This document shows positions 1 to 59,546 of a stretch of DNA of 59,546 nucleotides, piece by piece. Source of the DNA: an uncultured bacterium (lineage in GTDB: Bacteria; Patescibacteriota; Minisyncoccia; Phycocordibacterales; Phycocordibacteraceae); the NCBI GenBank assembly GCA_947085985.1, contig CAMTYL010000004.1:1-59546 (forward strand), read 5' to 3'. The position numbers and the translations under genes are program-made. Below the pieces are notes generated by a model. The model made no database searches and had not been told where the DNA came from. It worked only from the letters and a program-made list of their open reading frames with translations. How positions within the stretch are numbered: the first letter of the stretch is position 1; every line of letters begins with the position of its first letter.

Positions 1-1165
1 CCGCCATGTCCTCGACCAATCAACTCAGCTTCGGCGACGGCCTTCTGTCGCGCCGTTCCAAGTCCAGCCAGATCGCCGCGCACCTGCACAAGATCGATCA
101 GATTGTCGATTGGGTGCCGCTGGTCATGGCTGTGGCGGTCATCGACAAGACGGATCCGCGCACGGGCGGGCGCCCGAGGACCAACCCTCTGTGGATGATC
201 AAGGCCACCTTCCTGCAGGCGCTGTTCAGCCTGAGCGACCCACAGCTTGAGGACCAGCTCATCGACCGGCTCAGCTTCCAGCGTTTCGTGGGCATTCCGC
301 TGGATCAGCCGATCCCGGACTTCACCACGTTCTGGCGGTTCAAGCAGGCGCTGGCCGACCACGGGTTGGACTCTGCCATCTTCGATCTGGTCGGCTCGCA
401 GCTGCAAGCCAAGGGGTTGATCCTGCGCAAGGGCACCATCGTCGACGCGACGATCCTGCCCTCGTCGGGCCGGCCGCTGTCTGACGACAAGCGCCAGGAG
501 CTGGCCGACGAGCCGTCCGCTCAGATCGACACCGACGCGGACGCGACCAAGAAGGGAGGGCGCTATTATTTCGGGTACAAGGGGCATGTGGGCGTGGATG
601 TGGAGTCCAAGCTCATCCGCAAGGTGGGCTTCACCCCGGCCAGCGCCCACGACAGCACGCAGACCCAGGCGCTGGTCAGCGGGGATGAGAAGTCTCTGTT
701 CGGCGACAAGGCCTACTTCAATGGTGAGCACAAATACTCCGCGCGCACGCTGGGCTGGTATTACGGAGTGCTGGACAAGGCCACCCGCTCGAGCAGGCTC
801 TCCGGCTCGCAGAAGAAGCGCAATCGCCGCAACAGCCGGGTAAGGGCCGCCGTGGAGCATCCCTTCGCCTGGCTCAAGACCAAGGCGGGACTGGTGGCGA
901 TGAGGGCAAAAAACATGGCCCGCAATCGGCTGAGGTTCGTGCTTGCTTGCGTGGGATGGAACCTGTGCAGGGCCAAATTCCTACTTGAACGCGGAAGGAC
1001 CATGGGATTGGTGGCTCCATGAGAGGGCAAGTCGCCCCAAAACGGGCGGTTTTGAGCCCGATTCGGGCTTGTGGGAGGGGGTTTTTGCCTATTCAGGCAG
1101 AAAAACGAGGTCCGATCATCGGATCGGGTTCAAACAAAAGCTCGGAAATCGTATTTAACGAGATT
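1..1165 (+). mobile_element. Partial IS5-family insertion sequence; left end outside the window, right end approximate
   Basis: Single DDE transposase ORF begins 6 nt from the window edge. The GC-rich block ends abruptly around 1150-1170, where the sequence turns AT-rich. Terminal inverted repeats cannot be verified because the left end is missing. Confidence 0.5.
6..1022 (+). CDS. IS5/IS4-superfamily DDE transposase
   Basis: 338 aa. Blocks typical of DDE_Tnp_1 / IS5 transposases: IVDATI, YYFGYKGHVGVD, FGDKAY, VEHPFAWLK. Confidence 0.85.
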   Translation: MSSTNQLSFGDGLLSRRSKSSQIAAHLHKIDQIVDWVPLVMAVAVIDKTDPRTGGRPRTNPLWMIKATFLQALFSLSDPQLEDQLIDRLSFQRFVGIPLDQPIPDFTTFWRFKQALADHGLDSAIFDLVGSQLQAKGLILRKGTIVDATILPSSGRPLSDDKRQELADEPSAQIDTDADATKKGGRYYFGYKGHVGVDVESKLIRKVGFTPASAHDSTQTQALVSGDEKSLFGDKAYFNGEHKYSARTLGWYYGVLDKATRSSRLSGSQKKRNRRNSRVRAAVEHPFAWLKTKAGLVAMRAKNMARNRLRFVLACVGWNLCRAKFLLERGRTMGLVAP

Positions 1166-1173
1166 CCGAAAGG

Positions 1174-1503
1174 TTACTCAAAGGGTTCTATTATTGTTTC
1201 TGTTTCATATCCGCATGCACCAGGGCAAAATTTCTTAAAATAACTGAATGACGTATTCACAGAAACTAAATCAGCTGGTGCTTTAAAATATAATCCAAGA
1301 GTTTTTTTCTGATTCTTTGTTAACGCACCAATCGAGGCATAAATAAACCAGCTTGTATTCCAGGATTCAGCCACTACCCGTCTAGATGGATTCGACGTGT
1401 AGTCACGTTTCTCCACACGCTTCAATTCACTATTAATAGGATCACTTCCACCATACCCACCTGCTCCTCCAGAGCACTCTATGGAATCATCAAGTCGCAT
1501 CAC
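1174..1503 (-). CDS. hypothetical protein (AT-rich orphan block)
   Basis: 109-aa ORF, same strand and composition as the two ORFs upstream; no recognisable motif. Confidence 0.3.
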   Translation of the reverse strand: MMRLDDSIECSGGAGGYGGSDPINSELKRVEKRDYTSNPSRRVVAESWNTSWFIYASIGALTKNQKKTLGLYFKAPADLVSVNTSFSYFKKFCPGACGYETETIIEPFE

Positions 1504-1578
1504 TGGAGCAAAATGAACATCGGTTGTTGGGTCTAAGTAAGGGTCACTTTGAAGATCACAATCTAGAGAAATGTGTGA

Positions 1579-1860
1579 CTATGATGATTTGTACATGATG
1601 ACATCATCAACAAGTCTAGCCAAATAAGCATCGTTTAGTAGTATTGTAGGGTCGGATCCACCGACCCAAAAAACATACTCATGTGTTACTCTAAACATGC
1701 TACCCTCAATCCACACAAGCCCATGTTCATTCAGAATTGATGCGAAGTAATAATCCTCCACCATTTCAGCTGGATCTTCATCATATTCAGCAGTTCCAGC
1801 AATATTACCTTTGTACAAACGAATGGGATCATGCAGAACGCTGTTCGCGTATTTATACAT
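1579..1860 (-). CDS. hypothetical protein (AT-rich orphan block)
   Basis: 93-aa ORF starting 4 nt after the stop of ORF 1864-2136; no recognisable motif. Confidence 0.3.
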   Translation of the reverse strand: MYKYANSVLHDPIRLYKGNIAGTAEYDEDPAEMVEDYYFASILNEHGLVWIEGSMFRVTHEYVFWVGGSDPTILLNDAYLARLVDDVIMYKSS

Positions 1861-1863
1861 CGA

Positions 1864-2136
1864 TCAATATCCATCTTTCTCGACTAAGCTTTGAAAATGA
1901 TCAAGCGTGAGTCCATTGTCAAACTCAGACAACAAGTTGGACAAATCGCCCATCGTATCAAAAACAAGAATTCCATCTTTAATTACTGGGAGTTTGATTG
2001 AAGCAATCGCCTGGCTTGAATCTTGTTGCCGAACCAAATCGCAAGCGGTTGAACTGATCCACAGGACGAGAAACATGATGGAAAGATATCTGGCCCTTTT
2101 GTTTCTGAGTAAAGGTGTGATTGATGGTGTGATCAT
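1864..2136 (-). CDS. hypothetical secreted protein or lipoprotein
   Basis: 90 aa. N-terminal basic stretch, hydrophobic helix and Cys (LVLWISSTAC) resemble a signal/lipobox. Confidence 0.35.
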   Translation of the reverse strand: MITPSITPLLRNKRARYLSIMFLVLWISSTACDLVRQQDSSQAIASIKLPVIKDGILVFDTMGDLSNLLSEFDNGLTLDHFQSLVEKDGY

Positions 2137-2430
2137 AACAGAATAGATAGAATGAAATGAGGGTTTAAAAAAGGTCCCTTTTCTTAATGATCACGACAGT
2201 ATCGAAATGTTACAGCACTTTATAACTTTATTTAGTTATACTGTCCGCAAGTAACACTTTTGATAGGATAATCAGTCTCTATTTCATGGAATAGGTGATT
2301 TTATTGCGAGAATTTTCGGTAATTGCACAGATTCAACAGTTTTTTACTTAAACGTGACGCAATGGTGAAATCTCATTCTTCCGACTTACATCTTCCTACT
2401 TCGGCCTTTTGACTTCCTACTTCTGACTTC

Positions 2431-2787
2431 CTACGTCTCAGCAAACACGCCCGCTAAAAACAGGATATGCGCGTCGAGCTCGGATCCGATGAGCTCCGCG
2501 CCGAGGCGGATGTCGTCACGGCTCACCGCCGCCGCGAACTTCGGATCTTTCAGTTTCTTGGTGACGGATTTCGCCGACATCCCGACAAATCCTTCCGGAC
2601 GCATCAATGACACCGCGTGCATGAATCCGCTGAGTTCATCGCACGCAAACAGATAGTGCTCGATCTCGGTTTCGGGGTGCTTGCCCGTCCTCTCCGGCGC
2701 GTGGGCCTTGATCGCATCCAACACCTCATCCCACAGGCCACGGCCAGGTAAGATCTGAGTCAGCGCGTAGGTCCGCGTTGGGCTGGG
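2431..2787 (-). pseudogene. 5'-truncated remnant of an HD-domain phosphohydrolase gene (C-terminal half only)
   Basis: The translation matches the C-terminal part of small HD/HDIG proteins (FACDELSGF, KKLKDPKFAA). The frame is open only back to a TGA at 2788-2790. The H..HD metal motif region is absent, and space upstream is taken by the crtI 3' end at 2867. Confidence 0.55.
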
Positions 2788-2826
2788 TCATCGGGATGTT
2801 GTTTGTTGCTTGTTGTGGTCTGCAAG

Positions 2827-2864
2827 TTCAACATTCAACATTCAACATTCAACATTCAACATTC
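2827..2864. repeat. Tandem heptanucleotide repeat (TTCAACA) x 5.4
   Basis: Read directly: ttcaaca repeated five times plus ttc, located between the crtI stop and the HD-gene remnant. Confidence 0.95.
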
Positions 2865-2866
2865 TC

Positions 2867-4351
2867 TTACCGAAGGTCTTCATCCACCAGCTTCTCCGCG
2901 ATGATCGAGCTCGACAACACGCCCGGCAAGCCCGCGCCTGGGTGCGTCCCGGCGCCGACGAAGTACAAGCGCTCGACATCTTCGCTTCGGTTGTGCGGCC
3001 TGAACCACGCGCTCTGCGTGAGTACAGGCTCCACGGAGAACGCCGATCCGAGATAACTGTTGAGGTCGTTCTGAAAGTGCAAAGGATCGATATGATGCTC
3101 GGCCACGATATTTGCCTGCAAATCGGGCAGGTAATTTTCTTCCAGGAAATTCATGATGCGGTCGCGGTAGGTCTTTGCAAACACTTTCCAATCCGTTCCT
3201 GATGCCAAGTGCGGCACCGGTGAGAGTACGTAAAACGCTTCTCCCCCATCCGGCGCCATCGACGGATCAGTGTATGTCGGCATGTGCAGATACAGTGAGA
3301 AATCATCCGCGACATGCTTCTTATGGAAGATGTCGGTGAGCAGGTCTTTGTAGCGCGGACCCAGAATGATGTTGTGATGTTTCAGCTTGGTATCGTTGTA
3401 ACGCTTCTTCGTTCCGAAGTAAATCACGAAGAGTGACATGCTGTAACGCATGCTTTTCACTTTCCGGTCGGTGTATTTGCGACGATGCTCCGGCTTAATG
3501 AGGTTCAGATATGTGAAGGGCACATCCGCATTGGACACAACGGCATCCGCGTCCAGTTTCTCGCCGGATTTGAGCATCACGCCGCGTGCGCGTCCGCCGG
3601 AAACGAGAATTTCGGCGACTTCCTGCTCATAATGGAATTTACCGCCCATGTCTTCGATGAGCTTCACGAGGGCGTTGATGATGGCGCCGGTTCCACCCAT
3701 GGCATAATGCACACCCCACTCACGCTCCAGATAATGGATCATCGCATAGATGGAGGTGGTGTCGAACGGGTTTCCGCCCACAAGCAGCGGATGAAATGAG
3801 AAGCACTGACGCAGAAAGTCGTTCTTCACAAAGCTGCTCACGTAGCTGTACACCGATTTGTACGACTGCAACTTGATGAGGTCGGGCGCCACGCGCATCA
3901 TATCCATGACCTTGAGGAAGGGCTGGTCGGCGAGCTCCACGAATCCTTTTTGGAAAATGGCTTTCGTGGTCTTGATGAAATCGAGATACCCCTGTTTGTC
4001 GTCAGGGTTCCATTTGTCGATCTCACCCAAGGTGAAGGCTTCATCACCGTTGTAATCAAATTGGCGACCTTCGTGATTGAAGATTCGGTAGAAAGGATCA
4101 CAAGGCACGAAAGTGATGTAATCTTCGCGCTTTTTACCGGCCAATGCGAAAAGATCATCGAACATGAACGGGGCGGTGATCACGGTTGGACCTCCATCGA
4201 ACTTGAATCCGTTCACATCATAGACATAGCCACGTCCGCCGGGTTTGTCGCGTTTCTCATAGATATCGACGGAATAGCCTTTGGCCAAGAGACGGACTGC
4301 GGCTCCAAGGGCGCCGAAACCCGAGCCAATGATGATAATGTGCTTTTTCAT
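2867..4351 (-). CDS. crtI: phytoene desaturase (CrtI family FAD-dependent oxidoreductase)
   Basis: 494 aa. N-terminal dinucleotide fold [17 protein letters not shown], end-to-end CrtI-like blocks ([43 protein letters not shown]). Confidence 0.9.
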
Positions 4352-4384
4352 GGTGTATCCAACAAGATACGCACCACGATTCGT

Positions 4385-4993
4385 TCAATTCTGAACCTGT
4401 TTCACAAATCCGTCGATTCCCTGCCTTTTCAGCTCTTCCATCGCTTCCTGGGCCTGCTCCCGATTGCCATATCGACCCACCATGACGCGATAGACACGCT
4501 GTCCGTCGACACGCGCCGGAAGCACCCATCCGCCTCTGAGCTCATTCGCTCGCGCTCTGGCCGCGTCAGGATTGGCAAGCGACGCGACTTGCACACCGAA
4601 GATCTCCCGACTCAGGTCGCCCATGATCGGCCTTTCGGAATGCAACACTTCGATCAGAACCCGAGCCGTTCCAGCCGAGATCATCGACACTTCCTGTGCC
4701 GCTGCGCGAGAAAGATCGATCACCCGGCCACGCTTGTAGGGCCCGCGATCGTTGATGCGTACCGTCACTTGTTTGCCGTTGTCGAGATTCGTGACACGTA
4801 CCACCGTGTTGAAAGGCAGAGTTTTGTGCGCGGCAGTCAATTCATTCTGATTATACACCTCGCCGTTGGCCGTCCGTTTTCCGTGGAAATCGGGTCCATA
4901 CCAGCTCGCCATTCCGCTTTCCGTAATTCGTTTCGTGCTCGCGCACGCTCCGAAAACGAACATCGATATCAAGGCAAAGACGATAACTCTCAT
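4385..4993 (-). CDS. rlpA: septal ring lytic transglycosylase RlpA family protein (DPBB + C-terminal SPOR domain)
   Basis: Signal peptide with Cys. DPBB block GMASWYGPDFHGKRTANGEVY...RVTNLDNGKQVTVRINDRGPY. SPOR-like C-terminus (FGVQVASL...YRVMVGRYGNREQAQ). Confidence 0.85.
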   Translation of the reverse strand: MRVIVFALISMFVFGACASTKRITESGMASWYGPDFHGKRTANGEVYNQNELTAAHKTLPFNTVVRVTNLDNGKQVTVRINDRGPYKRGRVIDLSRAAAQEVSMISAGTARVLIEVLHSERPIMGDLSREIFGVQVASLANPDAARARANELRGGWVLPARVDGQRVYRVMVGRYGNREQAQEAMEELKRQGIDGFVKQVQN

Positions 4994-4999
4994 GTGTTA

Positions 5000-6172
5000 T
5001 TAGTCGACTCGTACAATAAAAACATCAAGATACTGCGTTTCAGGCATCGACGGAAGTATCGGATGGTCGGCGGGTTGTCCGCCTCTGTGCACGAGTTGGA
5101 TCTCACGGCCCAACAGATTCGCCGCGACATGAAGGGAATCGAAAAACCGATCCGCCTCGATGTGGTGCGAGCATGTCGCCGTGCATAGAATTCCGCCCGG
5201 CTTGAGAACCTTCAGCGCCGCCTCGTGCAATTTCTGATACCCTTTCAACGCCGCTCCGGCCATTTTCTTATTCTTCGCAAAGCCAGGGGGATCCAAATTC
5301 ACCACATCGTACAATTTCCCATCGGTCTGTTTCGGCAACCATTCCATGATATCGTGCGATTCGAAGCGGATACCGTTCAACCCGTTCAGTGTCATGTTCT
5401 CTTTCGCGCGCTCAAGGGCGGGTTTGGATGAATCCACCGCGAGGATGTCGGTCGCACCGGCTTTTGCGGCATGAAGCGCGAAGCCGCCATCGTTGCAGAA
5501 GGCGTCCAGTACAGAATCGCCCGGACGCACAAACTGCCTGAAATTCCATCGGTTTTCGCGCTGATCGAGATAAAATCCGGTTTTTTGTCCGTCAAGCAGA
5601 TGAACTTTGTAGGTGATGTCGTACTCGGTGATCATCACAGGATCTGGCTGCTCTTTACCCTTGATGACCTTCACGTAAGATTCGAGTCCTTCGAGCGCCC
5701 GCAGGCCGGAATCGTTTTTCAGAATGATGGTTTCCGGATGGAGATGCTCTTCGACCGCGGCCACGATCCAATCCAAATGCCGCTCGGCGCCGGCGCAGAC
5801 GATTTGGATGACGACCGCCGTATCGAATCGGTCGATCACAAGCCCGGGCAGACCGTCGGCTTCGCTATGGGCCACACGATAGGCGTTGGCTTGCGGATAG
5901 CGTCTGGAACGAAGCTCGAGCGCCGTGCAGATGCGGTCGGAATAGAACGCTGCCTCGGGAACGCTGCGTTCATAGGTGAGGATGCGGCCGGCGATGAGGG
6001 AATGCGGATGATAATACGCGTAGCCAAGATGGTGGCCATCCGTGCGCCGCACCTGAACGATTTCGCCGACTTCCGGTTGTCCTTTGATCTCAGCGATCTC
6101 GTTGCTGAAAATCCATTTGTGTCCGGTGGCTAAGCGGCGGTCCCGTTTCGGGTGGAGCTGTATAAAATTCAT
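5000..6172 (-). CDS. class I SAM-dependent rRNA (cytosine-C5) methyltransferase, RlmI-like (PUA + MTase)
   Basis: 390 aa. N-terminal PUA-like region, SAM motif VLDAFCNDGGFALHAA, catalytic-loop VVNLDPPGFAK, conserved Cys (LCTATCSHH). Confidence 0.8.
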   Translation of the reverse strand: MNFIQLHPKRDRRLATGHKWIFSNEIAEIKGQPEVGEIVQVRRTDGHHLGYAYYHPHSLIAGRILTYERSVPEAAFYSDRICTALELRSRRYPQANAYRVAHSEADGLPGLVIDRFDTAVVIQIVCAGAERHLDWIVAAVEEHLHPETIILKNDSGLRALEGLESYVKVIKGKEQPDPVMITEYDITYKVHLLDGQKTGFYLDQRENRWNFRQFVRPGDSVLDAFCNDGGFALHAAKAGATDILAVDSSKPALERAKENMTLNGLNGIRFESHDIMEWLPKQTDGKLYDVVNLDPPGFAKNKKMAGAALKGYQKLHEAALKVLKPGGILCTATCSHHIEADRFFDSLHVAANLLGREIQLVHRGGQPADHPILPSMPETQYLDVFIVRVD

Positions 6173-6243
6173 AGTGCGGAAAGATACCGCTTATTTGGAT
6201 GCGGGACGGAGACCGCCTCCATCCCGCATGATGCTCCCGGCGG

Positions 6244-6594
6244 TCAGGCTTTATCCGAATAGAAGAAAGCTGCCCCAGCGATGATGATCGCTTTGAGCAT
6301 ATCGCCCAACTGCATCTCATCGCCTGCTAAAAAGAACCTCAGATGGACGAGGAACGCGAAGACCAACATCATCACTCCCAACCAGAACGCCGCTTGCTTG
6401 GCGTGTTTGTTCAGGATGATGGCGGCGGATGCGGCGATATGGGCGGCGCCGGTCAGATAGACCCATATCGCTCCACCGGGTAGAAAGGATGGAATAGCCC
6501 CAGCCATGACATCGGCCATCATGAAATGCATCAGACCGAATACTGCGAATGGTAACGCGAAGATATACTTCGCCTGTTTGGTGATTATATCCAT
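6244..6594 (-). CDS. small integral membrane protein, DoxX-like
   Basis: 116 aa with four hydrophobic helices; weak resemblance to the DoxX family. Confidence 0.45.
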   Translation of the reverse strand: MDIITKQAKYIFALPFAVFGLMHFMMADVMAGAIPSFLPGGAIWVYLTGAAHIAASAAIILNKHAKQAAFWLGVMMLVFAFLVHLRFFLAGDEMQLGDMLKAIIIAGAAFFYSDKA

Positions 6595-6704
6595 TGCAAC
6601 TGACTCCTAAGATTATGTTTACAATGCGGTTGCCTGTCTGAAATGACAACGCCCCGCTTCCCAAATGTAGGGAAAAGGGGCGTTGAATTTCAACCTTCAC
6701 TCAG

Positions 6705-6777
6705 AGCCGAAGATCGGACTTGAACCGACGACCTATTCATTACGAGTGAATTGCTCTACCAACTGAGCTACTTCGGC
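6705..6777 (-). tRNA. tRNA-Thr (anticodon CGU)
   Basis: The reverse complement folds as a cloverleaf: acceptor GCCGAAG/CTTCGGC, D arm GCTC..GAGC, anticodon arm ATTCA-CTCGTAA-TGAAT, T arm with GGTTCAAGTCC. CCA not encoded. Confidence 0.9.
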
Positions 6778-6810
6778 ACGATTGCAGTTTACATAAAAAT
6801 TCATGAGCCG

Positions 6811-6841
6811 CAAAGCAAAAGGCGTCGCCGTAGCGACGCCC
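6811..6841 (-). terminator. rho-independent terminator
   Basis: 8-bp GC stem ggcgtcgc/gcgacgcc with a 4-nt loop, followed on the minus strand by TTTTGCTTTG. It lies downstream of the small ORF ending at 6885. Confidence 0.6.
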
Positions 6842-6884
6842 TTCATATCAAGGACTGAGAAGTTCCCAGACCCTGAAGATGTGT

Positions 6885-7031
6885 CTAGCTCGGAGGCTTA
6901 GACGGTTTGGTTCCCGCCTTCCTCTCAGGGGTAGTTGGCGGTGCGGCGCCGACGTTCTGGTGCGGCCGAAGCGGCACATCGGTACCATTGAAAGGTTTCC
7001 GGGGTGTTTTGTGCTCAACGGTTTCAGTCAT
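6885..7031 (-). CDS. small hypothetical protein (48 aa, Pro/Lys-rich)
   Basis: Internal ATG of track ORF 6885-7196. The longer version overlaps the tRNA and its terminator. A terminator follows the stop. Confidence 0.25.
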   Translation of the reverse strand: MTETVEHKTPRKPFNGTDVPLRPHQNVGAAPPTTPERKAGTKPSKPPS

Positions 7032-7116
7032 CTGGCCCTCTGCTGAACTTTTCGCGCCACTTTGACGCGAAAGTTCTACATTGAACCTTGAGGGCCATTT
7101 TGTAAAGTGTAAATAC

Positions 7117-7146
7117 AAAAAGCTCTGTGTATACACAGAGCTTTTT
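7117..7146. terminator. bidirectional rho-independent terminator (perfect palindrome)
   Basis: aaaaagctctgtgta/tacacagagcttttt, immediately 3' of tRNA-Thr(GGU) on the minus strand. Confidence 0.75.
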
Positions 7147-7154
7147 GCTATTTG

Positions 7155-7226
7155 AGCCGATGGGCAGAATTGAACTGCCGACCTACTCCTTACCATGGAG
7201 TTGCTCTACCCCTGAGCTACATCGGC
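7155..7226 (-). tRNA. tRNA-Thr (anticodon GGU)
   Basis: Reverse complement: acceptor GCCGATG/CATCGGC, D arm GCTC..GAGC, anticodon arm ACTCC-ATGGTAA-GGAGT, T arm GGCAG-TTCAATT-CTGCC. Confidence 0.9.
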
Positions 7227-7435
7227 GAGTGAGTAAGAATGGAATTCTGCATGTCTTCATGCAAGATTCCATTCGACACGAACGAGCTCCGATGAAAGCA
7301 ATCCGAGTCTGCGAGGACTTGCTTACAGCGGTCTTGCGTCCGTCCTGGTACCCAAGAAACAGTCCCCCGAAGAGGACCTCCGTATGGTAAACGAAAACCC
7401 CTAATAATTCAATTTATAGCTAAGGGCCCTAAGGA

Positions 7436-7948
7436 TTAACCCGCGTAAGAGAACAGAAGGTATCCAGCAATGCCAATAATCATTATGATGGTGGTCGTGA
7501 TTTTGAGCCTCTCCGACTTACTGGCTAGTAGTGAAAGACCTGCAGCTACAACGAAAACAAAAATCGCGGGGATCGCAAGTACGGTAAGGCCATCTATTGA
7601 AATATCTCTTTCTAGATCGAGCAGAAGTGGTAGTGCGGTGTAGAGTGCCGAAAGCGCAAAACCAATACAAAGTGTAGGAAAGATCACAATGTACTCTTTA
7701 CGTACTAGAAAGAATAAAGACGCGACGATAAAAACAACGGTGACACTAGCACCGAACACGTGAAGTAAGGGGTAGTTCAGATTTTGTATCTCCAGTAGAT
7801 TCAATGGGAGAATGAAGAATTGTGTTACAGCAGGCATCACACCGAATATAAAGACTGGAATTGCTAGGAATACTGGGGAAAAGAATTCAAACATGAGCAT
7901 ATGATACCACTGGGTCAATCGTATTAGTCTCAAGAACGCGCCCGACAC
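7436..7948 (-). CDS. polytopic membrane protein, unknown function
   Basis: 170 aa, about five hydrophobic helices; no motif recognised. Confidence 0.45.
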   Translation of the reverse strand: MSGAFLRLIRLTQWYHMLMFEFFSPVFLAIPVFIFGVMPAVTQFFILPLNLLEIQNLNYPLLHVFGASVTVVFIVASLFFLVRKEYIVIFPTLCIGFALSALYTALPLLLDLERDISIDGLTVLAIPAIFVFVVAAGLSLLASKSERLKITTTIIMIIGIAGYLLFSYAG

Positions 7949-8049
7949 TTCGGAAAAACTTTACTTTTGTGACCCTGAAGAAGGACTCTATGCGCCTAGT
8001 TGCTCATTCGTTATAATTAGAACCATACTACTCTCGCTACCGTACATCT

Positions 8050-8337
8050 ATGAACTGCCCGACTTGTAATGTGAACCTCTTGATTACTGAGCGACAAGGA
8101 ATTGAGATTGATTATTGTCAGAAATGCCGTGGCGTCTGGCTTGACCGAGGAGAGCTAGACAAGCTTATAGAGCGCGCGAGCTTTGCACCTACAGCTGGAG
8201 CACCAAGTCCATCGCCGGTCGCTCGCCACACTGACCACGACGATGACGACAATAGATTCCGGCATCCAAAAGAAACAGGATATGGAAAGGGGTCAAAACG
8301 CGAGAGTCCAATTGCCGACCTTTTTGACTTCTTTTAG
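8050..8337 (+). CDS. TFIIB-type zinc-ribbon domain protein
   Basis: CPTC..x..CQKC zinc ribbon followed by GVWLDRGELDKL, characteristic of zf-TFIIB small proteins; a terminator follows. Confidence 0.7.
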   Translation: MNCPTCNVNLLITERQGIEIDYCQKCRGVWLDRGELDKLIERASFAPTAGAPSPSPVARHTDHDDDDNRFRHPKETGYGKGSKRESPIADLFDFF

Positions 8338-8352
8338 AAGGAGCACCTAAAC

Positions 8353-8381
8353 AAAAAGACCGCCTCCGTGGCGGTTTTTTG
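8353..8381 (+). terminator. rho-independent terminator
   Basis: accgcc-tccgt-ggcggt stem-loop followed by a T-run. Confidence 0.7.
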
Positions 8382-8468
8382 TTTTCTGGGAGTTGGTACC
8401 ATGGCGTGCGACTTAGTAGACACTGCCTACACTGCATCTTTCTACTGAATCGTGCTGTTGTAGTAGAT

Positions 8469-10298
8469 ATGTGTGGCATCGTTGGTTACGTTGGAAAAAA
8501 GAACGCAGTGCCCTTTCTCATTGAGGGCCTAGCGGCACTTGAATATCGCGGATATGACTCTGCTGGAGTGTATGTCTCGGGCAAGGGTGCACTTAAAAGA
8601 ACGGGGAAAGTAGCAGTACTTAAGGAGGCCCTGCCTGCTGATTTCAGCGGTACCGCAGGGATTGCCCATACCCGATGGGCAACTCATGGATCTCCTTCAG
8701 AAAACAACGCGCACCCACACACCGACGCCTCAAAGAGTATTTGGCTCGTACATAACGGCATTATCGAAAACTATAAAGAGATCCGACATACTCTTGAATC
8801 CGAAGGAATCGTATTTACGTCAGAAACTGACACCGAAGCTCTCGCACAGCTGATCGGTAAGAAGTACAAGGATTTACCCATACTTGAAGATGCGGTTGCG
8901 GCAGCTCTTGCAGAAGTACGCGGAGCCTATGGCATCGCTGTTATTTCAACGACTGAGCCTGAAAAGATAGTTGCGGCTCGATTTGGGAGTCCTCTCCTTA
9001 TCGGCATTGGCGATGATGGATATTACATCGGCTCGGACGCAACCCCACTTCTTCCGTATACACGAAAGGTGGTGTATCTCGACGACGGAGAGTTAGCAGT
9101 ACTAACACCCAACGAGTACGCAATACTGTCGCAGGACAAGCATACGGTCTCAAAGGATATAGAGACATTGGATTGGGACATCGAGTCAGTTCAAAAGAAT
9201 GGATATGAACATTTCATGCTCAAAGAAATCATGGAGATTCCAGAGGTGCTGGAAAACACACTTCGCGGCAGACTAAACATAGAGGCGGGAACCATTCACC
9301 TAGGCGGTCTCAAGGACATGGAGGAGCAGTTACGAGCAGCAAAGCGCATTATCATTACTGGTTGTGGAAGCGCGTACTACGCGGGACTCGTGGGTGAACT
9401 TATGATTGAGGAGCTTGCAGGTATACCGGTGGAAACAGAAATTGCTTCTGAGTTCCGGTACCGAGCGTTCACCGCACCAACTGAGGGCACCATTCTTTTG
9501 GCCGTATCACAGTCCGGGGAAACAGCTGACACCCTAGAGGCCATCCGCGAAGCAAAGAAGCACGGACTACTGACACTCGGCATCGTAAACGCAGTGGGTT
9601 CCTCAATAGCGCGCGAGACAGACGCGGGCGTATACAACCACGCAGGCCCTGAGATTGGCGTGGCTTCCACCAAGGCATTTGTCTCCCAACTCACCGTGTT
9701 TGCAATGCTTGCGATTCATCTTCGGCGCCTGCGTGGAATAGATGCCGAGCAATCTCTCTCAAGCGAGCTACTACGAGAACTCACTCGACTTCCCGACTAT
9801 GCAAAGAATATTCTTGCCAAAAAAGCCGAGCTAGAAAAGATTGCTTCCTCATACAGCGATATGCGCGACACTCTCTTCATCGGTCGGAAGTTTCAATACC
9901 CTATTGCGTATGAAGGGGCACTCAAACTAAAGGAGATTTCATATATACACGCGGAAGCATACGGAGCCGGAGAAATGAAGCATGGACCTCTGGCGCTTAT
10001 TGATTCTTCGTTCCCTACCGTTGCGCTTGTGCCGCATGATTCTATGTACGAAAAGACTCTTTCCAACATACAAGAGATTAGAGCGCGTGGAGGAAAAATT
10101 ATAACCATCACAAGCGCAACAGATACACCGGAGCAGACAGGAGAAGAGTCAGTATTTACCGTTCCCAAAACGCACGAAGCGCTCTTTCCTATACTTACCA
10201 CTATTCCACTTCAGCTCTTTGCGTACCACGTAGCACTTGCACGCGGACTTCCCATAGACATGCCTCGTAACCTAGCAAAGTCGGTAACGGTTGAGTAA
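8469..10298 (+). CDS. glmS: glutamine--fructose-6-phosphate aminotransferase (isomerizing)
   Basis: Starts MCGIVGY (Ntn catalytic Cys2) at the internal ATG 8469. Two SIS domains, C-terminal KSVTVE. The ORF-track start at 8379 adds a non-homologous 30-aa leader. Confidence 0.95.
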   Translation: MCGIVGYVGKKNAVPFLIEGLAALEYRGYDSAGVYVSGKGALKRTGKVAVLKEALPADFSGTAGIAHTRWATHGSPSENNAHPHTDASKSIWLVHNGIIENYKEIRHTLESEGIVFTSETDTEALAQLIGKKYKDLPILEDAVAAALAEVRGAYGIAVISTTEPEKIVAARFGSPLLIGIGDDGYYIGSDATPLLPYTRKVVYLDDGELAVLTPNEYAILSQDKHTVSKDIETLDWDIESVQKNGYEHFMLKEIMEIPEVLENTLRGRLNIEAGTIHLGGLKDMEEQLRAAKRIIITGCGSAYYAGLVGELMIEELAGIPVETEIASEFRYRAFTAPTEGTILLAVSQSGETADTLEAIREAKKHGLLTLGIVNAVGSSIARETDAGVYNHAGPEIGVASTKAFVSQLTVFAMLAIHLRRLRGIDAEQSLSSELLRELTRLPDYAKNILAKKAELEKIASSYSDMRDTLFIGRKFQYPIAYEGALKLKEISYIHAEAYGAGEMKHGPLALIDSSFPTVALVPHDSMYEKTLSNIQEIRARGGKIITITSATDTPEQTGEESVFTVPKTHEALFPILTTIPLQLFAYHVALARGLPIDMPRNLAKSVTVE

Positions 10299-10319
10299 AG
10301 CAGTTTGCTTGCTTCGACC

Positions 10320-10362
10320 GCGCAAATGAAAAAGCCCCCAGAGGAGGCTTTTTCATTTGCGC
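10320..10362. terminator. bidirectional terminator (17-bp perfect stem)
   Basis: gcgcaaatgaaaaagcc ... ggctttttcatttgcgc, downstream of glmS. Confidence 0.75.
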
Positions 10363-10471
10363 GACCTCGTAGACAGAACTGGAACTGAGATTAGGAAAGC
10401 GTTGGCTGGGGGACAGTATGTATCTATAGCAAACAAAAAGTGCCGTCCGGGGTGAGCCGGACGGCGGTCTT

Positions 10472-11068
10472 CTAGGCCGTGCGAAACCTGCGTGCGCCAA
10501 CCCATTCGTCTCCTTCGGCTTTTGGGTAGGCATACCAGCCACGAGCACACCAGTTGTCCATCATGTGACAGAACGCAGCAAGCTCGTTCATGACACGGCG
10601 CTTACTCGAATAGTCCTTGTGCTCGCCCTCGACGTAGGTAAGGCCGTTGAGTTGCTCAGGGGTCAGGCAGATACCGTACTCGACAAGCTTCGCCTCGCGG
10701 AACGCCTTGAACTCTTCCTTGGTTGAGAGCCCTTCACGGTTCGAGGCACCGCCAGCGGCGTCCACGAGAATGCGCCAGGGCTTCTCGAGGTCGTGAAGGA
10801 AGAAGACGAGGAGTGCATCCGAGAGTGAGAACGGCAGAGGTCTATCGAACGACGCCATAAATGGGTACAGATGACGACCAAAATTCATGCCGTCGGTGAT
10901 GTGGTCGATGTAGCCGCCTTCCCACGTCTGATGGTTGTGTGTTGAGCCGCGGGCAGTCTCGAAGAGCGCGCGATGCTCAGCGAGAATCCTCTTGCAGGCG
11001 TCACGATTTGGTTCGTCGATGAGTTCAATTAGCTCATCCAGTGTCAAGTAGTCAGGCGATTTGCCCAT
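10472..11068 (-). CDS. HD-superfamily-like hypothetical protein
   Basis: 198 aa with H...HD-like arrangement (YIDHITD ... FFLHDLEKPW); a hairpin terminator lies just 3' (10441-10468). Confidence 0.45.
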   Translation of the reverse strand: MGKSPDYLTLDELIELIDEPNRDACKRILAEHRALFETARGSTHNHQTWEGGYIDHITDGMNFGRHLYPFMASFDRPLPFSLSDALLVFFLHDLEKPWRILVDAAGGASNREGLSTKEEFKAFREAKLVEYGICLTPEQLNGLTYVEGEHKDYSSKRRVMNELAAFCHMMDNWCARGWYAYPKAEGDEWVGARRFRTA

Positions 11069-11132
11069 GGCTCGGTTCCTTTCAAAGAGCTGTACTTACA
11101 GTACCAGCTCTACCCAAAGGTTCAACTTGAAC

Positions 11133-11164
11133 CAGAAAGACCGCCCATGTGGGCGGTCTTTCTG
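11133..11164 (-). terminator. rho-independent terminator after the tRNA pair
   Basis: cagaaagaccgccc-atgt-gggcggtctttctg, 15 nt downstream (minus strand) of tRNA-Asp. Confidence 0.75.
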
Positions 11165-11179
11165 TATTTCTGAACTTTG

Positions 11180-11253
11180 CGCGGTCGAAGGGACTTGAAC
11201 CCTCAACCTCCCGCGTGACAGGCGGGTGCTCTAACCAGTTGAGCTACGACCGC
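11180..11253 (-). tRNA. tRNA-Asp (anticodon GUC)
   Basis: Reverse complement: acceptor GCGGTCG/CGACCGC, anticodon arm CCCGC-CTGTCAC-GCGGG, T arm GAGGG-TTCAAGT-CCCTT. Confidence 0.9.
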
Positions 11254-11325
11254 ATTTTTAGACTGGAATTCGTATGACCCAGTACGCCTGAATATAGCCT
11301 GTATTCAGGCTCATGACAAGACGGG

Positions 11326-11398
11326 TGTCGAGGGTGAGGATTGAACTCACGACCGCAGCTTTATGAGTGCTGTGCTCTACCAACTGAGCTACCCCGAC
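11326..11398 (-). tRNA. tRNA with CAU anticodon (elongator Met or lysidine-type Ile2; not distinguishable by eye)
   Basis: Reverse complement: acceptor GTCGGGG/CCTCGAC (one G-U), D arm GCTC..GAGC, anticodon loop CTCATAA, T arm GTGAG-TTCAATC-CTCAC. Confidence 0.85.
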
Positions 11399-11524
11399 GA
11401 AAAGAGGGTACATGAAGTATAGCTTTTCTGTACTTCATGTCGCCCGAACGAGTCGCGGAAAGCCTGTATAGGCTTACCCCGACAATATATGCACCTTACT
11501 ACATCACTTGGTCGTATTCAACGC

Positions 11525-12214
11525 CTACAGGCTCAGAAGTCTCTCCGCTTTTTCAAGGTCCTCCGGAGCAGTCACCTGGATCCAGGACGTTGCAGGAACG
11601 GCATGAAGCGGAATATCGGCTGATTTTGCCGCTGCCAGCACCGTCTGCGGGAGTCCGTATTCGCTGCTCCCTATCGCTTTTGGCACCATCGGAAAATCAA
11701 ACACGCGTTCATCGAGCACAAAAAGATTTGTGTTCATAAATCCGTGAGTACCATGATGTTCACCCTCCACAATATCTAAGACCAAATCGCCTTCTCCCAT
11801 AATTGCCTTGCCACCTGAAGCCATGTGCATTGTTTCTTCTAACACCACTGACCAGTCAGGTGTTGCGCAGGCACGCAGTACATCCTCAGTTCCGTACAAG
11901 TCGTCCCCCATCATCACGATAAAGCGTCCGGTGATGTGTGGCTTCGTTAGAGCAACGGCACCCATGGTTCCATTCAAGTCCTCCTGGTGCACGTAGGTAA
12001 TCTTTCTTCCTGCGTACTCGCTGCCAAATGCCTCGCGTATAACCTCACCCAAGTAACCAATGACAAAAATGACCTCGTCAATCTCTGGCGGAAGAATATC
12101 AAGCTTGTGATGAAGGAGTGATTTTCCGTTCACCATAAGCATTGGCTTAGGAATGGAGTCAGTGAGTGAACCCATTCGTGTCCCACGCCCAGAAGCTAGG
12201 ATAACTGCCTGCAT
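11525..12214 (-). CDS. sugar-phosphate nucleotidyltransferase (NTP_transferase family)
   Basis: N-terminal AVILASGRGTRMGSLTDSIPKPML signature of glucose/mannose-1-phosphate nucleotidyltransferases. Confidence 0.8.
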   Translation of the reverse strand: MQAVILASGRGTRMGSLTDSIPKPMLMVNGKSLLHHKLDILPPEIDEVIFVIGYLGEVIREAFGSEYAGRKITYVHQEDLNGTMGAVALTKPHITGRFIVMMGDDLYGTEDVLRACATPDWSVVLEETMHMASGGKAIMGEGDLVLDIVEGEHHGTHGFMNTNLFVLDERVFDFPMVPKAIGSSEYGLPQTVLAAAKSADIPLHAVPATSWIQVTAPEDLEKAERLLSL

Positions 12215-12221
12215 ACAAACA

Positions 12222-13139
12222 CTACTTCACTTCAACCGAAGCATTTACGGCGTCTGGCGTCTCCACGGTGGACGCGCCCTCTGAAGCATTCCACACGACA
12301 AATACGAGTGCGGCTGCGATTACCAGCAGTCCACCGACAATAATTTCAATAAACTGAATCCGTGCGTGCACGAAAATCGCCACGAGAAGGAGAAGTGTGA
12401 ACAATCCCGCAAGACCTGTCAGCACATAGGCCGTAGTGCTCATCGGAGAGGCTGCTACACGTTGAAACATTTCTTCCACTGACGCCGGACCAGTCGTTGC
12501 TCCAAGGACCTGCGCATTAGCACCCGCAACCGCTACCTTAACACCACCCGGTACTTCTGCACCTTTCTTTGGAGTGGCGAAGAATTGCACCGCAAAGGTA
12601 GTCTCCTTTCCTTCAAACATTCCTTTGGCTACCCCAACACCAATACGCGTGTATTCACGCTTCACAATGTTTGCGCGGTGTGTTGGCGACGCCATCCAAG
12701 CCTCCTGCACCTCTCTTGAATCATTAAAATCTACGGCGAGGTTCTCTCCCGCATAGCTGTATGGATAGCCCACTTGCTCCAACCAATACCAGGGTGTCTT
12801 CCCGTCTGGAGATACGTGCGAGAAGTAGCCCTCTTCCGCCATGTGTTCTGCCTTTAATTGCGCGGCCTTCGTCAGAAGCTCGTCGCTTTCTAATTGCGCG
12901 AGTCCCTGTGCAACACGATCCTCGTTTGTAAGTAATGTCACTACTGACGGAAGTACTGAGGCGAGAAAACCGGGATTAGATTGCGCAAAACGTGAACCAA
13001 GCACATAGGCACCCTGCACCAACACGACGAGCGCCAGGGCGAACGCTACGCCGCCTGCAGTAAGGAGTAGGGGCTTGTACCCGTTTCCGCTATGCGGAAG
13101 TACGAAGTCCTTTAGTTTTCTGGCTCGGCGCTTTTTCAT
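12222..13139 (-). CDS. membrane-anchored CAP/SCP (YkwD-like) domain protein
   Basis: N-terminal TM helix, CAP-domain blocks (HMAEEGYFSHVSPDG, AGENLA, AWMASPTHRANI, RIGVG), C-terminal TM helices. Confidence 0.7.
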   Translation of the reverse strand: MKKRRARKLKDFVLPHSGNGYKPLLLTAGGVAFALALVVLVQGAYVLGSRFAQSNPGFLASVLPSVVTLLTNEDRVAQGLAQLESDELLTKAAQLKAEHMAEEGYFSHVSPDGKTPWYWLEQVGYPYSYAGENLAVDFNDSREVQEAWMASPTHRANIVKREYTRIGVGVAKGMFEGKETTFAVQFFATPKKGAEVPGGVKVAVAGANAQVLGATTGPASVEEMFQRVAASPMSTTAYVLTGLAGLFTLLLLVAIFVHARIQFIEIIVGGLLVIAAALVFVVWNASEGASTVETPDAVNASVEVK

Positions 13140-13184
13140 ACCTAAATCATACGGCTATCGCCAGATAAATACTAACCGTAGCTA

Positions 13185-14342
13185 CTACTGACGCAAGGCG
13201 AACAATCGCTTCAGCTCCTCCAGCTGTGCAGTCAGAAGTGCAATCTGTGCCTGTGCGCTCATACTAGTCGCATTACCACTGAGAGCTGATCTAGTGAGCG
13301 GCCCCACATACCCTGTCTGAGGAAGCATCTGTGACGCCTGGAACGCAACAACGGAGGCTCTTGTTACCGGCCCAAAATAACCAGTTGAGGCTTCGCTAAA
13401 AAAGCCCCGTTCGCGAAGGAGGTCCTGTAGAGCACTCACATCTATGCCCTTAGCTCCTATGGTGAGGTCAGAGCTAAAATTATACGTACTTGCACCAAGC
13501 ACCCTACCCACAAAACTCTGTGTGTCTGGTGTAGAAATTCTGGAACTTCTTCCTCCCCCGCCTGATGACCTATGGAACACTTCAACAGTTCGAGTCACGG
13601 ACTCGGCCACATTCCCCGCAGCATCCGTTGCGCTGTAGGTAATGGTGTACTCTCCATCGGTAGCGGTGTCTACATTGCCGCTTACTACTACCGCGACAGT
13701 CCCGTCCATGTTGTCTGTGGCTGAGGCACCCGCGTCTACATATACCTCTCCTGAGCGCACTCTCACCCTAGCGTCTCCTGCTCTTGTAATCACTGGCGCT
13801 TCCTTATCGATATGAGTGATGGCAACCGTAGACGTTGCTATGTTTCCGGCTTCGTCAGTTGCTACAAAATCAAAGCTTCCGTTTTCACTAAACTCGTGAC
13901 TTTCCACATTTAAGGTTCCTTCGTTAACAGAGACGGAGACAGTCACGGGCGCATTAGTTGACGATGTGGCGTACGAGCCAATAGTTATGACTGGGGGCGT
14001 TCTATCAATATTGTCTACGGTGACGGTAGAACTGCCGGTGGCTCCATCCTCGTCATGGAACGTAAATACGAACTGTCCATTTTCGGTGAACGTATAATTG
14101 TCGGATTGAAGGGGCGTATCAATAGTGTAGTTCTTTCCAAAACTCTCAACTGAAATAACAACGGTTACGTTGTGCTGCGTTTTAATGTTTGGAGAAACAA
14201 ACTCACCGTTTACTTTCACTGCAATGCCGCTTACGTAGGGAGCTACTCCGCTTGAGGTAAACGTAGTGCCGGCGTAGGTCACGAAGGGCACTCCCAGAAG
14301 AAGTATAGATAGTGGAACCACATGCAAGACAAGGAGTCTCAT
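13185..14342 (-). CDS. secreted Ig-like (DUF5011/HYR-like) repeat protein with C-terminal peptidoglycan-binding domain
   Basis: Signal peptide. Repeated Ig-like segments (DAGASATDNMDGTV...YTITYSATDAAGNVA). PG_binding_1-like end (DVSALQDLL...GYFGPVTRASVVAFQ). Confidence 0.6.
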   Translation of the reverse strand: MRLLVLHVVPLSILLLGVPFVTYAGTTFTSSGVAPYVSGIAVKVNGEFVSPNIKTQHNVTVVISVESFGKNYTIDTPLQSDNYTFTENGQFVFTFHDEDGATGSSTVTVDNIDRTPPVITIGSYATSSTNAPVTVSVSVNEGTLNVESHEFSENGSFDFVATDEAGNIATSTVAITHIDKEAPVITRAGDARVRVRSGEVYVDAGASATDNMDGTVAVVVSGNVDTATDGEYTITYSATDAAGNVAESVTRTVEVFHRSSGGGGRSSRISTPDTQSFVGRVLGASTYNFSSDLTIGAKGIDVSALQDLLRERGFFSEASTGYFGPVTRASVVAFQASQMLPQTGYVGPLTRSALSGNATSMSAQAQIALLTAQLEELKRLFALRQ

Positions 14343-14403
14343 AGGACCAGATGGTGTCTAAACTATACCACTTGGTCAGGCTGCGCAATGATACTATTAC
14401 CAT

Positions 14404-15207
14404 ATGCCCCTACTGCGGTATGTGCTCCTTTTGGCACTACTCATTCCTGCCGGCAGTGCCTATGCCGCCTCCCTGCCCGCAGGATTTGCCCCCGGCTCAC
14501 TGTGGCTGTCGCAAAGTGCCCCTGTTGCTGGTAGCAATGTGCGACTGTACGCAGTTATGTATAACGCTGGCTCTACAGGCATAGAGGGCTCGGTCACTTT
14601 TAGAGTTGGCGGGAGCTCGGTTGGCTCTTCTCCGTTTAGCCTAGAGCCAGGCGAAAGTGAAATTGAGTCAGTCGTTTGGACCCCCACCGAAGGAGCACAC
14701 GAGATTAGTGCAGAGATAACGAGTGTAATAGACAGAAAGACAAAAGAATCAGCCTCTGTCACGAGTACAACGGCTGCAACGGTATCAGTCACGGTTTCTC
14801 CCGCACCCCCAAAGCCAGCAGCCGTAGTGGCAATTGATTCCGCCCAAACGATAGCGGCTTCTTCAAGTCCTATTGTGGCTGCCGTTGTAGGCGCTACTAC
14901 CGGCACCACGGAAACCATCCGCAAAGCTGGCGAGGATTATCTCGCAACTCTTGCAGGAGAAAAACAGCCAACTACTGCTGCGAGCACCACGAGCAAGGCA
15001 GGTTCTGTGCTTGGTGCCGCCACAGAAATTCCCGAAGAAGATATTGCGACCAGCACAGCCTCAGGCGGATACATGCAAAGTATTGCCAAAGCTCTGCTTC
15101 CAATCTTTCGCTACCCTGCTCTTTTCTACCCAGTTTTCTTTTTCATACTGCTCTTTCTGTTATGGATTGTGGCCAAGCGTCTTCGCAACCCGAAGAGACG
15201 CAGATAG
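14404..15207 (+). CDS. secreted CARDB-like domain protein with C-terminal membrane anchor
   Basis: Signal peptide (ALLIPAGSAYAAS), beta-rich domain, Thr/Ala-rich linker, terminal TM helix plus a basic tail. Confidence 0.5.
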   Translation: MPLLRYVLLLALLIPAGSAYAASLPAGFAPGSLWLSQSAPVAGSNVRLYAVMYNAGSTGIEGSVTFRVGGSSVGSSPFSLEPGESEIESVVWTPTEGAHEISAEITSVIDRKTKESASVTSTTAATVSVTVSPAPPKPAAVVAIDSAQTIAASSSPIVAAVVGATTGTTETIRKAGEDYLATLAGEKQPTTAASTTSKAGSVLGAATEIPEEDIATSTASGGYMQSIAKALLPIFRYPALFYPVFFFILLFLLWIVAKRLRNPKRRR

Positions 15208-15257
15208 TAAAAGCCCCGCGTGCGCGAGGCTTTTACTTCAACTCAACAAGAGAGTGA

Positions 15258-15686
15258 TTACTTCTTCATCTTCTTATCAAGTGACCACTTTCCAGGGCCC
15301 GTGATCATAAGTGAGAAGGACGCGGCAAAGATGAGCAGAATAAATTCGTACCCACCTGCTGACATAAAGAATCCGTTCTTTAGGTGTACGAGCACGAGTG
15401 CGACGAGTGCGACGAGTGCCAGAATCTTTGCAACCCAGTGAGTGTAGAGACCAAGGATGAGCATGATACCTCCACCAAGCTCTGCTGCGATGAGTAGCAC
15501 CGCAAAGAGCTCTGGGGCTGGGAAACCAAGCGTTCCCAGGAATCCCGAAACGCCAGGCACGCCGCTCTGAAGCTTCTGCCAACCGTGCATCGCAAAGATG
15601 GCACCCGTGGCAACACGAAGCACGAGAGGAGCGGCGTCGTGCCACTTGTCTCCGCACACACAATTAAGAATATTTCGCATGAACAT
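15258..15686 (-). CDS. DoxX family membrane protein
   Basis: LRVATGAIFAMHGWQKL and four TM helices. Start moved to an internal Met because the track start at 15761 overlaps the terminator of the upstream gene. Confidence 0.7.
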   Translation of the reverse strand: MFMRNILNCVCGDKWHDAAPLVLRVATGAIFAMHGWQKLQSGVPGVSGFLGTLGFPAPELFAVLLIAAELGGGIMLILGLYTHWVAKILALVALVALVLVHLKNGFFMSAGGYEFILLIFAASFSLMITGPGKWSLDKKMKK

Positions 15687-15759
15687 ACTGTTATATAAGG
15701 GTAATACGGTAAGTGTACCCCACCCCAAACACCAGATAGGCTGTGGAGTGCACAAATGC

Positions 15760-15783
15760 AAAAACCACCCAAAGGTGGTTTTT
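15760..15783 (-). terminator. rho-independent terminator
   Basis: aaaaaccacc-caaa-ggtggttttt, downstream of gene 15849-16703. Confidence 0.7.
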
Positions 15784-15848
15784 GCTGCTGGTTGCGCTGG
15801 TAGGACGAGATTGGCGCTAGATTACGGAACAACGACTAATTTTCTCCA

Positions 15849-16703
15849 TTAGCGAGACGAAAGGGTGATATTTAGGTCGTCTCCTATTAAACTAAATGTG
15901 TTGGCGCGCTCACAGTACTCAATCTCTCCCCGCGAATTAGTTCTGAGTTCTAGTGCTCCTTTTGTGTAAATGCTCCCGTTATCTCCTATTAGTGATGGTG
16001 ACAGTCTCACTGTCTTACCTGTCGCAATTCTGCCTGCAGTGTCCTTCACGATAAAAATTTGACAGTCGTTCTCCTTGCCTCCTAGGGTTGCTGTGTACTT
16101 CTTAAGTGCATAAAGAATACCGTACTGATCATCGTACTGAGACTTATCCTCCGAAGTTGCTGTTATCTTATAATCGTATTCCCTACTCTCCACAAGGTCA
16201 GTTGCTTCAATCTTATGATCGGTGTTTAATCCCCCTTCGGATTCAAAAACCCTCCCTTCCCCATTATCAAAGATCAGGCGTGACTTTGCGGGAATAGTCG
16301 TTGCCCACGTAACAACAGCGGTATTGCCTTTTGTGGTACTTTTTATGTTTTCTATATGAAGTGCGGTCTTTACTGAACCCACCGACGGTCCTGCCACGGC
16401 TTCTTCCTTTGCATTTTGAATTGGAGCTGTCGAGGTTGTAACTGCTCTTTTTACAACCTGATTAATCATTGCGGTGACAGCCTTTGGTTTCTCTGCTCCC
16501 TGTTCACTGTATTGCTCACCGAACATTTGGTCCTGCTCGCTCACTTGTTGGTAAGTAGGTTCGGGAGAATTTGACTTAAAAGGACTTGGAATATGAGGCG
16601 CCGCAAGTGCTCCTATAGCAAAAACTCCTACAAGCAACCCTGTGCCGATACTGTAAAGTGCCCACTTGGGAAGGTGTTCGTATGAGAGGGTCTTTATTTT
16701 CAT
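15849..16703 (-). CDS. membrane-anchored extracellular beta-rich protein, unknown function
   Basis: 284 aa, N-terminal TM helix, no recognisable catalytic motif. Confidence 0.5.
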   Translation of the reverse strand: MKIKTLSYEHLPKWALYSIGTGLLVGVFAIGALAAPHIPSPFKSNSPEPTYQQVSEQDQMFGEQYSEQGAEKPKAVTAMINQVVKRAVTTSTAPIQNAKEEAVAGPSVGSVKTALHIENIKSTTKGNTAVVTWATTIPAKSRLIFDNGEGRVFESEGGLNTDHKIEATDLVESREYDYKITATSEDKSQYDDQYGILYALKKYTATLGGKENDCQIFIVKDTAGRIATGKTVRLSPSLIGDNGSIYTKGALELRTNSRGEIEYCERANTFSLIGDDLNITLSSR

Positions 16704-16792
16704 AGTGTTATGGACGCAATAATTATACCCTTACAGCCCAGTTGAAACCTAAAGAAAGCGTGACCACTTTCTTTAAAGCAATATGCCCAAAA

Positions 16793-16820
16793 GTTAAAGC
16801 CACCCAAGGGTGGCTTTAAC
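16793..16820 (-). terminator. rho-independent terminator of the intron-containing tRNA
   Basis: gttaaagccaccc-aa-gggtggctttaac, 4 nt beyond the encoded CCA end. Confidence 0.7.
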
Positions 16821-16823
16821 TGC

Positions 16824-17115
16824 TGGTTGCGGGGCCCAGAATCGAACTGGGGTCTGGAGGTTATGCTTACCACTACAATTTTCATTGCCCCTTGCGGGTT
16901 TGCGGTCTGGACTATGCCTTCACCCCAAAGGGGTGCCTACCGTCTAGTCTCTACACCTTCCGATTCTCTTTCGAAAAAAGGCTTGGCTCGGCATTGCCTT
17001 TCATTCTCGCGAATGTGAGGGTTTCACCGAATTTGGCAGGTAATCTTACACAGAATTGCTCCTATGCACGCCCGAATTGTTCAAGCCTCCCGAGGTACCT
17101 CTCCTCTACCCCGCT
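16824..17115 (-). tRNA. tRNA (anticodon CAU, initiator-like features) interrupted by a group I intron; exons 17115-17084 and 16865-16824
   Basis: 5' exon AGCGGGG-TA-GAGG-AGAGGTA-CCTC-G-GGAGG-CT. 3' exon CATAA-CCTCC-AGAC-CCCAG-TTCGATT-CTGGG-CCCCGCA-A-CCA. The spliced product is a 74-nt cloverleaf with loop CUCAUAA. It has A11:U24 and an unpaired 1:72 position (A/A), both initiator-like. Confidence 0.8.
16866..17083 (-). ncRNA. group I intron (IC3-like, about 218 nt, no ORF) in the anticodon loop
   Basis: Begins right after a U (GGAGGCU|) and ends in G (..GGUAAG|CAUAA). Contains core blocks I recall from the Azoarcus/cyanobacterial tRNA introns: CAAAUUCGGUGAAACC, GGCAAUGCCGAGCCAAGC, GAAGGUGUAGAGACUAGACGG. 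Confidence 0.75.
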
Positions 17116-17172
17116 ATCCAATAAGTATACATACTATATGGTCAATAGCAATACATCTATTGGAACCAGTAT

Positions 17173-17886
17173 GTGCAAACTAAGACATTGACTCAGTGGT
17201 ATTATTACTACATGAAAGAAGCCGAGCGGGCTCAGGCCCAAATGATGAGGCGCTCCGGAAAGAGCATAAAGACTATTGCTTCCCTTCTAGGGGTGAGCCC
17301 CAGCTCGGTCAGCCGCTGGTGCGCAACGATTGAACTTTCGCCTGCTCAAAAGGTGTCACTTGACGCGGCTCGTCGTGCAGCAGGATTAAAGGCTTTGGCT
17401 CCTTGGGTCGCAAGGAACAGACAACTGAAACAAGCTGACGTTACAGCCCAGCTAGCCGCAGGTACTGCAGATGTTGGGAATATGACTATGCGAGACCTGT
17501 TCATTCTTGGACTTGGGCTATATTGGGGAGAGGGATATAAGCGCGGTAGCCAAGAATGTGGTTTCACTAACTCTGATCCAGCTATCATTCGAACTATACT
17601 CAGGTGGTTTAGAGACTGTTACCAAGTAGATAGCACAAGAATAATTGCTCGGGTGACAATAAACAATCTGTACCGAGCCGAAGCGGAACGCATAATGTGT
17701 GATTGGTCAAAGGATACCCAGATTCCTCTTTCTCAATTTGGATCGCCAAGCTTCATTAGCGGGTACGGAAAATTGTCGAGGGACACACGTACGTACCGAG
17801 GCACACTTAGGATTAAAGTAAGAAACGGCACATCGCTCCGCAGACGCATTCTGGCAAGCCTAGATAGCGTAGCTAGCTCTAAGTAA
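17173..17886 (+). CDS. HTH + LAGLIDADG-like domain protein (possible free-standing homing-endonuclease relative)
   Basis: N-terminal HTH (KSIKTIASLLGVSPSSVSRW). Central FILGLGLYWGEGYK followed by ECGFTNSDPAIIRTILRWF resembles the single LAGLIDADG motif and following strand. Motif-level only. Confidence 0.4.
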   Translation: MQTKTLTQWYYYYMKEAERAQAQMMRRSGKSIKTIASLLGVSPSSVSRWCATIELSPAQKVSLDAARRAAGLKALAPWVARNRQLKQADVTAQLAAGTADVGNMTMRDLFILGLGLYWGEGYKRGSQECGFTNSDPAIIRTILRWFRDCYQVDSTRIIARVTINNLYRAEAERIMCDWSKDTQIPLSQFGSPSFISGYGKLSRDTRTYRGTLRIKVRNGTSLRRRILASLDSVASSK

Positions 17887-18475
17887 TTTCGCCGAATTCG
17901 CGCAGCACCGTCTCATACTTCTGAATCGTCCTATATGCCAGCGTGTCACTAAGTTCAAAGGAGGAACCTTGGTGCGCAATTTCGTTGCGAATCTTGTGCG
18001 CCTCCCACGCGTCTTGAATGGAAGCGATGCGTCCTGGACCTACTTGCTTCAGCCGCTCTCCGACCGATTCGCCTGCATACCCATCGTGCTCCAGTGCATC
18101 AAAGAGAATAATGTCTGCCTCAATGATAGCTTGCCGCCAATCATTTACGTGCGGGCTTTCAATCAGCTCTTTTACGTGTCTCCAGCGACTCTGCTCAACA
18201 GTCTCAATCGCTTCGTGCGTATCGTGAATGGTTCTGTATTTTGGCTCGTCTTCAGCACAGACCTGCTTGTACCGAAGGAATGCATAGATAAAGAGAGCAA
18301 GAAGACCCGCACTTATGAGAAACGAGATACTTGAGACAATAAGCCAGAACTGCGCAAGCAGCGACCAGAAGTCCAACTGTACCCCGGGCGCCCGTACACC
18401 CAAGATGGTTTCGTACAGAATACGAAAAAAATAGTCTAGATTAAGAAAATGTACCGGAGGTCCTTCTTCAGGCAT
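17879..18475 (-). CDS. membrane protein, unknown function
   Basis: 198 aa, one or two TM helices then a soluble helical domain. Confidence 0.45.
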   Translation of the reverse strand: MPEEGPPVHFLNLDYFFRILYETILGVRAPGVQLDFWSLLAQFWLIVSSISFLISAGLLALFIYAFLRYKQVCAEDEPKYRTIHDTHEAIETVEQSRWRHVKELIESPHVNDWRQAIIEADIILFDALEHDGYAGESVGERLKQVGPGRIASIQDAWEAHKIRNEIAHQGSSFELSDTLAYRTIQKYETVLREFGEIT

Positions 18476-18483
18476 CCCTCGTA

Positions 18484-19917
18484 TTATAGCGCCTCGCCAG
18501 TCACCTGTGCGCCCGCTTTAAACAAAAGCTCTTCGGCACCCTTTGGTGCGGTGAAGTGAATACCTACGGGCAGCAATACCCCATCACGCATAACGTCTCC
18601 CATAGGCACAGAGATAGCGGGCATGCCCGTTAAGTTTGCGGTGACCGTAAAAATATCCTCCAGGTACATAGATACAGGGTCGGACTTCTCCCCAAAACGA
18701 AACGCAGGGGACGGCGTAGTTGGAAACGCAACCACATCGCACATACTAAATGCATTGTCGTACTCGGCAGTGAGCAGTCCTCGCGCCGCGTCAGCCTTTC
18801 GGTAGTAGGCGTCAATGTACCCCGACGACAACACAAAGGTACCCAAAAGTATTCGGCGCTTTGTTTCTTTTCCAAATCCTTCGGTCTTACTGAGCACGTA
18901 GTCCTCAAGTAAATCCTTGCCTCTCGCCGCGTGCCCATAGCGAATACCATCGTAGCGAGCAAGGTTTGCAGACGCCTCCGCTGGCTGTATGACGTAATAC
19001 ACCGGAAGCGCGTAGGGACTGGTTGGAAGTGATACGTCTACCAGCGTGTGTCCTTCTGTCTCAAGGCGTGCAAGTGTCTCCTCAAACAGTGCCAGCAAGT
19101 CCTCATCAATACCCTCCTTAAGAAGATCGCGCGGTACACCGATGCGAAGTGTGGTTGGCACAGGAACGGAGGTGTAGGTATCGTCAGTAATGCTGGTAGC
19201 ATCGTTGGCGTCCCCTCCTTTGATTGCCTCGTACAGCGCCTTGGTATCGGCTACTGTTTTTGCAAACGGACCTATTTGATCAAGCGAAGAACCAAGAGCG
19301 ATAGCGCCGTGACGAGACACTCTGCCGTAGGTAGGCTTTAGTCCCACGAGGCCACAGTGTGCAGCTGGCTGACGAATAGAACCACCCGTGTCAGTACCAA
19401 GCGAACCAAGCGCTCCGTAGGCTGCAACTGAAGCAGCGGAGCCTCCGGAAGAGCCTCCAGGAACACGCGAGGTGTCGCGCGGATTACGTACCACTCCGAA
19501 CGCGGAGTTCTCGGTAGAGCTACCCATTGCAAACTCGTCCATGTTCGTGCGTCCCACAAACAGCGCGCCCGCCTCCTTTAGCTTCGTTATCACCGTAGCG
19601 TCGTAGACCGCCATGTGATTAGCGAGCATCTTGGACGCGGCACTTGCTACGTGCCCCTTTATCAAAATATTGTCCTTAATAGCAAGCGGAATACCACAGA
19701 GAAGCGGTGCCTGCCCTCCCTCCTCATCTATACGTTTTTGTGCGCGAGCGATAGCATCATCGTCTGCGCTAAACAATTCAAGATATGCGTTCAGTTCTTC
19801 GTTTCGCTCGCTCGCCGCGAGTGCGCAGGCGTCCCACAGCTCTCGCACGGTACACTCGCCCGCGCGCAACATGCGCGCTGCCTCTGTAATGGTGAGTTCG
19901 TTACGTAACTTAGTCAT
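18484..19917 (-). CDS. gatA: Asp-tRNA(Asn)/Glu-tRNA(Gln) amidotransferase subunit A
   Basis: 477 aa, amidase signature GGSSGGSAASVAA, full-length GatA-like; overlaps the gatC stop. Confidence 0.93.
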   Translation of the reverse strand: MTKLRNELTITEAARMLRAGECTVRELWDACALAASERNEELNAYLELFSADDDAIARAQKRIDEEGGQAPLLCGIPLAIKDNILIKGHVASAASKMLANHMAVYDATVITKLKEAGALFVGRTNMDEFAMGSSTENSAFGVVRNPRDTSRVPGGSSGGSAASVAAYGALGSLGTDTGGSIRQPAAHCGLVGLKPTYGRVSRHGAIALGSSLDQIGPFAKTVADTKALYEAIKGGDANDATSITDDTYTSVPVPTTLRIGVPRDLLKEGIDEDLLALFEETLARLETEGHTLVDVSLPTSPYALPVYYVIQPAEASANLARYDGIRYGHAARGKDLLEDYVLSKTEGFGKETKRRILLGTFVLSSGYIDAYYRKADAARGLLTAEYDNAFSMCDVVAFPTTPSPAFRFGEKSDPVSMYLEDIFTVTANLTGMPAISVPMGDVMRDGVLLPVGIHFTAPKGAEELLFKAGAQVTGEAL

Positions 19918-20215
19918 GGGAGATAATTTGCTTCACCGACAAGCTATTGCCGCTTTTTTGTGGAAATTGCGCTACAAGAGCTTCGGTGTACTCACCTGGC
20001 ACTGTTGGTTCACCGTCTTCTCGCAACACATTACGTACTGGCGAAAGAGTCTGGTCGCCACCAGAGGGTAGCGTCAGCTCATCCAGCTTTCCCACATATG
20101 CCAAAATCGCATCAAATTCGGCCGCAAATCGCTCCAACTCTGCTTCAGGGATAGCTATACGAGAAAGCGCCGCAAGTCGGGCGACATCTTCTTTGGTTGC
20201 TTTAGCAGCTGCCAT
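19910..20215 (-). CDS. gatC: Asp-tRNA(Asn)/Glu-tRNA(Gln) amidotransferase subunit C
   Basis: 101 aa, LSRIAIPEAELERFAAEFDAILAYV pattern, immediately upstream of gatA. Confidence 0.85.
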   Translation of the reverse strand: MAAAKATKEDVARLAALSRIAIPEAELERFAAEFDAILAYVGKLDELTLPSGGDQTLSPVRNVLREDGEPTVPGEYTEALVAQFPQKSGNSLSVKQIISHD

Positions 20216-20229
20216 ATATCACGACTCTA

Positions 20230-22251
<2,022 letters not shown>

Positions 22252-22283
22252 CTACCCCACCCTACATTCTCACGCAGTAAACT

Positions 22284-22754
22284 CTATTGCCCGTACACTG
22301 CCTTAAGACCACGCTGAATTCTACGCAAATCATCCGCTTCACATGTATTGAATCCATTAGCCAGTATGACCGTCTGGTTAGTGGTTGTTTTATCTATGGT
22401 CACGTATCCGAGTGTTCCGTACGAAGTACACGGAATTGCGAACTCTGTCCTTCTGGTACCTGCAACCAAAACATAGGAAATGAAATTTGTAACAGGCATG
22501 TTGTTACAAGAGATATCTTCCCTATCAAGAGGCGTCGTATAGTCAAACGCGGCAAACTTTTGGTCCCAGTAGAGTGCGCACTCTAGGGTAGTGTCCGCAT
22601 TGTAGAACGCGTACTGTGACTGTGTTGCTGACGAGGCGAGCGTTATCTGCTTGTAGGTAATATCAAGCAGGGTGAGTCCGACAGATACGACCACCGAAGA
22701 CACAATGACTGCAATGATGAGCGTAAAGCCTCGTGGGTTGGTGTGATGCATCAT
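22284..22754 (-). CDS. minor pilin-like protein (prepilin-type N-terminus)
   Basis: Leader MMHHTNPR then GFTLIIAVIVSSVV hydrophobic helix. Confidence 0.65.
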   Translation of the reverse strand: MMHHTNPRGFTLIIAVIVSSVVVSVGLTLLDITYKQITLASSATQSQYAFYNADTTLECALYWDQKFAAFDYTTPLDREDISCNNMPVTNFISYVLVAGTRRTEFAIPCTSYGTLGYVTIDKTTTNQTVILANGFNTCEADDLRRIQRGLKAVYGQ

Positions 22755-23416
22755 AGCCAGTTTCGCAAGTGCTCAACTATTTCAATGCTGTACGGTTTAC
22801 CTCCACTGGTCCAATTCACTGTCACCGACACCTTCATCTCGGTAGGACTGATGCGCGTAAGTTGCACTGTTCTTGTAAAACCTGTTTTTGGATTTGTAGC
22901 GCTCTCACCTATAAAGTGATTGTATATGCCTGTTGAAAGCAATTTGAGGTTCGGGCAGCTTGTACAAGACTGCACCGTAATGTTCTGATACCCGTCAACA
23001 ATACATTTAAAGCCATCTGTACAATTAACAGCGCTGTTAGCACTACCATCCAATCCAAAGAACCATGAGCGTGGGCTCGCAGGGTATTTAATATTGTACA
23101 AATAATTGTTGTCACGGATGGCACGCACAATTTCCACTCCGTCCTGCGCTAGGTTTGATGCTACGAGCCTGTCGCGAGCAGTATAGGAGCTGACAACCCC
23201 TTGTTGGAGCGCAAACATTGGTCCAATGATGGCAATGGTGAGTATGGCAATCGCCACCATAGTCTCAACGAGCGTAAATCCCTTAGTGGTCGTAATCATC
23301 CCGTTAGAAATAGAACTCACCGTAGTATGCGCCGTGCGTTTTGGTAGCAACACTGACCAAACAAGTGTCGTGGTCAAGTGCGGGTTATGGTGACTAAGAT
23401 TTCTAACGGGAATCAT
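22751..23416 (-). CDS. minor pilin-like protein (prepilin-type N-terminal methylation domain)
   Basis: KGFTLVETMVAIAILTIAIIGP motif. The track start gives a 45-aa leader; an internal Met at about 23299 (MITTTKGFTLVE) may be the true start. Confidence 0.65.
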   Translation of the reverse strand: MIPVRNLSHHNPHLTTTLVWSVLLPKRTAHTTVSSISNGMITTTKGFTLVETMVAIAILTIAIIGPMFALQQGVVSSYTARDRLVASNLAQDGVEIVRAIRDNNYLYNIKYPASPRSWFFGLDGSANSAVNCTDGFKCIVDGYQNITVQSCTSCPNLKLLSTGIYNHFIGESATNPKTGFTRTVQLTRISPTEMKVSVTVNWTSGGKPYSIEIVEHLRNWL

Positions 23417-24018
23417 ATTTCAAGATAGCGCTGGGTTGCAGACGTCTGTAGCGTAAACTGTACTGCGCGTCCCTGTGCCGAAGGCATAGTACCCCTAATA
23501 CTTACGGTTACTCTTGGTTGTAGTGGCTCCGGAAATTCAGACACGCCAACGCCGCGCACATCGAATACTAACGCGTTTACCGTGATGCGAGGATCGGTCA
23601 GGCTGACTGCGTCCAGGCTACTGCACTGCGCAGTAGAGCCTTGCGGAAGAACACATTGCGCCACCGTGTTTTCCTTGAGCAGATACGTTACCCTCTGCTT
23701 TTGACTATCAATAAATGAAAACTGGGAACACGTGCCATTCCCAACGCCAGCACAACTGTAGGATTCTCCAGTTCGAATGTTTCTGGAAATACTGTCTACT
23801 GCAAACGAGAGGTTAACTACCAGCTCGTTGGTTGCACGCGCTTCCTTATCCAACGTAATAATCGTGAGATATGCTGCAGTAGAGACAAGCATCACCACAC
23901 TGAAAAGTCCCACGGAGACAATAATCTCCACAAGAGTAAATCCACGAATTGGCGGGGTGTGATTCATAACTAACAGTTGCCTACGGCTATTTGCCCTACC
24001 TTCGATACGTTTACACAC
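23413..24018 (-). CDS. minor pilin-like protein (PilW/PulJ-like)
   Basis: RGFTLVEIIVSVGLFSVVML motif; alternative start at 23967 (MNHTPPIRGFTLVE). Confidence 0.65.
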   Translation of the reverse strand: MCKRIEGRANSRRQLLVMNHTPPIRGFTLVEIIVSVGLFSVVMLVSTAAYLTIITLDKEARATNELVVNLSFAVDSISRNIRTGESYSCAGVGNGTCSQFSFIDSQKQRVTYLLKENTVAQCVLPQGSTAQCSSLDAVSLTDPRITVNALVFDVRGVGVSEFPEPLQPRVTVSIRGTMPSAQGRAVQFTLQTSATQRYLEI

Positions 24019-24656
24019 CTGTTTTCACCATCTGGGGAAGTAATATATATTTTTGCCGAAGTAAGTTCTACTAACGATCCAGCGCGCTCCCCAAGCATAA
24101 CAGCTTGCGTGTTTGGTCGTAGGAAGGAAATATGAAGTTCATCAAGGTCGCCAATTATGCACTGTTGTAGTCCTACCTTAGGAAAGCCGCAAAAACCCGA
24201 CACTTTAAATCCGTGATTCAAATTATAGGTCGTCACCAGCTCGGCTGAGCCGTTATACTCACAATTACCTGGGCGTGACTCTAAGCCAGTCTGCGCAACG
24301 TGACCAGGACACAGCCCTCCCTGGCCGTTGCCCGGAGCACTTGGAACGGTGTCAGCAAAAAGGGTGTAGGACGTGAAGGAGCCTTTGGTGAAATGCACTC
24401 CATAGCCTGCATTCTGCGTAGTTTGAAACTTGCGACTTGAGAGAGCAAAGGTCTGTGCTTGTCGCAAGGTAAAGGCTACCGTGTAGGCAGTGTCCACCAG
24501 CACTAAGTTTTTATTGAACCTGTCTTGCCCCAGAAGAACAATACTCGTAATAATCAAAATGATACCGAGGGAGACGAGCATCTCCACCATGGTGAACCCA
24601 CGCATTGGGGAAGGCGCTTTAGGGGTTTGTTTTAGAAGAGAGGCAGAGGATTCCAT
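23970..24656 (-). CDS. minor pilin-like protein (GspH/FimT-like)
   Basis: RGFTMVEMLVSLGIILIITSIVLL prepilin motif. Confidence 0.65.
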   Translation of the reverse strand: MESSASLLKQTPKAPSPMRGFTMVEMLVSLGIILIITSIVLLGQDRFNKNLVLVDTAYTVAFTLRQAQTFALSSRKFQTTQNAGYGVHFTKGSFTSYTLFADTVPSAPGNGQGGLCPGHVAQTGLESRPGNCEYNGSAELVTTYNLNHGFKVSGFCGFPKVGLQQCIIGDLDELHISFLRPNTQAVMLGERAGSLVELTSAKIYITSPDGENRCVNVSKVGQIAVGNC

Positions 24657-25387
24657 CCGGTAAAGTAAGCGAGGAGGAAGCCGAGCGCTAGAAACGGCAC
24701 GAACGGCACCTCAATACCCATTCTATGCCCCGGTCGTGTGCTCGCCAATACCACTATCCCGTACAGTGCGCCAATCCAGAACGAGAAGAGGACTCCCGGA
24801 ATAGTGAACGCGGGCCCGGTAAGTATGGCCAATCCAAGCACTACTGGAGTATCACCAAGACCCATTGCCCTGCCGCGTGAAAATACATGGAACGCCAGGA
24901 ATATAGACGCAGCGACACCAGCAACCATAAGGGAGAGACCGAGCGAGAGCGGGTCGGGTGCTAAAACAGCACGGTATAGGATGGCGATTACTACGAAACC
25001 GACTACCGGACGCATAGAAACAATGGTGTGTCGTATGTCGTAGAGCACAATGAAAAGCAACACAAGTAGTGCTGCTAGCAGTATGAAGAATGCTGGTGTT
25101 AGCCCATGAATAACGAATGCCGAAAGAACCGCAAGAGCCATCACCCCCTCTACCACCACGTGTCGCACGGGAATCAGTGAGCCACAAGAGCGGCACCTGC
25201 CCCGCGCAATGAGCCACGAAAACATCGGAATCAAATCTCTGGCACGCAGAGTCACTGAACACGAGTCGCACCGGGAGCGGTCATTCCCCCACCTCGACCC
25301 TGTATGGATGCGCTCAGCGATGACGCCAACAAAGCTGGCGAGCATCGCACCCAGCAGGGAGACGCCGATACCAGAAAGCAGTATCAT
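24632..25387 (-). CDS. pilD: prepilin peptidase (A24 family)
   Basis: Cys-rich N-methyltransferase loop (CDSC...CRSCG), polytopic membrane body with GLGD and G..D aspartyl motifs. Confidence 0.85.
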   Translation of the reverse strand: MILLSGIGVSLLGAMLASFVGVIAERIHTGSRWGNDRSRCDSCSVTLRARDLIPMFSWLIARGRCRSCGSLIPVRHVVVEGVMALAVLSAFVIHGLTPAFFILLAALLVLLFIVLYDIRHTIVSMRPVVGFVVIAILYRAVLAPDPLSLGLSLMVAGVAASIFLAFHVFSRGRAMGLGDTPVVLGLAILTGPAFTIPGVLFSFWIGALYGIVVLASTRPGHRMGIEVPFVPFLALGFLLAYFTGWNPLPLF

Positions 25388-25393
25388 GTGTGT

Positions 25394-25885
25394 TTACGGA
25401 CACGTGAACCCGGTAAGAGGTGCTGTTCTAAACCCAGCGGTTCCATTACTGTCTACACACCACGCCTGGATAGAGCCGTTAGCTGAGGCCTTCAGTGGTA
25501 CCCATGCTGCCCACGCAGCTGCCGTGTCGTGACACTGAGCAGTGTTCCATGTTGAAGCTGTGCCATCAACATATGTGGTCGCAGCAGTGCCCTTGTACGC
25601 ACGCTCCGCTGCCTGCACCATACTTCCAATCCGGTTTGCCCCGGTCGTTGCACAGACCCCTTCATACGTAAGTGTCGCTGAGAGGTCGTAATAGGTTTGC
25701 GCCTCTACACGAGCGTTTGAGAGGTTTGACTTTATGGCAGCGTCCGCACCCTTGTCTCTGGCGGTATTGAGTGCTGAGAGGACTACAGAGGAAAGAATGC
25801 CAATAATAGCAATCACCACGAGAAGCTCAATAAGGGTGAAGCCCGCCAAGCCTCTATTCTTAGTTGTTGAGAGTGTTCGTTTCAT
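25394..25885 (-). CDS. type IV major pilin (PilA-like), copy 1
   Basis: GFTLIELLVVIAIIGILSSVVLSALNTARDKG canonical class III signal plus N-terminal helix; C-terminal Cys pair. Confidence 0.85.
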   Translation of the reverse strand: MKRTLSTTKNRGLAGFTLIELLVVIAIIGILSSVVLSALNTARDKGADAAIKSNLSNARVEAQTYYDLSATLTYEGVCATTGANRIGSMVQAAERAYKGTAATTYVDGTASTWNTAQCHDTAAAWAAWVPLKASANGSIQAWCVDSNGTAGFRTAPLTGFTCP

Positions 25886-25944
25886 ACTGCGTTCAGTATA
25901 ACGCTATTTCGGTATGAGTGTACTTATGCGTGGGGATAGAATAG

Positions 25945-25970
25945 CAAAAGGACCCCGAAGGGTCCTTTTG
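25945..25970 (-). terminator. rho-independent terminator between the two pilin genes
   Basis: caaaaggaccc-cgaa-gggtccttttg. Confidence 0.75.
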
Positions 25971-26000
25971 CTGCAGAAAGAAACTTTCTTGCTTTAAGAA

Positions 26001-26423
26001 CTATGTTGCTGGGCAAACAACAGTGGTTGCGGCAATCGCTGCACTAACTGTGCGAGCTGCACCTGTTGAGTCTACACAGAAGTGTCCTGCCGTCTTAAGT
26101 GGTGCAGATGCTGCCCACGCAGACGCTACGCCAGTTGCAGGCTTTCCGCAGACCGGAGTACCTCCACCCGCTGCTCCAGCTGCAGTAAGCATGCCCGCAA
26201 CGATTGTGCTCTGAGTGGTAGCGTTTGCTCCACACACCGCATCGTAATCGGTGTCAGTATCGTAGATAAGCTCGGCCTGTGCACGTACGTTTGCCATGTT
26301 TGATTTAACGGCTGTATCAGCCCCCTTTGTGCGCGCCGTGTTGAGAGAGGCGAGCACCACAGAGGAGAGGACACCGATGATGGCGATAACAACGAGGAGC
26401 TCGATGAGGGTGAAACCCTTCAT
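26001..26423 (-). CDS. type IV major pilin (PilA-like), copy 2
   Basis: MKGFTLIELLVVIAIIGVLSSVVLASLNTARTKG. Start set to the internal ATG preceded by GAGGGA; C-terminal Cys pair. Confidence 0.85.
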   Translation of the reverse strand: MKGFTLIELLVVIAIIGVLSSVVLASLNTARTKGADTAVKSNMANVRAQAELIYDTDTDYDAVCGANATTQSTIVAGMLTAAGAAGGGTPVCGKPATGVASAWAASAPLKTAGHFCVDSTGAARTVSAAIAATTVVCPAT

Positions 26424-26567
26424 GTGTCCCTCGCGTGTGCCAGAGGATGCAAGAATCATAATAGTCTTTAAAGTTAATGCGGGTTATTTGTAATCGTCCG
26501 CTCTTGGTATTGTACGTGAGATTAGGCCACACATTACACAGGCTGTGGATAGCCTATCCATTTCTTA

Positions 26568-27776
26568 CTACCCCATTGATCCAGCGACGTTGTAAATTGG
26601 AATGAGTACGGACGCTAAAAGTGTTCCTACACCGAGGCCGAGCATCACAATCATGAGTGGTTCAATCAAGTCTACTAGCGTATCAACTGCGGTGATAACC
26701 TCACGCTGATAGAACTTTGCGAGCGTATCCAAAATAGAACCAAGCTCTCCCGTTTCCTCTCCCACGCGCACCATAGCCGTCATGATGCCCGGTATTTCTT
26801 CGTGCTTGCCGAGTGCGTCTGAGATGGATGAGCCGCCACGTACGTCCTCCCCCACTTGTTTTAGTATTGCCTCGTAGGTAGCGCTGCCTACAACCGCAGA
26901 GGTGATATCAACCGCCTCAACAACGGGCACACCGGAGACGAGCATGGTTGAGAAGTTGTCAGCGATGCGCGAGAGGTAAAGTTTTTGATACAGCGCGCCT
27001 ACGTAGGGAACATCTAGCTTAAAGCTATCAAAAATCATCCTTCCTTCAGGACTTTGTATTCCTTTCCAGGCCAGAAAACCGCCAACTACAAGTGCGAGCA
27101 GTACAAAGAAGCCATAATTTACCAACACATCAGAGAGATTGATAACAATTTGTGTGTAAATAGGAATTTCTTGCCCAGAGTCTTTCAGAATAGAGGCAAT
27201 TTTGGGAATCACCATCGTAAGCATGAGACCCATCACCACAAAGAACACGCCAATAACAAACGCTGGATAAATAAGCGCGTTCTGTGCTTTTGTCACCACT
27301 GCGTATGTTCTATCCAAATAGTCGGCAAGATAGCCGAAGGTATCAGACAGCTTTCCTGACTCCTCACCAGCGCGCACCATGTTTACGTAAAACGAGCTAA
27401 AAGCCTTTGGGTGCCTGGCAAGCGCCTTTGAAATAGGGCTTCCCCCCTGCAAATCGTCCGCGATTTGCGTCATGATATCTGCAAGAAGCTTGTTTTCTAT
27501 CTCTGCAGCAAGAAGCCTGAAGATGCGGAGCGCTGAAACTTGCGCTTCAAACAGAGTGGCAATCTGCCGCGAGAGAATAACAATCTCTTTGTTGGAAACG
27601 TGCTGAAACCAATTTATATCGAGCGAAAACAGTGACTTAGCCGCCGCTGGCTCAATTGAAGAAACAATAAGCTCGCGTCGCTGCAACGTTGCCACCGCAA
27701 CGTCCATAGACGGAGCCTCTACAGTTCCCTCTCGTGCATGACCGTCTTTTTCTAGTGCGTGGTAATTAAAAAGCAT
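26568..27776 (-). CDS. pilC: type IV pilus platform protein (GspF/PilC family)
   Basis: 402 aa, duplicated T2SSF domains, three TM segments. Confidence 0.9.
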   Translation of the reverse strand: MLFNYHALEKDGHAREGTVEAPSMDVAVATLQRRELIVSSIEPAAAKSLFSLDINWFQHVSNKEIVILSRQIATLFEAQVSALRIFRLLAAEIENKLLADIMTQIADDLQGGSPISKALARHPKAFSSFYVNMVRAGEESGKLSDTFGYLADYLDRTYAVVTKAQNALIYPAFVIGVFFVVMGLMLTMVIPKIASILKDSGQEIPIYTQIVINLSDVLVNYGFFVLLALVVGGFLAWKGIQSPEGRMIFDSFKLDVPYVGALYQKLYLSRIADNFSTMLVSGVPVVEAVDITSAVVGSATYEAILKQVGEDVRGGSSISDALGKHEEIPGIMTAMVRVGEETGELGSILDTLAKFYQREVITAVDTLVDLIEPLMIVMLGLGVGTLLASVLIPIYNVAGSMG

Positions 27777-27781
27777 GAGCG

Positions 27782-28846
27782 TTATAGATAGCGATCAAAC
27801 GTTTTAGGATCAAGCGCGCGCTCGTAGGCGTGCTCAATAGTGACGTCGCCGCGGCGCACCAGCTCGGCAAGTGAGCGATCCATGTCAATCATACCCTCTT
27901 GGGACGACGTCTGTATCACAGTCGTAATTTCGTGGGTTCGTCCTTCTCGAATAAGGTTTGCCACTGCGGCATTGTTGATAAGTAGTTCGTATGCAAGTGT
28001 CTGCCCACCAGAAATACGTGGTACCAATCGTTGTGAGAAAATGCCTGCAAGAGACCCTGCCAGCTGCACTCGCACTTGCTCCTGCTGATTTGAAGGAAAC
28101 ATATCAATAATGCGGTCAATGGTTTGTGCAGCATTGTTGGTGTGAAGCGTAGAGAGTACCAGGTGCCCCGTTTCAGCCGCGGTCACCGCGCTTGAAATAG
28201 TCTCTTGGTCGCGCATCTCTCCCACCATAATGACGTTCACGTCCTCGCGAAACGCCGCTTGCAGAGCCGCATGGAAGTTTGGTGTATCAATATGTACTTC
28301 GCGCTGGTGAATGAGCGACTTCTTTGGCTCAAAAATGTATTCAATCGGGTCTTCAATCGTGACGATGTGCTCTGCGCGCGTCTCATTAATGCGCTCCAAA
28401 ATAGCTGCGAGTGTGGTTGACTTACCCTGACCCACCGGTCCTACCACGAGAAAAAATCCCTGCTGCTTTTGTGTAAACACTTCAAGTACTGGCGGCAAAC
28501 CGAGTTCCTGGAAGGTGCGAATTTGGTGCGGAATAAGGCGAAACGCAATAGTAATAGCGCTTTGCACTATGTAGGCGTTGATTCGGAACCGGTCCTTCTC
28601 TTGATGTGAATATGAAAAGTCCACCGCCTGAGCAGTCCTGAAACCTTCCCAGCGGTCTTCAGGAAGAATGCTTTTCAGTAAGGCCTCAGTATCGGTTGCT
28701 GTAAGCACCTTGTGCTGCACCAGTGGTACCAGCGACCCAGATACTCTAATGATGGGCGGCGAGCCAGCAGAAATATGCAAATCGGATGCGCCTTCTGAAA
28801 CGACAGTATCAAGAAGCTCTCCTATGTTTGGTGCGACAGTGCTCAT
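27782..28846 (-). CDS. pilT: twitching-motility retraction ATPase PilT
   Basis: 354 aa. Walker A GPVGQGKSTT, Asp box, Walker B VIMVGEMRD, His box LSTLHTNNAAQTIDRI. Confidence 0.9.
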   Translation of the reverse strand: MSTVAPNIGELLDTVVSEGASDLHISAGSPPIIRVSGSLVPLVQHKVLTATDTEALLKSILPEDRWEGFRTAQAVDFSYSHQEKDRFRINAYIVQSAITIAFRLIPHQIRTFQELGLPPVLEVFTQKQQGFFLVVGPVGQGKSTTLAAILERINETRAEHIVTIEDPIEYIFEPKKSLIHQREVHIDTPNFHAALQAAFREDVNVIMVGEMRDQETISSAVTAAETGHLVLSTLHTNNAAQTIDRIIDMFPSNQQEQVRVQLAGSLAGIFSQRLVPRISGGQTLAYELLINNAAVANLIREGRTHEITTVIQTSSQEGMIDMDRSLAELVRRGDVTIEHAYERALDPKTFDRYL

Positions 28847-29238
28847 GCGGCCGCCTCAATAATGCGAAGCGTCTCCGTGTACACCTCAGACGGAATCGCA
28901 GACGCTTTAATAATGTACCCGTGCGCACCGAGCGCCTTGGCCCGCTCAATATCACTCTCCTGTCCTTGGTTGGAAAGCACAATAAGCTTACTAGCCGCCG
29001 CAAGCCCTTCTTTTTTCACCGTTTCAAGCACCTCAAACCCATCCACGCCTGGCATGACGATATCAAGCAAAAGCGCATCTGGTGCCGGATCTTTTCTAAG
29101 GGCTGCCAGCACCTCTTCCCCGCTTGAAAACGCGGTTACCTCATGGTTCGCTGCCTTAAATTTTACAGCGTACATATCCAGTAAGAAGCGGTCGTCGTCT
29201 ACAAGGTAGAGGTGGTAGTGCTTGTGTTCAGTTTCCAT
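28843..29238 (-). CDS. stand-alone response-regulator receiver domain protein
   Basis: 131 aa CheY-like: DD acidic pocket (LVDDD), phospho-acceptor LLDIVMPGVDG, conserved K (GYIIKA). 4-nt overlap with the pilT start. Confidence 0.8.
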   Translation of the reverse strand: METEHKHYHLYLVDDDRFLLDMYAVKFKAANHEVTAFSSGEEVLAALRKDPAPDALLLDIVMPGVDGFEVLETVKKEGLAAASKLIVLSNQGQESDIERAKALGAHGYIIKASAIPSEVYTETLRIIEAAA

Positions 29239-29248
29239 AGGCGGTCAG

Positions 29249-31039
29249 TTAGATACTCGGTTCTGCTACAGTAGGCGCTTCTGGTAGTGCTTCTGATTCT
29301 GGAATTGGCTTTTCTTCTTCCAGAGGAGCTCCGCCTAGAGCGTTTACTTCGTCAAAAGGAATTAGACCCTGTAACGCTTTGATAATAGCATCCTCTCGCA
29401 GGGTCAGCATGCCCTTGGCACGCGCTGCCGCATAAATCTTATCTTCTGAAGGGCTCGTGAGCACTACGTGCTCAAGCTCTTTGTCCATGCGTAGTATTTC
29501 AAATACGGCGAGGCGTCCTCGCGTACCATTTGGACAGTCGGGGCCTGGTTGGGCTTGGTATACCTGGTCAAACTTCGGTATCTTGTTGCGATACGCGGCT
29601 GGCAAGTCTTCAAACTGTTTATCCAAAATCATGCGCGTACTCTCTGAAACGGGAACAGGAACTCCGGTGCCTGGACACAGTTTTCGGACCAAACGCTGAC
29701 CAATAGCGGCGATGAGTGTTGGTGCAATCAAATACGGATCCACACCCATATCAACCAAACGCGAAATAACTCCAGAAGCGGTATTGGTGTGAATGGTAGA
29801 GAATACAAGGTGACCTGTGAGCGCGGCCTGGATAGCAAGCTGTGCGGTCTCTTTATCGCGAATCTCTCCCACCATGATGACGTTTGGGTCCTGGCGCAAA
29901 ATGGAGCGGAGCCCTGAAGCAAACGTGTAGCCAATCTCTGGCTTTACCTGTGACTGCGCCACTCCTTCAATCTCGTACTCAACCGGGTCCTCAAGCGAGA
30001 CCACGTTCTCCGTTTCCCTATCAATAGAAGAGAGCATACCGAAGAGAGTCGTGGACTTTCCAGAACCGGTTGGTCCTGAAATCAGGATGATGCCGTACGG
30101 CTTGGTCAGGATTTCCTTCACCGTTTGCAGGTCATACTCAGAAAAACCAATAGACTCAAGTGTGGCCATAGACTTAGAACGGTCCAGAATACGCATCACG
30201 ACTTTTTCTCCAGACTGTGTTGGGAATGTAGAAACACGGAAATCAATGCGCCTGTTCTCTACGTTTGCAGAAAAGCGCCCGTCTTGAGGCTTTCGTTTTT
30301 CGTCCAGTCGCAACTGAGAAAGAATCTTAATGCGCGCCACAACTGCCTGATGCACTTTTGCCGGAAGCTCAAGAGACGTGTGTAGCTTACCGTCCATACG
30401 GAAACGCACACGCGTTTTTTCAATGGTTGGCTCAATGTGAATATCGCTAGCTCCACCTTCCACTGCATATCGCAAGATAGTCGCCACAATCTTTGTGACC
30501 GGCGCGTCTGGCTTAATGGTTGCGTCAGCAGTTTCACCCCTCTCTTCCTCAGCGTCGGTCTTTTCTTGTGCAATCGTTCCCTCAAACTCGGAGAGCGCAG
30601 CGCCCACGTCGTCCTTCATGCTCTCGTACTCCGCCATTACGCGAGCGAAGTCGTTGTTGCTTATGATAAAAAGCTTGTACGGTAAACCAACTCTTCCCGA
30701 TATAAACTGCAAAGCGTCCAGAGCTTCAATGTTGTCTGGGTCTACAATACCGACTTCTAGCGCGCCGTCCTTCTGGGCGATAGGAACAAAACGATAGTGC
30801 TTCGCTGATTCCTCTGGAATAAACTCCAGTATTTCTCTACCAATCGGTTCAATAGGAAGCTGTCGCGGCGGGATGTTGTAGTGTGCCGAAAGTGCCTCCA
30901 GCACCTTTTGGCTTTCTATCCCCTTCTTATCCAGGACTGCCTCTACTGAGAGACCCCCCTTACGCACTTCCTCCTCTACAGAAGCAATGTCTGCTTCCTG
31001 AATAAGACCTTTCTCCGCAAGTATGGAGAGTACGTTCAT
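29249..31039 (-). CDS. pilB: type IV pilus assembly ATPase (GspE/PilB family)
   Basis: 596 aa. N-terminal T2SSE_N domain, Walker A GPTGSGKSTT, Walker B IMVGEIRD, His box STIHTN. Confidence 0.9.
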   Translation of the reverse strand: MNVLSILAEKGLIQEADIASVEEEVRKGGLSVEAVLDKKGIESQKVLEALSAHYNIPPRQLPIEPIGREILEFIPEESAKHYRFVPIAQKDGALEVGIVDPDNIEALDALQFISGRVGLPYKLFIISNNDFARVMAEYESMKDDVGAALSEFEGTIAQEKTDAEEERGETADATIKPDAPVTKIVATILRYAVEGGASDIHIEPTIEKTRVRFRMDGKLHTSLELPAKVHQAVVARIKILSQLRLDEKRKPQDGRFSANVENRRIDFRVSTFPTQSGEKVVMRILDRSKSMATLESIGFSEYDLQTVKEILTKPYGIILISGPTGSGKSTTLFGMLSSIDRETENVVSLEDPVEYEIEGVAQSQVKPEIGYTFASGLRSILRQDPNVIMVGEIRDKETAQLAIQAALTGHLVFSTIHTNTASGVISRLVDMGVDPYLIAPTLIAAIGQRLVRKLCPGTGVPVPVSESTRMILDKQFEDLPAAYRNKIPKFDQVYQAQPGPDCPNGTRGRLAVFEILRMDKELEHVVLTSPSEDKIYAAARAKGMLTLREDAIIKALQGLIPFDEVNALGGAPLEEEKPIPESEALPEAPTVAEPSI

Positions 31040-31047
31040 GGCCAGTA

Positions 31048-31356
31048 TTACGGTGTAGAAACAACGCCCGCAAGAGGAGCGAATGGATCGCGACGACCTT
31101 TTCCTTCTTCAACAACACTGGTACGGATGTCTCGTAGAGAAGTGAAACGCGGATCACTGAAAATGGCTGGATCAAAACTGACGGACTCAAGCTCACTTGA
31201 GAATCCTAGAAATGTAGCCTCGGTAGAGCTGGAAGGAACCTCTCCTTCGGTCACCACAGCAGTATTTCCTCCGTCCTTTGTCATGTAGTAGGCAGCCGCG
31301 CCTACTATGACGATGAGCAGAGCTACGTACGAGAGATTTTTTTTGAGAAATTTCAT
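31048..31356 (-). CDS. small membrane-anchored pilus-cluster protein
   Basis: 102 aa with a single N-terminal TM helix, positioned where PilP-like proteins sit; no motif support. Confidence 0.4.
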   Translation of the reverse strand: MKFLKKNLSYVALLIVIVGAAAYYMTKDGGNTAVVTEGEVPSSSTEATFLGFSSELESVSFDPAIFSDPRFTSLRDIRTSVVEEGKGRRDPFAPLAGVVSTP

Positions 31357-31367
31357 AGTGGTAGCGA

Positions 31368-31949
31368 TTATGGGAGCCAGTAGAGACGGAACGTCATTTG
31401 ATACCTGTAGATTCCCGTTGGCGTATCTAGAAGTTGGAGCGAGGTGAGATCTAGTGGGCGCAAACTTGATTCAACACCATCTAGAAACGAACGCATCTGT
31501 GCATACGAGCCTGAAGCGGTAATAGAGAGGTCTAGCGACTCGTAGGGTTTGCTGGGATCAAGCAACACTAGCCTGCCGGTGGGCTCCGCATCAGTCTCTA
31601 CGGAGTCACCAGTAACACTCGTCACCGACTCGGTGGTGTTGAAGTTGGTAATGGTAAGACCAGAACGAGAAGCAAGACCATCCAGGTCCAGGATGAGCTG
31701 TACATTATCAACGTTGTCAGGAAGATACTGTTCAAGTCTATCAACGCCGTCCTCGGGCAATGCTTGCTGCTCCGTCGCGAGCTGTGCTTGCTTTTGTTCG
31801 TAGCGCGCAGCAGCCTTCAAAGCAGCGTCGTACTTCTTTATTTCGACAGTCGCCGCGGCAATGTCTCCGGTAACCGTTGGATGCACATAACCTGCAATGA
31901 TGCCGCCAGCTATAAGGAGGAACAGAATTGGAAGGGCTTTACTCATCAT
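31368..31949 (-). CDS. pilO: PilO-like pilus assembly protein
   Basis: N-terminal TM helix, coiled-coil, then a ferredoxin-like C-terminal domain; position after pilN. Confidence 0.6.
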   Translation of the reverse strand: MMSKALPILFLLIAGGIIAGYVHPTVTGDIAAATVEIKKYDAALKAAARYEQKQAQLATEQQALPEDGVDRLEQYLPDNVDNVQLILDLDGLASRSGLTITNFNTTESVTSVTGDSVETDAEPTGRLVLLDPSKPYESLDLSITASGSYAQMRSFLDGVESSLRPLDLTSLQLLDTPTGIYRYQMTFRLYWLP

Positions 31950-32641
31950 GGTGTTGTGGTGGCTGTACTCGTAGTGGGTGCAGTGGTCGTGGCTATGACT
32001 GCATCAAACGGCGCAGTGGTTGTAGCGATGTTTGCTGGGGGTGGCGCGGCGGCAACCTTCGCCTCTGCAGCAGTAATAATAAGCTTAGGACTCAGGTCAG
32101 CACTTAGTGCAAATTTCACCAGCCCGTTCTTGTCTACGGTGATACCAGAGAATATTGCCCTTCTAATTTGCTTCTCAGCTGCGAACGCGGAAGATTGGGC
32201 AGCAAGTGCATTGAACGATCTGGCTACACCTTGCATTTCAATAGAGGCAGAGCGGTCGTCTTTGACGGTAAGCTGTAGCGTTTGAAAGCGTACATTTTGG
32301 AGTGTTAACGACTCCAGGGTTGTAAAGAATTGAGAGGGAGCAACATGACGGTTCAATATTAAATTCGCAACCTTTATACGATTTCGGAGTCGGATGTAAT
32401 CCTCAACAGCAACGGGGTTTATATTCTTCTCTGCTGACTCAAGGCGGAGTTGTCGCGCCTTTGTTACGGTGTCTAGATATGTTTTATAGCCAAAGGTTCC
32501 GCCCGCACCCACTACCGCCGCTACCAGTATAAAAAAACTTACGTAGTACAACACCCCCTTAGCCGAGCGTGGTCGTCTGCTCTGAGAAGGCAGCGATTGT
32601 TTTGGAACAAACGAAGTTGGGAGAGTTGGAGGAAGAGCCAC
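31946..32641 (-). CDS. pilN: PilN-like pilus assembly protein
   Basis: Short cytoplasmic N-terminus, TM helix, coiled-coil; follows pilM; Thr/Ala-rich tail. Confidence 0.55.
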   Translation of the reverse strand: MALPPTLPTSFVPKQSLPSQSRRPRSAKGVLYYVSFFILVAAVVGAGGTFGYKTYLDTVTKARQLRLESAEKNINPVAVEDYIRLRNRIKVANLILNRHVAPSQFFTTLESLTLQNVRFQTLQLTVKDDRSASIEMQGVARSFNALAAQSSAFAAEKQIRRAIFSGITVDKNGLVKFALSADLSPKLIITAAEAKVAAAPPPANIATTTAPFDAVIATTTAPTTSTATTTP

Positions 32642-32712
32642 AATATAAGTATATAAGGTATCGGCACGCTAGGCCACGCTTCTTATGCACACATTGGGAA
32701 GATGCTCAGAAA

Positions 32713-33813
32713 TTACCCCGCTTCCTCAAGCTTGCGCAACGCAAGTCCAACCGCGACGGCGAATTCTGGACCGACTGCTTCAAGTACGGGACGCATGAAC
32801 GCGGGCGCTTCTGTTTTCGCAAATGGGTTGGCAACAATAACATCCACTGAGAAGAACGTTTTTGCGTATGCCGCCAACTCCTTGGTAACTCCTCCCCCAC
32901 CAGTAAGCACGAGACTGGATATTTTCTTTTGTTCGGTGTGCTCGTACTGTGAAATTGCCCTACGGGCCTCGTCAAAAATGCGAGAGAATACAAGCTCAAT
33001 GGTCTTCTTGTCGTACCCCTTGTCTGTCGTCTCTCCAAATCCGTGTTCCTTCTTCAACGCTTCCGCTTTTCCGATAGTAATACTGTGCGCAGTGGCAATG
33101 GTGCGCGTGACATCCTGTCCACCCTCGGGGATATTGTGAGAAAAGGCCACTACGCCATGCTCCACCACATACACCTTGGTGGCAGAAGCACCAATATCAA
33201 GCACGAGCACTGGCTTTACGGGTTCATTCACCACAGCACGAATGGTGCTGAATATTTCTATTTCATAAAATGAGGCCACGACGTTTGCGCCGCGCACCAC
33301 ACCATCTAGAAGCGCGAGCTCGTCGTTATGTACGGCAACCAACAATACCGACACCGTCTTAGGGGCAGTGGACACCGCGCCTTCTGGCGCTTCAATAGGA
33401 GGAACAACGAACCAGTCTAGCTGTACCTCGGAGACGGGCACCGGAATGTACTTACGGGCCTCAAGCTCAATGATGGTCTTTTGCTCTGCCGGGTCCTCGC
33501 GATACGGAAGTGTCACCAACTTCAACAGCGAGCGAGAAAAAGGAATGGAGACACCCGCATCCACCGTGGTCACATTTGCTTCGCGAAGCAGGTCCCGAAG
33601 TGTCTCAGCAATTTTTGCAGCAGGCATGTTGGTTGCTTGACCGACTTCCCCGCCAGCATATGGGCCGAGAGCTAATTCTCCGTACGTTTCAAGCACCACA
33701 ACACCACGCTCGCGGCGCAGCTGTACCACCTTGAGCGAAGAGGAGCCGATGTCAACTCCTATAACGCTCGCGCTTTTCTTCTGATTACCGAGAAGGCGCG
33801 AAAAGAAGCTCAT
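32713..33813 (-). CDS. pilM: type IV pilus assembly protein PilM (actin-like ATPase fold)
   Basis: 366 aa. VIGVDIGSSSLKVV phosphate-1 motif, LDIGASATK, LTGGG motifs. Confidence 0.85.
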   Translation of the reverse strand: MSFFSRLLGNQKKSASVIGVDIGSSSLKVVQLRRERGVVVLETYGELALGPYAGGEVGQATNMPAAKIAETLRDLLREANVTTVDAGVSIPFSRSLLKLVTLPYREDPAEQKTIIELEARKYIPVPVSEVQLDWFVVPPIEAPEGAVSTAPKTVSVLLVAVHNDELALLDGVVRGANVVASFYEIEIFSTIRAVVNEPVKPVLVLDIGASATKVYVVEHGVVAFSHNIPEGGQDVTRTIATAHSITIGKAEALKKEHGFGETTDKGYDKKTIELVFSRIFDEARRAISQYEHTEQKKISSLVLTGGGGVTKELAAYAKTFFSVDVIVANPFAKTEAPAFMRPVLEAVGPEFAVAVGLALRKLEEAG

Positions 33814-33820
33814 ATACTAA

Positions 33821-34471
33821 TTGTATCATGTGGGCATGCTTTTTCTGCTCAAGCTTTTAGATGTACTACTCCCTCCACGCACTACTCGTGCACTCGTGGA
33901 GGGTGCGACACTTGAAACACTCGGTACATACGTGTCGCCCGCCTCGCACAGACTTGCTACCACTACCATCACCTCTCTTCTGCCCTACCGAGTACCCCTG
34001 GTCCGTGCACTTGTTAAAGAAGCGAAGTATCACCACGACATAAAAGCGATTGCTCTACTTGGTGCTGTGCTTGCTGATTATCTTCTAACATACGCAGAAG
34101 ATAGACAGTTTGATACCAGCTCAATTGTTATTGTTCCTGTTCCACTAGGCAGTGCTCGCCTACGAGAGCGCGGACACAACCAAGTAGAGAGTATTGCGCG
34201 AGCAGCGCTGCAACACCTGCCCGAGCGCTTCAGTATTGAAACGAAACTGATTACACGAATAAAGGAAACTGCTCCGCAAGCAAGACTTTCTCGTAGCAAC
34301 AGGCTTACCAATATGACTCAGGCTTTTGCAGTAACAGGCGACGTGCCCACAAAAAGCACCGTCATTTTCCTGGACGACGTTGCGACTACTGGCTCAACGC
34401 TAGCGGCCATGGAAGCGGCGATTGGCGCTCACGACTTCAGTGATATTCACACGCTATCAATTGCTCATTAG
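33821..34471 (+). CDS. comF: ComF family phosphoribosyltransferase-domain protein
   Basis: PRTase motif VIFLDDVATTGSTL at the C-terminus and ComFC-like length; divergent from pilM. Confidence 0.75.
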   Translation: MYHVGMLFLLKLLDVLLPPRTTRALVEGATLETLGTYVSPASHRLATTTITSLLPYRVPLVRALVKEAKYHHDIKAIALLGAVLADYLLTYAEDRQFDTSSIVIVPVPLGSARLRERGHNQVESIARAALQHLPERFSIETKLITRIKETAPQARLSRSNRLTNMTQAFAVTGDVPTKSTVIFLDDVATTGSTLAAMEAAIGAHDFSDIHTLSIAH

Positions 34472-34558
34472 CGGAGACGGAGGGATTCGAACCCTCGGAG
34501 CCTTTTACAGCTCGCCTCGTTAGCAGTGAGGTACTTTCGACCACTCAGCCACGTCTCC
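34472..34558 (-). tRNA. tRNA-Ser (anticodon GCU)
   Basis: Reverse complement: acceptor GGAGACG/CGTCTCC, anticodon loop CTGCTAA, long variable arm, T arm GAGGG-TTCGAAT-CCCTC; 87 nt. Confidence 0.9.
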
Positions 34559-34650
34559 TACGTGTTCTAAGGTACCATAAATAGGAGCATTTCGGCCAGG
34601 AAAGCTGATAATTGTTGGTGATTGGGCCTATTCCTGCTATACAAGTACAA

Positions 34651-35517
34651 ATGAAGCGTCACGTGAAAATTGCACTTTTTGTCGTTATTGGTGGCTTTGC
34701 GGCCATCGGCCTTTTGTTTAGTTTTGTATTTGTGGGCATGCAGTTTGGACTGTTCAATGTGCGCGGGTCAAACGACGTACGCAATGCGTCATTCCTGCAC
34801 CTTGCCTCCCCTGAGCTTGTAAAGAAAGTGGAAGTTGATAGAACCCCGTGCGAGGACACCACCCTCACAGTGTGTGAGTGGCGTACCACACCACAGTGGG
34901 AAGTGGTGAAGCAGGGACTTTTGAAGGACCAGGCGCTTATCGCGCGCGTCGCGTCTGAGACAGGAGTATCTCCACGACTCATTGCCGCCGTAGTGATTCC
35001 AGAGCAAATCCGATTCTTTACAGCGAACCGCGAAGTTTTCAAGCGCTACTTTGAGCCACTTAAAATATTAGGCTCGCTTTCACAATTCTCTCTGGGTGTG
35101 TCTGGCATTAAACAAGAAACCGCGGTACGTATAGAACAGTATGCAAATGACCCGACGTCGCCTTTCTACCCAGGTGACGGCATTGCGGCCCTGATTGCCT
35201 ACAACACCCCTAGCGACCGCAGTGCGCAGCTGTACGCGCGCCTTACCAACGACAAAGACCACTACTATTCGTACCTCTACACCGCTATCTACATAAAGGA
35301 GATACAGTCGCAATGGATTCGTGCAGGATACGACCTCACCAATAAGCCTGGTGCGGTAGTGACGTTGTTTAACTTGGGGTTTGATAAATCAAATCCTAAC
35401 GCTAGCCCCCAGACTGCAGGCGCTCCCATTGCGGTTGGAGGCATGACGTACACATTTGGTGAACTTGGCGAGAAGTTCTTCCTGTCAGACGAGATACTTG
35501 CTGAGTTCCCAAGGTAG
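34651..35517 (+). CDS. membrane-anchored hypothetical protein
   Basis: Start set to MKRHVKIALFVVIGG (TM helix); soluble domain without recognisable motif. Confidence 0.45.
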   Translation: MKRHVKIALFVVIGGFAAIGLLFSFVFVGMQFGLFNVRGSNDVRNASFLHLASPELVKKVEVDRTPCEDTTLTVCEWRTTPQWEVVKQGLLKDQALIARVASETGVSPRLIAAVVIPEQIRFFTANREVFKRYFEPLKILGSLSQFSLGVSGIKQETAVRIEQYANDPTSPFYPGDGIAALIAYNTPSDRSAQLYARLTNDKDHYYSYLYTAIYIKEIQSQWIRAGYDLTNKPGAVVTLFNLGFDKSNPNASPQTAGAPIAVGGMTYTFGELGEKFFLSDEILAEFPR

Positions 35518-35595
35518 CATTCGCGCCTGGCCCAACCCCCAGGTAGAATGGGGGTATACGTGCCCTGGCACATAGTTATTCATCACTATTTCGCT

Positions 35596-36108
35596 ATGAC
35601 AAAAATTGGCTGGATTGTTGCTGTTATTCTCGCGCTCTTAGTTGCAGGAGCTGGTGCCGCAGCCTACTTCACTATGAATAACCAAGCAGCACCCGTTGCT
35701 GAAACTCCTACGGAAGAGTCGGTTGAAGAGAACACTGCGCCTTCGCAAGACGCCACTGCTTCCGTTGAAGTAACTGCAGGCGCTCAAACTACCACCACCG
35801 TCACCTACACTGACGCAGGATTCAGTCCTGCCAAAGTCTTTATACAGAACGGAAACGCGGTGCAATTTGTAAACAACTCCACTCGTACTATGTGGGTGGG
35901 AGTTGACGATCACCCAGGTCACACGAAGTATGACGGCACCTCTACCAAGGAACACTGTGCCTCTGGGAAGAACCTAAACGGTTCGTTTGACCAGTGTGTT
36001 GCCTCTGCGCCTGGCACTACCTACACGTTCACCTTCACGAAGTCAGGGACCTTCGGCTATCACAATCACACCGCGTCAAAAGACGTGGGCAGTGTCGTTG
36101 TTGAGTAA
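35596..36108 (+). CDS. membrane-anchored cupredoxin-like domain protein (putative)
   Basis: Start set to MTKIGWIVAV (TM helix). The C-terminal beta domain resembles cupredoxin-fold proteins (FSPAKVFIQNGNAVQFVNNS ... GTFGYHNH). Weak. Confidence 0.4.
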   Translation: MTKIGWIVAVILALLVAGAGAAAYFTMNNQAAPVAETPTEESVEENTAPSQDATASVEVTAGAQTTTTVTYTDAGFSPAKVFIQNGNAVQFVNNSTRTMWVGVDDHPGHTKYDGTSTKEHCASGKNLNGSFDQCVASAPGTTYTFTFTKSGTFGYHNHTASKDVGSVVVE

Positions 36109-36551
36109 TGGCCACACAACTTGATCAGTGTGCTGGGGGTATTGTGCTTGGGGACGCAGGAGCCGTTGCGCTCGTGTGGAGTAAGAATAGCCAGACCTGG
36201 CTTTTCCCAAAAGGGAAAATAGAGCCGGGTGAAGATGACGAAGCGGCAGCGCGACGCGAGGTTGCCGAGGAAACAGGACTTACGACTCTTGAGTATCTAG
36301 ATGATTTGGGCGGATTTATACGAAAGGGACAAGACGGACGTACTGACAAACACATTCGTATGTTTCTGTTTTCCACTACACCGGGTGCAGCGCTTCTTCC
36401 CACTAAAGAGATAGAAAAGGCGGAGTGGTTCCCCCTCTCTCGCATAGCAGAAGTGCTCGGAAACGGCGAGCATGTTGATAGGTTTGCTGCAGATAAAGCG
36501 TGGTTTGCGTCTGTGTTCCCTCGCATTCGACAAGCGGTGCAGCGCGATTAG
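36108..36551 (+). CDS. NUDIX hydrolase
   Basis: Nudix box GKIEPGEDDEAAARREVAEETGL. Confidence 0.85.
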   Translation: MATQLDQCAGGIVLGDAGAVALVWSKNSQTWLFPKGKIEPGEDDEAAARREVAEETGLTTLEYLDDLGGFIRKGQDGRTDKHIRMFLFSTTPGAALLPTKEIEKAEWFPLSRIAEVLGNGEHVDRFAADKAWFASVFPRIRQAVQRD

Positions 36552-36581
36552 AAAAACGGCCCCACTTCGGGGCCGTTTTTC
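36551..36581. terminator. bidirectional terminator
   Basis: gaaaaacggcccc-acttc-ggggccgtttttc between convergent genes. Confidence 0.7.
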
Positions 36582-37000
36582 TACATCGTCATGAACACGT
36601 AGACCCCAAACGGAACCACCCAACTCATTAGGTCTACCACGCTGTGCATCTTCATTTGCCCATGGGTTTGCGGCTGCAAGAAAAACTCTTGCGCAATAAG
36701 CGCTAAGGACGCTAGTATCAACAGCACGTAAAGTGCAACATCGGTTCCAAACAAGTGCTTGGAGACAAACGTAGCAACCGTAATAAACAGAACGGCCCCA
36801 ACAACGTGGCACACACCACGATACGTAATAAGCCACGCGCCATAGCGGCCGTATCCTCGCTCTTCCTGTATGCGCGCAAGCACGGCATCATACGCACGTC
36901 TAAAGCGAACGCGTTGCCCTTCTACTTCAACCGCAAAGGGATAGATGCGGTCAGGAATAGTGACGAGAAAGTTATAAAACGTGAATACCTTGGTGCGCAT
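36581..37000 (-). CDS. small membrane protein, unknown function
   Basis: 139 aa, three hydrophobic helices in the C-terminal half. Confidence 0.4.
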   Translation of the reverse strand: MRTKVFTFYNFLVTIPDRIYPFAVEVEGQRVRFRRAYDAVLARIQEERGYGRYGAWLITYRGVCHVVGAVLFITVATFVSKHLFGTDVALYVLLILASLALIAQEFFLQPQTHGQMKMHSVVDLMSWVVPFGVYVFMTM

Positions 37001-37028
37001 AGGCTTGGTACTCGTAAGTATACGATAC

Positions 37029-38165
37029 CTAGCGAACGCTTCTGGCTACCGCGGGGACGACGCGTTTATCTAGCACGTCGGGGATAATCTTTGCGGCAGT
37101 TGGCTTCTCCACGAGTGCTGCGAGCGCTTTGGCTGCGCGGACCTTAGTCTCCTGCGTAATTTCAGTCACTCCCTTATCAAGAGCACCACGGAATATGCCC
37201 GGGAACACTAGCGCGTTGTTTATCTGGTTTGGGAAGTCGGAGCGCCCGGTCGCAACAACCATTGCCCCTCCCTTCTTCGCTTCTTCGGGCAGAATTTCTG
37301 GCGTGGGATTAGAGAGTGCGAAGACAATGGCGCGCTCTGCCATGGTTGCCACCATGCTACTCGTCATCGTGCCTGGCCCCGACACTCCAATGAACGCGTC
37401 GCTCCCCACGATCACGTCGACTAACGTTCCCGAGACATTGCGCGGGTTCGTGAGTCTAACTAACTCCTTTTTAGAATCGTTTAGATCCTTTCTATCCTTA
37501 GACAGCGCACCCTTGGTGTCTACCAGTACTATGTCCGTGATACCCGCCGCAGACATAAGTTTTGCAGTGGCAACACCAGCAGCTCCGGCGCCCGCAATCA
37601 CCACGCGCAGCGTGCCAAACTTTTTCTTTACCACTTTTGCCGCGTTCGCAAGTCCGGCAAGTACCACAATCGCGGTGCCATGCTGGTCGTCATGCATCAC
37701 TGGAATAGAGAGTGCCTTGATGAGGCGCTCTTCAATATCAAAACACTGCGGCGCTTTTATATCCTCCAAGTTAATTCCTCCAAACGACGGAGCTATGGCT
37801 TCCACGGTGCGTACTATTTCGTCTGGGTCCTGCGTGTTGAGTACAATGGGCCACGCATCAATGCCGGCAAACTCTTTAAAAATGAGCGCCTTTCCTTCCA
37901 TTACCGGGAGCGCACCATAGGGACCAATATTCCCAAGACCAAGCACCGCAGAGCCGTCAGAAATAACCGCGACACTGTTTCGCTTTACCGACATGAGTCG
38001 TGCATCTTCTGGGTGCTTAGCCAAGTGGCGGCTTGCAACTCCCACGCCTGGCGTGTAGTAAAGCGCGATGTCTTCTTTTGTCTTAAGTCGAACACGACTC
38101 TTTGTTTCAATGCGCGCACCTGCGTCCTTAAATGCTTTGAGAATCTTCTTTTCCTTTGGGGTCAT
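37029..38165 (-). CDS. NAD(P)-dependent malic enzyme (short form)
   Basis: 378 aa. YTPGVG, SDGSAVLGLGNIGPYGALPVMEGKALIFKEFAGIDA, GAGAAGVA Rossmann motif. Confidence 0.9.
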   Translation of the reverse strand: MTPKEKKILKAFKDAGARIETKSRVRLKTKEDIALYYTPGVGVASRHLAKHPEDARLMSVKRNSVAVISDGSAVLGLGNIGPYGALPVMEGKALIFKEFAGIDAWPIVLNTQDPDEIVRTVEAIAPSFGGINLEDIKAPQCFDIEERLIKALSIPVMHDDQHGTAIVVLAGLANAAKVVKKKFGTLRVVIAGAGAAGVATAKLMSAAGITDIVLVDTKGALSKDRKDLNDSKKELVRLTNPRNVSGTLVDVIVGSDAFIGVSGPGTMTSSMVATMAERAIVFALSNPTPEILPEEAKKGGAMVVATGRSDFPNQINNALVFPGIFRGALDKGVTEITQETKVRAAKALAALVEKPTAAKIIPDVLDKRVVPAVARSVR

Positions 38166-38316
38166 TGCTTTCAGTATAGAGAGAAATAGGGTCGCGTCTA
38201 CGGGGATAGTAGAGGCTCTGCCTGGGCGCCTGTGTGCGCCGTAAACAGTAGATGTGTCTTTTTCTGCCTGCTGTTTTTTCTCCCGCGAGAATTTCTATAA
38301 ACGGTATACTGGGCAG

Positions 38317-40488
38317 ATGAAGGCATCTGACCCGATTGTGCTCCATTTCCCGCGACTTCGGCCGGATCAGCGCAAGGCACTCACGAAACTAGGGCTCCAT
38401 ACTATCTCGGATTTGCTCTATCACTTCCCTGCGCGCTACGAGGCAGCGGGCCCCACAGGCACTATTTCTGGCGTTTCAACGGGAGCCGATGTGACACTCT
38501 ACGGAACAGTGCGAAAGCCGGTGGCTAAGAAGGCGTGGAAGAGTAAAAAGCCTATCGGTGAGGCGTGGCTAGAAGATGCCAGCGGCAAAATCAAAATGAT
38601 GTGGTTTGGCCAGCCGTACATGGCAAAAATGCTCACCGATGGCATGGTGGTAAAAGCCACGGGCAAGATTGCAGGTACGGGCGCAAAAGCGTACCTTGCC
38701 AACCCAGAAATTGATAAGTCTCCGGTGCCTCCCGAAGGGATTCACGACACGCTCTTTGCTAAGGGTGAAAGTACTGCAGTGTCAGACGACACCCTCTACG
38801 CCATCTATCCAGAAAGTAAGGGCATTTCGTCCCTCTGGCTGCTTCATGCCTGTCGCAAAATATTTGAAACAGGGGTACAGAACACGATAGTGGACCCCAT
38901 ACCCGCCGACATGCTCGCACGCTATAACTTGCCGGTGCTCTCCTCAGCACTCGTGTGGATGCACGTACCCCGCAAACTAAGCGACGCGCAAGCGGCAAGA
39001 AAGCGCTTTGCGTTCCAAGAAGTACTTGCGCTGCAACTCACCTCGCAGATGCTCCGTCGCCAGACAGAAAAGGAGAAGGCGCTCCCTATAGACGTGAACG
39101 AGGCACCGCTTAAAGATTTCATCGCCTCCTTCCCGTTCCCACCGACAGGTGCGCAGTCTCGCACCATTGAACAGGTGCGCAAAGACTTTGAGCGCGGGTA
39201 CCCCATGCGTCGCTTGCTTGAGGGCGACGTGGGTAGTGGTAAGACAGCCGTGGCAGCGGCAACCGCGTATATGGTGGCAACGTCTACCCCACCAGGGCGC
39301 CGCAGTGGCACACTCCAAGTCGCCTACATGTGCCCAACTGAAATCCTAGCCAAGCAGCATTTTTCTACGTTTGTTTCATATTTCAAAGAACATCCTATTG
39401 CTATTGGCCTTATCACGGGCAGTGAGTGCCGCAAGTTCCCAAGCAAAATTCGTGGCGAAGAATCAGCAAAAGTATCACGCGCGCAGTTTGCTAAGTGGGT
39501 AGCAAACGGCGAAATTCCGATTGTGATTGGTACGCATGCGCTCGTATACAAGTCGCTTGAGTTTCAAAACCTCGCGTACGCCATTATTGACGAGCAACAC
39601 CGCTTTGGCAAGGCGCATCGTCAAAAACTCCTGAAGAAAGACGGGGTTGCGCCGCACTTGCTTTCCATGACGGCGACCCCTATTCCGCGCACGCTCGCAC
39701 TCACCATATATGGTGACCTTGATATTTCTCTTTTGGACGAAATGCCCGTGGGCCGTAAGCCAGTGATAACAGAAATCTTGGGCCCTGAAGTGCGCGAAAC
39801 TGCGTACAGTCGCATGCGCGAGGAACTAGCAAAAGGTCGCCAAGGATATGTTATTTGTCCGCGCATTGATGAGCCAGACCCAAGCAAGGAAATGGCACTC
39901 CAAGCAAAATCGGTGAAAGCCGAGGCAGAGCGACTGGGGCGCGACATTTTCCCCGAGTACTCAGTGGATATTTTGCACAGCAAGATGACTCCAGCTGATA
40001 AAGAGGCGGTCATGAAGCGATTTGAAAAGGGCGAAGTGGATATCTTGGTAGCGACGTCGGTGGTGGAGGTGGGGGTGAACGTGCCAAACGCCACCGTCAT
40101 TTTAATTGAAGGCTCGGAGCGATTTGGTCTATCGCAGTTGCACCAGCTACGCGGACGCGTTATTCGCTCAAACAACCAAGCGTATTGTTTCCTCCTTCCT
40201 GAGTCCTACGGCGAAGCGACCAAGAACCGTCTCACCGCGCTCACCACTGCCGCTAACGGCTTTGAGCTAGCAGAGCACGACTTGGCACTGCGGGGTGCCG
40301 GCGAGCTGTATGGCGCACGCCAATGGGGTGTGTCCGACATTGCTATGGAGGCACTGAAAAATCTAAAGCTTGTAGAAGCTGCGCGCGAGGAGGCGCGCGC
40401 GCTGGTAGACGAGGACCTGACGCTTGCAAAGCACCCTGCCCTGCGCGAGCTGGCACGAGCTGCCGACGAGGAGGTGCATCCAGAGTAG
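38317..40488 (+). CDS. recG: ATP-dependent DNA helicase RecG
   Basis: Start set to ATG 38317 (MKASDPIV). Wedge/OB N-terminus, GDVGSGKT, DEQHRFG, SATPIPRT-like MTATPIPRT, QLRGRV. Confidence 0.92.
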   Translation: MKASDPIVLHFPRLRPDQRKALTKLGLHTISDLLYHFPARYEAAGPTGTISGVSTGADVTLYGTVRKPVAKKAWKSKKPIGEAWLEDASGKIKMMWFGQPYMAKMLTDGMVVKATGKIAGTGAKAYLANPEIDKSPVPPEGIHDTLFAKGESTAVSDDTLYAIYPESKGISSLWLLHACRKIFETGVQNTIVDPIPADMLARYNLPVLSSALVWMHVPRKLSDAQAARKRFAFQEVLALQLTSQMLRRQTEKEKALPIDVNEAPLKDFIASFPFPPTGAQSRTIEQVRKDFERGYPMRRLLEGDVGSGKTAVAAATAYMVATSTPPGRRSGTLQVAYMCPTEILAKQHFSTFVSYFKEHPIAIGLITGSECRKFPSKIRGEESAKVSRAQFAKWVANGEIPIVIGTHALVYKSLEFQNLAYAIIDEQHRFGKAHRQKLLKKDGVAPHLLSMTATPIPRTLALTIYGDLDISLLDEMPVGRKPVITEILGPEVRETAYSRMREELAKGRQGYVICPRIDEPDPSKEMALQAKSVKAEAERLGRDIFPEYSVDILHSKMTPADKEAVMKRFEKGEVDILVATSVVEVGVNVPNATVILIEGSERFGLSQLHQLRGRVIRSNNQAYCFLLPESYGEATKNRLTALTTAANGFELAEHDLALRGAGELYGARQWGVSDIAMEALKNLKLVEAAREEARALVDEDLTLAKHPALRELARAADEEVHPE

Positions 40489-40512
40489 TGATGCGTTAAA
40501 GTAGGGTTGTGC

Positions 40513-40586
40513 GCGTCCGTAGCTCAGTTGGTTAGAGCTCGGAGCTTATACCTCCGCGGTCCCTGGTTCGAGTCCAGGCGGACGCA
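40513..40586 (+). tRNA. tRNA-Ile (anticodon UAU)
   Basis: Acceptor GCGTCCG/CGGACGC, D arm GCTC..GAGC, anticodon arm CGGAG-CTTATAC-CTCCG, T arm CCTGG-TTCGAGT-CCAGG. Confidence 0.88.
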
Positions 40587-40613
40587 CCCCAATAGCTTCT
40601 AGTGCCCGAACGA

Positions 40614-40674
40614 GCGCAGAGTGTACCCCTAGTATACCTACGCGGTCGCAGGTATCGAGTCCAAGAGGGCGCAT
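40614..40674 (+). pseudogene. decayed partial copy of the 3' half of the neighbouring tRNA-Ile(UAU)
   Basis: tatacctacgcggtcgcaggtatcgagtccaagagggcgca aligns with tatacctccgcggtccctggttcgagtccaggcggacgca of the intact gene. It has no D arm and its T stem is broken. Confidence 0.55.
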
Positions 40675-40676
40675 CA

Positions 40677-40714
40677 AAAAATAAAACAACGACCAGAAAG
40701 GTCGTTGTTTTATT
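40677..40714. terminator. bidirectional terminator between the tRNA locus and ftsH
   Basis: aaaataaaacaacgacc-agaa-aggtcgttgttttatttt. Confidence 0.8.
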
Positions 40715-40717
40715 TTC

Positions 40718-42664
40718 TTACACCACCCCCTCCTCCTCTTTTGCCTTTGGTGTGATGCCGTTTGCGATGAGAAGCTTTTCAAACTCTTCGCGCTCAAGCG
40801 TCTCTACTTCAACAAGGCGCTCTGCAATTGCGTTTAGGGCGCCACGATGATCCATCAATACTTGCTTTGCTCGCTCGCGTCCTTCGTTTAGGATGCGCGT
40901 CACTTCGCCATCAATCTTCATGGCGATGTCTTGTGAGTATGCATGCTCACCGTACCCGCGATCTACAGAGAATGCGACAGGACCAACAAGGTCGCTCATG
41001 CCGTAGCGCGCCACCATGTCACGCGCTAACGCGGTGATAACGGCCAGGTCGTTTGAAGGGCCCGTAGTAAGGTCATCAAACACCATTTCCTCTGCCACGT
41101 ACCCGCCGAGCGTTGTTGCAATGTCGTCTAGGAACTCTTTGCGTGACTGCATCTTGCGATCCTCAAATGGCAGCTTTAGGGTGTAGCCGGCTGCACGCCC
41201 ACGACTGATGATGGAGATCTTGTGAATTGGATCTGCAAACTCAAGCACAGAGCCCACCAGCGCGTGCCCCGCCTCGTGGTACGCCGTGAGGCGCTTCTCG
41301 CGCTTACTCATCAAGTGGCTCTTTCGCTCGGGACCGAGCATCACTTTCTCAATAGAGCGGATAAGGTCGTACTGCGTAATCTCCTTTCTCGCTTCGCGAG
41401 CGGCAAGGATGGCGCCCTCGTTCATAAGTGAGTAGAGCTCTGCTCCAGAGAATCCAGGTGTGCGCTCTGCGATAACTTCCAGACTTACGTCAGGGCCAAA
41501 CGGCTTCTTGCGTGAGTGCACGGTGAGAATTTCCAAGCGGTCCTTTCGGTCTGGCAAATCAATCGTCACACGACGGTCAAAGCGACCAGGGCGAAGAAGT
41601 GCTGGGTCGAGCACATCCGGGCGGTTGGTAGCGGCCATCACGATCACCTTCTCGGTTGGATCAAAGCCGTCCATCTCCACAAGGATTTGGTTGAGCGTTT
41701 GCTCGCGCTCATCGTTTCCTCCACCAACACCCGTACCGCGCACACGCCCCACGGCGTCAATTTCGTCCACAAAGATAATGGACGGCGCATTCTTTTTTGC
41801 GAGCTGGAACAAATCGCGTACGCGGGATGCTCCCACTCCCACAAACATCTCCACAAACTCAGAACCAGAGATAGAGAAGAATGGCACACCTGCCTCTCCT
41901 GCAACCGCACGAGCAAGGAGCGTCTTTCCTGTTCCGGGAGCACCCATCAAGATAATGCCCTTTGGAATGCGTGCACCTATGTCTAGAAACTTCTTTGGGC
42001 TCTTTAGGAAGTCCACGATTTCCATGAGCTCCTCCTTTGCCTCCTTAGCGCCAGCAACGTCTGCAAACATGATGCGCTGAGAGGTGTCAGACGGGTCAAT
42101 CATGCGCGCCTTTGACTGACCAAAGGTAAGCGCCTGCATGCCTCCCCCCTTCACTTGGCGCGTAAGGAACCAGAACAAGAATCCGATAAAGAGAATCGGC
42201 AAAATAATTGGCGCAAGCGCGAGGAACCAGTACTTAAATCCTGATTCGTTTGCGATGGTGATTGCTACCGCCGTAATTTGCTCGGGCGTTGCTCCATAGC
42301 TCACCAATGTCTCTGGAAGAGACGCGCTTGGCTCTTTCATGGCGCGCTTTGTGGTCCCGTCCTTGTAGGCAAGCTCCAAGTTGTTGCCCTGCACCTTGAT
42401 TGAGGTAATGGCACCTTCCTTTACACTGGTGGCTACCTGCGAGAGTGAAATGTCTTCCTTCTCCTTGGAATTTGAAGTGAAAAGGCTGTACGCGCTAATA
42501 AGGAGGAGGAAGATAAGTACCGTGGAAAGGAAATTCCCCGCAAACCCAGGACCCCCAGGGAGGAACTGGCTCTTGGTACTACCCTTCTTTGCTGCTACTT
42601 TTTCTTTCTTGCCCGGCTGTTTTTTAGATGGGGTTGGCATATAGAGTGTGAAATCACTATACAA
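40718..42664 (-). CDS. ftsH: ATP-dependent zinc metalloprotease FtsH
   Basis: Two N-terminal TM helices, AAA+ Walker [15 protein letters not shown], zinc motif HEAGHAL. The true start may be the Met at 42640. Confidence 0.95.
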
Positions 42665-42720
42665 TATATGGCCTGCCCTGGGAATTCCTGTGACTTGCCT
42701 ACAGTGCTACTATTCCCTAC

Positions 42721-43170
42721 ATGGCATCTCTGATAGAGAACAAGAAAGCACGCCTTCGCTTTGAGGTACTGACTACCTATCAAGCGGGGCTTGAACTTCT
42801 GGGAACAGAGGTGAAATCAGTGCGCACCAAGCTTGGGAGCCTGGACGGCTCGCGCGTGATTGTGCGTGGTGGCGAGGCATACATTGTGGGCATGACTATT
42901 CCCCCGTTCCAGGTAGCAAACGCTCACAAGGGGTACGACCCAGAGCGCACGCGCCGATTGCTTCTAAAACGCTCGGAAATTGCTGAACTGCTGGACGCCG
43001 AGGCAAAGAAGGGATTGACAATAGTGCCACTTGAGGTGTATAATAATGGAAGATACCTGAAGGCAAGCGTTGCAATAGTGCGCGGCAAGAACAAGGCAGA
43101 CAAGCGCGAGGATATGAAACGCGCGGATGCCAAGAAAGAAGCTGCGCAACTGTTAAAACGTTCTGTATAA
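42721..43170 (+). CDS. smpB: SsrA-binding protein SmpB
   Basis: 149 aa. NKKARLRFEVL...YQAGLELLGTEVKS...GYDPERTRRLLL; basic C-terminal tail. Confidence 0.93.
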   Translation: MASLIENKKARLRFEVLTTYQAGLELLGTEVKSVRTKLGSLDGSRVIVRGGEAYIVGMTIPPFQVANAHKGYDPERTRRLLLKRSEIAELLDAEAKKGLTIVPLEVYNNGRYLKASVAIVRGKNKADKREDMKRADAKKEAAQLLKRSV

Positions 43171-43221
43171 TTGAAAAAGACGAATATCTGAAAGTGACCT
43201 GCCAGCTGAGAGGAGCAGAGA

Positions 43222-43419
43222 ATGGCGAGAACGTCGTGTGATACAAAGGCTGAACTTCTGCGCCGTCGGGCGTGGTTCCGTGAACGGGAGCTCGGCCAGA
43301 ATCCCAACTTCGGTGAAATTGGCGAGGACGACCCCAAGGACCACGGACTGATGGACTCCGAGAGCGTGTTCGCCGATGAAGGAGACGATGTCGAGCCGCT
43401 CGACAAAATCTTCCGCTAG
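43222..43419 (+). CDS. small acidic hypothetical protein (65 aa)
   Basis: ATG preceded by AGGAG at about 7-nt spacing; a hairpin (tggtggtcgc-agta-gcgaccacca) follows the stop; no homology recognised. Confidence 0.35.
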   Translation: MARTSCDTKAELLRRRAWFRERELGQNPNFGEIGEDDPKDHGLMDSESVFADEGDDVEPLDKIFR

Positions 43420-43550
43420 CTTCCGCCGGCGTCACTTCGGGGAATTGGTGGTCGCAGTACGCGACCACCAGATTCTCCTCACTTTCAGGTATTTGTCTTT
43501 TGTGCGGGCCCTTCCCAGTGGCCACTCGATCTCCTGATAGAGTGGCCACT

Positions 43551-43958
43551 GGGGGTGACCGGCTTTGACGGTCTTGTACTTTGAGAGACGTGCGACGCGG
43601 TGGAAGTATGCTGACCACCTAAAAACGTATGCAACTAAACTTGCCAAGAATTCTCTTGCAAGCGTAAAGTCTCCTTACTTCGGTAAGTCGGATTTTGCGT
43701 TCGCTTACGCGTAAAAGCTTCGCGCTTTCGCCTGAGCGACATCTTATCTATCCCGGGTTTCGTAGCGGGTAGGTAGGGTGGAATCTTCTACGGAATCGGT
43801 ATCTAGGGCCTCCCTGCCCCAGGCTTAAAAGATGGGATTGGGTGCGAGTGGTTTCGCTTTTGTTTTTACACTCACACCGACACTTCAATAGAAGCTACGC
43901 GTCGTAGACTCGCTCTTAAAGCAAGATTCGGACCGGAGTTCAACTCTCCGCACCTCCA
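43551..43958 (+). ncRNA. ssrA: tmRNA (SsrA)
   Basis: 5' GGGGGUGACCGGCUUUGACGG pairs with 3' CACCUCC-A, including the G3:U70 alanine identity pair. T arm CGGAG-UUCAACU-CUCCG. The internal tag frame ends ...GKSDFAFAYA-UAA (stop at 43712-43714). The gene sits next to smpB. The resume codon is not determined. Confidence 0.85.
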
Positions 43959-45590
43959 CATGGTTTCATGATTAGGCACGAAAGTGCCTTTTTGTGTATA
44001 TTCTTCCTGGTTTTCTAGAGGTTCTAACCAAACACCAAGAGAGCTTGCTTCAAGTAGAACCTGTACCGGTTTTTCCGTATTCATAGTGAGTATTCCCTGG
44101 TCGAGAACATGCTCATCACCTAGAGCAGCAATAATGGCTCTTCGCTCCAATACTCCGCCTTTAGCAAACTCCTCACTGGCTCGTTCAGCAAACGTCATGA
44201 GTCGTTCAGCGTCATCTATCCAGGTCTTGAATCGTTGGTCTACTGACTCAATTTCAACTTTTAATCTTCGTTCCTCTGCTTCAAGCGTTGCTCTTCGTTC
44301 CTTATATTCATCACCCTCAATCTCGCTAGCCAGTCTCATCTCAAAGAGCGTTGTTAGCTGCTGCTGTGTGGCCTTGAGTGCCCGTTCCTGCTTGTAGAGG
44401 ATAGAATCCTTATCATTGGATTCCCTTTCATATTCAGTACGGAGTTCAGCCATAGCCCACTCGTGGAATCGAGCGTCTATCTGAATTGAGGAGAGGAAAT
44501 CAGCGAACACTACTTCTAATTGCTTTTCGGTTATAGACTTCTGCTTACAATCACTCTTTATCTTCCCTGTGCAACGATAATAGGAGTATTCGTGGTAATT
44601 CCCATTCATCTGGGTCTTAGTCTTCTTTTCGCAGGTTATCCTTGCGCCACATGCACCACAGCGCATAAGTCCGGTATACGCGTGGACATGAGTGGTGCTT
44701 CTTGGCTTTCCTTTCTTTCCTAGCAGTCTTTGCACCTCATCAAATTGAGCTCGCGTAATTAAAGGCGTGTGTGTGCCTTGGTAAGTGATGATTTCGACGT
44801 CCTTATCTCCCCTCCTCACAGACCAAGTAAATTCGCCGTAGTAAAAGGAGTTGTTGAGAATGTTATAGAAGCCGTGTATGGATAGCGGCCTCCCGTTCGG
44901 ATTCCTGACTGTTTTACGCGCCCTCATGCCCCACTCCTTTACTGACAGCATATAGACCTGAAACGGCGTGTACTTGCGTGAAAGCAGAGTATCGAAAATC
45001 TTCTTTATTAGTACGGCATTGTGTTCGTCTATTTCGCAGACCTCTGGCTTACCTTTCTCCCTGAATTTGGTGTTCTTATAACCAATCGGAGCAAGGCACG
45101 GACGGAAGCCTCGCCGAAGCGACTCCATCTGTCCACGCTTTATATGCTTCTTGAGGTCGCGTGAGTACTGCGTTGAGGAACTCATTTCGACAGACCACAT
45201 GATTGTGTGGTCATCGGGGTAGAGATCTCTGTCGGTAGCCTTTATATTCTTGATGATTTCTTTCTGGAGAAAGTACTTAATCTCCCCTTCGTCAATTGAG
45301 TTGCGTGAGAGACGGTCAATTTTGAAACATAGGATTGCATTCGCATTCCCTTCCTCGATGTACCTCATCATTGCCGTAAACTCAGGTCTTTGCCGAGGCT
45401 CGCTTGCAGATACCGTCTCAGTAAACTCTTTAACGACCTTTAACCCGTACTTTGAAGCTAGCTCGTGGACTTCATTAAGCTGCGAAAGGATAGAAGGTAC
45501 GCCAACATCCTCCTCGGTCCTATTGGCCTTAATCGAGCGTCTCGCATAGATAACATATTTAAGCCCCTTATCTCTATCCTCCCTGTACAT
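43872..45590 (-). CDS. large serine recombinase (integrase)
   Basis: Resolvase catalytic domain (YVIYARRS ... FKIDRLSRN), recombinase domain, zinc ribbon (CGACGARITC ... YYRCTGKIKSDC) and coiled-coil. Start set to ATG 45590 (the track start at 45635 is TTG). The last ~30 codons overlap ssrA. Confidence 0.88.
   Translation of the reverse strand: MYREDRDKGLKYVIYARRSIKANRTEEDVGVPSILSQLNEVHELASKYGLKVVKEFTETVSASEPRQRPEFTAMMRYIEEGNANAILCFKIDRLSRNSIDEGEIKYFLQKEIIKNIKATDRDLYPDDHTIMWSVEMSSSTQYSRDLKKHIKRGQMESLRRGFRPCLAPIGYKNTKFREKGKPEVCEIDEHNAVLIKKIFDTLLSRKYTPFQVYMLSVKEWGMRARKTVRNPNGRPLSIHGFYNILNNSFYYGEFTWSVRRGDKDVEIITYQGTHTPLITRAQFDEVQRLLGKKGKPRSTTHVHAYTGLMRCGACGARITCEKKTKTQMNGNYHEYSYYRCTGKIKSDCKQKSITEKQLEVVFADFLSSIQIDARFHEWAMAELRTEYERESNDKDSILYKQERALKATQQQLTTLFEMRLASEIEGDEYKERRATLEAEERRLKVEIESVDQRFKTWIDDAERLMTFAERASEEFAKGGVLERRAIIAALGDEHVLDQGILTMNTEKPVQVLLEASSLGVWLEPLENQEEYTQKGTFVPNHETMWRCGELNSGPNLALRASLRRVASIEVSV
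43974..43993 (+). terminator. rho-independent terminator of ssrA (lies inside the recombinase ORF on the other strand)
   Basis: aggcac-gaaa-gtgcct followed by TTTTT, 16 nt after the tmRNA discriminator base. Confidence 0.7.
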
Positions 45591-45777
45591 ATGATTTTGA
45601 TGGCCAAAGCTGAGCGTAGGTCTGTCTGAATTCAAGCAATTCGTTTGCGTCCATCTTTTCGAGAGGCGTTGTGCAAATCATGATGAGCGTCTGCACCAAC
45701 TCCTCCCGCGACATGGACTCAATCTGATGAATCATGTCCGCGACTACATAGTCTCTAAGTTCCTCGATGCTATTCAT
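45574..45777 (-). CDS. small hypothetical protein (island)
   Basis: 67-aa ORF overlapping neighbours by a few nt, in an operon-like array upstream of the recombinase. Confidence 0.4.
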   Translation of the reverse strand: MNSIEELRDYVVADMIHQIESMSREELVQTLIMICTTPLEKMDANELLEFRQTYAQLWPSKSYVQGG

Positions 45778-45958
45778 GGTTGAAGTTCTTAGTGAATCTC
45801 ACAACGAGCTTGCCGTACTGGTCTCGGACAAATGCCCTCTTACCCTTCGGGAAGCCTGATTCTTGTAAGATTCTGGCGACAAATTGCTGTTCTGCTTTCT
45901 TGGTCAGGTGATTAGCTTCTTTTCTAATAATCTTTCTCTCTGGGAATCTACTTGACAT
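45770..45958 (-). CDS. small basic hypothetical protein (island)
   Basis: 62-aa ORF overlapping the next gene by 8 nt. Confidence 0.4.
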   Translation of the reverse strand: MSSRFPERKIIRKEANHLTKKAEQQFVARILQESGFPKGKRAFVRDQYGKLVVRFTKNFNHE

Positions 45959-46207
45959 GCTGGATATTTCTATCGTATTAGGCGCGTTCCAAATGTACAG
46001 GTAGTTCTATATAGAAGTGTTCACATCACATTTAGTTTTCTGGTGGGTAAAGTCATTTCCAGTAATTCTTTAAAAAATTGGAAAGCTTATTTTTTGTTAT
46101 TATTTTTAATAATTAATCTATCTATTGTGTTGCTCACCAGGAGTACGCTTTTTGTAGCTTCTGTATCCTTGCGATAACACTTGTGTACCCCTGGAATACC
46201 AGCTGCG

Positions 46208-46861
46208 TTAATCCACTGCGAAACGGACTTGTCCTCCCTGCTTCTTCTTTTGAAGGTAGAGAATGAGTTTTGGTAGCTTCGTCTCCATTTCGGAAGGACA
46301 AACGATTACGGGCGCGTATTGCTCTCCATTCGTCGTGAGTATCGTCTGGATGTAGTACTCGAGAGTTTCTGGTCCGTAAGCTGTGAGCATCCGTTCGATA
46401 GCGGCTCGCTCCTTCCTCCTTCTCAGATACCCGTCTGTAAGCCCTGGTGCTATCGGCTTGAATAGCTCGATTAGATGAACGACTATCGGGGAAGGATTTG
46501 AATCCTCAACCTCCTCGTCATGAGTCGTCTCCTTTAATGCGAGGTGTATCACGGTAGTCTTGTACTTCTCTCTCACAGTCTTGATGAAGCCAAGTTCCTC
46601 AAGTTTATTTAGGGAGCGAGATACCTGTGCCCTGCTTACACCAGAACCGTTCTGCTTCTTTCCTATGCCATTCGTAAACTGAGAGAGGCTTATGGCATCA
46701 CTAGTCTTTCCCCAACCCAGCGTGCGTCTTAGAATGAAATCTAAGATCTTCTGGTCGGCACCTGAAAAAAGATGCCAATAATTTTCAAGCTCAATAGGGT
46801 ACGTGAAAAAATCCTTCTTGTACCGTGCTCGAAAGCCAGGAAAATTAGATGACGTATCCAT
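46208..46861 (-). CDS. replication-initiator-like winged-HTH protein (phage Rep-O-like N-terminal domain)
   Basis: KILDFILRRTLGWGK...ISLSQF...GVSRAQVSRSLNKLEELGFI matches the pattern of phage replication protein O-type N-terminal domains. Motif-level only. Confidence 0.45.
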   Translation of the reverse strand: MDTSSNFPGFRARYKKDFFTYPIELENYWHLFSGADQKILDFILRRTLGWGKTSDAISLSQFTNGIGKKQNGSGVSRAQVSRSLNKLEELGFIKTVREKYKTTVIHLALKETTHDEEVEDSNPSPIVVHLIELFKPIAPGLTDGYLRRRKERAAIERMLTAYGPETLEYYIQTILTTNGEQYAPVIVCPSEMETKLPKLILYLQKKKQGGQVRFAVD

Positions 46862-47114
46862 AAGGCATTGATTCCTGTCCTGTCATTACTCCAAGGAGGC
46901 AACGAGCGATTTTGACTTCATAGTACTTTTCAGAAACCATCTCCTGAATGATGTCTAGATATTCCTTGATAGTCTCGTAATCCTCGTATCTCACTCGTTC
47001 TATCGCGTCTAGCGAGTAAACGTACATTGCGTCGTTACGCTCACTATCCATAACCAGTTCGTTGATGAACTCTAGTTGGCTCAATAGATTGTCTCTTGCA
47101 TCATCTTTACTCAT
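46845..47114 (-). CDS. small acidic hypothetical protein (island)
   Basis: 89-aa ORF overlapping the downstream gene by 17 nt. Confidence 0.4.
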   Translation of the reverse strand: MSKDDARDNLLSQLEFINELVMDSERNDAMYVYSLDAIERVRYEDYETIKEYLDIIQEMVSEKYYEVKIARCLLGVMTGQESMPYGYVI

Positions 47115-47120
47115 GTTGCG

Positions 47121-47306
47121 TTAATTTTTTACTAATTGTCTTGGGCTACCGTAGACACTTATGTAGAGGTTGAGCAGGTAGCGAGCCGCGTGTTCTAGCG
47201 CCTCCCCTTCTAGCAATTCCCCGTACACTTGCTGATAAATCGCCTGGAACTCCTTGAGACTTTCTTCCCTCCAGCACAAGGCTGGAGGCTCGCGCGTGTG
47301 AGGCAT
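47121..47306 (-). CDS. small hypothetical protein (island)
   Basis: 61-aa ORF in the same array. Confidence 0.35.
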   Translation of the reverse strand: MPHTREPPALCWREESLKEFQAIYQQVYGELLEGEALEHAARYLLNLYISVYGSPRQLVKN

Positions 47307-47324
47307 ATAATCTTTTGAACCCTC

Positions 47325-47624
47325 TTACTTGAGAGGTGCTTCTTCTTCCTCAACAGCGGCGAATGCGACGCTTTCGTACAGGTCTTTTAGAAGCTGTATG
47401 TCAGTGAGAAGTGCGTAAGCGATGTCTGATTTGCCGTCTTTTGCTGTAGGTGACAAATCTTCATCACCTGAGAGGATGTCAATGCTATCTATTGCATGTG
47501 CCAGAGCCTCCCATGTCTGAGTGGTGTGCTGGATAAAAGCCAGATGAGTCTCGTATCCGTGCGCGACTGCGTTTACTACTTCTTCCTCAACCGCCTTCTT
47601 TGTTTCCCCTTTCTTCTTGCTCAT
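47325..47624 (-). CDS. small acidic hypothetical protein (island)
   Basis: 99-aa ORF, first gene after a 10-bp-arm palindrome (47647-47680). Confidence 0.4.
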   Translation of the reverse strand: MSKKKGETKKAVEEEVVNAVAHGYETHLAFIQHTTQTWEALAHAIDSIDILSGDEDLSPTAKDGKSDIAYALLTDIQLLKDLYESVAFAAVEEEEAPLK

Positions 47625-47780
47625 AAATCATTTGAGTTAATCGAACTTAATAAGTCATCGCGGCCGCTTTGACTTATTAACCGTAGCCGAAGAATGCTGG
47701 ACAAACCAATCTACGTGTTTTATAAAATTAACAACCTTGTTTATATATCCGTAAGAAACACCAGGTAATTTACACGCAAA

Positions 47781-47805
47781 ATAAGGCCGCTTTTGACGGC
47801 CTTAT
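47781..47805 (-). terminator. rho-independent terminator
   Basis: ataaggccg-cttttga-cggccttat followed on the minus strand by TTTG; downstream of gene 47838-48590. Confidence 0.65.
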
Positions 47806-47837
47806 AAGAAGTGTTGTCCACTCCCCTTCAAATCGGG

Positions 47838-48590
47838 CTAACCTTTTTTCTTGAGTAAAGTCTTTTTCTTCAAAAGATTTATGGGGTTGCTTATCGCGGC
47901 ATAATCTTTGAGGAGTTGTTCCAAGACGAGAGATACTTCGCTCAGTTCTTTCACGCCACGCGGACTCGAATCAACAAAAGTCCTGACCCAACCTGCTTTA
48001 CCTTTTTCGAGAAAGGCCTTCTTAAAGTTCTGGCTTAGTTCTTCATTTGACCAAACAAGTAGAACCTTGCCTTTAGTTCCGCTATTAGTGTGCACCCGCC
48101 GTACATCGGTTGACGCGATTGAGTTATCAGGAAACCAAACCTTCTTGCCTTTGGCTTTTACAATAAAAATAAGAACGGGATGCGTCTTTACCGTTCCTGA
48201 AAGAATCCGCATTAAGTCTGTGCGAGTTTTAACGGAGAGATAATCAACTCGATATCCTATCTTTTCAGCAGACTCTCTCAGACGTTTTGCCTTATCGGAG
48301 TATTCCTCTATCGCGGCAATTGTCATGAAGCTACGACGACGCACATCTTCGTAATCGCCACCGAGCCTCCTCATACCCTTTAGCTCTCCTTTATTCCAGA
48401 GCCTAATGAATTCTTCAACGTTCTTTCTATAGATTACGTATCGCTTACTTCGACCTTCGCCTCGATACTTGGGTTGAAAGATGTCGCTATGCATATCCAC
48501 CTGCTTTCTCACGGAAGCGATATTCTTCCAATGAAGCAAGCCCGAGTCGGCAAGCTCGTTAAGTGTGAAGAAATCCTTGTCGGCAGCCAT
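47838..48590 (-). CDS. excisionase-like HTH N-terminal domain protein with unknown C-terminal domain
   Basis: N-terminus FFTLNELADSG...GEGRSKRYVIYRKNVEEFIRLWNKGELKG is paralogous to both halves of ORF 58321-58869 and fits the MerR/Xis-type HTH_17 pattern. Confidence 0.5.
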   Translation of the reverse strand: MAADKDFFTLNELADSGLLHWKNIASVRKQVDMHSDIFQPKYRGEGRSKRYVIYRKNVEEFIRLWNKGELKGMRRLGGDYEDVRRRSFMTIAAIEEYSDKAKRLRESAEKIGYRVDYLSVKTRTDLMRILSGTVKTHPVLIFIVKAKGKKVWFPDNSIASTDVRRVHTNSGTKGKVLLVWSNEELSQNFKKAFLEKGKAGWVRTFVDSSPRGVKELSEVSLVLEQLLKDYAAISNPINLLKKKTLLKKKG

Positions 48591-48718
48591 GCCTCCATTC
48601 TATCGCCTCTACCCAGAAAGCACCTCGTTTATGGGTACTTTCATCACGGCCATATGAAACCATACCTATACCCTTAGCTGTGCCTTAGAGAGGAACGCAG
48701 AGCCTCACGCGGGCATTA

Positions 48719-49186
48719 TTATTTGGTTGATGAGGAGTCTTTGGTCTGGATAGTCCCTCCAAGCAGTTCCTTGAAGCTGACATCACATTTCTTCATAGCT
48801 GGATTGAGGGTCATCATCACTTTAAATGGTGAAGTCTGTCCGGCAAGGATGGGGTTGTACTCAGTGAGAGCAGAATCGGAATTTATGAACTGACCATCCG
48901 AGGTGTATGTCGTTCCGACTGCCGTGACATTCTTGAGGGATTCACTACTGATGTTTTTAACCTGACCTGAAATCGTAAAGAAGCCGTACTCCGTGGTGCA
49001 CTTGTAGCTAAGGAGTTCGAGCTGGTCTGCTTTTGCGACTGCGGGAGCACCGGCTGTTGAGGAACCTTTGCCTGATAGAGAATCCGAGATGCTCCCTACT
49101 ATGACAAGGCAGAAAATAATGAGCACGGTAGCGAGAAGAATTTTCCCGATACGGGGTTTTGGTTTTGGAGTGTCTCCGTTATTCAT
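48719..49186 (-). CDS. membrane-anchored extracytoplasmic protein, unknown function
   Basis: 155 aa, N-terminal TM helix (ILLATVLIIFCLVIVGSI) then a beta-rich domain. Confidence 0.5.
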   Translation of the reverse strand: MNNGDTPKPKPRIGKILLATVLIIFCLVIVGSISDSLSGKGSSTAGAPAVAKADQLELLSYKCTTEYGFFTISGQVKNISSESLKNVTAVGTTYTSDGQFINSDSALTEYNPILAGQTSPFKVMMTLNPAMKKCDVSFKELLGGTIQTKDSSSTK

Positions 49187-49193
49187 GGAATTC

Positions 49194-49327
49194 GTGTCTA
49201 GCGATTTTTATAATTCCGGTGGGTAGCACAAAACCCGCCACCAGGAGAGGCCGAAGCCTCCTATAGAAGTTTCCCTCTATAACGCTAGACACGCCCTGAT
49301 GACGGGTTTTCTGGTGTCTAGCGATTT
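49194..49327. repeat. Three copies of a GTGTCTAGCG(ATTT) motif (two direct, one inverted) in a GC-richer intergenic region
   Basis: gtgtctagcgattt at 49194-49207 and 49314-49327; inverted core cgctagacac at 49283-49292; further local hairpins between them. Confidence 0.9.
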
Positions 49328-49404
49328 GCAGCCATGCCAGAGCCGAGGCTACTGGTTTAGGCCGACTGTTATTCAGTTGTCGAACACATAGATATGGTAA
49401 TACC

Positions 49405-50616
49405 TTACAGGGCCTCTGTAAAACTTACGTTACTCGTTATGCTCTTTTTAATAATCTGATTGATTCTAGGATCATACATAAACTCATCAATTCTGTTTGA
49501 AATAATTAGGTCAATTACTTCCTCCATTAATTTAATATCAACCTTAAACCATTCACGAGGTCTATATGATATTCCCTTTCTATCTAGAAGTTCGACATCT
49601 AGCTTTACGGTTGAAAAGAAATCATGAATTTTTTGTTCAAGGCCATGGGTCTGAATATTTAGACATCTGAAAGTGGAAACTACATCAACGTCATCAAATA
49701 AATAAGTTGCTTCGTTTTTCGCATTTTTAATTCTCTCTGAAACAAGTCCTGACGTATAGCCTATCTTGTACAAATCCTTAATGCTTTGGACACTTGCGTT
49801 GCGACTCTTTAAGACATATATGTATCCATTTAACACATCGGACTCCTCTGTCGTGTCTTTTGAGGTGGCGGTATTTTCAATCTTTCCAATTGAATAACCG
49901 TCGAGTTGCATTGCTTTATCCAAAGAACGAAATAGCATTTCCGATTGGGTGCCATTGTCAAATATGCACAAAGTACGGCCATCAAATCGATCTCTTTTCC
50001 CGCTTACATATTCGTATTTATCAACATCACCATTGATACTTTCTAAATAGAGCAGGACACCATTCAAGACATAGAAGCTTCCTTCCCTCAGGTCTGCTGA
50101 GTCGTATTTTGTTAACCTTCTCTTTTTTGACTCTAATTCCTCGTGCAGAACATTAAACATTTCTTTATACCGAGAAAATTCTTTGTTAACCTTACGCCTT
50201 GAGAGGAAGTCGGGCTTGATTCTGTCACTGGGCCTTACATGTCTCAATTTAAAAATATCTGAGTCTGCAGTTTTACTAAGCAAACCTAGCGGATCATTCG
50301 AAATGATATCTTCTACTGTCACTTCCTTTACTTCACCACCCTTGAGCAGACCATTAAAGTCATATTTCATTAGTTCCCTGACTTTTTTGGGATTTTTTCT
50401 GATTGCATGAAGTCGGGAGGCAAGTTTGAATTCAATAATATTTGAGATATCCGATTGAGGTTCTCTTTTGTGTTCTTCAAAATACTCTTGTATTTCTTCA
50501 AATGAAGATACCAAGATGCTGTCCTCATGCGATACAGGTCGTTTAGTAGACGTATTCTTGAGCAATCCGAGAGGGTCATTCTTTAGAAGTTCAAGAACGT
50601 CAGACCTCTTGCTCAT
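49405..50616 (-). CDS. T5orf172 / GIY-YIG-like nuclease-domain protein
   Basis: C-terminal domain GYIYVLKS...LYKIGYTSG...R...E..IH..F...REWF fits the T5orf172 (MUG113, GIY-YIG-like) pattern. The N-terminus has two NDPLGLL repeats. ATGA overlap with the helicase stop. Confidence 0.7.
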   Translation of the reverse strand: MSKRSDVLELLKNDPLGLLKNTSTKRPVSHEDSILVSSFEEIQEYFEEHKREPQSDISNIIEFKLASRLHAIRKNPKKVRELMKYDFNGLLKGGEVKEVTVEDIISNDPLGLLSKTADSDIFKLRHVRPSDRIKPDFLSRRKVNKEFSRYKEMFNVLHEELESKKRRLTKYDSADLREGSFYVLNGVLLYLESINGDVDKYEYVSGKRDRFDGRTLCIFDNGTQSEMLFRSLDKAMQLDGYSIGKIENTATSKDTTEESDVLNGYIYVLKSRNASVQSIKDLYKIGYTSGLVSERIKNAKNEATYLFDDVDVVSTFRCLNIQTHGLEQKIHDFFSTVKLDVELLDRKGISYRPREWFKVDIKLMEEVIDLIISNRIDEFMYDPRINQIIKKSITSNVSFTEAL

Positions 50617-52556
50617 ATGTTTTGCTCACTATTAATTTGTCGTAGATAGACCAGTGCCTCTGCCATTCTCCTCTCAAGTGGGTCCAGGGCATCAAAACTA
50701 GGTTCCTTACCTTTAATGAGGAAGAAATCCTGTATCTTAGGCCACAAGATAATAGCTTCATCATCTGTCATCTGAATTTTAAGCGCCTGAATACACTGCT
50801 GTACTGCCTTAAAGACCCTTGGACTCAATTGTTTAGACATAACCTCGAAAGCATTCTGAAACGGATTTATCGAGTAAATCAAATCCATGTTCAGTTCAAG
50901 AACATTCACTAGCCTGTTGGCAAAGACTATAAATTTATCGTTACCCTGCTCGACAATATTACTTGCTCTAACCACGGAGCTTACTGCAACGTAATCACCC
51001 AACTCTTTAAGTTCATCTTTGCTTAAGTCCGGGTAAATCTCTTGGATTACTTTCGGAATGAGAGCTCTGTTCAATACGTCTGGGTCTACCACCCCAGGGA
51101 ATGAACTCTGTATCTCAGGTGATTGAAGAATCTTTGCCTTCAAATCAATAAGGTCGTTATCAATGATTTCTCTTAAACGTGCAGAGCTTGGTTCTTTGAA
51201 CCCTTTTATGAAAATATCAACACCATTCGTATTGCCTTGGTCAGATTCCTTAGATCTAAAACTAAATTTAGGTGCCATTACTTCCTCCATTAGCAATGAT
51301 GCCGCTATTGCTTTAAGCATGTTATTTACACTGTCAGCAATATCCTCACTTTCTGCGTCTGGTTCAGCAATAAGGTTCGTGAATTGAGCATGGCTTTTAT
51401 TCTCGCTATCACGTGTGCAACGTCCAATGATTTGAATAATCTCGGTTAACGAACCACGGTACCCAATTGTCAGAGTGTTCTCACAAAATGGCCAGTCGAA
51501 ACCTTCCTTAGCCATTCCAAGAGCAATTACCATATCGATGTCATCTACCGTCTTCACATTGCGGAGATATGCCATAACCTTATCCCTCTCTAAGGGATTA
51601 TCGTTAACCAAGTCCGCTATTTTGATAGTCCTTCCGTCCGCACTTTTTAAAGAGATTATTCCGTGCTCATCAGTAGAAACATACGTGCCAATATGGTCCA
51701 AAATCGAGTCTACTTCGAGCATTTTCTCTTTAGTCGATTCAGACGCATTCACGCTAGGAATATGAATTATTGTCTTCTTTTTGAGGTCAATTATCTTAGG
51801 AATTGCGTCTAAGTATTTTCCTTTATAGAAATGGAAACCAATCCCTAGCGATTTAAGGTACTCGTATCCATTAAGCTGCTCGTAATAGTTGTACGTTACT
51901 TTTGTAAATTTCTGCTCATCCTTTGGTGACAAAACAGCAACTGAGTCACCGCGAAAATATGACCCAGTCATCGCCAGGATGTTAGCGTTGGTATTCTGCA
52001 TGATATTGCTAAGCAACTGCCCCAACTTACTTTCTATGTCCGTTGAGACATGGTGAAACTCATCAATTGCAACAAGGCAGTTGTTGAATGCCTCGAAGCC
52101 AACTTGATCGAAGGCAAATCTCAAGGTTGAATGAGTGCAGAGAATAATTTTTGCATCTGACTCCATGAACCTTTTAAAGGCAACGGTCTTCCTCTCTTCC
52201 CCGCCAGGTGAGCAAAGATCATATTGAGGATCGATTACCCAATCCGAGTGAAATCCGTCCTGGGATAAGTTTGTGGACGCAAAAGATTTGGCAATTGACC
52301 TTTCAGGGACTGCAACGATAATTTTTTTAACTAAATTGTGTTTGAGTTTCTCAAGGGCAACATACATTAGGGCTCTAGACTTGCCTGAACCTGGAGGTGC
52401 TTTTAAAAGCAAATACTTGGAATCAAATTTTTGGTATACCCTTCTTTGCATTTCACGCATCCCTTTACTGTCAGCAAGTATGCTGCTTCCATCGTGTTCG
52501 TATTCGACATTAATTAGATTTTCCATTTTGGGTAGCGGTATTTTCGTATAAGCCAA
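50613..52556 (-). CDS. SF2 DEAD/DEAH-box helicase (ResIII-like)
   Basis: Walker A KAPPGSGKS, motif II AIDEFHH, motif III MTGSYFRGD, motif VI QIIGRCTRD; about 200-aa helical C-terminal extension. Confidence 0.8.
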   Translation of the reverse strand: MAYTKIPLPKMENLINVEYEHDGSSILADSKGMREMQRRVYQKFDSKYLLLKAPPGSGKSRALMYVALEKLKHNLVKKIIVAVPERSIAKSFASTNLSQDGFHSDWVIDPQYDLCSPGGEERKTVAFKRFMESDAKIILCTHSTLRFAFDQVGFEAFNNCLVAIDEFHHVSTDIESKLGQLLSNIMQNTNANILAMTGSYFRGDSVAVLSPKDEQKFTKVTYNYYEQLNGYEYLKSLGIGFHFYKGKYLDAIPKIIDLKKKTIIHIPSVNASESTKEKMLEVDSILDHIGTYVSTDEHGIISLKSADGRTIKIADLVNDNPLERDKVMAYLRNVKTVDDIDMVIALGMAKEGFDWPFCENTLTIGYRGSLTEIIQIIGRCTRDSENKSHAQFTNLIAEPDAESEDIADSVNNMLKAIAASLLMEEVMAPKFSFRSKESDQGNTNGVDIFIKGFKEPSSARLREIIDNDLIDLKAKILQSPEIQSSFPGVVDPDVLNRALIPKVIQEIYPDLSKDELKELGDYVAVSSVVRASNIVEQGNDKFIVFANRLVNVLELNMDLIYSINPFQNAFEVMSKQLSPRVFKAVQQCIQALKIQMTDDEAIILWPKIQDFFLIKGKEPSFDALDPLERRMAEALVYLRQINSEQNI

Positions 52557-55098
52557 ACAGGTGCTTTATCCTCTCCATGTCAGATACGAAGGCTTCATCT
52601 TTATAACATGAATCTATCTCTTTATCAAGACTATCATGCAAGATTTTAAGTCTTTCAGGGAGAGCACTGTAAAGACTTCCTAGGCTTATGTCGCTGAAAT
52701 TTTCCCTCTCATTTATTATGTCACCAACTAACGAGGTTATGTGATGCTTCTTTTCTGAAGTTATTTCTGGAAATGGAAATGTGTTATACCCGAGTTGGCT
52801 TGAGTATCGAAGCCTTGTTTCTAGATTTCCGCACACGGTACGAATCCAGACCATATGCATCTGTGATGACACTAGTCCGAAAATCCAAGGTTCGCAATCG
52901 TATACAGCAAAAGCAAGGTTCGACACGATTGTGTCGCTACCTACGAAGCCGATTGGAATGTACTTCCTCTTTTCAGACGAGACTGATGGCACTACCAGGG
53001 TCTGAGAGTGTGTTTCTCTGAACTCTCTAAATTGATACGGACGTTCCGCAAGTCTACGTGCACCAGCATCTCTTTTAGATAACCTGAATTCCCTTACTCT
53101 ATCAACCCTTTCTTTTACTGCCTGAATTGAAGTGGCTTCTTCTACCTCATCTGAGTCTATCCAAAGACACCACCGCTCAATACTGTTTATAAATTCGTCC
53201 GAGCCGACTAGTTTTTTCAGAAACTTAGAAGCTTTAGGCGAATCTGTCGTAAGCTTGACCATTTCTTCCTTACTAAGAAGAAGATTTTGGTCATCGTATG
53301 GCATGTTGCCTTTCTGCATGACAGGCAATTCTTTAGATACAGGTTTCCTCTCCTCTTTAACTATTGTTCTCGTTGAATTAATTAGATATGGCCCAATACT
53401 ATCGGTGTATATGACTTTATTATCTGCATACAAATATTTAGTCTCTCGTTGGTTGTTTGAGTCAGTTAGCGCGACAATGATTACCGTCACGCCCGTAGAA
53501 GGTGTTGCGTCACCCCTCCATTTAAATGAACGATAAGCGAAAGAAATGTCACAATTGAGAGCATAAATTTTACTCCACACAAACGAAACCTGTGTACCCT
53601 GACAAATTGAATTTGTAATCACCAGGGCACATTCAGACTTCGACCCCTTAATATACTCAGCCGATTTGTATAGCCAGCTAGCACTATAGTCTGTGTCTCC
53701 CAAACGCTCAGAATCAAACACCGATTGCATTTTCTTCTTCTCTTGAGATGAAATCTTTTTCGCACCTTTAAATTCAGGACTTCCAATGATATAGACATTG
53801 TCATTGTTTGGACAGGCATCCTTCCAATTTGAAAGAAGCTGGTCCCCCTTTTTAATATTTACGTTGTTGTAGGTACTAAGTAAGTCACCTTCTTCAAAGA
53901 ATTCATTGCTGTGCAAATACTGCAAATACGAAACCCAGAGCGTTAGGTGAGAGAATTTAAATGACAAATCGTTATCTACCAAGCCGATAAAGTTATTAAG
54001 ATTAACTTCCCTGGAAGGATTTTGCCCTTTTAGCTTATTGATAAGTGTCAGCAGATCAACAATGCTTGTAAATGAAGATGACAAGAAACAGCCAGGGCCA
54101 TTTGTTGGGTCAAAGAAAACCTTGTTAAGCAGTTCCTCCTTTATTTTTTGAAGTCTCTCTGCATCATCTTTATTTATAGAAATTAAATCTTCGTACTTAT
54201 TTATAAATAGCGGATTCAATAATTTAGCTATATTGTTGTGAGAAATAAAACGCCCGTAAATACCTGGATTGCTGTCCTTCTGCGTCAGCTTATAGGTAAG
54301 AGTACCCAGTACTTCTGGGTCAATATTAATTAACTCATAACATAAGATCTTTGCGGAGAGTTCAAAACTGATTAGATTTATATGCGGTAGTGTATTTTTG
54401 GTGTGCCCAAATCTTCCAAAGAAGGGCAACTTGGCAAAGGATGCATCATTCGTAATATTTTCTAATGTTGCATCAAAAATACCTTTGATTTGGAAATTGT
54501 AGTCTAATTCTTGTGAAGCAAATATCCATTGAAAGTATTTCTCTATCTCTTTGTTCTTGGTGATTGATTTACTGAAACTTAAGTAAACAAGCGACAATGC
54601 GTAGTCGGTAATCTCCTCTCCCAAAGAATCATTTTTCTTATCGAGACTTAACTGATTAAATAAACTTGCCATTAACTCCACGAAATCCAGAGTCGTTGTC
54701 AGGTCTCTTTCATCTGTCTTGCCGTATATCAACGGATTAAAAAAGCTTACATGTTTGTAAACTTCATTTGGACTAAATTCAATTAATTCATCCGTAACTA
54801 AATCCTTGCACATAACAACGTTGGAATTTAATAAAACAACAATTCTCGGAGCCTCTGTTAAACCAGCTTCAACAGAAGCAAAATCATCTTTACTCACTAT
54901 GCTTTTATCGTAGATAAAAACGGCTCTTTTGTAGATATAGATTGGTTTTAAAAAGGACTGTTTCTTGGCATTCTCAATTGATCGTTTAATTGTCGAATCT
55001 GAGATTTGTAGTGCCGAAAGTAGCTCCTCAATATATTGGGAAACTTCAATGAAACGAATTCCTTGTAATGAGTTAGTTATTTCGTTAACAGTCCTCAT
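52510..55098 (-). CDS. MmeI-family (type IIL R-M enzyme-like) protein with non-canonical catalytic motifs
   Basis: Colinear by eye with MmeI as I recall it: RIVVLLNSNVVMCKDL.. / SAM motif I FFDPTNGPGCFL / motif IV position YIIGSPEFKG / ITNSICQGTQVSFVW / FINSIERWCLWID / RKYIPIGFV...FGLVSSQMHMVWIR...RLRYSSQLGYNTFPFP. Confidence 0.75.
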   Translation of the reverse strand: MRTVNEITNSLQGIRFIEVSQYIEELLSALQISDSTIKRSIENAKKQSFLKPIYIYKRAVFIYDKSIVSKDDFASVEAGLTEAPRIVVLLNSNVVMCKDLVTDELIEFSPNEVYKHVSFFNPLIYGKTDERDLTTTLDFVELMASLFNQLSLDKKNDSLGEEITDYALSLVYLSFSKSITKNKEIEKYFQWIFASQELDYNFQIKGIFDATLENITNDASFAKLPFFGRFGHTKNTLPHINLISFELSAKILCYELINIDPEVLGTLTYKLTQKDSNPGIYGRFISHNNIAKLLNPLFINKYEDLISINKDDAERLQKIKEELLNKVFFDPTNGPGCFLSSSFTSIVDLLTLINKLKGQNPSREVNLNNFIGLVDNDLSFKFSHLTLWVSYLQYLHSNEFFEEGDLLSTYNNVNIKKGDQLLSNWKDACPNNDNVYIIGSPEFKGAKKISSQEKKKMQSVFDSERLGDTDYSASWLYKSAEYIKGSKSECALVITNSICQGTQVSFVWSKIYALNCDISFAYRSFKWRGDATPSTGVTVIIVALTDSNNQRETKYLYADNKVIYTDSIGPYLINSTRTIVKEERKPVSKELPVMQKGNMPYDDQNLLLSKEEMVKLTTDSPKASKFLKKLVGSDEFINSIERWCLWIDSDEVEEATSIQAVKERVDRVREFRLSKRDAGARRLAERPYQFREFRETHSQTLVVPSVSSEKRKYIPIGFVGSDTIVSNLAFAVYDCEPWIFGLVSSQMHMVWIRTVCGNLETRLRYSSQLGYNTFPFPEITSEKKHHITSLVGDIINERENFSDISLGSLYSALPERLKILHDSLDKEIDSCYKDEAFVSDMERIKHLFGLYENTATQNGKSN

Positions 55099-55997
55099 AC
55101 TGTATCGAAATTCTTATAAATAAGTCTTGCGACGTATTCTGCCATCTTTACCGGAACAGCATTTCCTATCAACTGTTCTACCTGTGACCTTGTGCCTTCA
55201 AATATAAATTCCTTTGGGAAAGTCTGAATGTAACTACGCTCCTTACTTGTTAGTGCACGTACTTTACTTAGATCTGTTGTTTTATCTGCACTATGCACAG
55301 CGTACGTTTTTGGAATGGGTCTATTGACCCCTCTTATTGTTGAACTTGGTTCATCAATTGAGAATATTGCTCTGCGACTGTAGCTCCTTGGGTGCATATA
55401 GTAAAACTCCGTTTTCAGGCTTTTGCCGAAGTAGTCTCTAACTGTCATATGCTTCTTGGATAGATTCTTATGCAAAATATCTTCCAAGAAATTGTCCTCA
55501 CTACCCAATTTCCCAATCACAAAAAAGCGTTTGCGGGATTGAGGTACGCCCATAAGACTAGCATCAAAGACACCTTTAGTGATTCCATACCCTGCTTTTT
55601 TAAAATTACCTATCGCTTTGGCTAAAACGGGAGATTTTTCGATGTTGTAAACATTCTCCATTACAAACCACTCAGGACGGAGGCTTGAAACTATATTGCT
55701 AAATACCAATGTCAGGTTAGCTCTTTTCCCTTTAAAGTTCCTACCTCCAGCAATTGAGAAATCTTGGCATGGAGGTCCCCCAATAATAATGTCTGGCTTG
55801 AATTTACTAAGTTCTTCAATCACAGATGGATCAAATAGATCCTTTTGAAAAACAGGGTGGTCGAAGTTTTTCTTATAGACTTCGACAGCGGGAGCCCAAT
55901 TGTCATATGCTGACACCACATCAAAACCAGCATTTTGGAAGCCTAGTGACATTCCTCCACAGCCAGCAAACAAATCTACTAATTTAATTTTTTTCAT
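55095..55997 (-). CDS. DNA (cytosine-5)-methyltransferase, copy 2
   Basis: Motif I DLFAGCGGMSLGF, motif IV GGPPCQDFS, motif VI ENV, motif VIII QSRKRFFVIG, motif X GNAVPV. ATGA overlap with the downstream gene. Confidence 0.9.
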   Translation of the reverse strand: MKKIKLVDLFAGCGGMSLGFQNAGFDVVSAYDNWAPAVEVYKKNFDHPVFQKDLFDPSVIEELSKFKPDIIIGGPPCQDFSIAGGRNFKGKRANLTLVFSNIVSSLRPEWFVMENVYNIEKSPVLAKAIGNFKKAGYGITKGVFDASLMGVPQSRKRFFVIGKLGSEDNFLEDILHKNLSKKHMTVRDYFGKSLKTEFYYMHPRSYSRRAIFSIDEPSSTIRGVNRPIPKTYAVHSADKTTDLSKVRALTSKERSYIQTFPKEFIFEGTRSQVEQLIGNAVPVKMAEYVARLIYKNFDTV

Positions 55998-56913
55998 GCC
56001 TTATATATTCCATTAGTGCTGCTGAAATATATTCAGCCAACTTCACAGGAACTGCGTTCCCAATAAGCTGGTTAAGGGTAGTCTTAGGTCCTTCAAAAAC
56101 GAAATCTTCTGGGAAGGTTTGAATTAAGCTTCGTTCCTTATAGGTAAGTGTTCGAACAGACGGATTCAGTGGTATCGGGTCAGTAGGATGACCAGGATAG
56201 CCACTTGGAACCGGCCTATCGACTCCTCGAATAGTCATAGAGGGCTCATGGATACTGAAAATACCTCTGCGACTGTAGGATCGTGGCACTCTGAAATAAT
56301 ACTCAAAGCCTAATGAGTTACCAAAGTAGTCAAAAATCGTCGTTTGCTTTTCACTCTGACCTTTGACCAACCTATCTAATAGAAAGTCATCCTTGCCACC
56401 AAGCTCACCTATAACTACGAAACGCTTTCTTATTTGAGGTGCTCCGCAACGACTAGCATCTAAGACTAAGTGTGTGAGTCCGTATCCTAATTTACTAAAC
56501 TTCTTCATAATTTTTGGGAAGACTTCACTCTTCTGAATTCGCGGGACATTCTCCATTACAAAATACTTCGGCTTTATATCTGCAATAATTTTAGAGAACG
56601 AAATAGTCAATTCAGCTCTTCCTAGATTTTCATCACGATGTCCGGCACTAGAGAAATCTTGGCATGGAGGTCCCCCAATAATAATGTCTGGTTTGAAGGA
56701 TTTAATATCTTCCAAGTCTGAAGTGTCACCCAAATCCTTTTTGAAAATCGGATGCTTAAAGTTCTTCTTGTAAACCTCTATAGCCGGGTCCCAATTATCA
56801 AAAGCGGCAACAACATTAAAGCCTGAGTTCTCAAATCCTAGTGACAGACCTCCACAACCAGAGAAAAGATCCACGACAGTTGGAGCTACTTTTTTTGATT
56901 TGTTAGTTTTCAT
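55984..56913 (-). CDS. DNA (cytosine-5)-methyltransferase, copy 1
   Basis: Motif I DLFSGCGGLSLGF, motif IV GGPPCQDFS, motif VI ENV, motif VIII QIRKRFVVIG, motif X GNAVPV. Paralog of copy 2. Confidence 0.9.
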   Translation of the reverse strand: MKTNKSKKVAPTVVDLFSGCGGLSLGFENSGFNVVAAFDNWDPAIEVYKKNFKHPIFKKDLGDTSDLEDIKSFKPDIIIGGPPCQDFSSAGHRDENLGRAELTISFSKIIADIKPKYFVMENVPRIQKSEVFPKIMKKFSKLGYGLTHLVLDASRCGAPQIRKRFVVIGELGGKDDFLLDRLVKGQSEKQTTIFDYFGNSLGFEYYFRVPRSYSRRGIFSIHEPSMTIRGVDRPVPSGYPGHPTDPIPLNPSVRTLTYKERSLIQTFPEDFVFEGPKTTLNQLIGNAVPVKLAEYISAALMEYIRHEKN

Positions 56914-56916
56914 ATA

Positions 56917-57093
56917 TTAGTTCCCTCCCGTGTTAGAGCTAGCCTTGATAAAAGTCTCTAAATCCTTTTCTGATACCCTCCAATGCCCTACCTTGGATGC
57001 TTTTAGTTTCTTACTTTTGATATGCCGAAGGATAGTGCGGTCACACACCTTAAGCCTGTTCGCAGTCTCTTTTATGGTTAAAAGTGTATCCAT
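56917..57093 (-). CDS. small HTH DNA-binding protein (excisionase/MerR-type, 58 aa), first gene of the operon; not in the ORF track
   Basis: Hand translation of the minus strand: MDTLLTIKETANRLKVCDRTILRHIKSKKLKASKVGHWRVSEKDLETFIKASSNTGGN. Classic HTH_17 pattern. The stop lies 3 nt before the MTase start. Confidence 0.7.
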   Translation of the reverse strand: MDTLLTIKETANRLKVCDRTILRHIKSKKLKASKVGHWRVSEKDLETFIKASSNTGGN

Positions 57094-57180
57094 GTACAGA
57101 ATTGTCCTGTTTTGTACTATAGAGTATAGGGAAGTACAGATATATACCTAAATATACCGACATGTCCTGTATTGTCATAT
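57094..57180 (-). promoter_or_regulatory. Putative promoter/operator region of the HTH-MTase-MmeI-like-helicase operon
   Basis: Dense short direct repeats directly upstream of the HTH gene: tgtcctgt(t/a)ttgt at 57103-57117 and 57163-57177, gtacaga at 57094-57100 and 57134-57140, atatacc twice (57142-57158). Confidence 0.45.
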
Positions 57181-57280
57181 TACAATGACGGCTCGTAAAA
57201 TCCTGAGGCTATCCCCAGCTTGTGCAAGATTAGGTGGCCGTGACAGAACATCCTGGAAAGAGTTGTCTGGCAAAGAGAAC

Positions 57281-58210
57281 CTATGCACTCTTAAGGTATT
57301 TTGGAAAAACCGAACGAAACTTCTCTACGACACCAAGAAGCCATCCGAAGTAGGACTCCCAGTTCTCTTGGTTATTGAAGTCACCCTCATAAGAAACCTT
57401 GATACGGCTTGCTTTCTTGCCTGGCAACTCCATCCATTCCAGCCTCTCACTCAGTGCTGCTTCTATCTCGTCCTTGTGTGTAAGGATTTCAGCATAAAGT
57501 TCTTTGTTGTCGGGGATGTGTAATTCAACTCCAAACGTATTGTCTTTGGAATTGATAGTCATGGAGATATACGCCTCGCTGGTGCCAATACTCATATTGT
57601 TCCAGTGCTGAGGATTGCTCTTATGAAAGCGCAGGTTGCTATTGTTCTTCTTAGCGTATTCCTTGAGTGCGTTCCAGAAAGCCAATTGTTTTAGCTTAGT
57701 CTCGGTAAGTTCCCCACTTCCAACGGATTCCTTAACGGCTTTTGCCCAATCGTTTGGCTTTGAGATTATTTCGAACTTCGGAGCGAAGTCAGAATCCCCA
57801 ATCTGCCACAACTCAATCTTCAACAAATAAAACTCAATGTTTTCGTCAGTATGCTCATTAAGCCAGTCAATTGCACGACGATGCTCCTCTCTTACATCTT
57901 TCACCACCCAAATTATGGCCTCAGCGTCATATCCAGACGCGTAAGTAATTACCTTTCCAAGATGGTCATGGTTGGTAATCTCCAACTGATTCTCGATGAT
58001 AATCTTCTTTCCAGTGCCGTCTTCCTCAGCAAGGATATCGACGTTGAAATTCCCCACCGAGGCTTCGGTTTGAATTAGTTTTATCTCAAGACCAATCTCA
58101 TCTCCCAAAAGAGACAGATTCTCCTCTTGGGCAAGCCACTGTGTAAAATCATGGGCTTCGTGCCGCCAACCTTCGCGCAGCTCGACTCTTTTAAGCTTAC
58201 CTAGACTCAT
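57281..58210 (-). CDS. PD-(D/E)XK (NucS-like) N-terminal domain + DUF4268-like protein
   Basis: GNFNVDILAED...KIIIENQLEITNHDHLGKVITYASG...IIWVV.....HRRAIDWLN fits the family usually annotated DUF4268. Start set to ATG 58210 (the track start is TTG). Confidence 0.6.
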   Translation of the reverse strand: MSLGKLKRVELREGWRHEAHDFTQWLAQEENLSLLGDEIGLEIKLIQTEASVGNFNVDILAEEDGTGKKIIIENQLEITNHDHLGKVITYASGYDAEAIIWVVKDVREEHRRAIDWLNEHTDENIEFYLLKIELWQIGDSDFAPKFEIISKPNDWAKAVKESVGSGELTETKLKQLAFWNALKEYAKKNNSNLRFHKSNPQHWNNMSIGTSEAYISMTINSKDNTFGVELHIPDNKELYAEILTHKDEIEAALSERLEWMELPGKKASRIKVSYEGDFNNQENWESYFGWLLGVVEKFRSVFPKYLKSA

Positions 58211-58320
58211 TACCAAGAATAATAGCTCCCGACGGGAGAAACTCAAAAGTCCGAGATTCTCTTAACAGCTTAGACCCTCCTAGGGTTCCTGGGTCTCAAC
58301 TTTTTCGCTTCCTTATTAAA

Positions 58321-58869
58321 CTAAGTCTTAGATTTTAAGTAGTCTCGCAAATCTGTTTCTTTTATCCAATATCTATTGGCTACCGGCTCCCCATCTACTG
58401 ATGATATGAGTCTTACCTTGAGACCTTTCAACTTTCCTGCTTTGAGGTGTGCTCTGAAAGTGTGATAGGTACTAATTCCAGGAAGCATCTTTGCATTGCA
58501 TACTTGCCTAAGGTTGTACCAACCCTTCGTGTTCTTAGTTAAAGACAATTCTTCTTTTCGAGCCTTTCTCTGTTTCGGAATTGGCTTCATCTTTTTGGAC
58601 ACTATTCTGCCCTTAAGTTCATTCCTTTCGAAACGATCAATCAATTCCTGTAGATTCTTTCCTTCAACGAGATATCGCTTCCCTGACGCCTTCCCCCTAA
58701 CCTTTGGCTTTAAGATTCTAGAGAACTTGCGATGCGACATGTATTTGAGAATGGTTTTATAGGAAGTTACCCAATATATGAGATTCTCCTCACGAATCTC
58801 TCGTGCACTATACATTCGTGCGCTCTCAACAGCTCTGTTCCGGACTTTTGCCCTCATTACAAGAAGCAT
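58321..58869 (-). CDS. tandem excisionase-like HTH domain protein
   Basis: Two internal repeats (YSAREIREE...GKRYLVEGKNLQELIDRFERNELKG and WYNLRQV...ANRYWIKETDLRDYLKS) related to the N-terminus of ORF 47838-48590. Confidence 0.5.
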   Translation of the reverse strand: MLLVMRAKVRNRAVESARMYSAREIREENLIYWVTSYKTILKYMSHRKFSRILKPKVRGKASGKRYLVEGKNLQELIDRFERNELKGRIVSKKMKPIPKQRKARKEELSLTKNTKGWYNLRQVCNAKMLPGISTYHTFRAHLKAGKLKGLKVRLISSVDGEPVANRYWIKETDLRDYLKSKT

Positions 58870-59150
58870 AGCACCGCCTTAAGGCGTTGCCGAGGCGATT
58901 TCTATTATTTCGAGAATCTCGCAGATTCTATATCGGCACCCCTGAAATGAGGTATTCGTATTTTGATAAGGAGGTTGGTGATGGGAGGTTCTAATCTCAA
59001 AGCACCCGAGTTCTATATTTGTATAGATTGATTACCCTCTACTCATTTTGATACCCTACCAACTGTCCACCACAGAGAGGAAATATGAGGCTCTGCTTTC
59101 CAATAATGAGGTTCTAACCTGACGTAACCAGTTCCACTAATTTAATTGTT

Positions 59151-59177
59151 GGAAAACCGCCTGAACGGCGGTTTTCC
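59151..59177 (-). terminator. rho-independent terminator
   Basis: ggaaaaccgcc-tgaac-ggcggttttcc downstream of ORF 59196-59540. Confidence 0.7.
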
Positions 59178-59195
59178 AACGTAAACCTCAAATGC

Positions 59196-59540
59196 TTATA
59201 TCGCTTCGAGATTATATACCGCGGGAAGTTTTGTTGGATCAACCTTCACCGTTGAGGTAATCAAGTCGTACAGCTTCTTTGCATATTCACGACTGACCAC
59301 AGGAGAGTACCTTACGCGCAGGTCTTCTTCACTGTTATAGCTCACGCTAATCAGCATTGAATAATCACTGTCCTTAAAATACAGCTTGTAGAGATATCGG
59401 CCGGAGTTTGGATACGTATCCCTTTCGTCTATTTCAAACACCGTACCGAGAGCTGTTTCTGTTCTTGTGTACTTCTCCCCTTCCTTTTTTAATCTCGCTT
59501 CATGTTCATTTGCATCCGGAAGAATGCTTCCGTGTCGCAA
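59196..59540 (-). CDS. hypothetical protein, probably 5'-truncated by the window edge
   Basis: The frame is open to the end of the window and the annotated start is TTG. Confidence 0.35.
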   Translation of the reverse strand: MRHGSILPDANEHEARLKKEGEKYTRTETALGTVFEIDERDTYPNSGRYLYKLYFKDSDYSMLISVSYNSEEDLRVRYSPVVSREYAKKLYDLITSTVKVDPTKLPAVYNLEAI

Positions 59541-59546
59541 GAACCT

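Follow-up and report, generated by a model that had tools for sequence, protein, structure and literature searches.

What interrupts the tRNA gene on the minus strand at 16824-17115, and does the cell that carries it start translation with a tRNA that must first be spliced? Having analysed the whole 59,546-nt stretch of DNA in which the locus lies (the window), we consider it very likely that this is a chromosomal Patescibacteria tRNA-fMet(CAU) gene, interrupted between U33 and C34 by a 218-nt, ORF-less IC3 intron of the fMet.2Ug class. The parts of the locus are the following, with coordinates along the window.

17124..17151, minus strand: promoter-like site TTGCTA-16-TATACT, ending 8 nt upstream of tRNA position 1, found by consensus scan.
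17084..17115, minus strand: 5' exon, tRNA positions 1-33 (acceptor 5' strand, D arm, anticodon stem 5' strand, C32 and U33).
16866..17083, minus strand: group I (IC3-type) intron, 218 nt, ORF-less, inserted after U-1 (17084) and ending in omega-G (16866).
16824..16865, minus strand: 3' exon, with the anticodon CAU, A37, A38, the anticodon stem 3' strand, variable loop, T arm, acceptor 3' strand, A73 and CCA.
16784..16826, minus strand: terminator-like hairpin (an inverted repeat), beginning at the CCA end, with UUUU after it.

The first-pass annotation had proposed two minus-strand tRNA halves 218 nt apart, 17115-17084 and 16865-16824, and both are there to be read: the 5' half is AGCGGGGTAGAGGAGAGGTACCTCGGGAGGCT and the 3' half is CATAACCTCCAGACCCCAGTTCGATTCTGGGCCCCGCAACCA, with a genome-encoded CCA at its end. 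Joined, they are called tRNA-Met(CAT) by ARAGORN, in agreement with the 74-nt cloverleaf and the anticodon loop CUCAUAA that had been claimed for them. The intervening RNA was said to start after a U and to end in G; U17084 indeed precedes it and G16866 is its last nucleotide, which puts the insertion between anticodon-loop nucleotides 33 and 34 (CU/CAUAA; here and below, a slash within such a string marks a splice site). As to the flanking signals, the promoter-like site is weak evidence, since one site was found where 1.0 is expected by chance. The hairpin has 19-nt arms that are 89% complementary, and it drew no call from a terminator scan.

Standard gene finding handles this locus poorly. 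In its default mode, ARAGORN did not detect the interrupted tRNA gene at 16824-17115; in intron mode it found the split gene, called it tRNA-Ser(UGA) and placed the intron after position 36/37. We reject that placement, which offers neither a U-1 nor an omega-G and is contradicted by intronless alleles. Because standard tRNA finders miss or misread the interrupted gene, genomes like the source of this window would appear to them to be without an initiator tRNA, an annotation effect that has been noted for other bacteria (tRNAscan-SE 2.0 paper). The plus-strand ORFs drawn across the locus (16827-17018 and 16892-17191) had been taken for artefacts, and rightly so: they run antisense to a conserved structured RNA, in 10 of 22 homologous introns each of the three antisense frames is broken by stops, and the indels among homologues are not multiples of three.

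Where exactly the intron begins and ends is fixed by intronless alleles and by introns at the same site in relatives. In L001 and L012 the uninterrupted tRNA, which lies downstream of gatA, reads …GGAGGCT/CATAACCTCC… (in a longer form …GGGAGGCT/CATAACCTCC…, and, as read downstream of gatA, …CTCGGGAGGCT/CATAACCTCCAGAC…), which matches the predicted spliced junction GGAGGCU/CAUAA; the 5' exon of the window is identical to the 5' half of both genes. L002 carries a homologous 220-nt intron at the identical site, and L084 and others have homologous introns at the same U33 position.

That the insertion is a group I intron, as first proposed, is borne out by a covariance-model match and by a covarying P1-P9 fold. 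The Rfam model Intron_gpI (RF00028) matches 16885-17102 (-) with 53.3 bits in a search of the whole window (E = 9.4e-11), just 3 bits above the gathering score of 50, and nothing else notable was found in the region; homologous introns in relatives score 58.6-69.8 bits. Rfam's own alignment of P1 was set aside, as it pairs D-arm and anticodon-stem bases and has mismatches, and was replaced by GCU/UGAA paired with UUCGGGC. The three core blocks quoted in the first-pass annotation are present and match the Azoarcus-type tRNA-Ile2 seed 'Aol6.Ile2.5Ug' of Williams' alignment.

We drew the P1-P9 fold by hand on the window sequence after the Azoarcus/IC3 plan, including P5a, P6a, P9a and P9b, and 69 of its 69 pairs are standard pairs in the window. 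It consists of these elements.

17070..17086, minus strand: P1, GCU/UGAA with UUCGGGC; the 5' splice site lies at its U33·G wobble.
17047..17068, minus strand: P2 hairpin, closed by a GCAA tetraloop; in six of its nine pairs both sides change; recovered in the MFE fold.
16987..17040, minus strand: P3 5' strand, J3/4 AAA, and P4-P5-P5a (GCGA loop) to the P4 3' strand.
16956..16986, minus strand: P6/P6a hairpin with a GAAA loop.
16909..16951, minus strand: catalytic core, comprising P7 5' GAGACUA, P3 3' GGUAGG, P8, J8/7 and P7 3' UAGUCC.
16869..16906, minus strand: P9 three-way junction with P9a (GCAA loop) and P9b (GAAA loop), seen in the fold, in covariation and in the MFE structure.

Pairs were counted in a MAFFT alignment (A1) of 20 introns from different species. 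In these homologues 91.5% of cells pair, a share that falls to 34-38% once the partners are shifted by 1-3 columns. Both sides have changed in 32 pairs, and 0 of 500 shuffles attained the pairing or the covariation score of the real alignment. Most of the covariation is carried by P3 (100% paired, with two covarying pairs), P5, P5a (5/5 pairs covary), P6a, P8 (4/6 pairs), P9a and P9b. P7 (GAGACUA/UAGUCC, including the bulged A that is usual there) shows no change in any of the 20, nor do the U-1·G pair and omega-G (the column of G16866); never varying, P7 is uninformative on covariation. An independent MFE prediction for the entire pre-tRNA also contains the acceptor, D and T arms, together with P1-P6, P8 and P9 (z = -2.46). 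The loops of P2, P5a, P6a, P9a and P9b are all of GNRA type, and the same P9 architecture is found in Williams' seed alignment, including the seed Tpc1.fMet.2Ug. A fold that is conserved and covaries in this manner is under selection, which argues for a working ribozyme; judged by its sequence and fold, the window intron is probably active.

The 5' splice site has a peculiarity of its own. The partner of U17084 is a G in the UUCGGGC strand (17070-17076), and this U·G pair is found in 20/20 homologues; directly beside this U33·G wobble stands a second one formed by intron U+1 (17083-17084 with 17072-17073). The second pair is U·G in 13 of the 20 homologues and C-G in the other 7. Two adjacent wobbles could make the choice of 5' splice site ambiguous, so that it falls to ribozyme geometry to decide; were the cut made one base further on, the anticodon loop would have 8 nt.

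From these elements we propose the following course of events. The pre-tRNA would be transcribed from a promoter just upstream, and its intron would fold into P1-P9. An exogenous guanosine nucleotide would then attack the phosphodiester after U33, held in the invariant P1 U·G wobble, after which the G-binding site in P7 would take up omega-G (16866). U33, its 3'-OH now free, would attack after omega-G and the exons would be ligated, giving a 74-nt tRNA with the loop CUCAUAA and the encoded CCA. Splicing carried out in silico agrees with such a product: 21 of 22 genes with the U33 intron were called tRNA(CAT) once spliced, the exception being cut by a contig end. Splicing of the window intron in vivo seems probable to us.

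Many group I introns need protein cofactors in vivo. On this general knowledge, the intron could be a true group I intron whose efficient splicing in the cell nonetheless needs a host protein or chaperone, an alternative that we regard as unlikely. Small IC3 tRNA introns self-splice efficiently in vitro, as is reported for the Azoarcus intron (Tanner and Cech 1996), and the cyanobacterial fMet intron is called self-splicing in the title of a 1994 paper (Biniszkiewicz et al. 1994). The window intron, for its part, has the full P2-P9 set, including a tetraloop-bearing P2 and P9b.

Which tRNA is interrupted is the next question. The first-pass annotation had pointed to A11:U24, an unpaired 1:72 position and two of the three G:C pairs, all of which are visible in the ARAGORN drawing. 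A11:U24, which here follows from the D stem GAGG/CCUC, marks initiator tRNAs. In the spliced tRNA, position 1 forms an unpaired A1×A72, where the canonical form is C×A (relatives have C1×A72 in some cases and U1 in two), and G2:C71, C3:G70 and A73 are present. The anticodon stem is A29:U41/G30:C40/G31:C39, so the strict run of three G:C pairs is absent. The determinants recognised by the formylase are the lack of a Watson-Crick 1:72 pair, G2:C71, C3:G70 and A73, and alpha-proteobacteria and some mycoplasmas have natural initiators with an au/GC/GC stem, G30:C40 being the essential pair (PMC5389676).

The CAU anticodon is common to initiator, elongator Met and Ile2 tRNAs, and the interrupted gene might accordingly encode an elongator tRNA-Met or else, like the gene that hosts the Azoarcus intron, a lysidine-modified tRNA-Ile2(CAU). 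The incomplete G:C run and the A rather than C at position 1 would fit this, and group I introns are known at the same loop position in both kinds of tRNA ('Gba28.Ile2.2Ug' in tRNA-Ile2 and 'Sba135.Met.2Ug' in elongator Met). It is opposed by the 1×72 mismatch, G2:C71, C3:G70, A73, A11:U24 and G30:C40 (PMC5389676), by C1×A72 in some relatives, by an acceptor 3' strand that ends CCCCGCA before A73, and by the GCGGG-type 5' strand that cyanobacterial initiator exons share. The window also holds another tRNA(CAU), at 11324-11398, which is elongator-type because it has G1:C72, C11:G24 and no G:C run. AUA is read by a tRNA-Ile(UAU) at 40513-40588 (+), which makes a lysidine tRNA-Ile2(CAU) unnecessary; decoding of AUA by a UAU anticodon, without lysidine, has been reported in a few bacterial groups only. 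Finally, the gene order fMet, Met, Asp, Thr is common to the window and its relatives. From the determinants, the elongator tRNA(CAU), the tRNA-Ile(UAU) and the shared gene order we conclude that the interrupted tRNA is the initiator, and we hold the elongator or Ile2 assignment to be most improbable.

If the intron failed to splice and a functional initiator tRNA stood elsewhere in the genome, the gene would be dead, and the two exon matches in one related assembly, JBBTRC01 (L145 and L196), might be read that way; we give this scarcely any credence, as the exons match intronless alleles over the aligned parts (34 nt at 100% in the 5' half) and fold perfectly, the intron core is conserved with covarying helices, the intron kept by L084 is 93% identical and differs in P2 and P5a by compensatory changes, and the matches listed include a single exon match for each of 118 of the 119 related assemblies. 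No second initiator-like tRNA was found within the 59.5-kb window. The interrupted gene of the window is therefore likely to be the only initiator tRNA gene of its genome, and the initiator tRNA supply of the cell would then depend on splicing.

The genome around the tRNA is chromosomal, with a gatA amidase gene at 18484-19917 (-) and the gene for an NAD-dependent DNA ligase (ligA) at 20230-22242 (-). In a search of 185,579 species-representative genomes, the best relatives of GatA were Patescibacteria (CPR) MAGs: L001 at 77%, and L002 (Ca. Parcubacteria) and L012 at 68%. The nearest syntenic relative among the matches listed, L084 (CAYITJ010000002.1), shows 76-80% DNA identity on both sides of the tRNA. 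By these sequence relationships, the host is a CPR bacterium of the Paceibacteria/Parcubacteria, near Ca. Kaiserbacteria. A phage origin, which the many tRNAs and the tmRNA had suggested, was rejected, as the flanks are chromosomal and the best relatives are Patescibacteria MAGs. Within the phage collection searched, the intron core found two matches only, at 75% identity. One lies in Pelagibacter phage HTVC120P and the other in an uncultured marine phage (MH598807.1 19675-19771 and KT997847.1 22152-22235, ~75%); both stretches lack annotation and are probably group I introns that were overlooked.

To follow the gene through its relatives, contigs were scanned with a 21-nt string from the 5' exon, which gave at least 119 loci, almost all in Patescibacteria-type or 'bacterium' MAGs and one labelled Bacillota. 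Three states of the anticodon loop emerge among the matches listed (~120 related genomes). About 82 loci (~69%) are intronless. An intron of 205-322 nt stands after U33 in 22 loci (~19%), and those of the same subtype as in the window are mostly labelled Ca. Kaiserbacteria, Parcubacteria and Paceibacterota; the complete Kaiserbacteria chromosome OY969413.1 has the intron too. A different intron, of 243-340 nt, stands after U36 in 15 loci, plus 3 cut by contig ends (~14%). No gene among these matches carries both.

The U36 intron ('fMet.5Ug') resembles that of the window in that it occupies the same tRNA gene, with near-identical exons, in sister genomes and without an ORF, and when it was removed in silico, 15 of 15 genes were called tRNA(CAT). 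It differs in its site (CAU/…G/AA) and in its sequence (CAUGUGAAAACGUGACC…), which is unrelated to the window intron. Examples are at L011 6975-7310, where Rfam Intron_gpI scores 60.2 bits, and at L088, L100, L104, L108, L114, L124, L125, L150, L155, L194, L195 and L197.

How does the window intron stand to known classes? fMet.2Ug is one of the four classical IC3 classes in bacterial tRNAs, and fMet.5Ug is among 17 new ones (Williams 2020 preprint). Metagenomic assemblies from unnamed phyla come second to cyanobacteria in that survey, with 0.49 interrupted tRNA genes per genome (Williams 2020). A wide scan with the intron 3' end joined to a canonical initiator 3' exon found at least 120 loci, in cyanobacteria (including Scytonema hofmanni, Nostoc and Trichodesmium) and further in Nitrospirota, Rhodothermales, Saprospiraceae, Actinomycetota, Omnitrophota, Chlamydiae, Anaerolineae, Planctomycetia, Elusimicrobiota, Bdellovibrionota, Proteobacteria and other Patescibacteria. 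The window intron thus belongs to a widespread class that has been known since 1994 and was first described in cyanobacteria.

Identities to the window intron must be read against the 59% that shuffled sequences score by the same measure. They are 93% for L084, 80-89% for other members of its own subtype, 72-79% for a second Paceibacteria subtype, and 72-81% for copies in other phyla including Scytonema hofmanni (L265), whose copy is 72% identical; the Scytonema, Nostoc and Trichodesmium copies lie at 72-73%. By a slightly different measure, other IC3 tRNA introns (Leu, Arg, Thr, Ser, Ile2) reach 58-71%.

The closest known counterpart is the cyanobacterial tRNA-fMet intron (Synechocystis PCC 6803, Scytonema hofmanni, Dermocarpa), with which the window intron shares the initiator host, the U33/C34 site, U-1, omega-G, the IC3 core and a P9/P9a/P9b three-way junction ending …GGUAAG. 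The two are set apart by the Patescibacteria host, the A:U/G:C/G:C anticodon stem and A1×A72 of the window; moreover, the window intron begins UGAAC and extends P1 by four intron-internal pairs, whereas most other fMet.2Ug introns begin CAA. The Azoarcus pre-tRNA-Ile(CAU) intron ('Ile2.5Ug') is likewise a small ORF-less IC3 ribozyme in a CAU-anticodon tRNA, with near-identical core blocks (CAAAUUCGG(C/U)GAAACC, GCCGAGCCAAGC and GAAGGUGUAGAGACUAGACGG), but it stands after U36 instead of U33, in tRNA-Ile2, has a different P1 and P9, and is 62% identical overall. The cyanobacterial and plastid tRNA-Leu(UAA) intron ('Leu.3Ug') shares the IC3 fold, with ~63-71% identity, yet occupies another tRNA and is inserted after U34.

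Unlike the Synechocystis-type copies of ~650 nt that encode relatives of I-Ssp6803I, the window intron has no ORF. Among the wide-scan matches listed, about 19 of 99 mapped copies are 635-695 nt long and most are 235-330 nt; many of the long ones encode a protein of ~150-177 aa, including one in Patescibacteria, L234. That protein matches PDB 2OST chain A ('Putative endonuclease') with E = 1.6e-61, an entry that we take to be I-Ssp6803I. ORF-bearing copies of ~650 nt occur in several phyla (L212, L220, L221, L233, L234, L252, L277, L282, L313, L315 and others), and in several of the ~650-nt copies the ORF is truncated. A tblastn search found no I-Ssp6803I-like gene in the window or in ~135 related loci. 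The endonuclease ORF is optional, and does not define the fMet.2Ug class.

Two neighbouring ORFs were considered as possible mobility genes of the intron and rejected. The ORF at 17173-17886 (+), which diverges from the tRNA promoter region, encodes 237 aa with an N-terminal HTH_23/HTH_38 and weak matches to transposase N-termini; as an intron-linked homing endonuclease or transposase it fails, since the region around it is simply syntenic with L084 (80% DNA identity) and its HTH matches are weak. The 284-aa ORF at 15849-16703 (-) has an N-terminal membrane anchor, and was dismissed as an integrase or endonuclease for want of any Pfam, NCBIfam, PHROGs or PDB match.

This second ORF lies in a setting of its own. 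A 48-nt direct repeat (15749-15796 and 16784-16831, 81% identity, 1035 bp apart) copies the initiator tRNA 3' end and hairpin. The membrane-anchored ORF stands between the two copies, and syntenic L084 is without this ~1 kb. The segment looks like an att-type insertion at the tRNA 3' end, without an integrase. Of 123 exon matches among those listed, 20 likewise have the tRNA-fMet 3' end duplicated 140-3300 bp downstream, with varied small cargo (for example L001 4841-4883/5923-5965, L143 3008-3042/5273-5307 and L105 5412-5430/5912-5930, besides others), and insertions seem to recur at the initiator tRNA gene of this lineage, as at a hot spot.

Further along the window, a tmRNA gene occupies 43551-43961, and directly after it the GC content drops from ~0.52 to 0.37-0.46 (region 43551-59546). 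An island-like set of genes follows: a large serine recombinase overlapping the tmRNA 3' end, a RepO-like protein, T5orf172, a helicase, an MmeI-type restriction-modification fusion, two C5 methylases and DUF4268. A LOOT RNA (RF03000, 73.1 bits) lies between ORFs of this low-GC stretch at 49246-49363 (-). The region 43551-59546 is probably a genomic island integrated at ssrA, with its right end beyond the window.

For the organism, one further reading may be considered. CPR symbionts are generally held unable to make nucleotides de novo, and splicing needs a free guanosine nucleotide; the intron could therefore tie initiator tRNA supply to guanosine scavenged from a host. Extended to the lineage, about one third of Paceibacteria-type species would mature their single initiator tRNA via either intron, which would act as a guanosine checkpoint and not as a neutral parasite. 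We think this very unlikely; were it true, translation initiation would be coupled to the guanosine pool scavenged from the host.

What is new here is modest: the host lineage, the UGAAC-type P1 extension, and the presence of one or the other of two ORF-less introns in the same initiator-tRNA anticodon loop in about one third of Paceibacteria-type genomes among the matches listed. Known group I intron and translation-initiation biology are left unchanged. The finding extends the host range of the classical tRNA-fMet intron to a CPR lineage, and the patchy occupation of a single anticodon loop makes this lineage useful for studying intron gain and loss without homing endonucleases.

Follow-up and report, generated by a model that had tools for sequence, protein, structure and literature searches.

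What a large serine recombinase gene is doing at the 3' end of a tmRNA gene, and whether its reading frame enters that gene by accident, are the questions raised by a 59,546-nt stretch of DNA (GCA_947085985.1, CAMTYL010000004.1:1-59546; hereafter the window), the host of which is a Patescibacteria-type bacterium. A first-pass annotation had proposed that an island was inserted at ssrA by this recombinase, and the proposal is supported here by the junctions, by empty sites and by variable cargo. The segment between positions 43955 and 59137 is very probably an integrated element of about 15.2 kb that encodes a large serine recombinase (LSR) and was inserted by this enzyme where the tmRNA gene ends, at its last five bases. 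The argument is built on sequence comparison, which covers the junctions, the 5-bp core, the +5 offset between attachment sites, the alternative tails of the recombinase, the empty sites, the variable cargo and the family-wide pattern.

The tmRNA gene and the converging recombinase frame

The host smpB gene (42721-43170, plus strand; Pfam SmpB PF01668, E 9e-42) lies 380 nt upstream of ssrA, which occupies positions 43551-43961 on the same strand and matches the complete Rfam model RF00023 (model positions 1-374) with 94.5 bits against a gathering threshold of 47 (E 1.4e-35), so that the covariance-model search on which the tmRNA call had been made to depend was passed. Rfam, Pfam and the sequence itself bear out the initial description of an intact tmRNA directly behind smpB, with a G3:U70 pair and a tag ending in AFAYA-UAA. 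In the acceptor stem, which is tRNA-Ala-like, 5' GGGGGUG faces 3' CACCUCC, G3:U70 included, and the tag reading frame (43643-43714) runs from GCC at 43643 to GCG TAA at 43712-43714 and encodes AKNSLASVKSPYFGKSDFAFAYA up to its stop, with the ending AFAYA-TAA; the tag called by ARAGORN in one relative (L012) is AKNTLASVKSPYFGTKDFAFAYA. ARAGORN itself made no tmRNA call at the window ssrA, nor in six related loci given to it, and Rfam recognizes a tmRNA in seven more loci that ARAGORN missed or on which it was not run (L004, L005, L007, L008, L014, L251, and L261). The mature 3' discriminator A is position 43958, and CCA is only partly encoded.

The recombinase gene is convergent with ssrA. Its reading frame spans 43872-45635 on the minus strand, with the called start methionine at 45590 and an alternative TTG start upstream at 45635, and in the integrated state it encodes a protein of 572 aa (P0001; 43872-45590, minus strand). 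Resolvase, Recombinase and Zn_ribbon_recom domains are recognized by Pfam (PF00239 at residues 28-172, E 5.6e-13, together with PF07508 and PF13408), and PHROG assigns the protein to integrases (E 2e-60). Across 35 homologues, R17 of the YARRS motif is invariant and S19 is conserved at ≥90%. An AlphaFold2 model of a relative, P0049, places long helices at residues 365-457 after the zinc ribbon, with a core pLDDT of about 80-90. The protein hence displays the resolvase-type catalytic domain, the Recombinase and zinc-ribbon domains and, as seen in the P0049 model, the coiled coil that define LSRs, and it is the presumed catalyst of the integration. Two small reading frames of 67 and 62 aa lie directly upstream of int and overlap it (45574-45958, minus strand). 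They are candidate regulator or directionality-factor genes, and frames of about 60-76 aa, alike in size and place, occupy the same position upstream of int in L251, L261, and L265. LSRs recombine attP with attB in one direction and depend on a directionality factor for excision. Neither small frame matches Pfam or PHROG, and no recombination directionality factor was recognized among the small ORFs with these two collections.

The coordinates confirm the earlier observation that this reading frame runs 87 nt into ssrA and across its terminator hairpin. Measured from the int stop codon (43872-43874), the overlap amounts to 87 nt with the mature tmRNA and to 90 nt with the Rfam span; residues 545-572 (28 codons, 43875-43958) are antisense ssrA.

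A five-base core and an exchanged trailer

The left junction between host and element (attL) is marked by the core TCCAC at 43955-43959 (plus strand), which comprises U70, C71, C72 and A73 of the tmRNA and the following C. The same core recurs at 59133-59137 (plus strand), where junction comparison places attR. Extension of the contig had been thought necessary to reach the right junction, which turns out to lie already within the window. TCCAC is the sole block common to attL and attR, whether one compares the junctions of the window or those of 10 related loci, in agreement with the expectation that a serine integrase would leave no long direct repeat. A composite motif, GTGGA-N(6-24)-GTTAGAACC beside a terminator, has a single occurrence in the window (59137, minus strand) and identifies attR. 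In relatives, the right sides of attR match the native trailers found at empty sites.

On the element side of attL, positions 43960-43995 (plus strand) form an element-derived tmRNA trailer that lies within the int coding sequence and consists of a conserved inner arm, ATGGTTTCAT, and a replacement terminator. A terminator scan delimits the latter to 43974-43995, with a stem-loop at 43974-43989 (AGGCAC-GAAA-GTGCCT followed by TTTTTGT). The hairpin is read in the int frame as codons K-G-T-F-V-P, and it is preserved in relatives through compensatory changes (AGGCAC/GTGCCT, GGACCC/GGGTCC, and GGCCCC/GGGGCC). At the other end, positions 59138-59180 (plus strand) hold the displaced former trailer and terminator of the tmRNA, TAATTTAATTG, with a perfect 14-bp inverted repeat (59148-59161 and 59167-59180), and this segment resembles the trailers at unoccupied sites in L094, L104, L093, and L103. 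Immediately inside attR lies an attP-type left arm which in tmRNA orientation reads GAGGTTCTAACCTGACGTAACCAGT (59108-59132, minus strand). It shares 78% identity over 90 nt with the arm of L005, the Int of which is 83% identical, and is near-identical to the arm of L267, where Int is 93% identical. The sequence TTAGAACCTC is present three times in the window, against 0.11 copies expected, always on the minus strand and at the island ends. The first copy (44018-44027) codes for a conserved L-E-P of Int, 59-68 nt from the core; the second lies within the attP-type left arm; and the third (58985-58994), which the L005 arm also preserves, is found 139-148 nt inward of the attR core. The reconstructed attP hence reads GAGGTTCTAACCTGACGTAACCAGT-TCCAC-ATGGTTTCATGATTAGGCAC, and the reconstructed attB GGAGTTCAACTCTCCGCACC-TCCAC-TAATTTAATTGTTGGAAAACC. 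The crossover dinucleotide would lie within TCCAC.

The left half-site of attB is made up of the tmRNA T-loop (GTTC), the T-stem and the 3' strand of the acceptor. In the left half-sites, the only ones to show the offset, the spacing between GTTC and the core is 17 nt for attB and 22 nt for attP throughout the ten pairs. This difference matches the rule established for LSRs, under which the distance between the centre and the motif contacted by the zinc-ribbon domain is 5 bp greater in attP than in attB (Rutherford et al., 2013; PMC3783163). Inspection by eye revealed no convincing dyad symmetry relating the arm on the int side to the far one. As the T-arm that serves as this half-site is universally conserved, related enzymes use tmRNA or many different tRNA genes.

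These junctions suggest a simple course of events. The LSR would insert the element at TCCAC, the final five bases of the tmRNA gene, and the insertion would swap the tmRNA 3' trailer, such that the new terminator sits within the int frame. The core corresponds to tmRNA positions 70-74 and Rfam still scores the tmRNA as intact; judged from sequence, the tmRNA remains host-encoded and whole after integration. Two alternatives had been offered in the first-pass annotation. Insertion at the very 3' end of ssrA, with the C-terminal tail of the recombinase as read-through into the host gene, has held up. A replacement 3' end of the tmRNA itself finds no support beyond at most 5 nt, and what the element provides is a replacement trailer and terminator.

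With a crossover deeper inside ssrA, for instance in the T-loop, the last 20 nt or so of the tmRNA would come from the element, as in tyrosine-integrase islands, and the far end would hold a displaced 3' fragment. Such a crossover was the first reading of L025, in which 20 nt of tmRNA, from the centre of the T-loop to the 3' end, recur unchanged about 10.5 kb from attL with a native terminator behind them, and in which an additional 13-nt degenerate copy is found; it was dropped once attR sites with a short core and a conserved arm appeared. Between these fragments and the island, L025 also has, at position 1320, an arm of the canonical form GTGGA...GTTAGAACC, so that the two fragments are more plausibly the scars of different, older elements. 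Furthermore, TCCAC is all that the ten attL/attR pairs have in common, and the DNA encoding two related proteins, P0040 and P0031, is identical up to GTGGA and diverges exactly after it. In the window, a search for a second copy of the ssrA 3' end (25-mer with up to 3 mismatches, and repeats of at least 14 nt) returned none longer than 5 nt, and with a repeat of 5 bp no displaced ssrA fragment is to be expected. A crossover within ssrA is accordingly considered highly improbable. Scans with k-mers from the tmRNA 3' end (21-mers on genome contigs, 19-mers on metagenome contigs) recovered empty and occupied sites and no attR, and a 16-mer scan of genome contigs gave mostly chance matches, with no attR among the matches listed. 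One candidate from the k-mer scans, L226, proved unrelated.

Since tmRNA 3' ends are conserved, they could mis-join contigs, and the assemblies of L267 and L265 do break there. The junction CCTCCAC|ATGGTTTCAT with its hairpin, however, was assembled independently in different studies (L004, L088, and L092), and in the window a single contig holds both island ends, with attL and attR in coherent geometry, so that the chance of an assembly or binning chimera is put close to nil.

The island, its cargo and its relatives

The composition shift noted at the junction is confirmed by the G+C profile, which falls from about 52% to 34-46% from position 44000 to the end of the window. All annotated cargo lies on the minus strand. 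Near int is a replication initiator O-like protein (46208-46861; Pfam Phage_rep_O, E 1e-7; PHROG replication initiation O-like), and a Rep_O-like gene is also found near int in L261, L265, and L267. A LOOT RNA (Rfam RF03000, 73.1 bits) occupies 49246-49363; this RNA is also found inside the mapped islands of L008, L015, L016, L017, and L025, upstream of int in L021, where the island bounds are unmapped, and in two copies in L267. Pfam and PADLOC then identify a T5orf172 protein (49405-50616), a DEAD/ResIII helicase (50613-52556), an MmeI-type IIG restriction-modification enzyme (52510-55098), two C5 cytosine methylases (55095-55997 and 55984-56913), an HTH_17 protein (about 56917-57093) and a DUF4268/PDC-S11 candidate defence protein (57281-58246). 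The island ORFs scanned, some small ones among them being unannotated, yielded no Pfam or PHROG match to capsid, terminase, portal or tail, and hence none of the virion structural or packaging genes of a prophage; nor did they yield a Phage_integrase domain. In IMG/VR, a scan for excised forms returned full-length relatives of at most 31% identity and two short N-terminal fragments of 41-42%.

Comparison with genomes lacking the island, which had been suggested as a check, brought out empty sites at which the divergence from the window begins right after CCTCCAC. The junction thus falls at the ssrA 3' end, and the island hypothesis was not undone by junctions mapping elsewhere. The closest empty site (L084) belongs to another genome, is identical over the 66-nt tmRNA 3' end and has a trailer unlike that at the window attR; neither an empty attB nor a circle junction of this very strain was recovered. 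A search for contigs that would extend the sequence past the window returned only Logan contigs of at most 4.4 kb. A second attR-like site about 1.4 kb beyond the window end (position 555 of L001) means that the flank to the right of attR is not certainly native, and this DNA may be the remnant of an older, integrase-less element.

Many genomes contain bounded islands in which G+C shifts and the arms match, and tandem arrays and scars accumulate at the tDNA site. The same int/att module carries differing cargo in L251, L261, L265, and L267, so that the counter-case of related genomes holding the same recombinase beside ssrA with no mobile cargo did not materialize. In L267, an Int 93% identical to that of the window sits with other cargo in a tandem array, and Int proteins at least 90% identical are joined to four different tmRNA-derived tails. 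Among 80 homologous loci, the int frame ends inside an ARAGORN-called tDNA in at least 54, and the codon phase of the overlap is identical in 46 of 47, a recurrence that is not due to chance. The hosts are Patescibacteria and other bacteria. By these comparisons, the layout is the standard one for a large family of recombinases targeting tmRNA and many tRNA genes, and not a one-off. A search of the literature on serine integrases with tRNA or tmRNA targets, or with attP within int, found no description of this family, which is apparently undescribed so far.

The recombinase could also be imagined as an invertase or resolvase that has become domesticated and fixed next to ssrA, with the AT-rich block being ordinary strain-specific DNA. 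The 15 kb revealed no phage structural or conjugation genes, and integrase remnants adjoining ssrA in L088, L092, L100, L091, and L104 demonstrate that decay in place occurs. A fixed neighbour is nevertheless hard to reconcile with empty sites, bounded islands, variable cargo, contigs in attP form and the presence of Int on different tmRNA backgrounds, and this explanation is regarded as barely credible. The preferred reading remains that of an element integrated by its own LSR.

Two C-termini for one recombinase

With the crossover core inside the int reading frame, at codons 544-546, the excised element would encode a full-length Int ending in a 26-aa peptide, and the integrated form lacks it and carries antisense-tDNA junk instead. 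Residues 545-572 of the integrated form are antisense ssrA that runs to the first stop it meets and has no meaning as protein, and convergent ssrA transcription would damp int expression. In the excised circle, the int frame would run across the core into the other end of the element and close with WNWLRQVRTSLLESRASYFLSVVDSW. The segment coding for this terminus (59056-59136, minus strand) is cut off from int in the window, where a TAG stop precedes it; the circle frame, as reconstructed, measures 570 aa, against 572 aa when integrated. Reconstructed circle junctions from 11 loci give tails that are conserved as protein, the peptide is conserved over 13 element arms with synonymous variation, and natural proteins in attP form exist (e.g., P0040 and P0049), as do attP-form contigs. 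On excision, the C-terminus of the recombinase and the terminator of the tmRNA would both be altered, as had been suggested earlier (tentatively for the terminator), and this is backed by the 11 reconstructed circle junctions and the natural attP-form proteins.

Whether the exchange of tails has a purpose can be argued both ways. On the one hand, a reading frame across attP could be a neutral by-product of a compact int-attP module, with functionless tails and an enzyme that behaves alike in both states. The integrated tails are dictated by antisense tDNA and vary from 2 to about 45 residues in length. In the AlphaFold2 model of the attP-form P0049, obtained with a view to docking of the tail on the coiled coil, residues 509-573 have a pLDDT below 50; the tail is hence predicted to be unstructured, and a role for it gains no structural support. 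Moreover, GTT AGA ACC is invariant as DNA in the circle tails, where the other codons vary synonymously, so that the V-R-T of the tail, which corresponds to GTTAGAACC, is constrained as DNA; the peptide overlaps the att arm and the repeated motifs, and for this reason its conservation could in part be constraint on DNA. On the other hand, the amino acids of the 17 codons past the att arm (S-L-L-E-x-R-A-x-H/Y-F-L-x-V-V-D-x-W) are conserved among Int proteins 38-60% identical, despite many synonymous differences; distant homologues that do not abut tDNA retain V/I-R-T-x-I/L in their C-termini; and none of the family members examined has a stop codon before the core. A neutral by-product is considered a serious possibility, if somewhat short of an even chance.

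Our preferred guess is that the 26-aa peptide matters for function: Int would be competent for integration when full-length, and once insertion has removed the peptide, its activity or directionality would change. In its fullest version, which is put forward tentatively and as the less probable outcome, the peptide would be a built-in state switch controlling directionality or commitment and, together with T-arm recognition, would define an unrecognized class of tDNA-specific serine integrases in Patescibacteria and several other uncultivated phyla. Under such a switch, the full-length form would integrate and the tail-less form would be excision-prone or inert, with the Int tail replacing or supplementing a separate directionality factor.

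The family shares with phage-type LSRs, such as the Listeria A118/LI integrase, Bxb1 and phiC31, the three domains and long coiled coil, the short att cores lacking a long direct repeat and the 5-bp motif shift between attP and attB. The known phage-type enzymes, however, enter protein-coding genes or intergenic sites, and not the extreme 3' end of tmRNA or tRNA genes; in the family described here, the attP core lies inside the int frame, so that the excised and integrated states yield different C-termini, and the TTAGAACCTC repeats around attP have no counterpart described in those systems.

State-dependent effects of attP position are also known from the integration-dependent immunity of mycobacteriophages BPs and Brujita and from sib retroregulation in lambda, where gene product or expression is altered by state. 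In BPs it is the repressor gene, not int, that spans attP, and the integrase is a tyrosine recombinase; in lambda, mRNA stability is affected and protein sequence is not. The filamentous phiRSM phages of Ralstonia use a tRNA-Ser gene as attB through a small, resolvase-like serine recombinase that lacks the Recombinase and zinc-ribbon domains, and their att sites have longer identity; to our knowledge, the phiRSM frame does not cross attP.

Islands and prophages integrated at ssrA or tRNA genes by tyrosine integrases (Williams, 2002/2003; Islander) resemble the family in their tDNA 3' target, in the convergent, adjoining int, in the preservation of tDNA function and in tandem arrays and scars at the site. 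The recombinase families are unrelated, however, and with 5 bp duplicated and no tDNA fragment the Islander signature is absent: the window combines a location at the tDNA 3' end and a functional tDNA gene with neither a tyrosine integrase nor a displaced-fragment repeat. In the SSV-type "suicidal" integrases of archaeal viruses and plasmids, attP lies within the int frame, the target is of tRNA type and int is altered by integration (PMC8371274). These enzymes are tyrosine recombinases, and their gene is split into two inactive parts. The window shares with them the attP within the int frame and not the split gene, the tyrosine recombinase or the archaeal host; it encodes a bacterial serine recombinase in which only the last 26 or so residues are exchanged and the catalytic and DNA-binding domains stay whole. 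The Tycheposons of Prochlorococcus, cargo-carrying and self-replicating elements at tRNA and tmRNA genes, are overwhelmingly tyrosine-recombinase elements, with an LSR in 27 of 937, and inhabit a different host phylum (10.1101/2020.12.28.424599); the main-text passages of that source on serine recombinases and tmRNA give neither att geometry nor a reading frame across attP for the LSR subset.

Several practical consequences follow. Island finders keyed to a duplicated tDNA fragment or to a tyrosine integrase will miss these elements, and gene callers will give false C-terminal extensions of Int that are antisense tDNA. The site recognized, the T-arm and 3' end of tmRNA or tRNA genes, is found in essentially every bacterium and may yield landing-pad tools, the use of which could extend to the Patescibacteria, which are without genetics at present. 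For the biology of these elements, the orphan LOOT RNA gains a link to a defined class of mobile elements. The Islander working rule of 2015 holds that tRNA and tmRNA genes are targeted by tyrosine integrases only, and a large survey of serine integrases leaves tDNA targets unmentioned; the family contradicts this rule of tyrosine-only targeting. Likewise, a 2021 review considers the arrangement of attP inside int to be exclusively archaeal (PMC8371274), and the family provides a bacterial, serine-recombinase counterpart to it, in which the exchange is milder, limited to a conserved C-terminal peptide, and possibly regulatory.

An integrase gene reading into ssrA

The host gene smpB (42721–43170, plus strand; Pfam SmpB, E 9e-42) is followed on the same strand by ssrA at 43551–43961, a full-length match to the tmRNA covariance model (Rfam RF00023, 94.5 bits against a gathering score of 47, E 1.4e-35), and the complete tmRNA reported in the first-pass annotation hence withstands a covariance-model search. 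Both the acceptor stem GGGGGUG/CACCUCC, with its G3:U70 pair, and a tag frame running from GCC (43643) to GCG-TAA (43714) can be read in the sequence, as that annotation had described; the frame encodes AKNSLASVKSPYFGKSDFAFAYA before its stop codon and resembles the ARAGORN-called tag of a relative (L012). ARAGORN did not report the ssrA tmRNA in the window (43551–43961), nor the tmRNA genes of six other patescibacterial loci (L004, L005, L007, L008, L014, and L267); these genes score 65–105 bits with Rfam. Also uncalled by ARAGORN is a tRNA-like gene at ~16836–17113 (minus strand), whose flanks show an acceptor and T-arm CCCAGTTCGATTCTGGG and whose anticodon loop holds a group I intron (RF00028, 53.3 bits; 16885–17102).

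On the minus strand, the open reading frame of a large serine recombinase (LSR; hereafter Int, encoded by int) runs from 45635, with a called start at 45590, to 43872, its stop codon falling 87 nt within the mature tmRNA, as first noted. The 572-aa product (P0001) contains Pfam Resolvase, Recombinase, and Zn_ribbon_recom domains, matches a PHROG integrase family (E 2e-60) and has the features by which a large serine integrase can be recognized in sequence. The sole good intrinsic terminator 3' of ssrA in a terminator scan, AGGCAC-GAAA-GTGCCT with a T run (43974–43995), lies inside the int frame, and G+C content drops from ~52% to 34–46% from 44 kb onward to the window end; the hairpin crossing and the AT-richer composition had likewise been observed at first pass. 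At the other end of the window, positions 1–1000 have a G+C content of 63.5%, vs 42% in the following kilobase and ~50% elsewhere.

Junctions, core, and the fate of the tmRNA

In related loci, G+C profiles put the edges of the islands no more than 10 kb from int, and a recurring boundary structure is seen, reading on the int-sense strand as a terminator, GTGGA(G), 13–14 nt, and GTTAGAACC. The window contains a single occurrence of this composite motif, on the minus strand at 59137, against a chance expectation of ~0.07 that we estimate from base frequencies. In tmRNA orientation, this far junction (attR) reads GAGGTTCTAACCTGACGTAACCAGT, TCCAC (59133–59137), TAATTTAATTG, with a 14-bp perfect hairpin at 59148–59180 beyond the core. 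The window's far arm (the element-end sequence flanking the core) shares 78% identity across 90 nt with that of L005, where Int is 83% identical, and is nearly identical to that of L267, where Int is 93% identical. On this evidence the island runs from 43955 to 59137, a core-to-core length of 15,178 bp. The right junction, expected at first pass to require extension of the contig, is already contained in the window. A displaced ssrA 3' fragment, also to be looked for according to that annotation, was not found in the window, attR sharing the TCCAC core, and the matches listed from scans of sequence collections with words of 16–21 nt from the tmRNA end were tmRNA genes and chance hits.

Another attR-like site follows 1.4 kb past the first (L001 ~500–600, equivalent to window coordinate ~60,540, beyond the window end), with an arm containing GTTAGAACC, a TCCAC core, and a terminator like that of L135. 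The intervening stretch (window 59181–59546 onward) contains 229-aa and 133-aa ORFs, no integrase, and its own copy, WKWISKVRTSLLENRASHCLRVVDSW, of the Int tail predicted after excision; this stretch is probably either what remains of an older element, lacking an integrase, or a tandem satellite element.

Relatives lacking the island, the comparison proposed at first pass, were located in the collection scans. At these integrase-free sites, one of which (L084) is identical to the window over the final 66 nt of the tmRNA, CCTCCAC is followed by AAAAT and the site's own terminator, and they diverge at this point from the window, L004, L088, and L092, where CCTCCAC is followed by ATGGTTTCAT and the hairpin. 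Seven integrase-free loci (L085, L106, L128, L130, L131, L141, and L126) carry, just past the native terminator, the tmRNA 3' end again in inverted orientation, split by a hairpin (GTGGAGGTGCAG, hairpin, GTGGAGAGTTGAA), with stems that are locus-specific yet self-complementary.

Alignment of the ssrA-side junction (attL, 43955–43959) and attR in the window and ten related loci (Int 38–83% identical) leaves TCCAC as the sole block common to both, with up to three extra bases in some loci. The right sides of attR match native tmRNA trailers of empty sites in other genomes; the L005 trailer, for example, agrees with those of L142 and L099. In 10 of 10 pairs, the distance from the start of GTTC to the core is 17 nt in the empty host site (attB, in the tmRNA T-loop) and 22 nt in the excised circle (attP, in the far arm). 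Because this shift fits a structural hallmark of LSRs, in which the zinc-ribbon-domain motif lies 5 bp farther out in attP than in attB (Rutherford et al., 2013; PMC3783163), it places the crossover within TCCAC, corresponding to tmRNA U70-C71-C72-A73 and the following base, where Int itself would catalyze recombination by exchanging one dinucleotide. A crossover at this position leaves the tmRNA host-encoded, the element swapping only trailer and terminator. Of the two arrangements first proposed, insertion just 3' of ssrA with a read-through tail agrees with the shared TCCAC block, and an element-supplied tmRNA 3' end, except for at most 5 nt, does not. In the closest clade, compensatory substitutions maintain the replacement hairpin and at the same time change the peptide encoded there (KGTFVP vs KDPFGS), from which we conclude that the hairpin is selected as a structure.

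The proposal of an island inserted at ssrA by a serine recombinase is therefore upheld by the attL/attR pairs, their core, the attP/attB offset, and the empty sites in other genomes. Sequence comparison shows the two junctions and their 5-bp core, the attP/attB offset, a preserved tmRNA with a replaced terminator, alternative Int C-termini, and mobility among hosts.

Alternative C-termini of the integrase

Residues 545–572 of the integrated Int (WRCGELNSGPNLALRASLRRVASIEVSV) are antisense ssrA. Joining the island ends in silico yields a 570-aa Int ending in WNWLRQVRTSLLESRASYFLSVVDSW, and ends joined in this way at ten other loci produce tails that are clearly homologous. Natural proteins with this circle-form tail exist in public data (P0040, P0049, P0059, and P0072); P0040 is 83% identical to P0031, their DNA being identical up to GTGGA and continuing into the attP arm in one and tmRNA in the other. 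The anticipated change of the Int C-terminus upon excision is thus backed both in silico and by natural proteins. Within 90%-identity clusters, one integrase is joined to several different tmRNA-derived tails, and the inner integrase copy of the L267 tandem array ends in MWR; integrated-state tails are thus arbitrary and the circle-state tail is conserved. When integrated, ssrA transcription converging on the int 3' end would lower int expression.

In 13 arms the DNA of GTT-AGA-ACC, a putative recognition motif, never varies, and the next ~17 codons maintain S-[LI]-[LI]-E-x-R-A-x-[HY]-F-L-x-V-V-D-x-W while varying synonymously, which indicates that the circle tail is constrained as protein. 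The tail could nonetheless be a neutral by-product, an ORF crossing the core without tail function, a reading that we rate at somewhat below even odds and against which this amino acid conservation speaks. In the AlphaFold2 model of attP-form P0049 (mean core pLDDT 80), residues 509–573 fall below 50, compatible with either view. The conserved circle peptide may matter for function; the role that we favor, in directionality or commitment, is less likely than not and rated somewhat below the neutral reading.

Cargo and element traffic at tDNA sites

Adjacent to int, two small ORFs accompany a replication-initiator O-like gene, and a Rep_O-like gene is also found near int in L261, L265, and L267. 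Further inward are a LOOT RNA (RF03000; 49246–49363, minus strand), a T5orf172 protein, and a DEAD/ResIII helicase; an MmeI-type IIG enzyme (PADLOC E 1e-164) and two C5 methylases provide restriction-modification, and an HTH_17 protein and a DUF4268/PDC-S11 candidate defense protein complete the set. The methylases are adjacent paralogous C5 cytosine methylase genes (55095–56913, minus strand), which accounts for a 234-nt direct repeat (55746–55979 and 56641–56874, 73% identical). Relatives carry other cargo, including type I restriction-modification, an AAA_11 helicase with TerB, Fic, HEPN/AbiU2, and DUF2326. No virion or conjugation genes were found among the island ORFs scanned, and we read the element as a replicative, integrative defense island and not as a prophage. 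Besides the window, LOOT RNA is present in 7 of 15 related loci scanned with Rfam: inside mapped island bounds in L008 (6695–6816), L015 (7285–7404), L016 (7345–7463), L017 (7328–7438), and L025 (5647–5762), upstream of int in L021 (1156–1277; bounds not mapped), and in each of the two LSR elements of L267, the related one and the unrelated one (6888–7003 and 12424–12543). This orphan RNA looks like a standard component of ssrA serine-integrase elements.

A search of 185,579 species-representative genomes, made with a 35-homologue alignment, confirmed 398 loci, and 80 of them were retrieved. At 54 of these 80 loci, the ORF stops 10–109 nt into a gene that ARAGORN calls on the other strand, the target being tmRNA in 12 loci and tRNA-His, Asn, Ser, Ala, Lys, Asp, Trp, Arg, Ile, Glu, or SeC in the rest; Rfam confirms tmRNA in seven more (L004, L005, L007, L008, and L014, missed by ARAGORN among the 80, plus L251 and L261). 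Hosts are mostly Patescibacteria, but also Omnitrophota, Melainabacteria, Margulisiibacteriota, Elusimicrobiota, Ignavibacteria, and others. Of 47 loci with a recognizable T-arm near the stop codon, 46 share one codon phase of int for the T-loop, the exception being a spurious match, and the T-arm GTTC, as putative zinc-ribbon-domain contact, would make moves between tmRNA and tRNAs easy. A minority of distant homologues, located away from tDNA (tRNA or tmRNA genes), carry a V/I-R-T-x-I/L motif in the C-terminus.

The window island shares with tDNA islands its target, the 3' end of a tDNA, but lacks their tyrosine integrase and duplicated tDNA fragment. As in SSV-type archaeal integrases, attP lies inside int, but the window Int swaps merely a tail; integrases that disrupt their own gene have been called exclusively archaeal (2021 review, PMC8371274). 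Islander 2015 states that no use of tRNA genes is known for serine integrases, and a 2022 survey of thousands of LSRs leaves tRNA and tmRNA unmentioned. Among tycheposons, 27 of 937 tRNA- or tmRNA-adjacent elements are reported with an LSR, the main-text passages of the preprint on this subset giving no att detail (10.1101/2020.12.28.424599). Literature searches, of incomplete coverage, returned no published description of such elements in Patescibacteria; large island databases may already hold them unremarked.

In L267, a second, unrelated LSR (23% identity; 17464–19134 and 11632–11700) reads into the ssrA 3' end in another frame (V-E-V vs W-R-x), its element having inserted beside ssrA after the first, with the attL of the first as target. 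L251/L255, L025, L267, and the window's downstream flank on L001 show tandem or scarred arrays. The short island of the P0007 population (L251 4438–8652) holds an int 3' fragment and three element-end copies (GGATTCAC to GTTAAAACC), L255 has a duplicated attR unit (6642 and 8372), and L251 and L252 differ by 2 nt beside the core (GTGGAAC vs GTGGAGG). Integrase 3' remnants of 45–120 codons, with an element-type terminator and the rest of the element absent, lie beside ssrA in L088, L092, L100, L091, and L104, so that the current tmRNA terminator of these five loci is of mobile-element origin. Together, the second LSR lineage, the remnants, and the arrays show that the 3' site of ssrA is under heavy element traffic.

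Follow-up and report, generated by a model that had tools for sequence, protein, structure and literature searches.

The six-gene operon described here probably represents a branch of YeeA(DnmA)-YeeB-YeeC, a defence system resembling restriction-modification (R-M) systems, that has come to depend on m5C. Its core—an MmeI-like protein without a PD-ExK motif, followed by a DEAD helicase and a GIY-YIG/T5orf172 protein—is the YeeA(DnmA)-YeeB-YeeC (YeeABC) cluster itself and is not new. The branch to which the operon belongs appears to be undescribed in three respects only: a lost m6A site, two recruited C5-cytosine methyltransferases, and the near-fixed specificity that results.

The operon, its relatives and its genomic setting

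The initial annotation had described six tightly packed minus-strand genes, and an ORF check of the window—the whole stretch of DNA analysed, 59,546 nucleotides long—found all six in place. Pfam likewise agreed with the domain identities proposed for all six proteins. The first gene (56917..57093, minus strand; 58 aa) encodes a helix-turn-helix (HTH) protein matching Pfam HTH_17 (54 bits) and the NCBIfam “excise” domain. A gap of 3 nt separates its stop from the start of M1 (55984..56913, minus strand; 309 aa; Pfam DNA_methylase, 226 bits), a C5-cytosine DNA methyltransferase gene that overlaps by 14 nt with a second one, M2 (55095..55997, minus strand; 300 aa; Pfam DNA_methylase, 229 bits). 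M2 in turn overlaps by 4 nt with the gene for the MmeI-like (YeeA-class) protein (52510..55098, minus strand; 862 aa; Pfam MmeI_Mtase, MmeI_TRD and MmeI_C). The last two genes, which also overlap by 4 nt, encode a YeeB-like SF2 (DExH) helicase (50613..52526, minus strand; 637 aa from the ATG; Pfam DEAD/ResIII/Helicase_C) and a YeeC-like T5orf172/GIY-YIG protein, the putative nuclease subunit (49405..50616, minus strand; 403 aa; Pfam T5orf172 and MUG113). One spacing had to be revised. The 47-nt overlap originally reported between the MmeI-like and helicase genes needs a TTG start at 52556, while the ATG at 52526 gives 17 nt; since the called helicase orthologs are all 637 aa long, the overlap is probably 17 nt.

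A sigma-70-like promoter match 5′ of the HTH gene (57151..57178, minus strand) fits 10 of the 12 hexamer positions; this is weak evidence, and such sites are no more numerous here than expected from shuffling. The HTH_17 protein, an excisionase/MerR-like, DNA-binding type, is probably the controller of the operon. In other loci of this kind—hereafter called the “variant” loci—the same slot holds non-orthologous HTH_3/HTH_26 genes or none; the HTH gene does not belong to the conserved, orthologous core.

At least 12 species-representative genomes, together with many metagenome contigs from different phyla, show the identical gene order and close spacing. The genes are thus co-conserved, and the arrangement is not due to chance. 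Among the variant loci, frameshifts were seen in one long-read MAG and in no other.

Is the operon a system of its own? It had been regarded as an R-M-derived defence-type cassette that maps to no named system. The first half of this view holds, and the PADLOC profiles indeed assign no named multi-gene system; the second half does not hold, because the core is the YeeABC cluster. Morgan et al. 2009 (PMC2731913) described this cluster, defined the class by an MmeI homolog without PD-ExK and with no flanking methyltransferase genes, proposed the same division of labour, and drew the parallel with Type ISP, Type I and Type III enzymes. Its synteny was surveyed by Fernandez et al. 2023 (PMC9973331). 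In at least 582 species genomes, we found the three genes following one another as MmeI-like, helicase and T5orf172, and the T5orf172 gene lies downstream in nearly all of the loci examined. The window shows the same features: the MmeI-like protein has no PD-ExK, an overlapping SF2 helicase gene lies directly downstream, and the third gene encodes a T5orf172/GIY-YIG protein. The helicase is 52-61% and the T5orf172 protein 29-56% identical to the canonical members. The proposal that two Dcm-type enzymes have taken over methylation, and that cutting falls to the helicase plus the GIY-YIG protein, is plausible, but the helicase/nuclease split is the one that Morgan et al. had already put forward.

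The candidate motor and nuclease are well preserved. The helicase, which has at least 8000 database homologs, keeps the motifs GSGKS, DEFH and QIIGRcTRD together with 92% of the canonical-invariant columns; its ResIII match (32 bits) is to the generic SF2 domain. The T5orf172 protein retains 93% of such columns. Its residues Y267, K284-I-G286, R295, N320, E327 and E355-W-F are conserved, and Y267, K-I-G 284-286, R295, N320 and E355 are invariant among 38 homologs. A homolog with 47% identity carries the JGI name “yeeC”. A fold search of the T5orf172 model against the PDB gave no significant match, and family membership and the conserved residues point to a putative GIY-YIG nuclease.

Not every copy of the parent system is active, as the dnmA-yeeB-yeeC genes of B. 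subtilis give no restriction or phage phenotype and were reported to be a non-functional relic (PMC9973331). Genetic evidence from Piel et al. shows that a yeeAB homolog of Vibrio crassostreae protects against phage.

The claim that the operon sits on a mobile island is also well founded. Near ~44 kb of the window, the GC content drops from ~52% to ~41%. At the same point, a full-length tmRNA (ssrA) gene (43551..43961, plus strand; Rfam RF00023, 94.5 bits) overlaps the 3′ end of a large serine recombinase ORF (43872..45635, minus strand; Pfam Resolvase, Recombinase and Zn_ribbon_recom). The tmRNA gene is the left boundary and the integration target of the operon-bearing island. Related cassettes also occur on gut mobile elements with integrase, relaxase and VapE genes, and Abi_2 and HNH defence genes are among the neighbours at other loci.

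R-M systems can behave as addiction modules, and this is an established behaviour. The ssrA-integrated island with its serine recombinase, and the carriage by gut mobile elements, would suit a cassette that is mainly a selfish addiction or epigenetic module, stabilising the island by post-segregational killing rather than defending against phage. We consider this reading highly improbable: addiction and defence do not exclude each other, phage protection has been shown for the Vibrio yeeAB homologs, and the Abi_2 and HNH genes near other loci are defence genes.

The MmeI-like protein: altered catalytic pocket and preserved recognition domain

The MmeI-like protein matches the PADLOC REase_MTase_IIG profile with 547 bits, and its AF2 model (pLDDT 88) matches MmeI (5HR4) in Foldseek with E = 6e-51 and a TM of 0.80. 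It had been described as degenerate, with both chemistries apparently lost, and the residue-level comparison agrees. The canonical YeeA proteins, which are the sole methyltransferases of their loci, make m6A with gamma-class motifs (DPACGSGNFL, NPPY) and an invariant NPPY/His314 pocket. In contrast, the window protein has an eroded pocket, and two overlapping C5 methyltransferase genes lie directly upstream of it. Motif I reads DPTNGPGCFL, and motif IV reads S440-P-E-F443 (codons at 53770..53781, minus strand) in place of N-P-P-F/Y, corresponding to N481S and P483E in the alignment with 5HR4. Moreover, Arg283 occupies the position of MmeI His314 (H314R). The PD-ExK motif is absent from the N-terminal alignment in both the window protein and the canonical YeeA-type proteins, while the stand-alone protein L004 carries D-x9-E-x-K in the same alignment. 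The nuclease motif was already lost in the ancestor of the whole YeeABC class, and its absence is not special to this operon.

The pocket changes follow the C5 methyltransferases. The adenine-pocket residues H314/N481/P483 are retained in 51/51 canonical proteins and altered in 8/8 variant proteins, and the altered pattern was seen again in 29 database clusters. Motif IV takes the form NPP[YF] in every one of the 51 canonical partners; in the subclade of the window, it is S-P-x-[FY]. Wherever two C5 methyltransferases lie upstream (11 helicase-anchored loci), motif I and/or motif IV is changed, whereas DPACGSGNFL and NPP[YF] are invariant at the ~60 loci without them.

The recognition half is preserved. 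The TRD and the C-domain are intact, Trp570 is kept, and so are the MmeI contact residues N773, L805, E806, R808 and R810. Of the canonical-invariant columns, the TRD keeps 96-97%, whereas the linker and the catalytic half keep 32-60%. We therefore propose that the MmeI-like protein serves as the sequence reader, or specificity subunit. The eroded region still shows a pairwise identity of 0.52 inside the subclade, where the new form of motif I, FDPTNGPGCFL, is invariant and retains the G-x-G. Together with the confident MmeI-like AF2 model, this suggests that the catalytic half is being repurposed, and is not decaying.

Could the MmeI-like protein still be an active amino-methyltransferase? 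It would then make m6A, or m4C via S-P-x-F, and the C5 enzymes would provide a second, independent protection layer or a second specificity. N4-cytosine methyltransferases use the SPP[YF] motif, which S-P-x-F recalls, the methyltransferase fold is predicted with high confidence, and the G-x-G of motif I is retained. Furthermore, the Firmicutes-type subclade has a conserved NPSY/NPPY and a mostly intact motif I, and some amino-methyltransferase activity may therefore persist there. For the operon we nevertheless regard this reading as quite unlikely. The second proline of motif IV varies freely (E/V/T/I/Q), the Pfam N6_Mtase and Eco57I models do not match the subclade A MmeI-like proteins, and the erosion is perfectly correlated with the presence of the C5 pair. 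In addition, His314 or Asn481 is replaced in every member, although NPPF and His314, like Trp570, are absolutely conserved in 341 MmeI-family enzymes (Callahan 2016).

A new task for the altered domain can be imagined. The dead methyltransferase domain could act as a base-flipping m5C sensor or as a Type-I-like specificity subunit, a proposal that we judge unlikely. As a sensor, it could take up the flipped cytosine of the site in its remodelled S-P-x-F pocket, possibly with AdoMet still bound via the newly fixed motif I, and license the helicase and the nuclease according to the C5-methylation state. As a specificity subunit, it could also guide M1 and M2, which are very small C5 methyltransferases, to their target. 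Either version, if true, would be a new coupling of m5C marks to an ATP-dependent restriction motor.

The C5 methyltransferase pair and the variant clade

The two C5 methyltransferases appear fully equipped. M1 has the intact motifs FSGCGG, GGPPCQDFS, ENV, QIRKR and GNAV, and M2, a paralog with 58% identity to M1, also has every catalytic motif intact, as do 16/16 of the C5 proteins compared. M1 and M2 form two separate ortholog groups, each conserved throughout the clade. Their close relatives mostly occur without the cassette, and relatives with 57-60% identity are found in LlaJI-type cassettes with AAA_5 and RE_LlaJI genes. M1 and M2 together form a portable module that serves asymmetric sites. 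At two loci, a Vsr gene lies directly downstream.

The variant loci form a single clade in all three trees, those of the helicase, the MmeI-like protein and the T5orf172 protein, and every locus with two C5 methyltransferases falls inside it; by these phylogenies, the variant loci have a single origin. This bears on the possibility that the genes are unrelated neighbours, an independent m5C methyltransferase pair (an orphan or an R-M leftover) beside a decaying, non-functional YeeABC relic. The relic reported in B. subtilis (PMC9973331), the occurrence of the M1/M2 family mostly in other contexts, and the eroded m6A motifs would fit such a view. We consider it very unlikely, as the loci with this gene combination form one clade in each of the three gene trees, and show a conserved order and overlapping genes across several phyla. 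Moreover, the helicase and T5orf172 protein (92-93%) and the TRD (96-97%) keep their canonical-invariant columns, the eroded region is conserved in the subclade with a newly fixed motif I, and the long-read MAG is the sole case of frameshifts.

Next, we compared the 12 DNA-contact residues. Pairs of variant proteins share 11.2-11.7 of the 12, while canonical pairs share 4.1-4.5, so that the contact residues diversify among the canonical members and are nearly fixed in the clade of the window. This suggests a locked, near-fixed specificity in the variant clade. At least one further contact signature (L173, L176) exists within the clade, and the specificity is hence restricted, not strictly fixed. 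The near-frozen state would be explained if recognition for cutting and for methylation is now split over three proteins.

How would such an m5C-dependent offshoot of YeeABC work? M1 and M2, one per strand, would place 5-methylcytosine on the host copies of one asymmetric site. The MmeI-like protein, whose motif states argue that it neither cuts (an ancestral feature) nor makes m6A (a clade-specific one), would read the unmethylated site through its TRD, and m5C would block its productive binding. Such m5C sensing is plausible, for Leu728 of the window protein corresponds to MmeI position 774, where the A774L mutation leaves MmeI unable to cleave 5mC-modified sites. Its N-terminal domain would then couple to the YeeB-like DExH helicase for ATP-driven translocation. 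Finally, the YeeC-like GIY-YIG protein would cleave the DNA, by a logic like that of the Type ISP, Type I and Type III enzymes. The upstream HTH protein would probably time the expression, like an R-M controller protein.

Comparison with other systems and implications

The fold and the TRD scaffold are common to the window protein and MmeI, a Type IIL enzyme (5HR4). A Type IIL enzyme, however, unites PD-ExK, an active m6A methyltransferase and the TRD in a single polypeptide. The window protein lacks PD-ExK and has a substituted pocket—only the TRD, C-domain and Trp570 are conserved—and the helicase, nuclease and methyltransferases are separate proteins. LlaJI, with two 5mC methyltransferases for the site GACGC/GCGTC plus the McrB-like R1 and R2, resembles the operon in the small C5 methyltransferase pair at its head, one per strand of an asymmetric site. 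Its restriction half consists of an AAA_5 GTPase and the RE_LlaJI nuclease, as compared to the MmeI-like protein, SF2 helicase and GIY-YIG protein of the window. Pfam found neither AAA_5 nor RE_LlaJI domains in the operon, and the characterised pNP40 LlaJI enzymes are not close relatives of M1/M2.

The likeness to Type ISP (LlaGI, LlaBIII) and Type I/III enzymes would lie in the logic: a reader, an ATP-driven translocase and a nuclease in a methylation-protected host. Compared with these enzymes, the window system is predicted to use separate subunits in place of one polypeptide, a GIY-YIG nuclease instead of Mrr or PD-ExK, and an m5C mark from separate enzymes where the others have m6A from the reader's own domain. 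Class 2 DISARM and BREX also combine methyltransferases with helicase-type proteins, and there is weak profile similarity to the DrmMI, DrmMII and PglX folds. BREX is defined by the phosphatase PglZ, the ATPase BrxC and the methyltransferase PglX, and DISARM by the helicase DrmA with DrmB (DUF1998), DrmC (PLD) or DrmD/E, and DrmMI/MII as methyltransferase; Type I has HsdM, HsdS and HsdR, and Type III pairs Mod (N6/N4) with Res. The initial annotation had set the operon apart from BREX, DISARM, type I and type III, and the PADLOC and Pfam profiles agree: the six proteins match none of PglZ, BrxC and BrxL in either, the operon has no matches to the HsdS, HsdR and Mod profiles, and in PADLOC DrmA, DrmB and DrmC have no matches and only the methyltransferases give secondary DrmMI/DrmMII matches.

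The YeeABC-type parent is widespread, and a natural branch that would divide the work into four separate jobs (reading, marking, moving and cutting) offers a clean handle for its dissection. The branch also presents a modification swap, with the system's own m6A activity apparently traded for a borrowed m5C enzyme pair. Where a single TRD serves both methylation and restriction, the specificity is free to diversify; in this clade, where three proteins would need to co-evolve, almost a single contact signature is found across phyla. This contrast provides direct comparative support for a long-standing idea on the evolvability of the Type I, IIL and ISP architectures. The cassette, carried on a horizontally acquired island, adds a defence example for Patescibacteria. 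The site and mark of the clade, once known, could help to explain transformation barriers. Members of the clade are common among gut Firmicutes, Bacteroidota and environmental bacteria, and the cultured Chitinophaga sancti also carries one.

Organisation of the operon and its YeeABC core

An ORF listing reproduced the six genes of the initial annotation, all on the minus strand, and Pfam bore out every domain assignment: an HTH gene (HTH_17; 56917-57093), two C5-cytosine methyltransferase genes, M1 (55984-56913) and M2 (55095-55997), an MmeI-like gene (52510-55098), a helicase gene (50613-52556 from a TTG start, or to an ATG at 52526) and a T5orf172 gene (49405-50616). The tight packing was recovered as well, with a 3-nt gap and overlaps of 14, 4 and 4 nt. 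The exception is the MmeI-like/helicase overlap, described as 47 nt, which needs the TTG start. Since every helicase ortholog in the database is called at 637 aa, we assign the start to the ATG at 52526, which gives an overlap of 17 nt. Promoter and terminator signals in the operon region were no more than chance in our scan. In place of the HTH_17 gene, other loci of this type carry HTH_3, HTH_26, an unrelated small ORF or nothing. The small upstream regulator is thus recurrent and non-orthologous, which fits a putative controller role and not that of a core subunit.

The initial annotation also proposed a defence cassette derived from R-M, its chemistries delegated to separate proteins, in a combination that maps to no named system. 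This interpretation is partly supported: the gene set is a cassette of this kind, but gene order and the literature point to a known YeeA/DnmA-YeeB-YeeC core. The order M1, M2, MmeI-like, helicase and T5orf172 recurs in three Bacteroidota MAGs (species-representative scan with the MmeI-like query), and neighbourhood inspection found the same cassette in more distant members, the cultured Chitinophaga sancti (CP139247, about 228.7-248.6 kb) and Eubacterium gut contigs. Morgan et al. 2009 (PMC2731913) distinguished a set of MmeI homologs that bear a nuclease from a set without PD-ExK. For the latter, with B. subtilis YeeA as the example, the flanking genes “invariably” encode a YeeB-like DEAD helicase and a YeeC-like GIY-YIG protein. 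In the division of labour that they proposed, the MmeI-like subunit provides the specificity and the m6A protection and the other two proteins cut; according to the same study, extra methyltransferase genes flank neither set. Fernandez et al. 2023 (PMC9973331) confirmed the synteny of the cluster and reported that the B. subtilis cluster has neither a phage nor a transformation phenotype, and Piel et al. reported that Vibrio crassostreae yeeAB gives protection from one phage clade. The database holds at least 8000 homologs of the helicase, and a helicase-anchored scan located YeeABC-type loci in at least 582 species genomes from nearly all phyla. In addition, a 47%-identical homolog of the window T5orf172 protein carries the JGI name “yeeC”. 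In an N-terminal alignment, the D-x9-E-x-K motif is present in the stand-alone MmeI-type protein L004 and missing in the window protein and in canonical YeeA-type proteins, which come from loci with an intact m6A site and no C5 methyltransferases. The nuclease loss is therefore ancestral to the YeeA class.

PADLOC offered no multi-gene system for the operon, and NCBIfam added nothing specific. The matches were generic (RM type IIG, MTase_II, weak mad1/mad8, Cas3, PbeA and PDC-S57), with the PADLOC Type IIG RM profile spanning the MmeI-like protein almost end to end (547 bits). MADS, BREX, DISARM and Druantia were each ruled out, as their signature proteins are missing. PDB sequence searches with the helicase and T5orf172 proteins returned nothing informative. 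The AF2 model of the T5orf172 protein (pLDDT 76) had no significant Foldseek match, and weak eIF5A-like matches to its central beta domain were not accepted as evidence. Neither the literature searched nor PADLOC yielded a branch that modifies with m5C, has a dead m6A site and is nearly locked in its specificity. This branch appears to be the new part, the MmeI-like/helicase/GIY-YIG core being already known. Throughout, we infer the functional roles of all of the operon proteins from their sequences.

In L172 (Moraxella osloensis plasmid pYHS1, 1274-10357), a canonical YeeABC cluster has a RelB/YafQ toxin-antitoxin pair and a DUF4433/macro-domain (DarTG-like) pair inserted between its methyltransferase and helicase genes. 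In L001 (a Chitinophagaceae long-read MAG, 8169-15592), M1, the MmeI-like gene, the helicase gene and the T5orf172 gene bear several apparent frameshifts, which could be sequencing errors or genuine pseudogenisation.

Erosion of the m6A site in the variant clade

Neighbour-joining trees were built for the helicase, MmeI-like and T5orf172 proteins, and in each of them the loci with C5 methyltransferases group as one clade. This variant clade splits into two subclades, one of window/Bacteroidota type and the other of Firmicutes type. In a plasmid search, only canonical YeeA-type genes were recovered, and the variant clade was unrepresented.

We then compared the methyltransferase motifs over the 80 helicase-anchored loci listed and the earlier loci. 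In about 60 loci where an MmeI-like gene lies upstream and C5 methyltransferases are lacking, motif I, (I/F/V)FDPACGSGNFL, and motif IV, GNPP[YF], are both invariant. In the 11 loci with two upstream C5 methyltransferases, motif I is changed in most, and motif IV reads SPEF, SPIF, SPVF or NPSY, with one NPPY accompanied by a broken motif I. According to Callahan et al. 2016 (PMC4833311), NPPF, His314 and Trp570 enclose the flipped adenine and show absolute conservation in 341 enzymes of the MmeI family. In the window protein, the MmeI alignment places Ser440 at Asn481, Glu442 at Pro483 and Arg283 at His314. All six adenine-pocket residues are kept in 51 of 51 canonical proteins, while substitutions occur in 8 of 8 variant proteins. 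Across 29 further database clusters of the window subclade, motif IV takes the form S-P-x-[FY], where x varies freely (E/V/T/I/Q), and motif I has a new invariant form, FDPTNGPGCFL. The MmeI-like proteins of this subclade retain no match to Pfam N6_Mtase, Eco57I or MmeI_hel.

The erosion is selective. We took the columns at least 93% invariant in the canonical proteins and calculated the share kept by the variant clade, with ranges spanning its two subclades. [quoted passage not shown] The controls, the helicase and T5orf172, keep 92% and 93%, respectively. The helicase motifs GSGKS, DEFH and QIIGRcTRD are all retained in the variant clade, as are the GIY and YIG tyrosines, Arg295, Asn320 and Glu355 of T5orf172. 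Within the window subclade, the eroded region has a mean pairwise identity of 0.52, comparable to that of ordinary family members. The AF2 model of the MmeI-like protein (pLDDT 88) matches MmeI (E = 6e-51, TM 0.80), and its sole weak internal loop, residues 275-283, holds the His314 equivalent. Because the eroded region is conserved in the subclade and the model is confident and MmeI-like, the methyltransferase domain looks repurposed, not decaying.

The C5 methyltransferase pair and the recognition specificity

M1 and M2, paralogs with 58% identity, fall into two separate ortholog groups that extend across the clade. Motifs I, IV (GPPCQ), VI (ENV), VIII and X are kept in all 16 C5 proteins examined. 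In two loci, a Vsr gene lies downstream of the cassette, as would be expected of a locus that makes m5C. A methyltransferase-anchored scan retrieved relatives at 57-71% identity to M1/M2; among the 80 loci listed, 45 have a single copy (many of them cyanobacterial) and 35 have a pair, and the MmeI-like, helicase and T5orf172 genes accompany the C5 relatives in just 5 of the 80. Elsewhere, the C5 pair is followed by AAA_5 and RE_LlaJI genes or by DUF2357 and PDDEXK_7 genes, and in two loci it neighbours complete MmeI-type enzymes whose motifs are intact. LlaJI has two 5mC methyltransferases and McrBC-like R1/R2 proteins, and an asymmetric site, GACGC/GCGTC (PMC1459862). The characterised pNP40 enzymes are not close to M1/M2. 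A link to M.LlaJI was dropped, since pNP40 is absent from the plasmid matches; the best annotated plasmid relatives, on small E. coli plasmids, are 55% identical, one of them labelled hindVM. As this link fails, we assert no recognition sequence. We conclude that M1-M2 probably form a portable module for methylating an asymmetric site, captured once by a YeeABC system.

In L182 (Alteromonas sp. A079, 5080-9812) and L202 (a Coriobacteriales MAG, 7998-12744), an M1/M2-family pair adjoins a full-length MmeI-type enzyme in the opposite orientation, with MmeI_N, NPPF/NPPY and His314 intact. If functionally linked, these arrangements could resemble an intermediate stage of the modification swap.

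To compare specificities, we used the twelve structurally defined DNA-contact positions of MmeI (Callahan 2016, PMC4833311). Canonical pairs with 40-70% overall identity share 4.1-4.5 of the twelve contacts (46 signatures in 51 proteins), while variant pairs with 25-55% overall identity share 11.2-11.7 (2 signatures in 8 proteins). This near-fixation also holds in a larger database sample. Consistently, conservation of the TRD ranks highest among the domains in the variant subclade (0.72) and lowest in ordinary members (0.37). Minority signatures occur in L013, in L173 and L176, and in P0149. The idea of an identical specificity across the clade is weakened by L173, L176 and P0149; from these comparisons, the restriction is strong, not absolute. 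With methylation and recognition for cutting placed in three proteins, a natural reading is that a specificity change would need coordinated change and would therefore be disfavoured by selection.

The canonical YeeA-type protein L031 (Leptospiraceae MAG), with NPPY and His314 intact and no C5 methyltransferases, has exactly the variant clade's twelve-residue signature, K-M-D-E-S-V-N-L-L-E-R-R. This protein may share the recognition site, with m6A as its mark, and would then be a useful comparison for finding the motif.

The window protein has Leu728 at MmeI position 774, and its Arg764 is the R810 equivalent. In the A774L variant of MmeI, position 4 is recognised only as G:C, and 5mC there blocks cleavage (Callahan et al., PMC4833311). 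This variant is an experimental precedent for the same TRD scaffold rejecting a cytosine methyl group. As a lead, the published MmeI recognition code suggests a GACG-core site, such as GACGAC: M645 would specify A (position 2), N773 C (position 3), R810/L774 G (position 4) and E806/R808 C (position 6). The counts of the candidate site in the window were uninformative.

The mobile island and its host

The claim that the operon sits on a mobile island was borne out. At around 44 kb the GC content drops from about 52% to about 41%, and there a full-length tmRNA gene (Rfam; 43551-43961, plus strand; missed by ARAGORN) overlaps the 3′ end of a large serine recombinase ORF (Pfam Resolvase/Recombinase/Zn_ribbon_recom; 43872-45635, minus strand). 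The overlap and the GC drop therefore place the operon on an island inserted at ssrA. Integration at ssrA is here by a serine recombinase and not by the usual tyrosine recombinase. No copy of at least 12 nt of the tmRNA 3′ end recurs further along the window, and the right end of the island, not found inside the window, is probably outside it.

Other island genes encode a Phage_rep_O-like protein and a DUF4268 protein (Pfam). The latter, of 321 aa with a C-terminal DUF4268 (108 bits; 57281-58246, minus strand), is encoded immediately upstream of the operon and in the same orientation. Two uncharacterised proteins, of 182 aa (58321-58869) and 250 aa (47838-48590), have related N-terminal sequences. 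All three may be defence genes or additional cargo of the island.

The orphan LOOT RNA motif (Rfam RF03000) is matched over its full length at 49246-49363 (minus strand, as the operon), 42 nt past the stop codon of T5orf172; the match scores 73 bits, where the gathering score is 46.4 (E = 7e-12). The motif is also present in L009, an identical island from another metagenome, and absent from 7-8 other cassette loci. This absence rules it out as a component of the defence system, and it is therefore a property of the island or the host, not of the cassette. LOOT is not known to have an assigned organism or function; the match places it on a Patescibacteria mobile island.

The host belongs to the Patescibacteria (CPR), judging from its FtsH, which is 74-75% identical to the proteins of Patescibacteria and Ca. 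Kaiserbacteria MAGs. A megablast search against E. coli genomes matched neither the operon nor the host DNA. A match to the full-length Rfam model RF00028 (53 bits; 16885-17102, minus strand) places a group I catalytic intron in the host part of the window. Just downstream of recG lies a tRNA-Ile gene with the anticodon UAU, read as “tat” (40513-40588, plus strand), an uncommon bacterial solution for decoding AUA. Finally, positions 1-1000 of the window have 63.5% GC, as compared to about 50% in the remaining host region.

Follow-up and report, generated by a model that had tools for sequence, protein, structure and literature searches.

A putative Type I-like restriction-modification system that couples an MmeI-like protein with decayed adenine-methylase motifs to a pair of cytosine-5 methylases

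The window, which is the whole 59,546-nucleotide stretch of DNA that was analysed, encodes an 862-aa protein resembling MmeI in which the methylase motif NPPF is altered and the PD-ExK nuclease motif is missing. Its gene lies among genes for two cytosine-5 methylases (Dcm), a helicase and a T5orf172 protein, and we asked what such a protein does in that company. The five overlapping genes (49405-56913, minus strand) probably constitute a restriction-modification system that is mobile and Type I-like and descends from systems of the YeeA-YeeB-YeeC (DnmA) type; cytosine-5 methylation (m5C) would have taken the place of protection by N6-adenine methylation (m6A), and the MmeI-like protein would read the site without methylating it. 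The features of the locus are as follows.

49405..50616, minus strand: YeeC-like protein with C-terminal T5orf172 domain (GIY-YIG superfamily; Pfam T5orf172 E 7.7e-14), presumed nuclease
50613..52556, minus strand: YeeB-like superfamily 2 helicase (Pfam DEAD, ResIII); probable true start ATG 52526
52510..55098, minus strand: MmeI homologue of the YeeA/DnmA kind (862 aa) whose adenine-methylase motifs are decayed, proposed non-methylating DNA reader
52762..53376, minus strand: its target-recognition domain (TRD, residues 575-779), with frozen specificity pattern
52915-52917, minus strand: Leu728, corresponding to MmeI A774
53377..54273, minus strand: gamma-methylase-like domain (residues 276-574), from the MmeI alignment and PMC4833311
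53770-53781, minus strand: motif IV, S440-P-E-F443 replacing NPPF (MmeI alignment)
53977-53979, minus strand: motif II, Val374 replacing MmeI Glu (GIE) (MmeI alignment)
54082-54114, minus strand: motif I, FDPTNGPGCFL (MmeI alignment)
54709..55098, minus strand: N-terminal domain (residues 1-130), lacking PD-ExK and presumed to dock helicase and nuclease
55095..55997, minus strand: cytosine-5 DNA methylase, type 2, 300 aa (Pfam DNA_methylase E 1.6e-67)
55984..56913, minus strand: cytosine-5 DNA methylase, type 1, 309 aa (Pfam DNA_methylase E 1.4e-66)
57151..57178, minus strand: site resembling a promoter, upstream of the first Dcm gene (ATGACA-16-TATATT, 10/12 matches)

The last of these is a mere candidate promoter, since the count of such sites in the region is not above shuffle expectation.

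Sequence and fold both identify the 862-aa protein as a homologue of MmeI, as the preliminary description had proposed. Its reading frame is unbroken. Pfam places MmeI_Mtase at residues 310-557, MmeI_TRD at 576-779 and MmeI_C at 782-854, and finds neither MmeI_N nor MmeI_hel; the PADLOC Type IIG model PDLC03598 covers the full length (E 1e-164). The sole sequence match in the PDB is MmeI (5HR4, E 1.4e-98), aligned over residues 81-853 to 105-901. A comparison of an AlphaFold model (pLDDT 81.9) with this MmeI-DNA crystal structure, proposed earlier, bore out the relationship (Foldseek E 4e-46, TM 0.78). The two proteins have in common the helical spacer, the gamma-methylase fold, the recognition domain and the C-terminal bundle; unlike MmeI and the Type IIL enzymes, the window protein has neither the PD-ExK nuclease nor NPPF. 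The coordinates first assigned to its motifs are also correct: G439-F443 is encoded at 53770-53784, motif I (F328-L339) at 54082-54117 and K51-S66 at 54901-54948.

The N-terminal domain is modelled confidently by AlphaFold (pLDDT 87) and has no significant fold match in the PDB (best E 0.025, TM 0.28); phmmer aligned no counterpart of MmeI residues 1-104 in this region. In a MAFFT alignment with the canonical MmeI-type nuclease P0041 (IDLFWPGHILIEMKS), the D and E positions of the latter hold I and Y in the 862-aa protein, and the PD-ExK motif is absent, as had been read by eye. The accompanying idea that loss of both activities would be unusual for the family is not supported, since a missing PD-ExK motif has been described as a hallmark of the YeeA/DnmA branch (PMC2731913). 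In the second set of MmeI homologues described by Morgan et al. 2009, represented by B. subtilis YeeA, the nuclease motif is missing and a YeeB helicase and a GIY-YIG-like YeeC are invariable neighbours; the authors proposed that YeeB and YeeC provide cleavage in trans and that the N-terminal domain docks them (PMC2731913). The N-terminal domain of the 862-aa protein is presumed to dock its own helicase and nuclease.

The likeness to the YeeA(DnmA)-YeeB-YeeC systems (Morgan et al. 2009; Nye 2020; Fernandez 2023; Piel et al.) extends from this type of N-terminal domain without PD-ExK to the gene order reader-helicase-T5orf172 and to orthologous partners. The window helicase is 53% identical, over its full length, to the one beside a canonical NPPF YeeA-like gene (locus L006), in an alignment that starts at residue 11 and contains Walker A (KAPPGSGKS) and DEFHH. 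The T5orf172 protein is 37% identical to its L006 counterpart, with the motifs GYIYVL and YKIGYT, and its gene overlaps that of the helicase by 4 nt. The same arrangement in YeeA systems (PMC2731913) makes it most likely that the 862-aa protein is the recognition module for the adjacent helicase and nuclease, which is one of the roles suggested for it at the outset.

As to methylation, phmmer aligns IIGSPEFKG on ILGNPPFVG of 5HR4 with high confidence around the motif, so that SPEF occupies the exact position of NPPF and the register set by eye is right; in the same alignment, FFDPTNGPGCFL falls on FFDPACGCGNFL. Motif II has lost its Glu, Arg283 stands at the site of the base-stacking His314, and Phe443 (= F484) and Trp527 (= W570) are retained. 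Across 341 MmeI-family enzymes, NPPF, His314 and Trp570 are reported to be invariant (PMC4833311), and DnmA loses its activity, yet still binds DNA, when one residue of motif IV is changed (Y465A; PMC7261158). Judged from these motifs, the 862-aa protein very probably does not methylate adenine, in keeping with the catalytic inertness, on the methylase side, that had been suspected. SPEF is not a chance variant, since the S-P-x-F/Y form is also present in 28 homologues. In the window's own sub-clade, motif I FDPTNGPGCFL is invariant and S-P-x-F/Y is conserved, and these proteins may bind SAM and even retain some catalysis.

That conservation, seen in the 28 closest homologues, also speaks for a different reading, namely that the protein remains active as an amino-methylase despite its altered motif, modifying N4 of cytosine or N6 of adenine through S-P-x-F in the manner of the m4C motif SPP(Y/F), in a system with three methylases. 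The methylase-like domain is conserved as in canonical relatives (0.57 vs 0.55), the accepted motif range is (D/N/S)PPY (PMC7261158), and rare gamma-class m4C enzymes are known (PMC3874165). We nevertheless think it rather unlikely, given the changes at motif II and His314 in a family whose active members do not vary at NPPF, His314 and Trp570. In addition, the third residue of motif IV is hypervariable (E, V, T, I, Q, K, L, R), sister lineages have A, T, C or V as the first, and a strictly kept Dcm pair would be redundant.

The decay extends over a clade that looks new, with members 30-79% identical to the 862-aa protein and adenine-methylase motifs decayed to varying degree. Among 59 proteins with the clade TRD signature, NPPY is found in 3, the motif II acid in 14 and all five canonical features in none; 97 of the 98 other relatives have NPP[FY], and 83 have all five. 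The first residue of motif IV in the clade is S, A, T, C, V or N. NPPY is retained by a few members, e.g., L090 and L094, which may still methylate.

Motif decay is accompanied by a pair of Dcm genes. In the window, the type 1 enzyme has the unbroken motifs FSGCGG, PPCQ, ENV, QIRKR and GNAVPV, and the type 2 enzyme, 60% identical to it, likewise has all catalytic motifs unbroken; the gene of the latter shares 14 and 4 nt with its neighbours. The linkage of the motif variant to Dcm, helicase and T5orf172 genes that had been suspected was found, in a survey of orthologs, at 16 loci (the window, L001/2, L003/4, the P0024 locus, L008, L009 and L088-L097), among them five IMG/VR viral contigs. The Dcm pair is present at 16 of 16, as two conserved types, where for L094, which ends at a contig edge, the second Dcm alone is visible. 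The order is fixed, or the two are joined in a type1-type2 fusion (L091, L095, L096). Type 1 clusters with the first Dcm of each orthologous locus and the N-half of the L091 fusion, and type 2 with the second Dcm of other loci and the C-half of the fused protein. Extra flanking DNA methyltransferase genes are absent from canonical YeeA loci (PMC2731913), and here no Dcm lies within 10 kb at any of 81 loci with a GNPP[YF] protein. The linkage is a single ancestral acquisition that was then kept, not many independent events, and the two Dcm enzymes are most likely functional partners of the 862-aa reader.

The recognition domain has a different history from the catalytic motifs. Its DNA-reading residues are frozen in the clade (KMDRESVNLLERR), down to 30% identity, and in the window protein are K596, M599, D677, R691, E692, S705, V706, N727, L728, L759, E760, R762 and R764; canonical relatives have 62 specificity patterns in 68 proteins. 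TRD identity is 0.70 in the clade vs 0.41 in canonical proteins, being the highest of any domain in the former and among the lowest in the latter, after the N-terminal domain. The alignment of the TRD to MmeI has a lone one-residue gap, at query E590, upstream of every specificity position. With the published recognition code (PMC4833311) and MmeI numbering (e.g., Leu728 = 774), the readout is G (D723, R737), R (K642 with M645), C (N773), G (L774 with R810), A:T (V752, L805) and C (E806, R808), which predicts GRCGAC as the site of the MmeI-like protein.

The MmeI code carries over, and its predicted site is the one purged from the cassettes. In 12 non-redundant cassettes, with the hexamers fixed in advance of counting, GRCGAC occurs 2 times vs 37 expected (GACGAC 1 vs 19.7, GGCGAC 1 vs 17.6; ranks 4 and 7 of 2080 hexamers). 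Its one-base variants are near expectation in 34 of 35 cases, the exception being GACGTC (2 vs 9.6). There are 61 occurrences vs 33 expected in twenty canonical cassettes, and 51 vs 46 in the host part of the window. GATGAC, GGTGAC and GGCAAC are enriched in the cassettes, which fits both m5C deamination and selection against self-cutting; the depletion could be due to the former instead of the latter.

The almost 20-fold purging of GRCGAC implies some activity at this sequence and makes it doubtful that the cassette is a decaying, non-functional relic with a pseudogenised methylase, as was proposed for dnmA-yeeB-yeeC of B. subtilis, in which no restriction or phage defence was seen (PMC7261158). 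Constraint on the catalytic motifs is clearly relaxed, but the five ORFs are unbroken and overlapping at 16 loci, at ~30-79% identity and on mobile and viral contigs, and the recognition domain is unusually strongly constrained. Defence has been shown for Vibrio crassostreae yeeAB alone (Piel et al.). Last, the genetically tight Dcm linkage and the gene-regulatory function of DnmA in B. subtilis might suggest that the MmeI-like protein targets or regulates the Dcm enzymes in an epigenetic module, the helicase and nuclease having another role, but this is very improbable, and the guidance of Dcm proposed earlier unlikely, because each enzyme has a full stand-alone architecture, with every C5-methylase motif and with variable regions of its own that are type-specific and conserved across loci, the helicase and T5orf172 genes are kept as strictly as the Dcm genes, and site avoidance is unexpected for a pure regulatory mark, though deamination could yield it.

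For the preferred restriction-modification system with a non-methylating reader, we envisage the following. With its recognition domain of the MmeI type, the MmeI-like protein would bind 5'-GRCGAC-3', an asymmetric site. This step is supported by two independent computations; the protein's sequence suggests that methyl transfer has been lost. At an unmodified site it would license cutting by the YeeB-like helicase and the YeeC-like GIY-YIG/T5orf172 nuclease, as in the published proposal for the parent system. Protection of host DNA would fall to the two cytosine-5 methylases, each of which probably acts on one strand of the site, most likely at the central CpG. The reader probably senses m5C from the major groove, and Leu728 is a candidate for this role: Leu is near-invariant in the clade at this position, and the A774L mutant of MmeI is G-specific and does not cleave the m5C-modified site (PMC4833311). 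Comparative data support the last step, in which three proteins must agree on the site, so that specificity would be frozen while unused catalytic motifs decay.

Each known system shares some of these properties. Canonical YeeA proteins contain NPPY/F, Glu in motif II and His314, carry out their own adenine methylation (m6A at GACGAG for DnmA) and vary freely in recognition residues, unlike the window's clade with its decayed motifs, obligatory Dcm pair and one frozen specificity. MmeI protects by single-strand m6A, whereas protection here would be m5C, and cleavage presumably occurs in trans by an ATP-dependent helicase-nuclease pair. Type IIG enzymes with separate protective methylases (Eco57I with M.Eco57I; BpuSI with M1 and M2, one of them m5C) likewise combine a gamma-methylase/TRD reader with such partners, and the frozen TRD here matches the observation of Loenen et al. 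that an accompanying methylase restrains evolutionary diversification of Type IIG specificity (PMC3874165). In those enzymes the methylase domain remains active and the PD-ExK nuclease is part of the same polypeptide; the window system has decayed methylase motifs, encodes nuclease and motor as separate proteins, and has two protective enzymes that are both of the m5C type. Systems of the LlaJI/BsuMI type have two m5C methylases for an asymmetric site and NTP-dependent, McrBC-like restriction subunits. The window system resembles them in joining two C5 methylases, each presumably serving one strand of an asymmetric site that contains CG, to a restriction complex driven by an NTPase; it differs in that its reader is an MmeI-type pseudo-methylase, and Pfam and PADLOC found no McrB/McrC homology in it. 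The likely logic is that of Type I systems, in which a methylase-type core senses both the site and its methylation and governs a distinct SF2 motor-nuclease, although here there is neither HsdS nor HsdR, a GIY-YIG-type nuclease is on its own polypeptide, and the reader itself would be non-methylating. What is new here is that decayed adenine-methylase motifs are coupled to a Dcm pair and to a frozen DNA specificity.

The 862-aa protein is encoded by an intact frame (52510-55098, minus strand) and has the recognition and C-terminal domains of an MmeI-type enzyme. Pfam detects the MmeI methylase domain, MmeI_TRD (E 7e-82) and MmeI_C (E 1e-12) and matches neither MmeI_N nor MmeI_hel. The PADLOC Type IIG model covers the protein end to end (E 1e-164), and NCBIfam has no model for it. 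By sequence its sole solved relative is MmeI, structure 5HR4 (E 1.4e-98). The AlphaFold model (pLDDT 81.9) was compared with 5HR4 by Foldseek, a check proposed in the preliminary description, and gave a TM of 0.78. In the alignment, IIGSPEFKG falls on ILGNPPFVG and FFDPTNGPGCFL falls on FFDPACGCGNFL. Motif IV is S440-P441-E442-F443 (53770-53781), or SPEF in place of NPPF, just where the preliminary description had read it. The motif II glutamate of MmeI is replaced by Val374 and His314 by Arg283; the stacking residues Phe443 and Trp527 are retained. The NPPF/Y motif, His314 and Trp570 are invariant among 341 MmeI-family members (PMC4833311). The residue set of a gamma-class N6-adenine methylase is broken here at SPEF and Arg283, with Trp527 kept. 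Sequence and model are best explained if the protein reads DNA for the adjoining helicase and nuclease and does not methylate it, which is the part of the preliminary interpretation that holds.

The missing nuclease, also reported in the preliminary description, has a different history. The PD-(D/E)xK endonuclease (D70...E80-x-K82 in MmeI) was not found in the 862-aa protein by Pfam, phmmer, MAFFT or fold search. Residues 1-80 give no phmmer alignment with MmeI, and in a MAFFT alignment to a canonical family member the D and E positions are occupied by I and Y. The N-terminal domain is predicted with confidence (pLDDT 87). Its model has no significant fold match in the PDB and no nuclease fold among its matches, the best being weak ones to anticodon-binding domains of aminoacyl-tRNA synthetases (E 0.025, TM 0.28). 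Morgan et al. 2009 described two sets of MmeI homologues, one with PD-ExK and one without (PMC2731913). The set without it, typified by Bacillus subtilis YeeA, differs from MmeI in the first ~100 residues and is always flanked by the DEAD helicase YeeB and the GIY-YIG-like YeeC; the MmeI-like subunit was proposed to provide specificity and modification, and YeeB/YeeC the cutting (PMC2731913). The nuclease "loss" is ancestral to this known subfamily and is not the unusual event it was first taken for.

The window has the same arrangement, a nuclease-less MmeI homologue followed directly by a DEAD-type helicase and a GIY-YIG/T5orf172 protein. At a related locus, L006, a canonical NPPF YeeA-like gene has partners that match the window's helicase (50613-52556) at 53% identity and its T5orf172 protein (49405-50616) at 37%. 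The YeeA-YeeB-YeeC synteny holds in >80 loci. The T5orf172 protein, encoded on the minus strand, has an NDPLGLL motif twice in its N-terminal half (residues 12-19 and 107-114), and the L006 homologue shows it too. YeeABC systems are widespread, and their mechanism is uncharacterised. YeeA is now named DnmA and is an m6A methylase with the site GACGAG; no restriction was seen for the B. subtilis dnmA-yeeB-yeeC locus, and a point mutation in motif IV, Y465A, abolishes catalysis and leaves DNA binding in place (PMC7261158). In Vibrio crassostreae, yeeAB protect against some phages (Piel et al.). The protective m6A of an NPPY-bearing MmeI-like subunit would be lacking in the window, judging from SPEF, Val374 and Arg283, and the operon departs from the YeeABC type in containing extra methylases, a Dcm pair. 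In MmeI and other Type IIL enzymes, one polypeptide cuts and methylates a single strand with no extra methylase, whereas the window operon adds two Dcm enzymes, a helicase and a T5orf172 protein.

The motif decay extends to a clade. A word-indexed search returned 28 proteins at 33-79% identity; each has G(S/A)Px(F/Y) and FDPTNGPGCFL. An exhaustive search added ~35 representatives from further away, in which motif IV takes many other forms: APKF, TPTF, CPVF, VPTF, NIEY, NWPY, NVDY, NTQY, NPSY, NPEY and SPPM. Among PLSDB plasmids, tblastn found canonical relatives only, at <=33% identity, and megablast of the cassette, and of a housekeeping stretch of the window, against complete E. coli genomes gave no match. 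A recognition-domain signature divides 157 full-length relatives into 59 clade members and 98 others, which differ as follows.

Canonical methylase features in clade members and other relatives
NPP[FY] in motif IV: clade 3/59; other relatives 97/98
Acidic motif II residue (E or D): clade 14/59; other relatives 96/98
DPxxGxG in motif I: clade 42/59; other relatives 93/98
His at the His314 position: clade 37/59; other relatives 89/98
All five canonical features: clade 0/59; other relatives 83/98

The decay differs from lineage to lineage, the pattern expected of relaxed selection on catalysis. Two clade loci that keep NPPY, L090 and L094, may be intermediates. The methylase-like domain is as conserved in the clade as in canonical proteins (mean pairwise identity 0.57 versus 0.55), and therefore some role has been retained.

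The preliminary description suggested a survey for the motif variant beside Dcm, helicase and T5orf172 genes. Gene neighbourhoods were viewed for 16 clade loci: the window, L001/2, L003/4, the P0024 locus, L008 (Muribaculaceae), L009 (Flavobacterium), L088-L092, and L093-L097, which are five IMG/VR viral contigs. Cytosine-5 methylase genes are joined to the operon in 16/16 of them, and no Dcm lies within 10 kb at any of 81 GNPP[YF] loci, nearly all of which have the helicase and T5orf172 genes. Separate Dcm genes stand directly upstream at 13/16 clade loci (L094, at a contig end, shows the second only), and the other 3/16 have a single ~600-aa double methylase, convergent and downstream. The two Dcm proteins of the window are paralogues (60% identity) in which no catalytic motif is missing; both, like their orthologues, have I FxGxGG, IV PCQ, VI ENV, VIII QxRxR and X GNAVP. 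Across loci they form two orthologous types in constant order, and in the fused proteins type 1 is N-terminal and type 2 C-terminal. As a general principle, an asymmetric site calls for two non-redundant methylases, one per strand (PMC3874165). The Dcm enzymes would protect the host, and the earlier suggestion that the 862-aa protein guides them is unlikely to hold.

Known systems with cytosine methylases do not account for the cassette. The core of DISARM class 2 or Druantia type II (DrmA/DrmB/DrmC, DruE/F/G) was not found in it: PADLOC matches are at the methylase level only (DrmMI, DrmMII, DruM), and the helicase has no DrmA, DrmB or DruE match. Neither Pfam nor PADLOC matches an McrB-like GTPase or McrC-like nuclease of the LlaJI/BsuMI type in the cassette. 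A modification-dependent, Type IV-like system is rejected, since the co-transcribed Dcm enzymes would methylate the host DNA and cutting m5C DNA would be suicidal. In the literature that could be searched we met no account of a form that is at once Dcm-linked, motif-decayed and specificity-frozen. Such a form runs counter to the 2009 report, in which extra methylase genes are not seen beside PD-ExK-less homologues (PMC2731913).

The recognition site can be predicted from the MmeI code. The base-specifying residues of MmeI are Y642, K645, A723, F737, Y738, E751, T752, N773, A774, L805, E806, R808 and R810 (PMC4833311); their equivalents in the 862-aa protein are K596, M599, D677, R691, E692, S705, V706, N727, L728, L759, E760, R762 and R764. 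The only gap against 5HR4 in the recognition and C-terminal regions is one residue at query E590, upstream of every specificity position. The predicted site is 5'-GRCGAC-3'.

Predicted site by position (MmeI numbering)
Position 1: Asp at 723 and a basic residue at 737; predicted G
Position 2: Lys642 and Met645, as in the MmeI Y642K/K645M double mutant; predicted R
Position 3: Asn773; predicted C
Position 4: Leu774 and Arg810; predicted G only
Position 5: hydrophobic contacts to T; predicted A:T
Position 6: Glu806/Arg808; predicted C

Every clade member, including those with as little as 30% overall identity, carries the specificity pattern unchanged or almost so; 68 canonical YeeA-like proteins have 62 patterns. 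The recognition domain is the best-conserved domain of the clade (0.70); in canonical proteins its conservation (0.41) is near the bottom, above that of the N-terminal domain only (0.39). The frozen specificity is in line with a published comment that an accompanying methylase restricts how far specificity can diversify (PMC3874165). MmeI A774L has lost the ability to cut its site if the cytosine opposite G4 carries a 5-methyl group (PMC4833311); Leu728 is therefore a plausible m5C sensor.

With the prediction fixed before counting, we compared GRCGAC counts with a first-order Markov expectation in 12 non-redundant Dcm-linked cassettes totalling 90 kb (window 49405-56913, L001, L003, L008, L009, L088-L091, L093, L096 and L097). 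GACGAC occurs once against 19.7 expected and GGCGAC once against 17.6. Among 2080 hexamers they are the 4th and 7th most depleted, and their observed/expected ratios are by far the lowest. One-base variants at all six positions are near expectation, with GACGTC (2 versus 9.6) a partial exception. At position 5, C and G occur at expected frequency and T is ambiguous, GGCGTC giving 12 versus 17.5; the scan argues for A there. Twenty canonical cassettes of other specificities have 61 GRCGAC versus 33 expected. The flanks of the Dcm-linked cassettes are partly depleted (23 versus 51). No depletion is seen in the chromosomal part of the window (51 versus 46), and from 48341 to the window end there are none against 4.4 expected. 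On these counts, GRCGAC is the site on which the system would act. The depletion may come from selection against self-restriction on entry to a new cell, or from m5C deamination over a long time. GATGAC, GGTGAC and GGCAAC, which a C-to-T change at the central CpG would produce, are enriched in the cassettes; this is compatible with either and hints at the CpG cytosines as the methylated bases.

The 12 cassettes are also depleted in GATC (258 versus 416 expected) and CATG (243 versus 368), the kind of avoidance of common restriction/methylation sites expected of mobile DNA. A Burkholderiales MAG locus (L056, 6932-15212) encodes a canonical NPPY YeeA-like protein with the pattern exactly KMDRESVNLLERR, as in the clade. 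It has no Dcm and does not avoid GRCGAC (4 versus 5.3 expected); rather than a counter-example, we treat it as a possible ancestral state. A Schlafen/AlbA_2 gene lies between methylase and helicase in L056 and at another locus, L005 (12832-14286).

Overlaps of 4-17 nt join the five cassette genes, which sit within a low-GC island (~40% versus 51%) that runs past the window end. Features in and next to the island, and one at L001, are:

42721-43170: smpB, directly before ssrA and the island start
43551-43961, plus strand: tmRNA (ssrA), full-length by Rfam (94.5 bits), missed by ARAGORN
43872-45635, minus strand: large serine recombinase gene, its 3' end overlapping the tmRNA 3' end
49246-49363, minus strand: LOOT RNA (RF03000, 73 bits), directly downstream of the T5orf172 gene
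57281-58246, minus strand: DUF4268 protein, adjoining the cassette, PADLOC candidate defence family PDC-S11 (E 4e-125)
L001 6504-6617, plus strand: second LOOT RNA copy (89.9 bits), upstream of the cassette in a related serine-recombinase element

The overlapping 3' ends place the island insertion at ssrA, just after smpB. The island also carries a RepO-like gene, a homologous serine recombinase flanks the cassette at L001, and five further cassettes are on contigs classed as viral. The system is mobile. The LOOT RNA seems to belong to the mobile element and not to the restriction cassette. The ORF at 47838-49186, the DUF4268 gene and the ORF at 58321-58869 are rejected as system members, since they are not conserved beside the cassette at other loci, where only the serine recombinase recurs (L001); DUF4268 is thus probably a separate defence gene. 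Promoter and terminator scans gave no excess over shuffle expectation.

Elsewhere in the window, a group I intron match (RF00028, 16885-17102, minus strand), in what looks like an intergenic stretch of the chromosomal part, scores 53.3 bits, just over the gathering score of 50. A tRNA-Ile (40513-40588, plus strand) directly follows a recG-like gene; its anticodon, TAT, marks an isoacceptor that is uncommon in bacteria.

The decayed pocket retains Pro441, Phe443 and Trp527, and it may still bind SAM because the window's sub-clade shows no variation in motif I. A further-reaching proposal, offered tentatively and somewhat improbable as a whole, is that the pocket is not junk and would flip A5 of GRCGAC, the former methylase serving as an allosteric licence switch for the helicase-nuclease while Leu728 separately reads m5C of the central CpG in the major groove. 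A natural adenine-methylase pseudoenzyme would then have turned cytosine-methylation reader, with three-way co-dependence holding its specificity fixed across bacterial phyla.

We infer the functions of the cassette from sequence, structure prediction and comparative genomics. The protective chemistry appears to have been swapped, from the reader's own m6A to m5C made by two dedicated enzymes, with the MmeI-type reader kept. From the comparative data, two things seem to have followed: decay of the catalytic motifs along many different routes, and freezing of an MmeI-type specificity that normally evolves fast. Recognition and modification are on separate proteins and so are separately deletable, which makes the Dcm-linked form a cleaner experimental handle on the YeeABC family. 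GRCGAC is a concrete, checkable prediction from the MmeI code, backed by site avoidance. A non-methylating, m5C-sensitive MmeI-type DNA reader with an engineerable code could also be of practical use.
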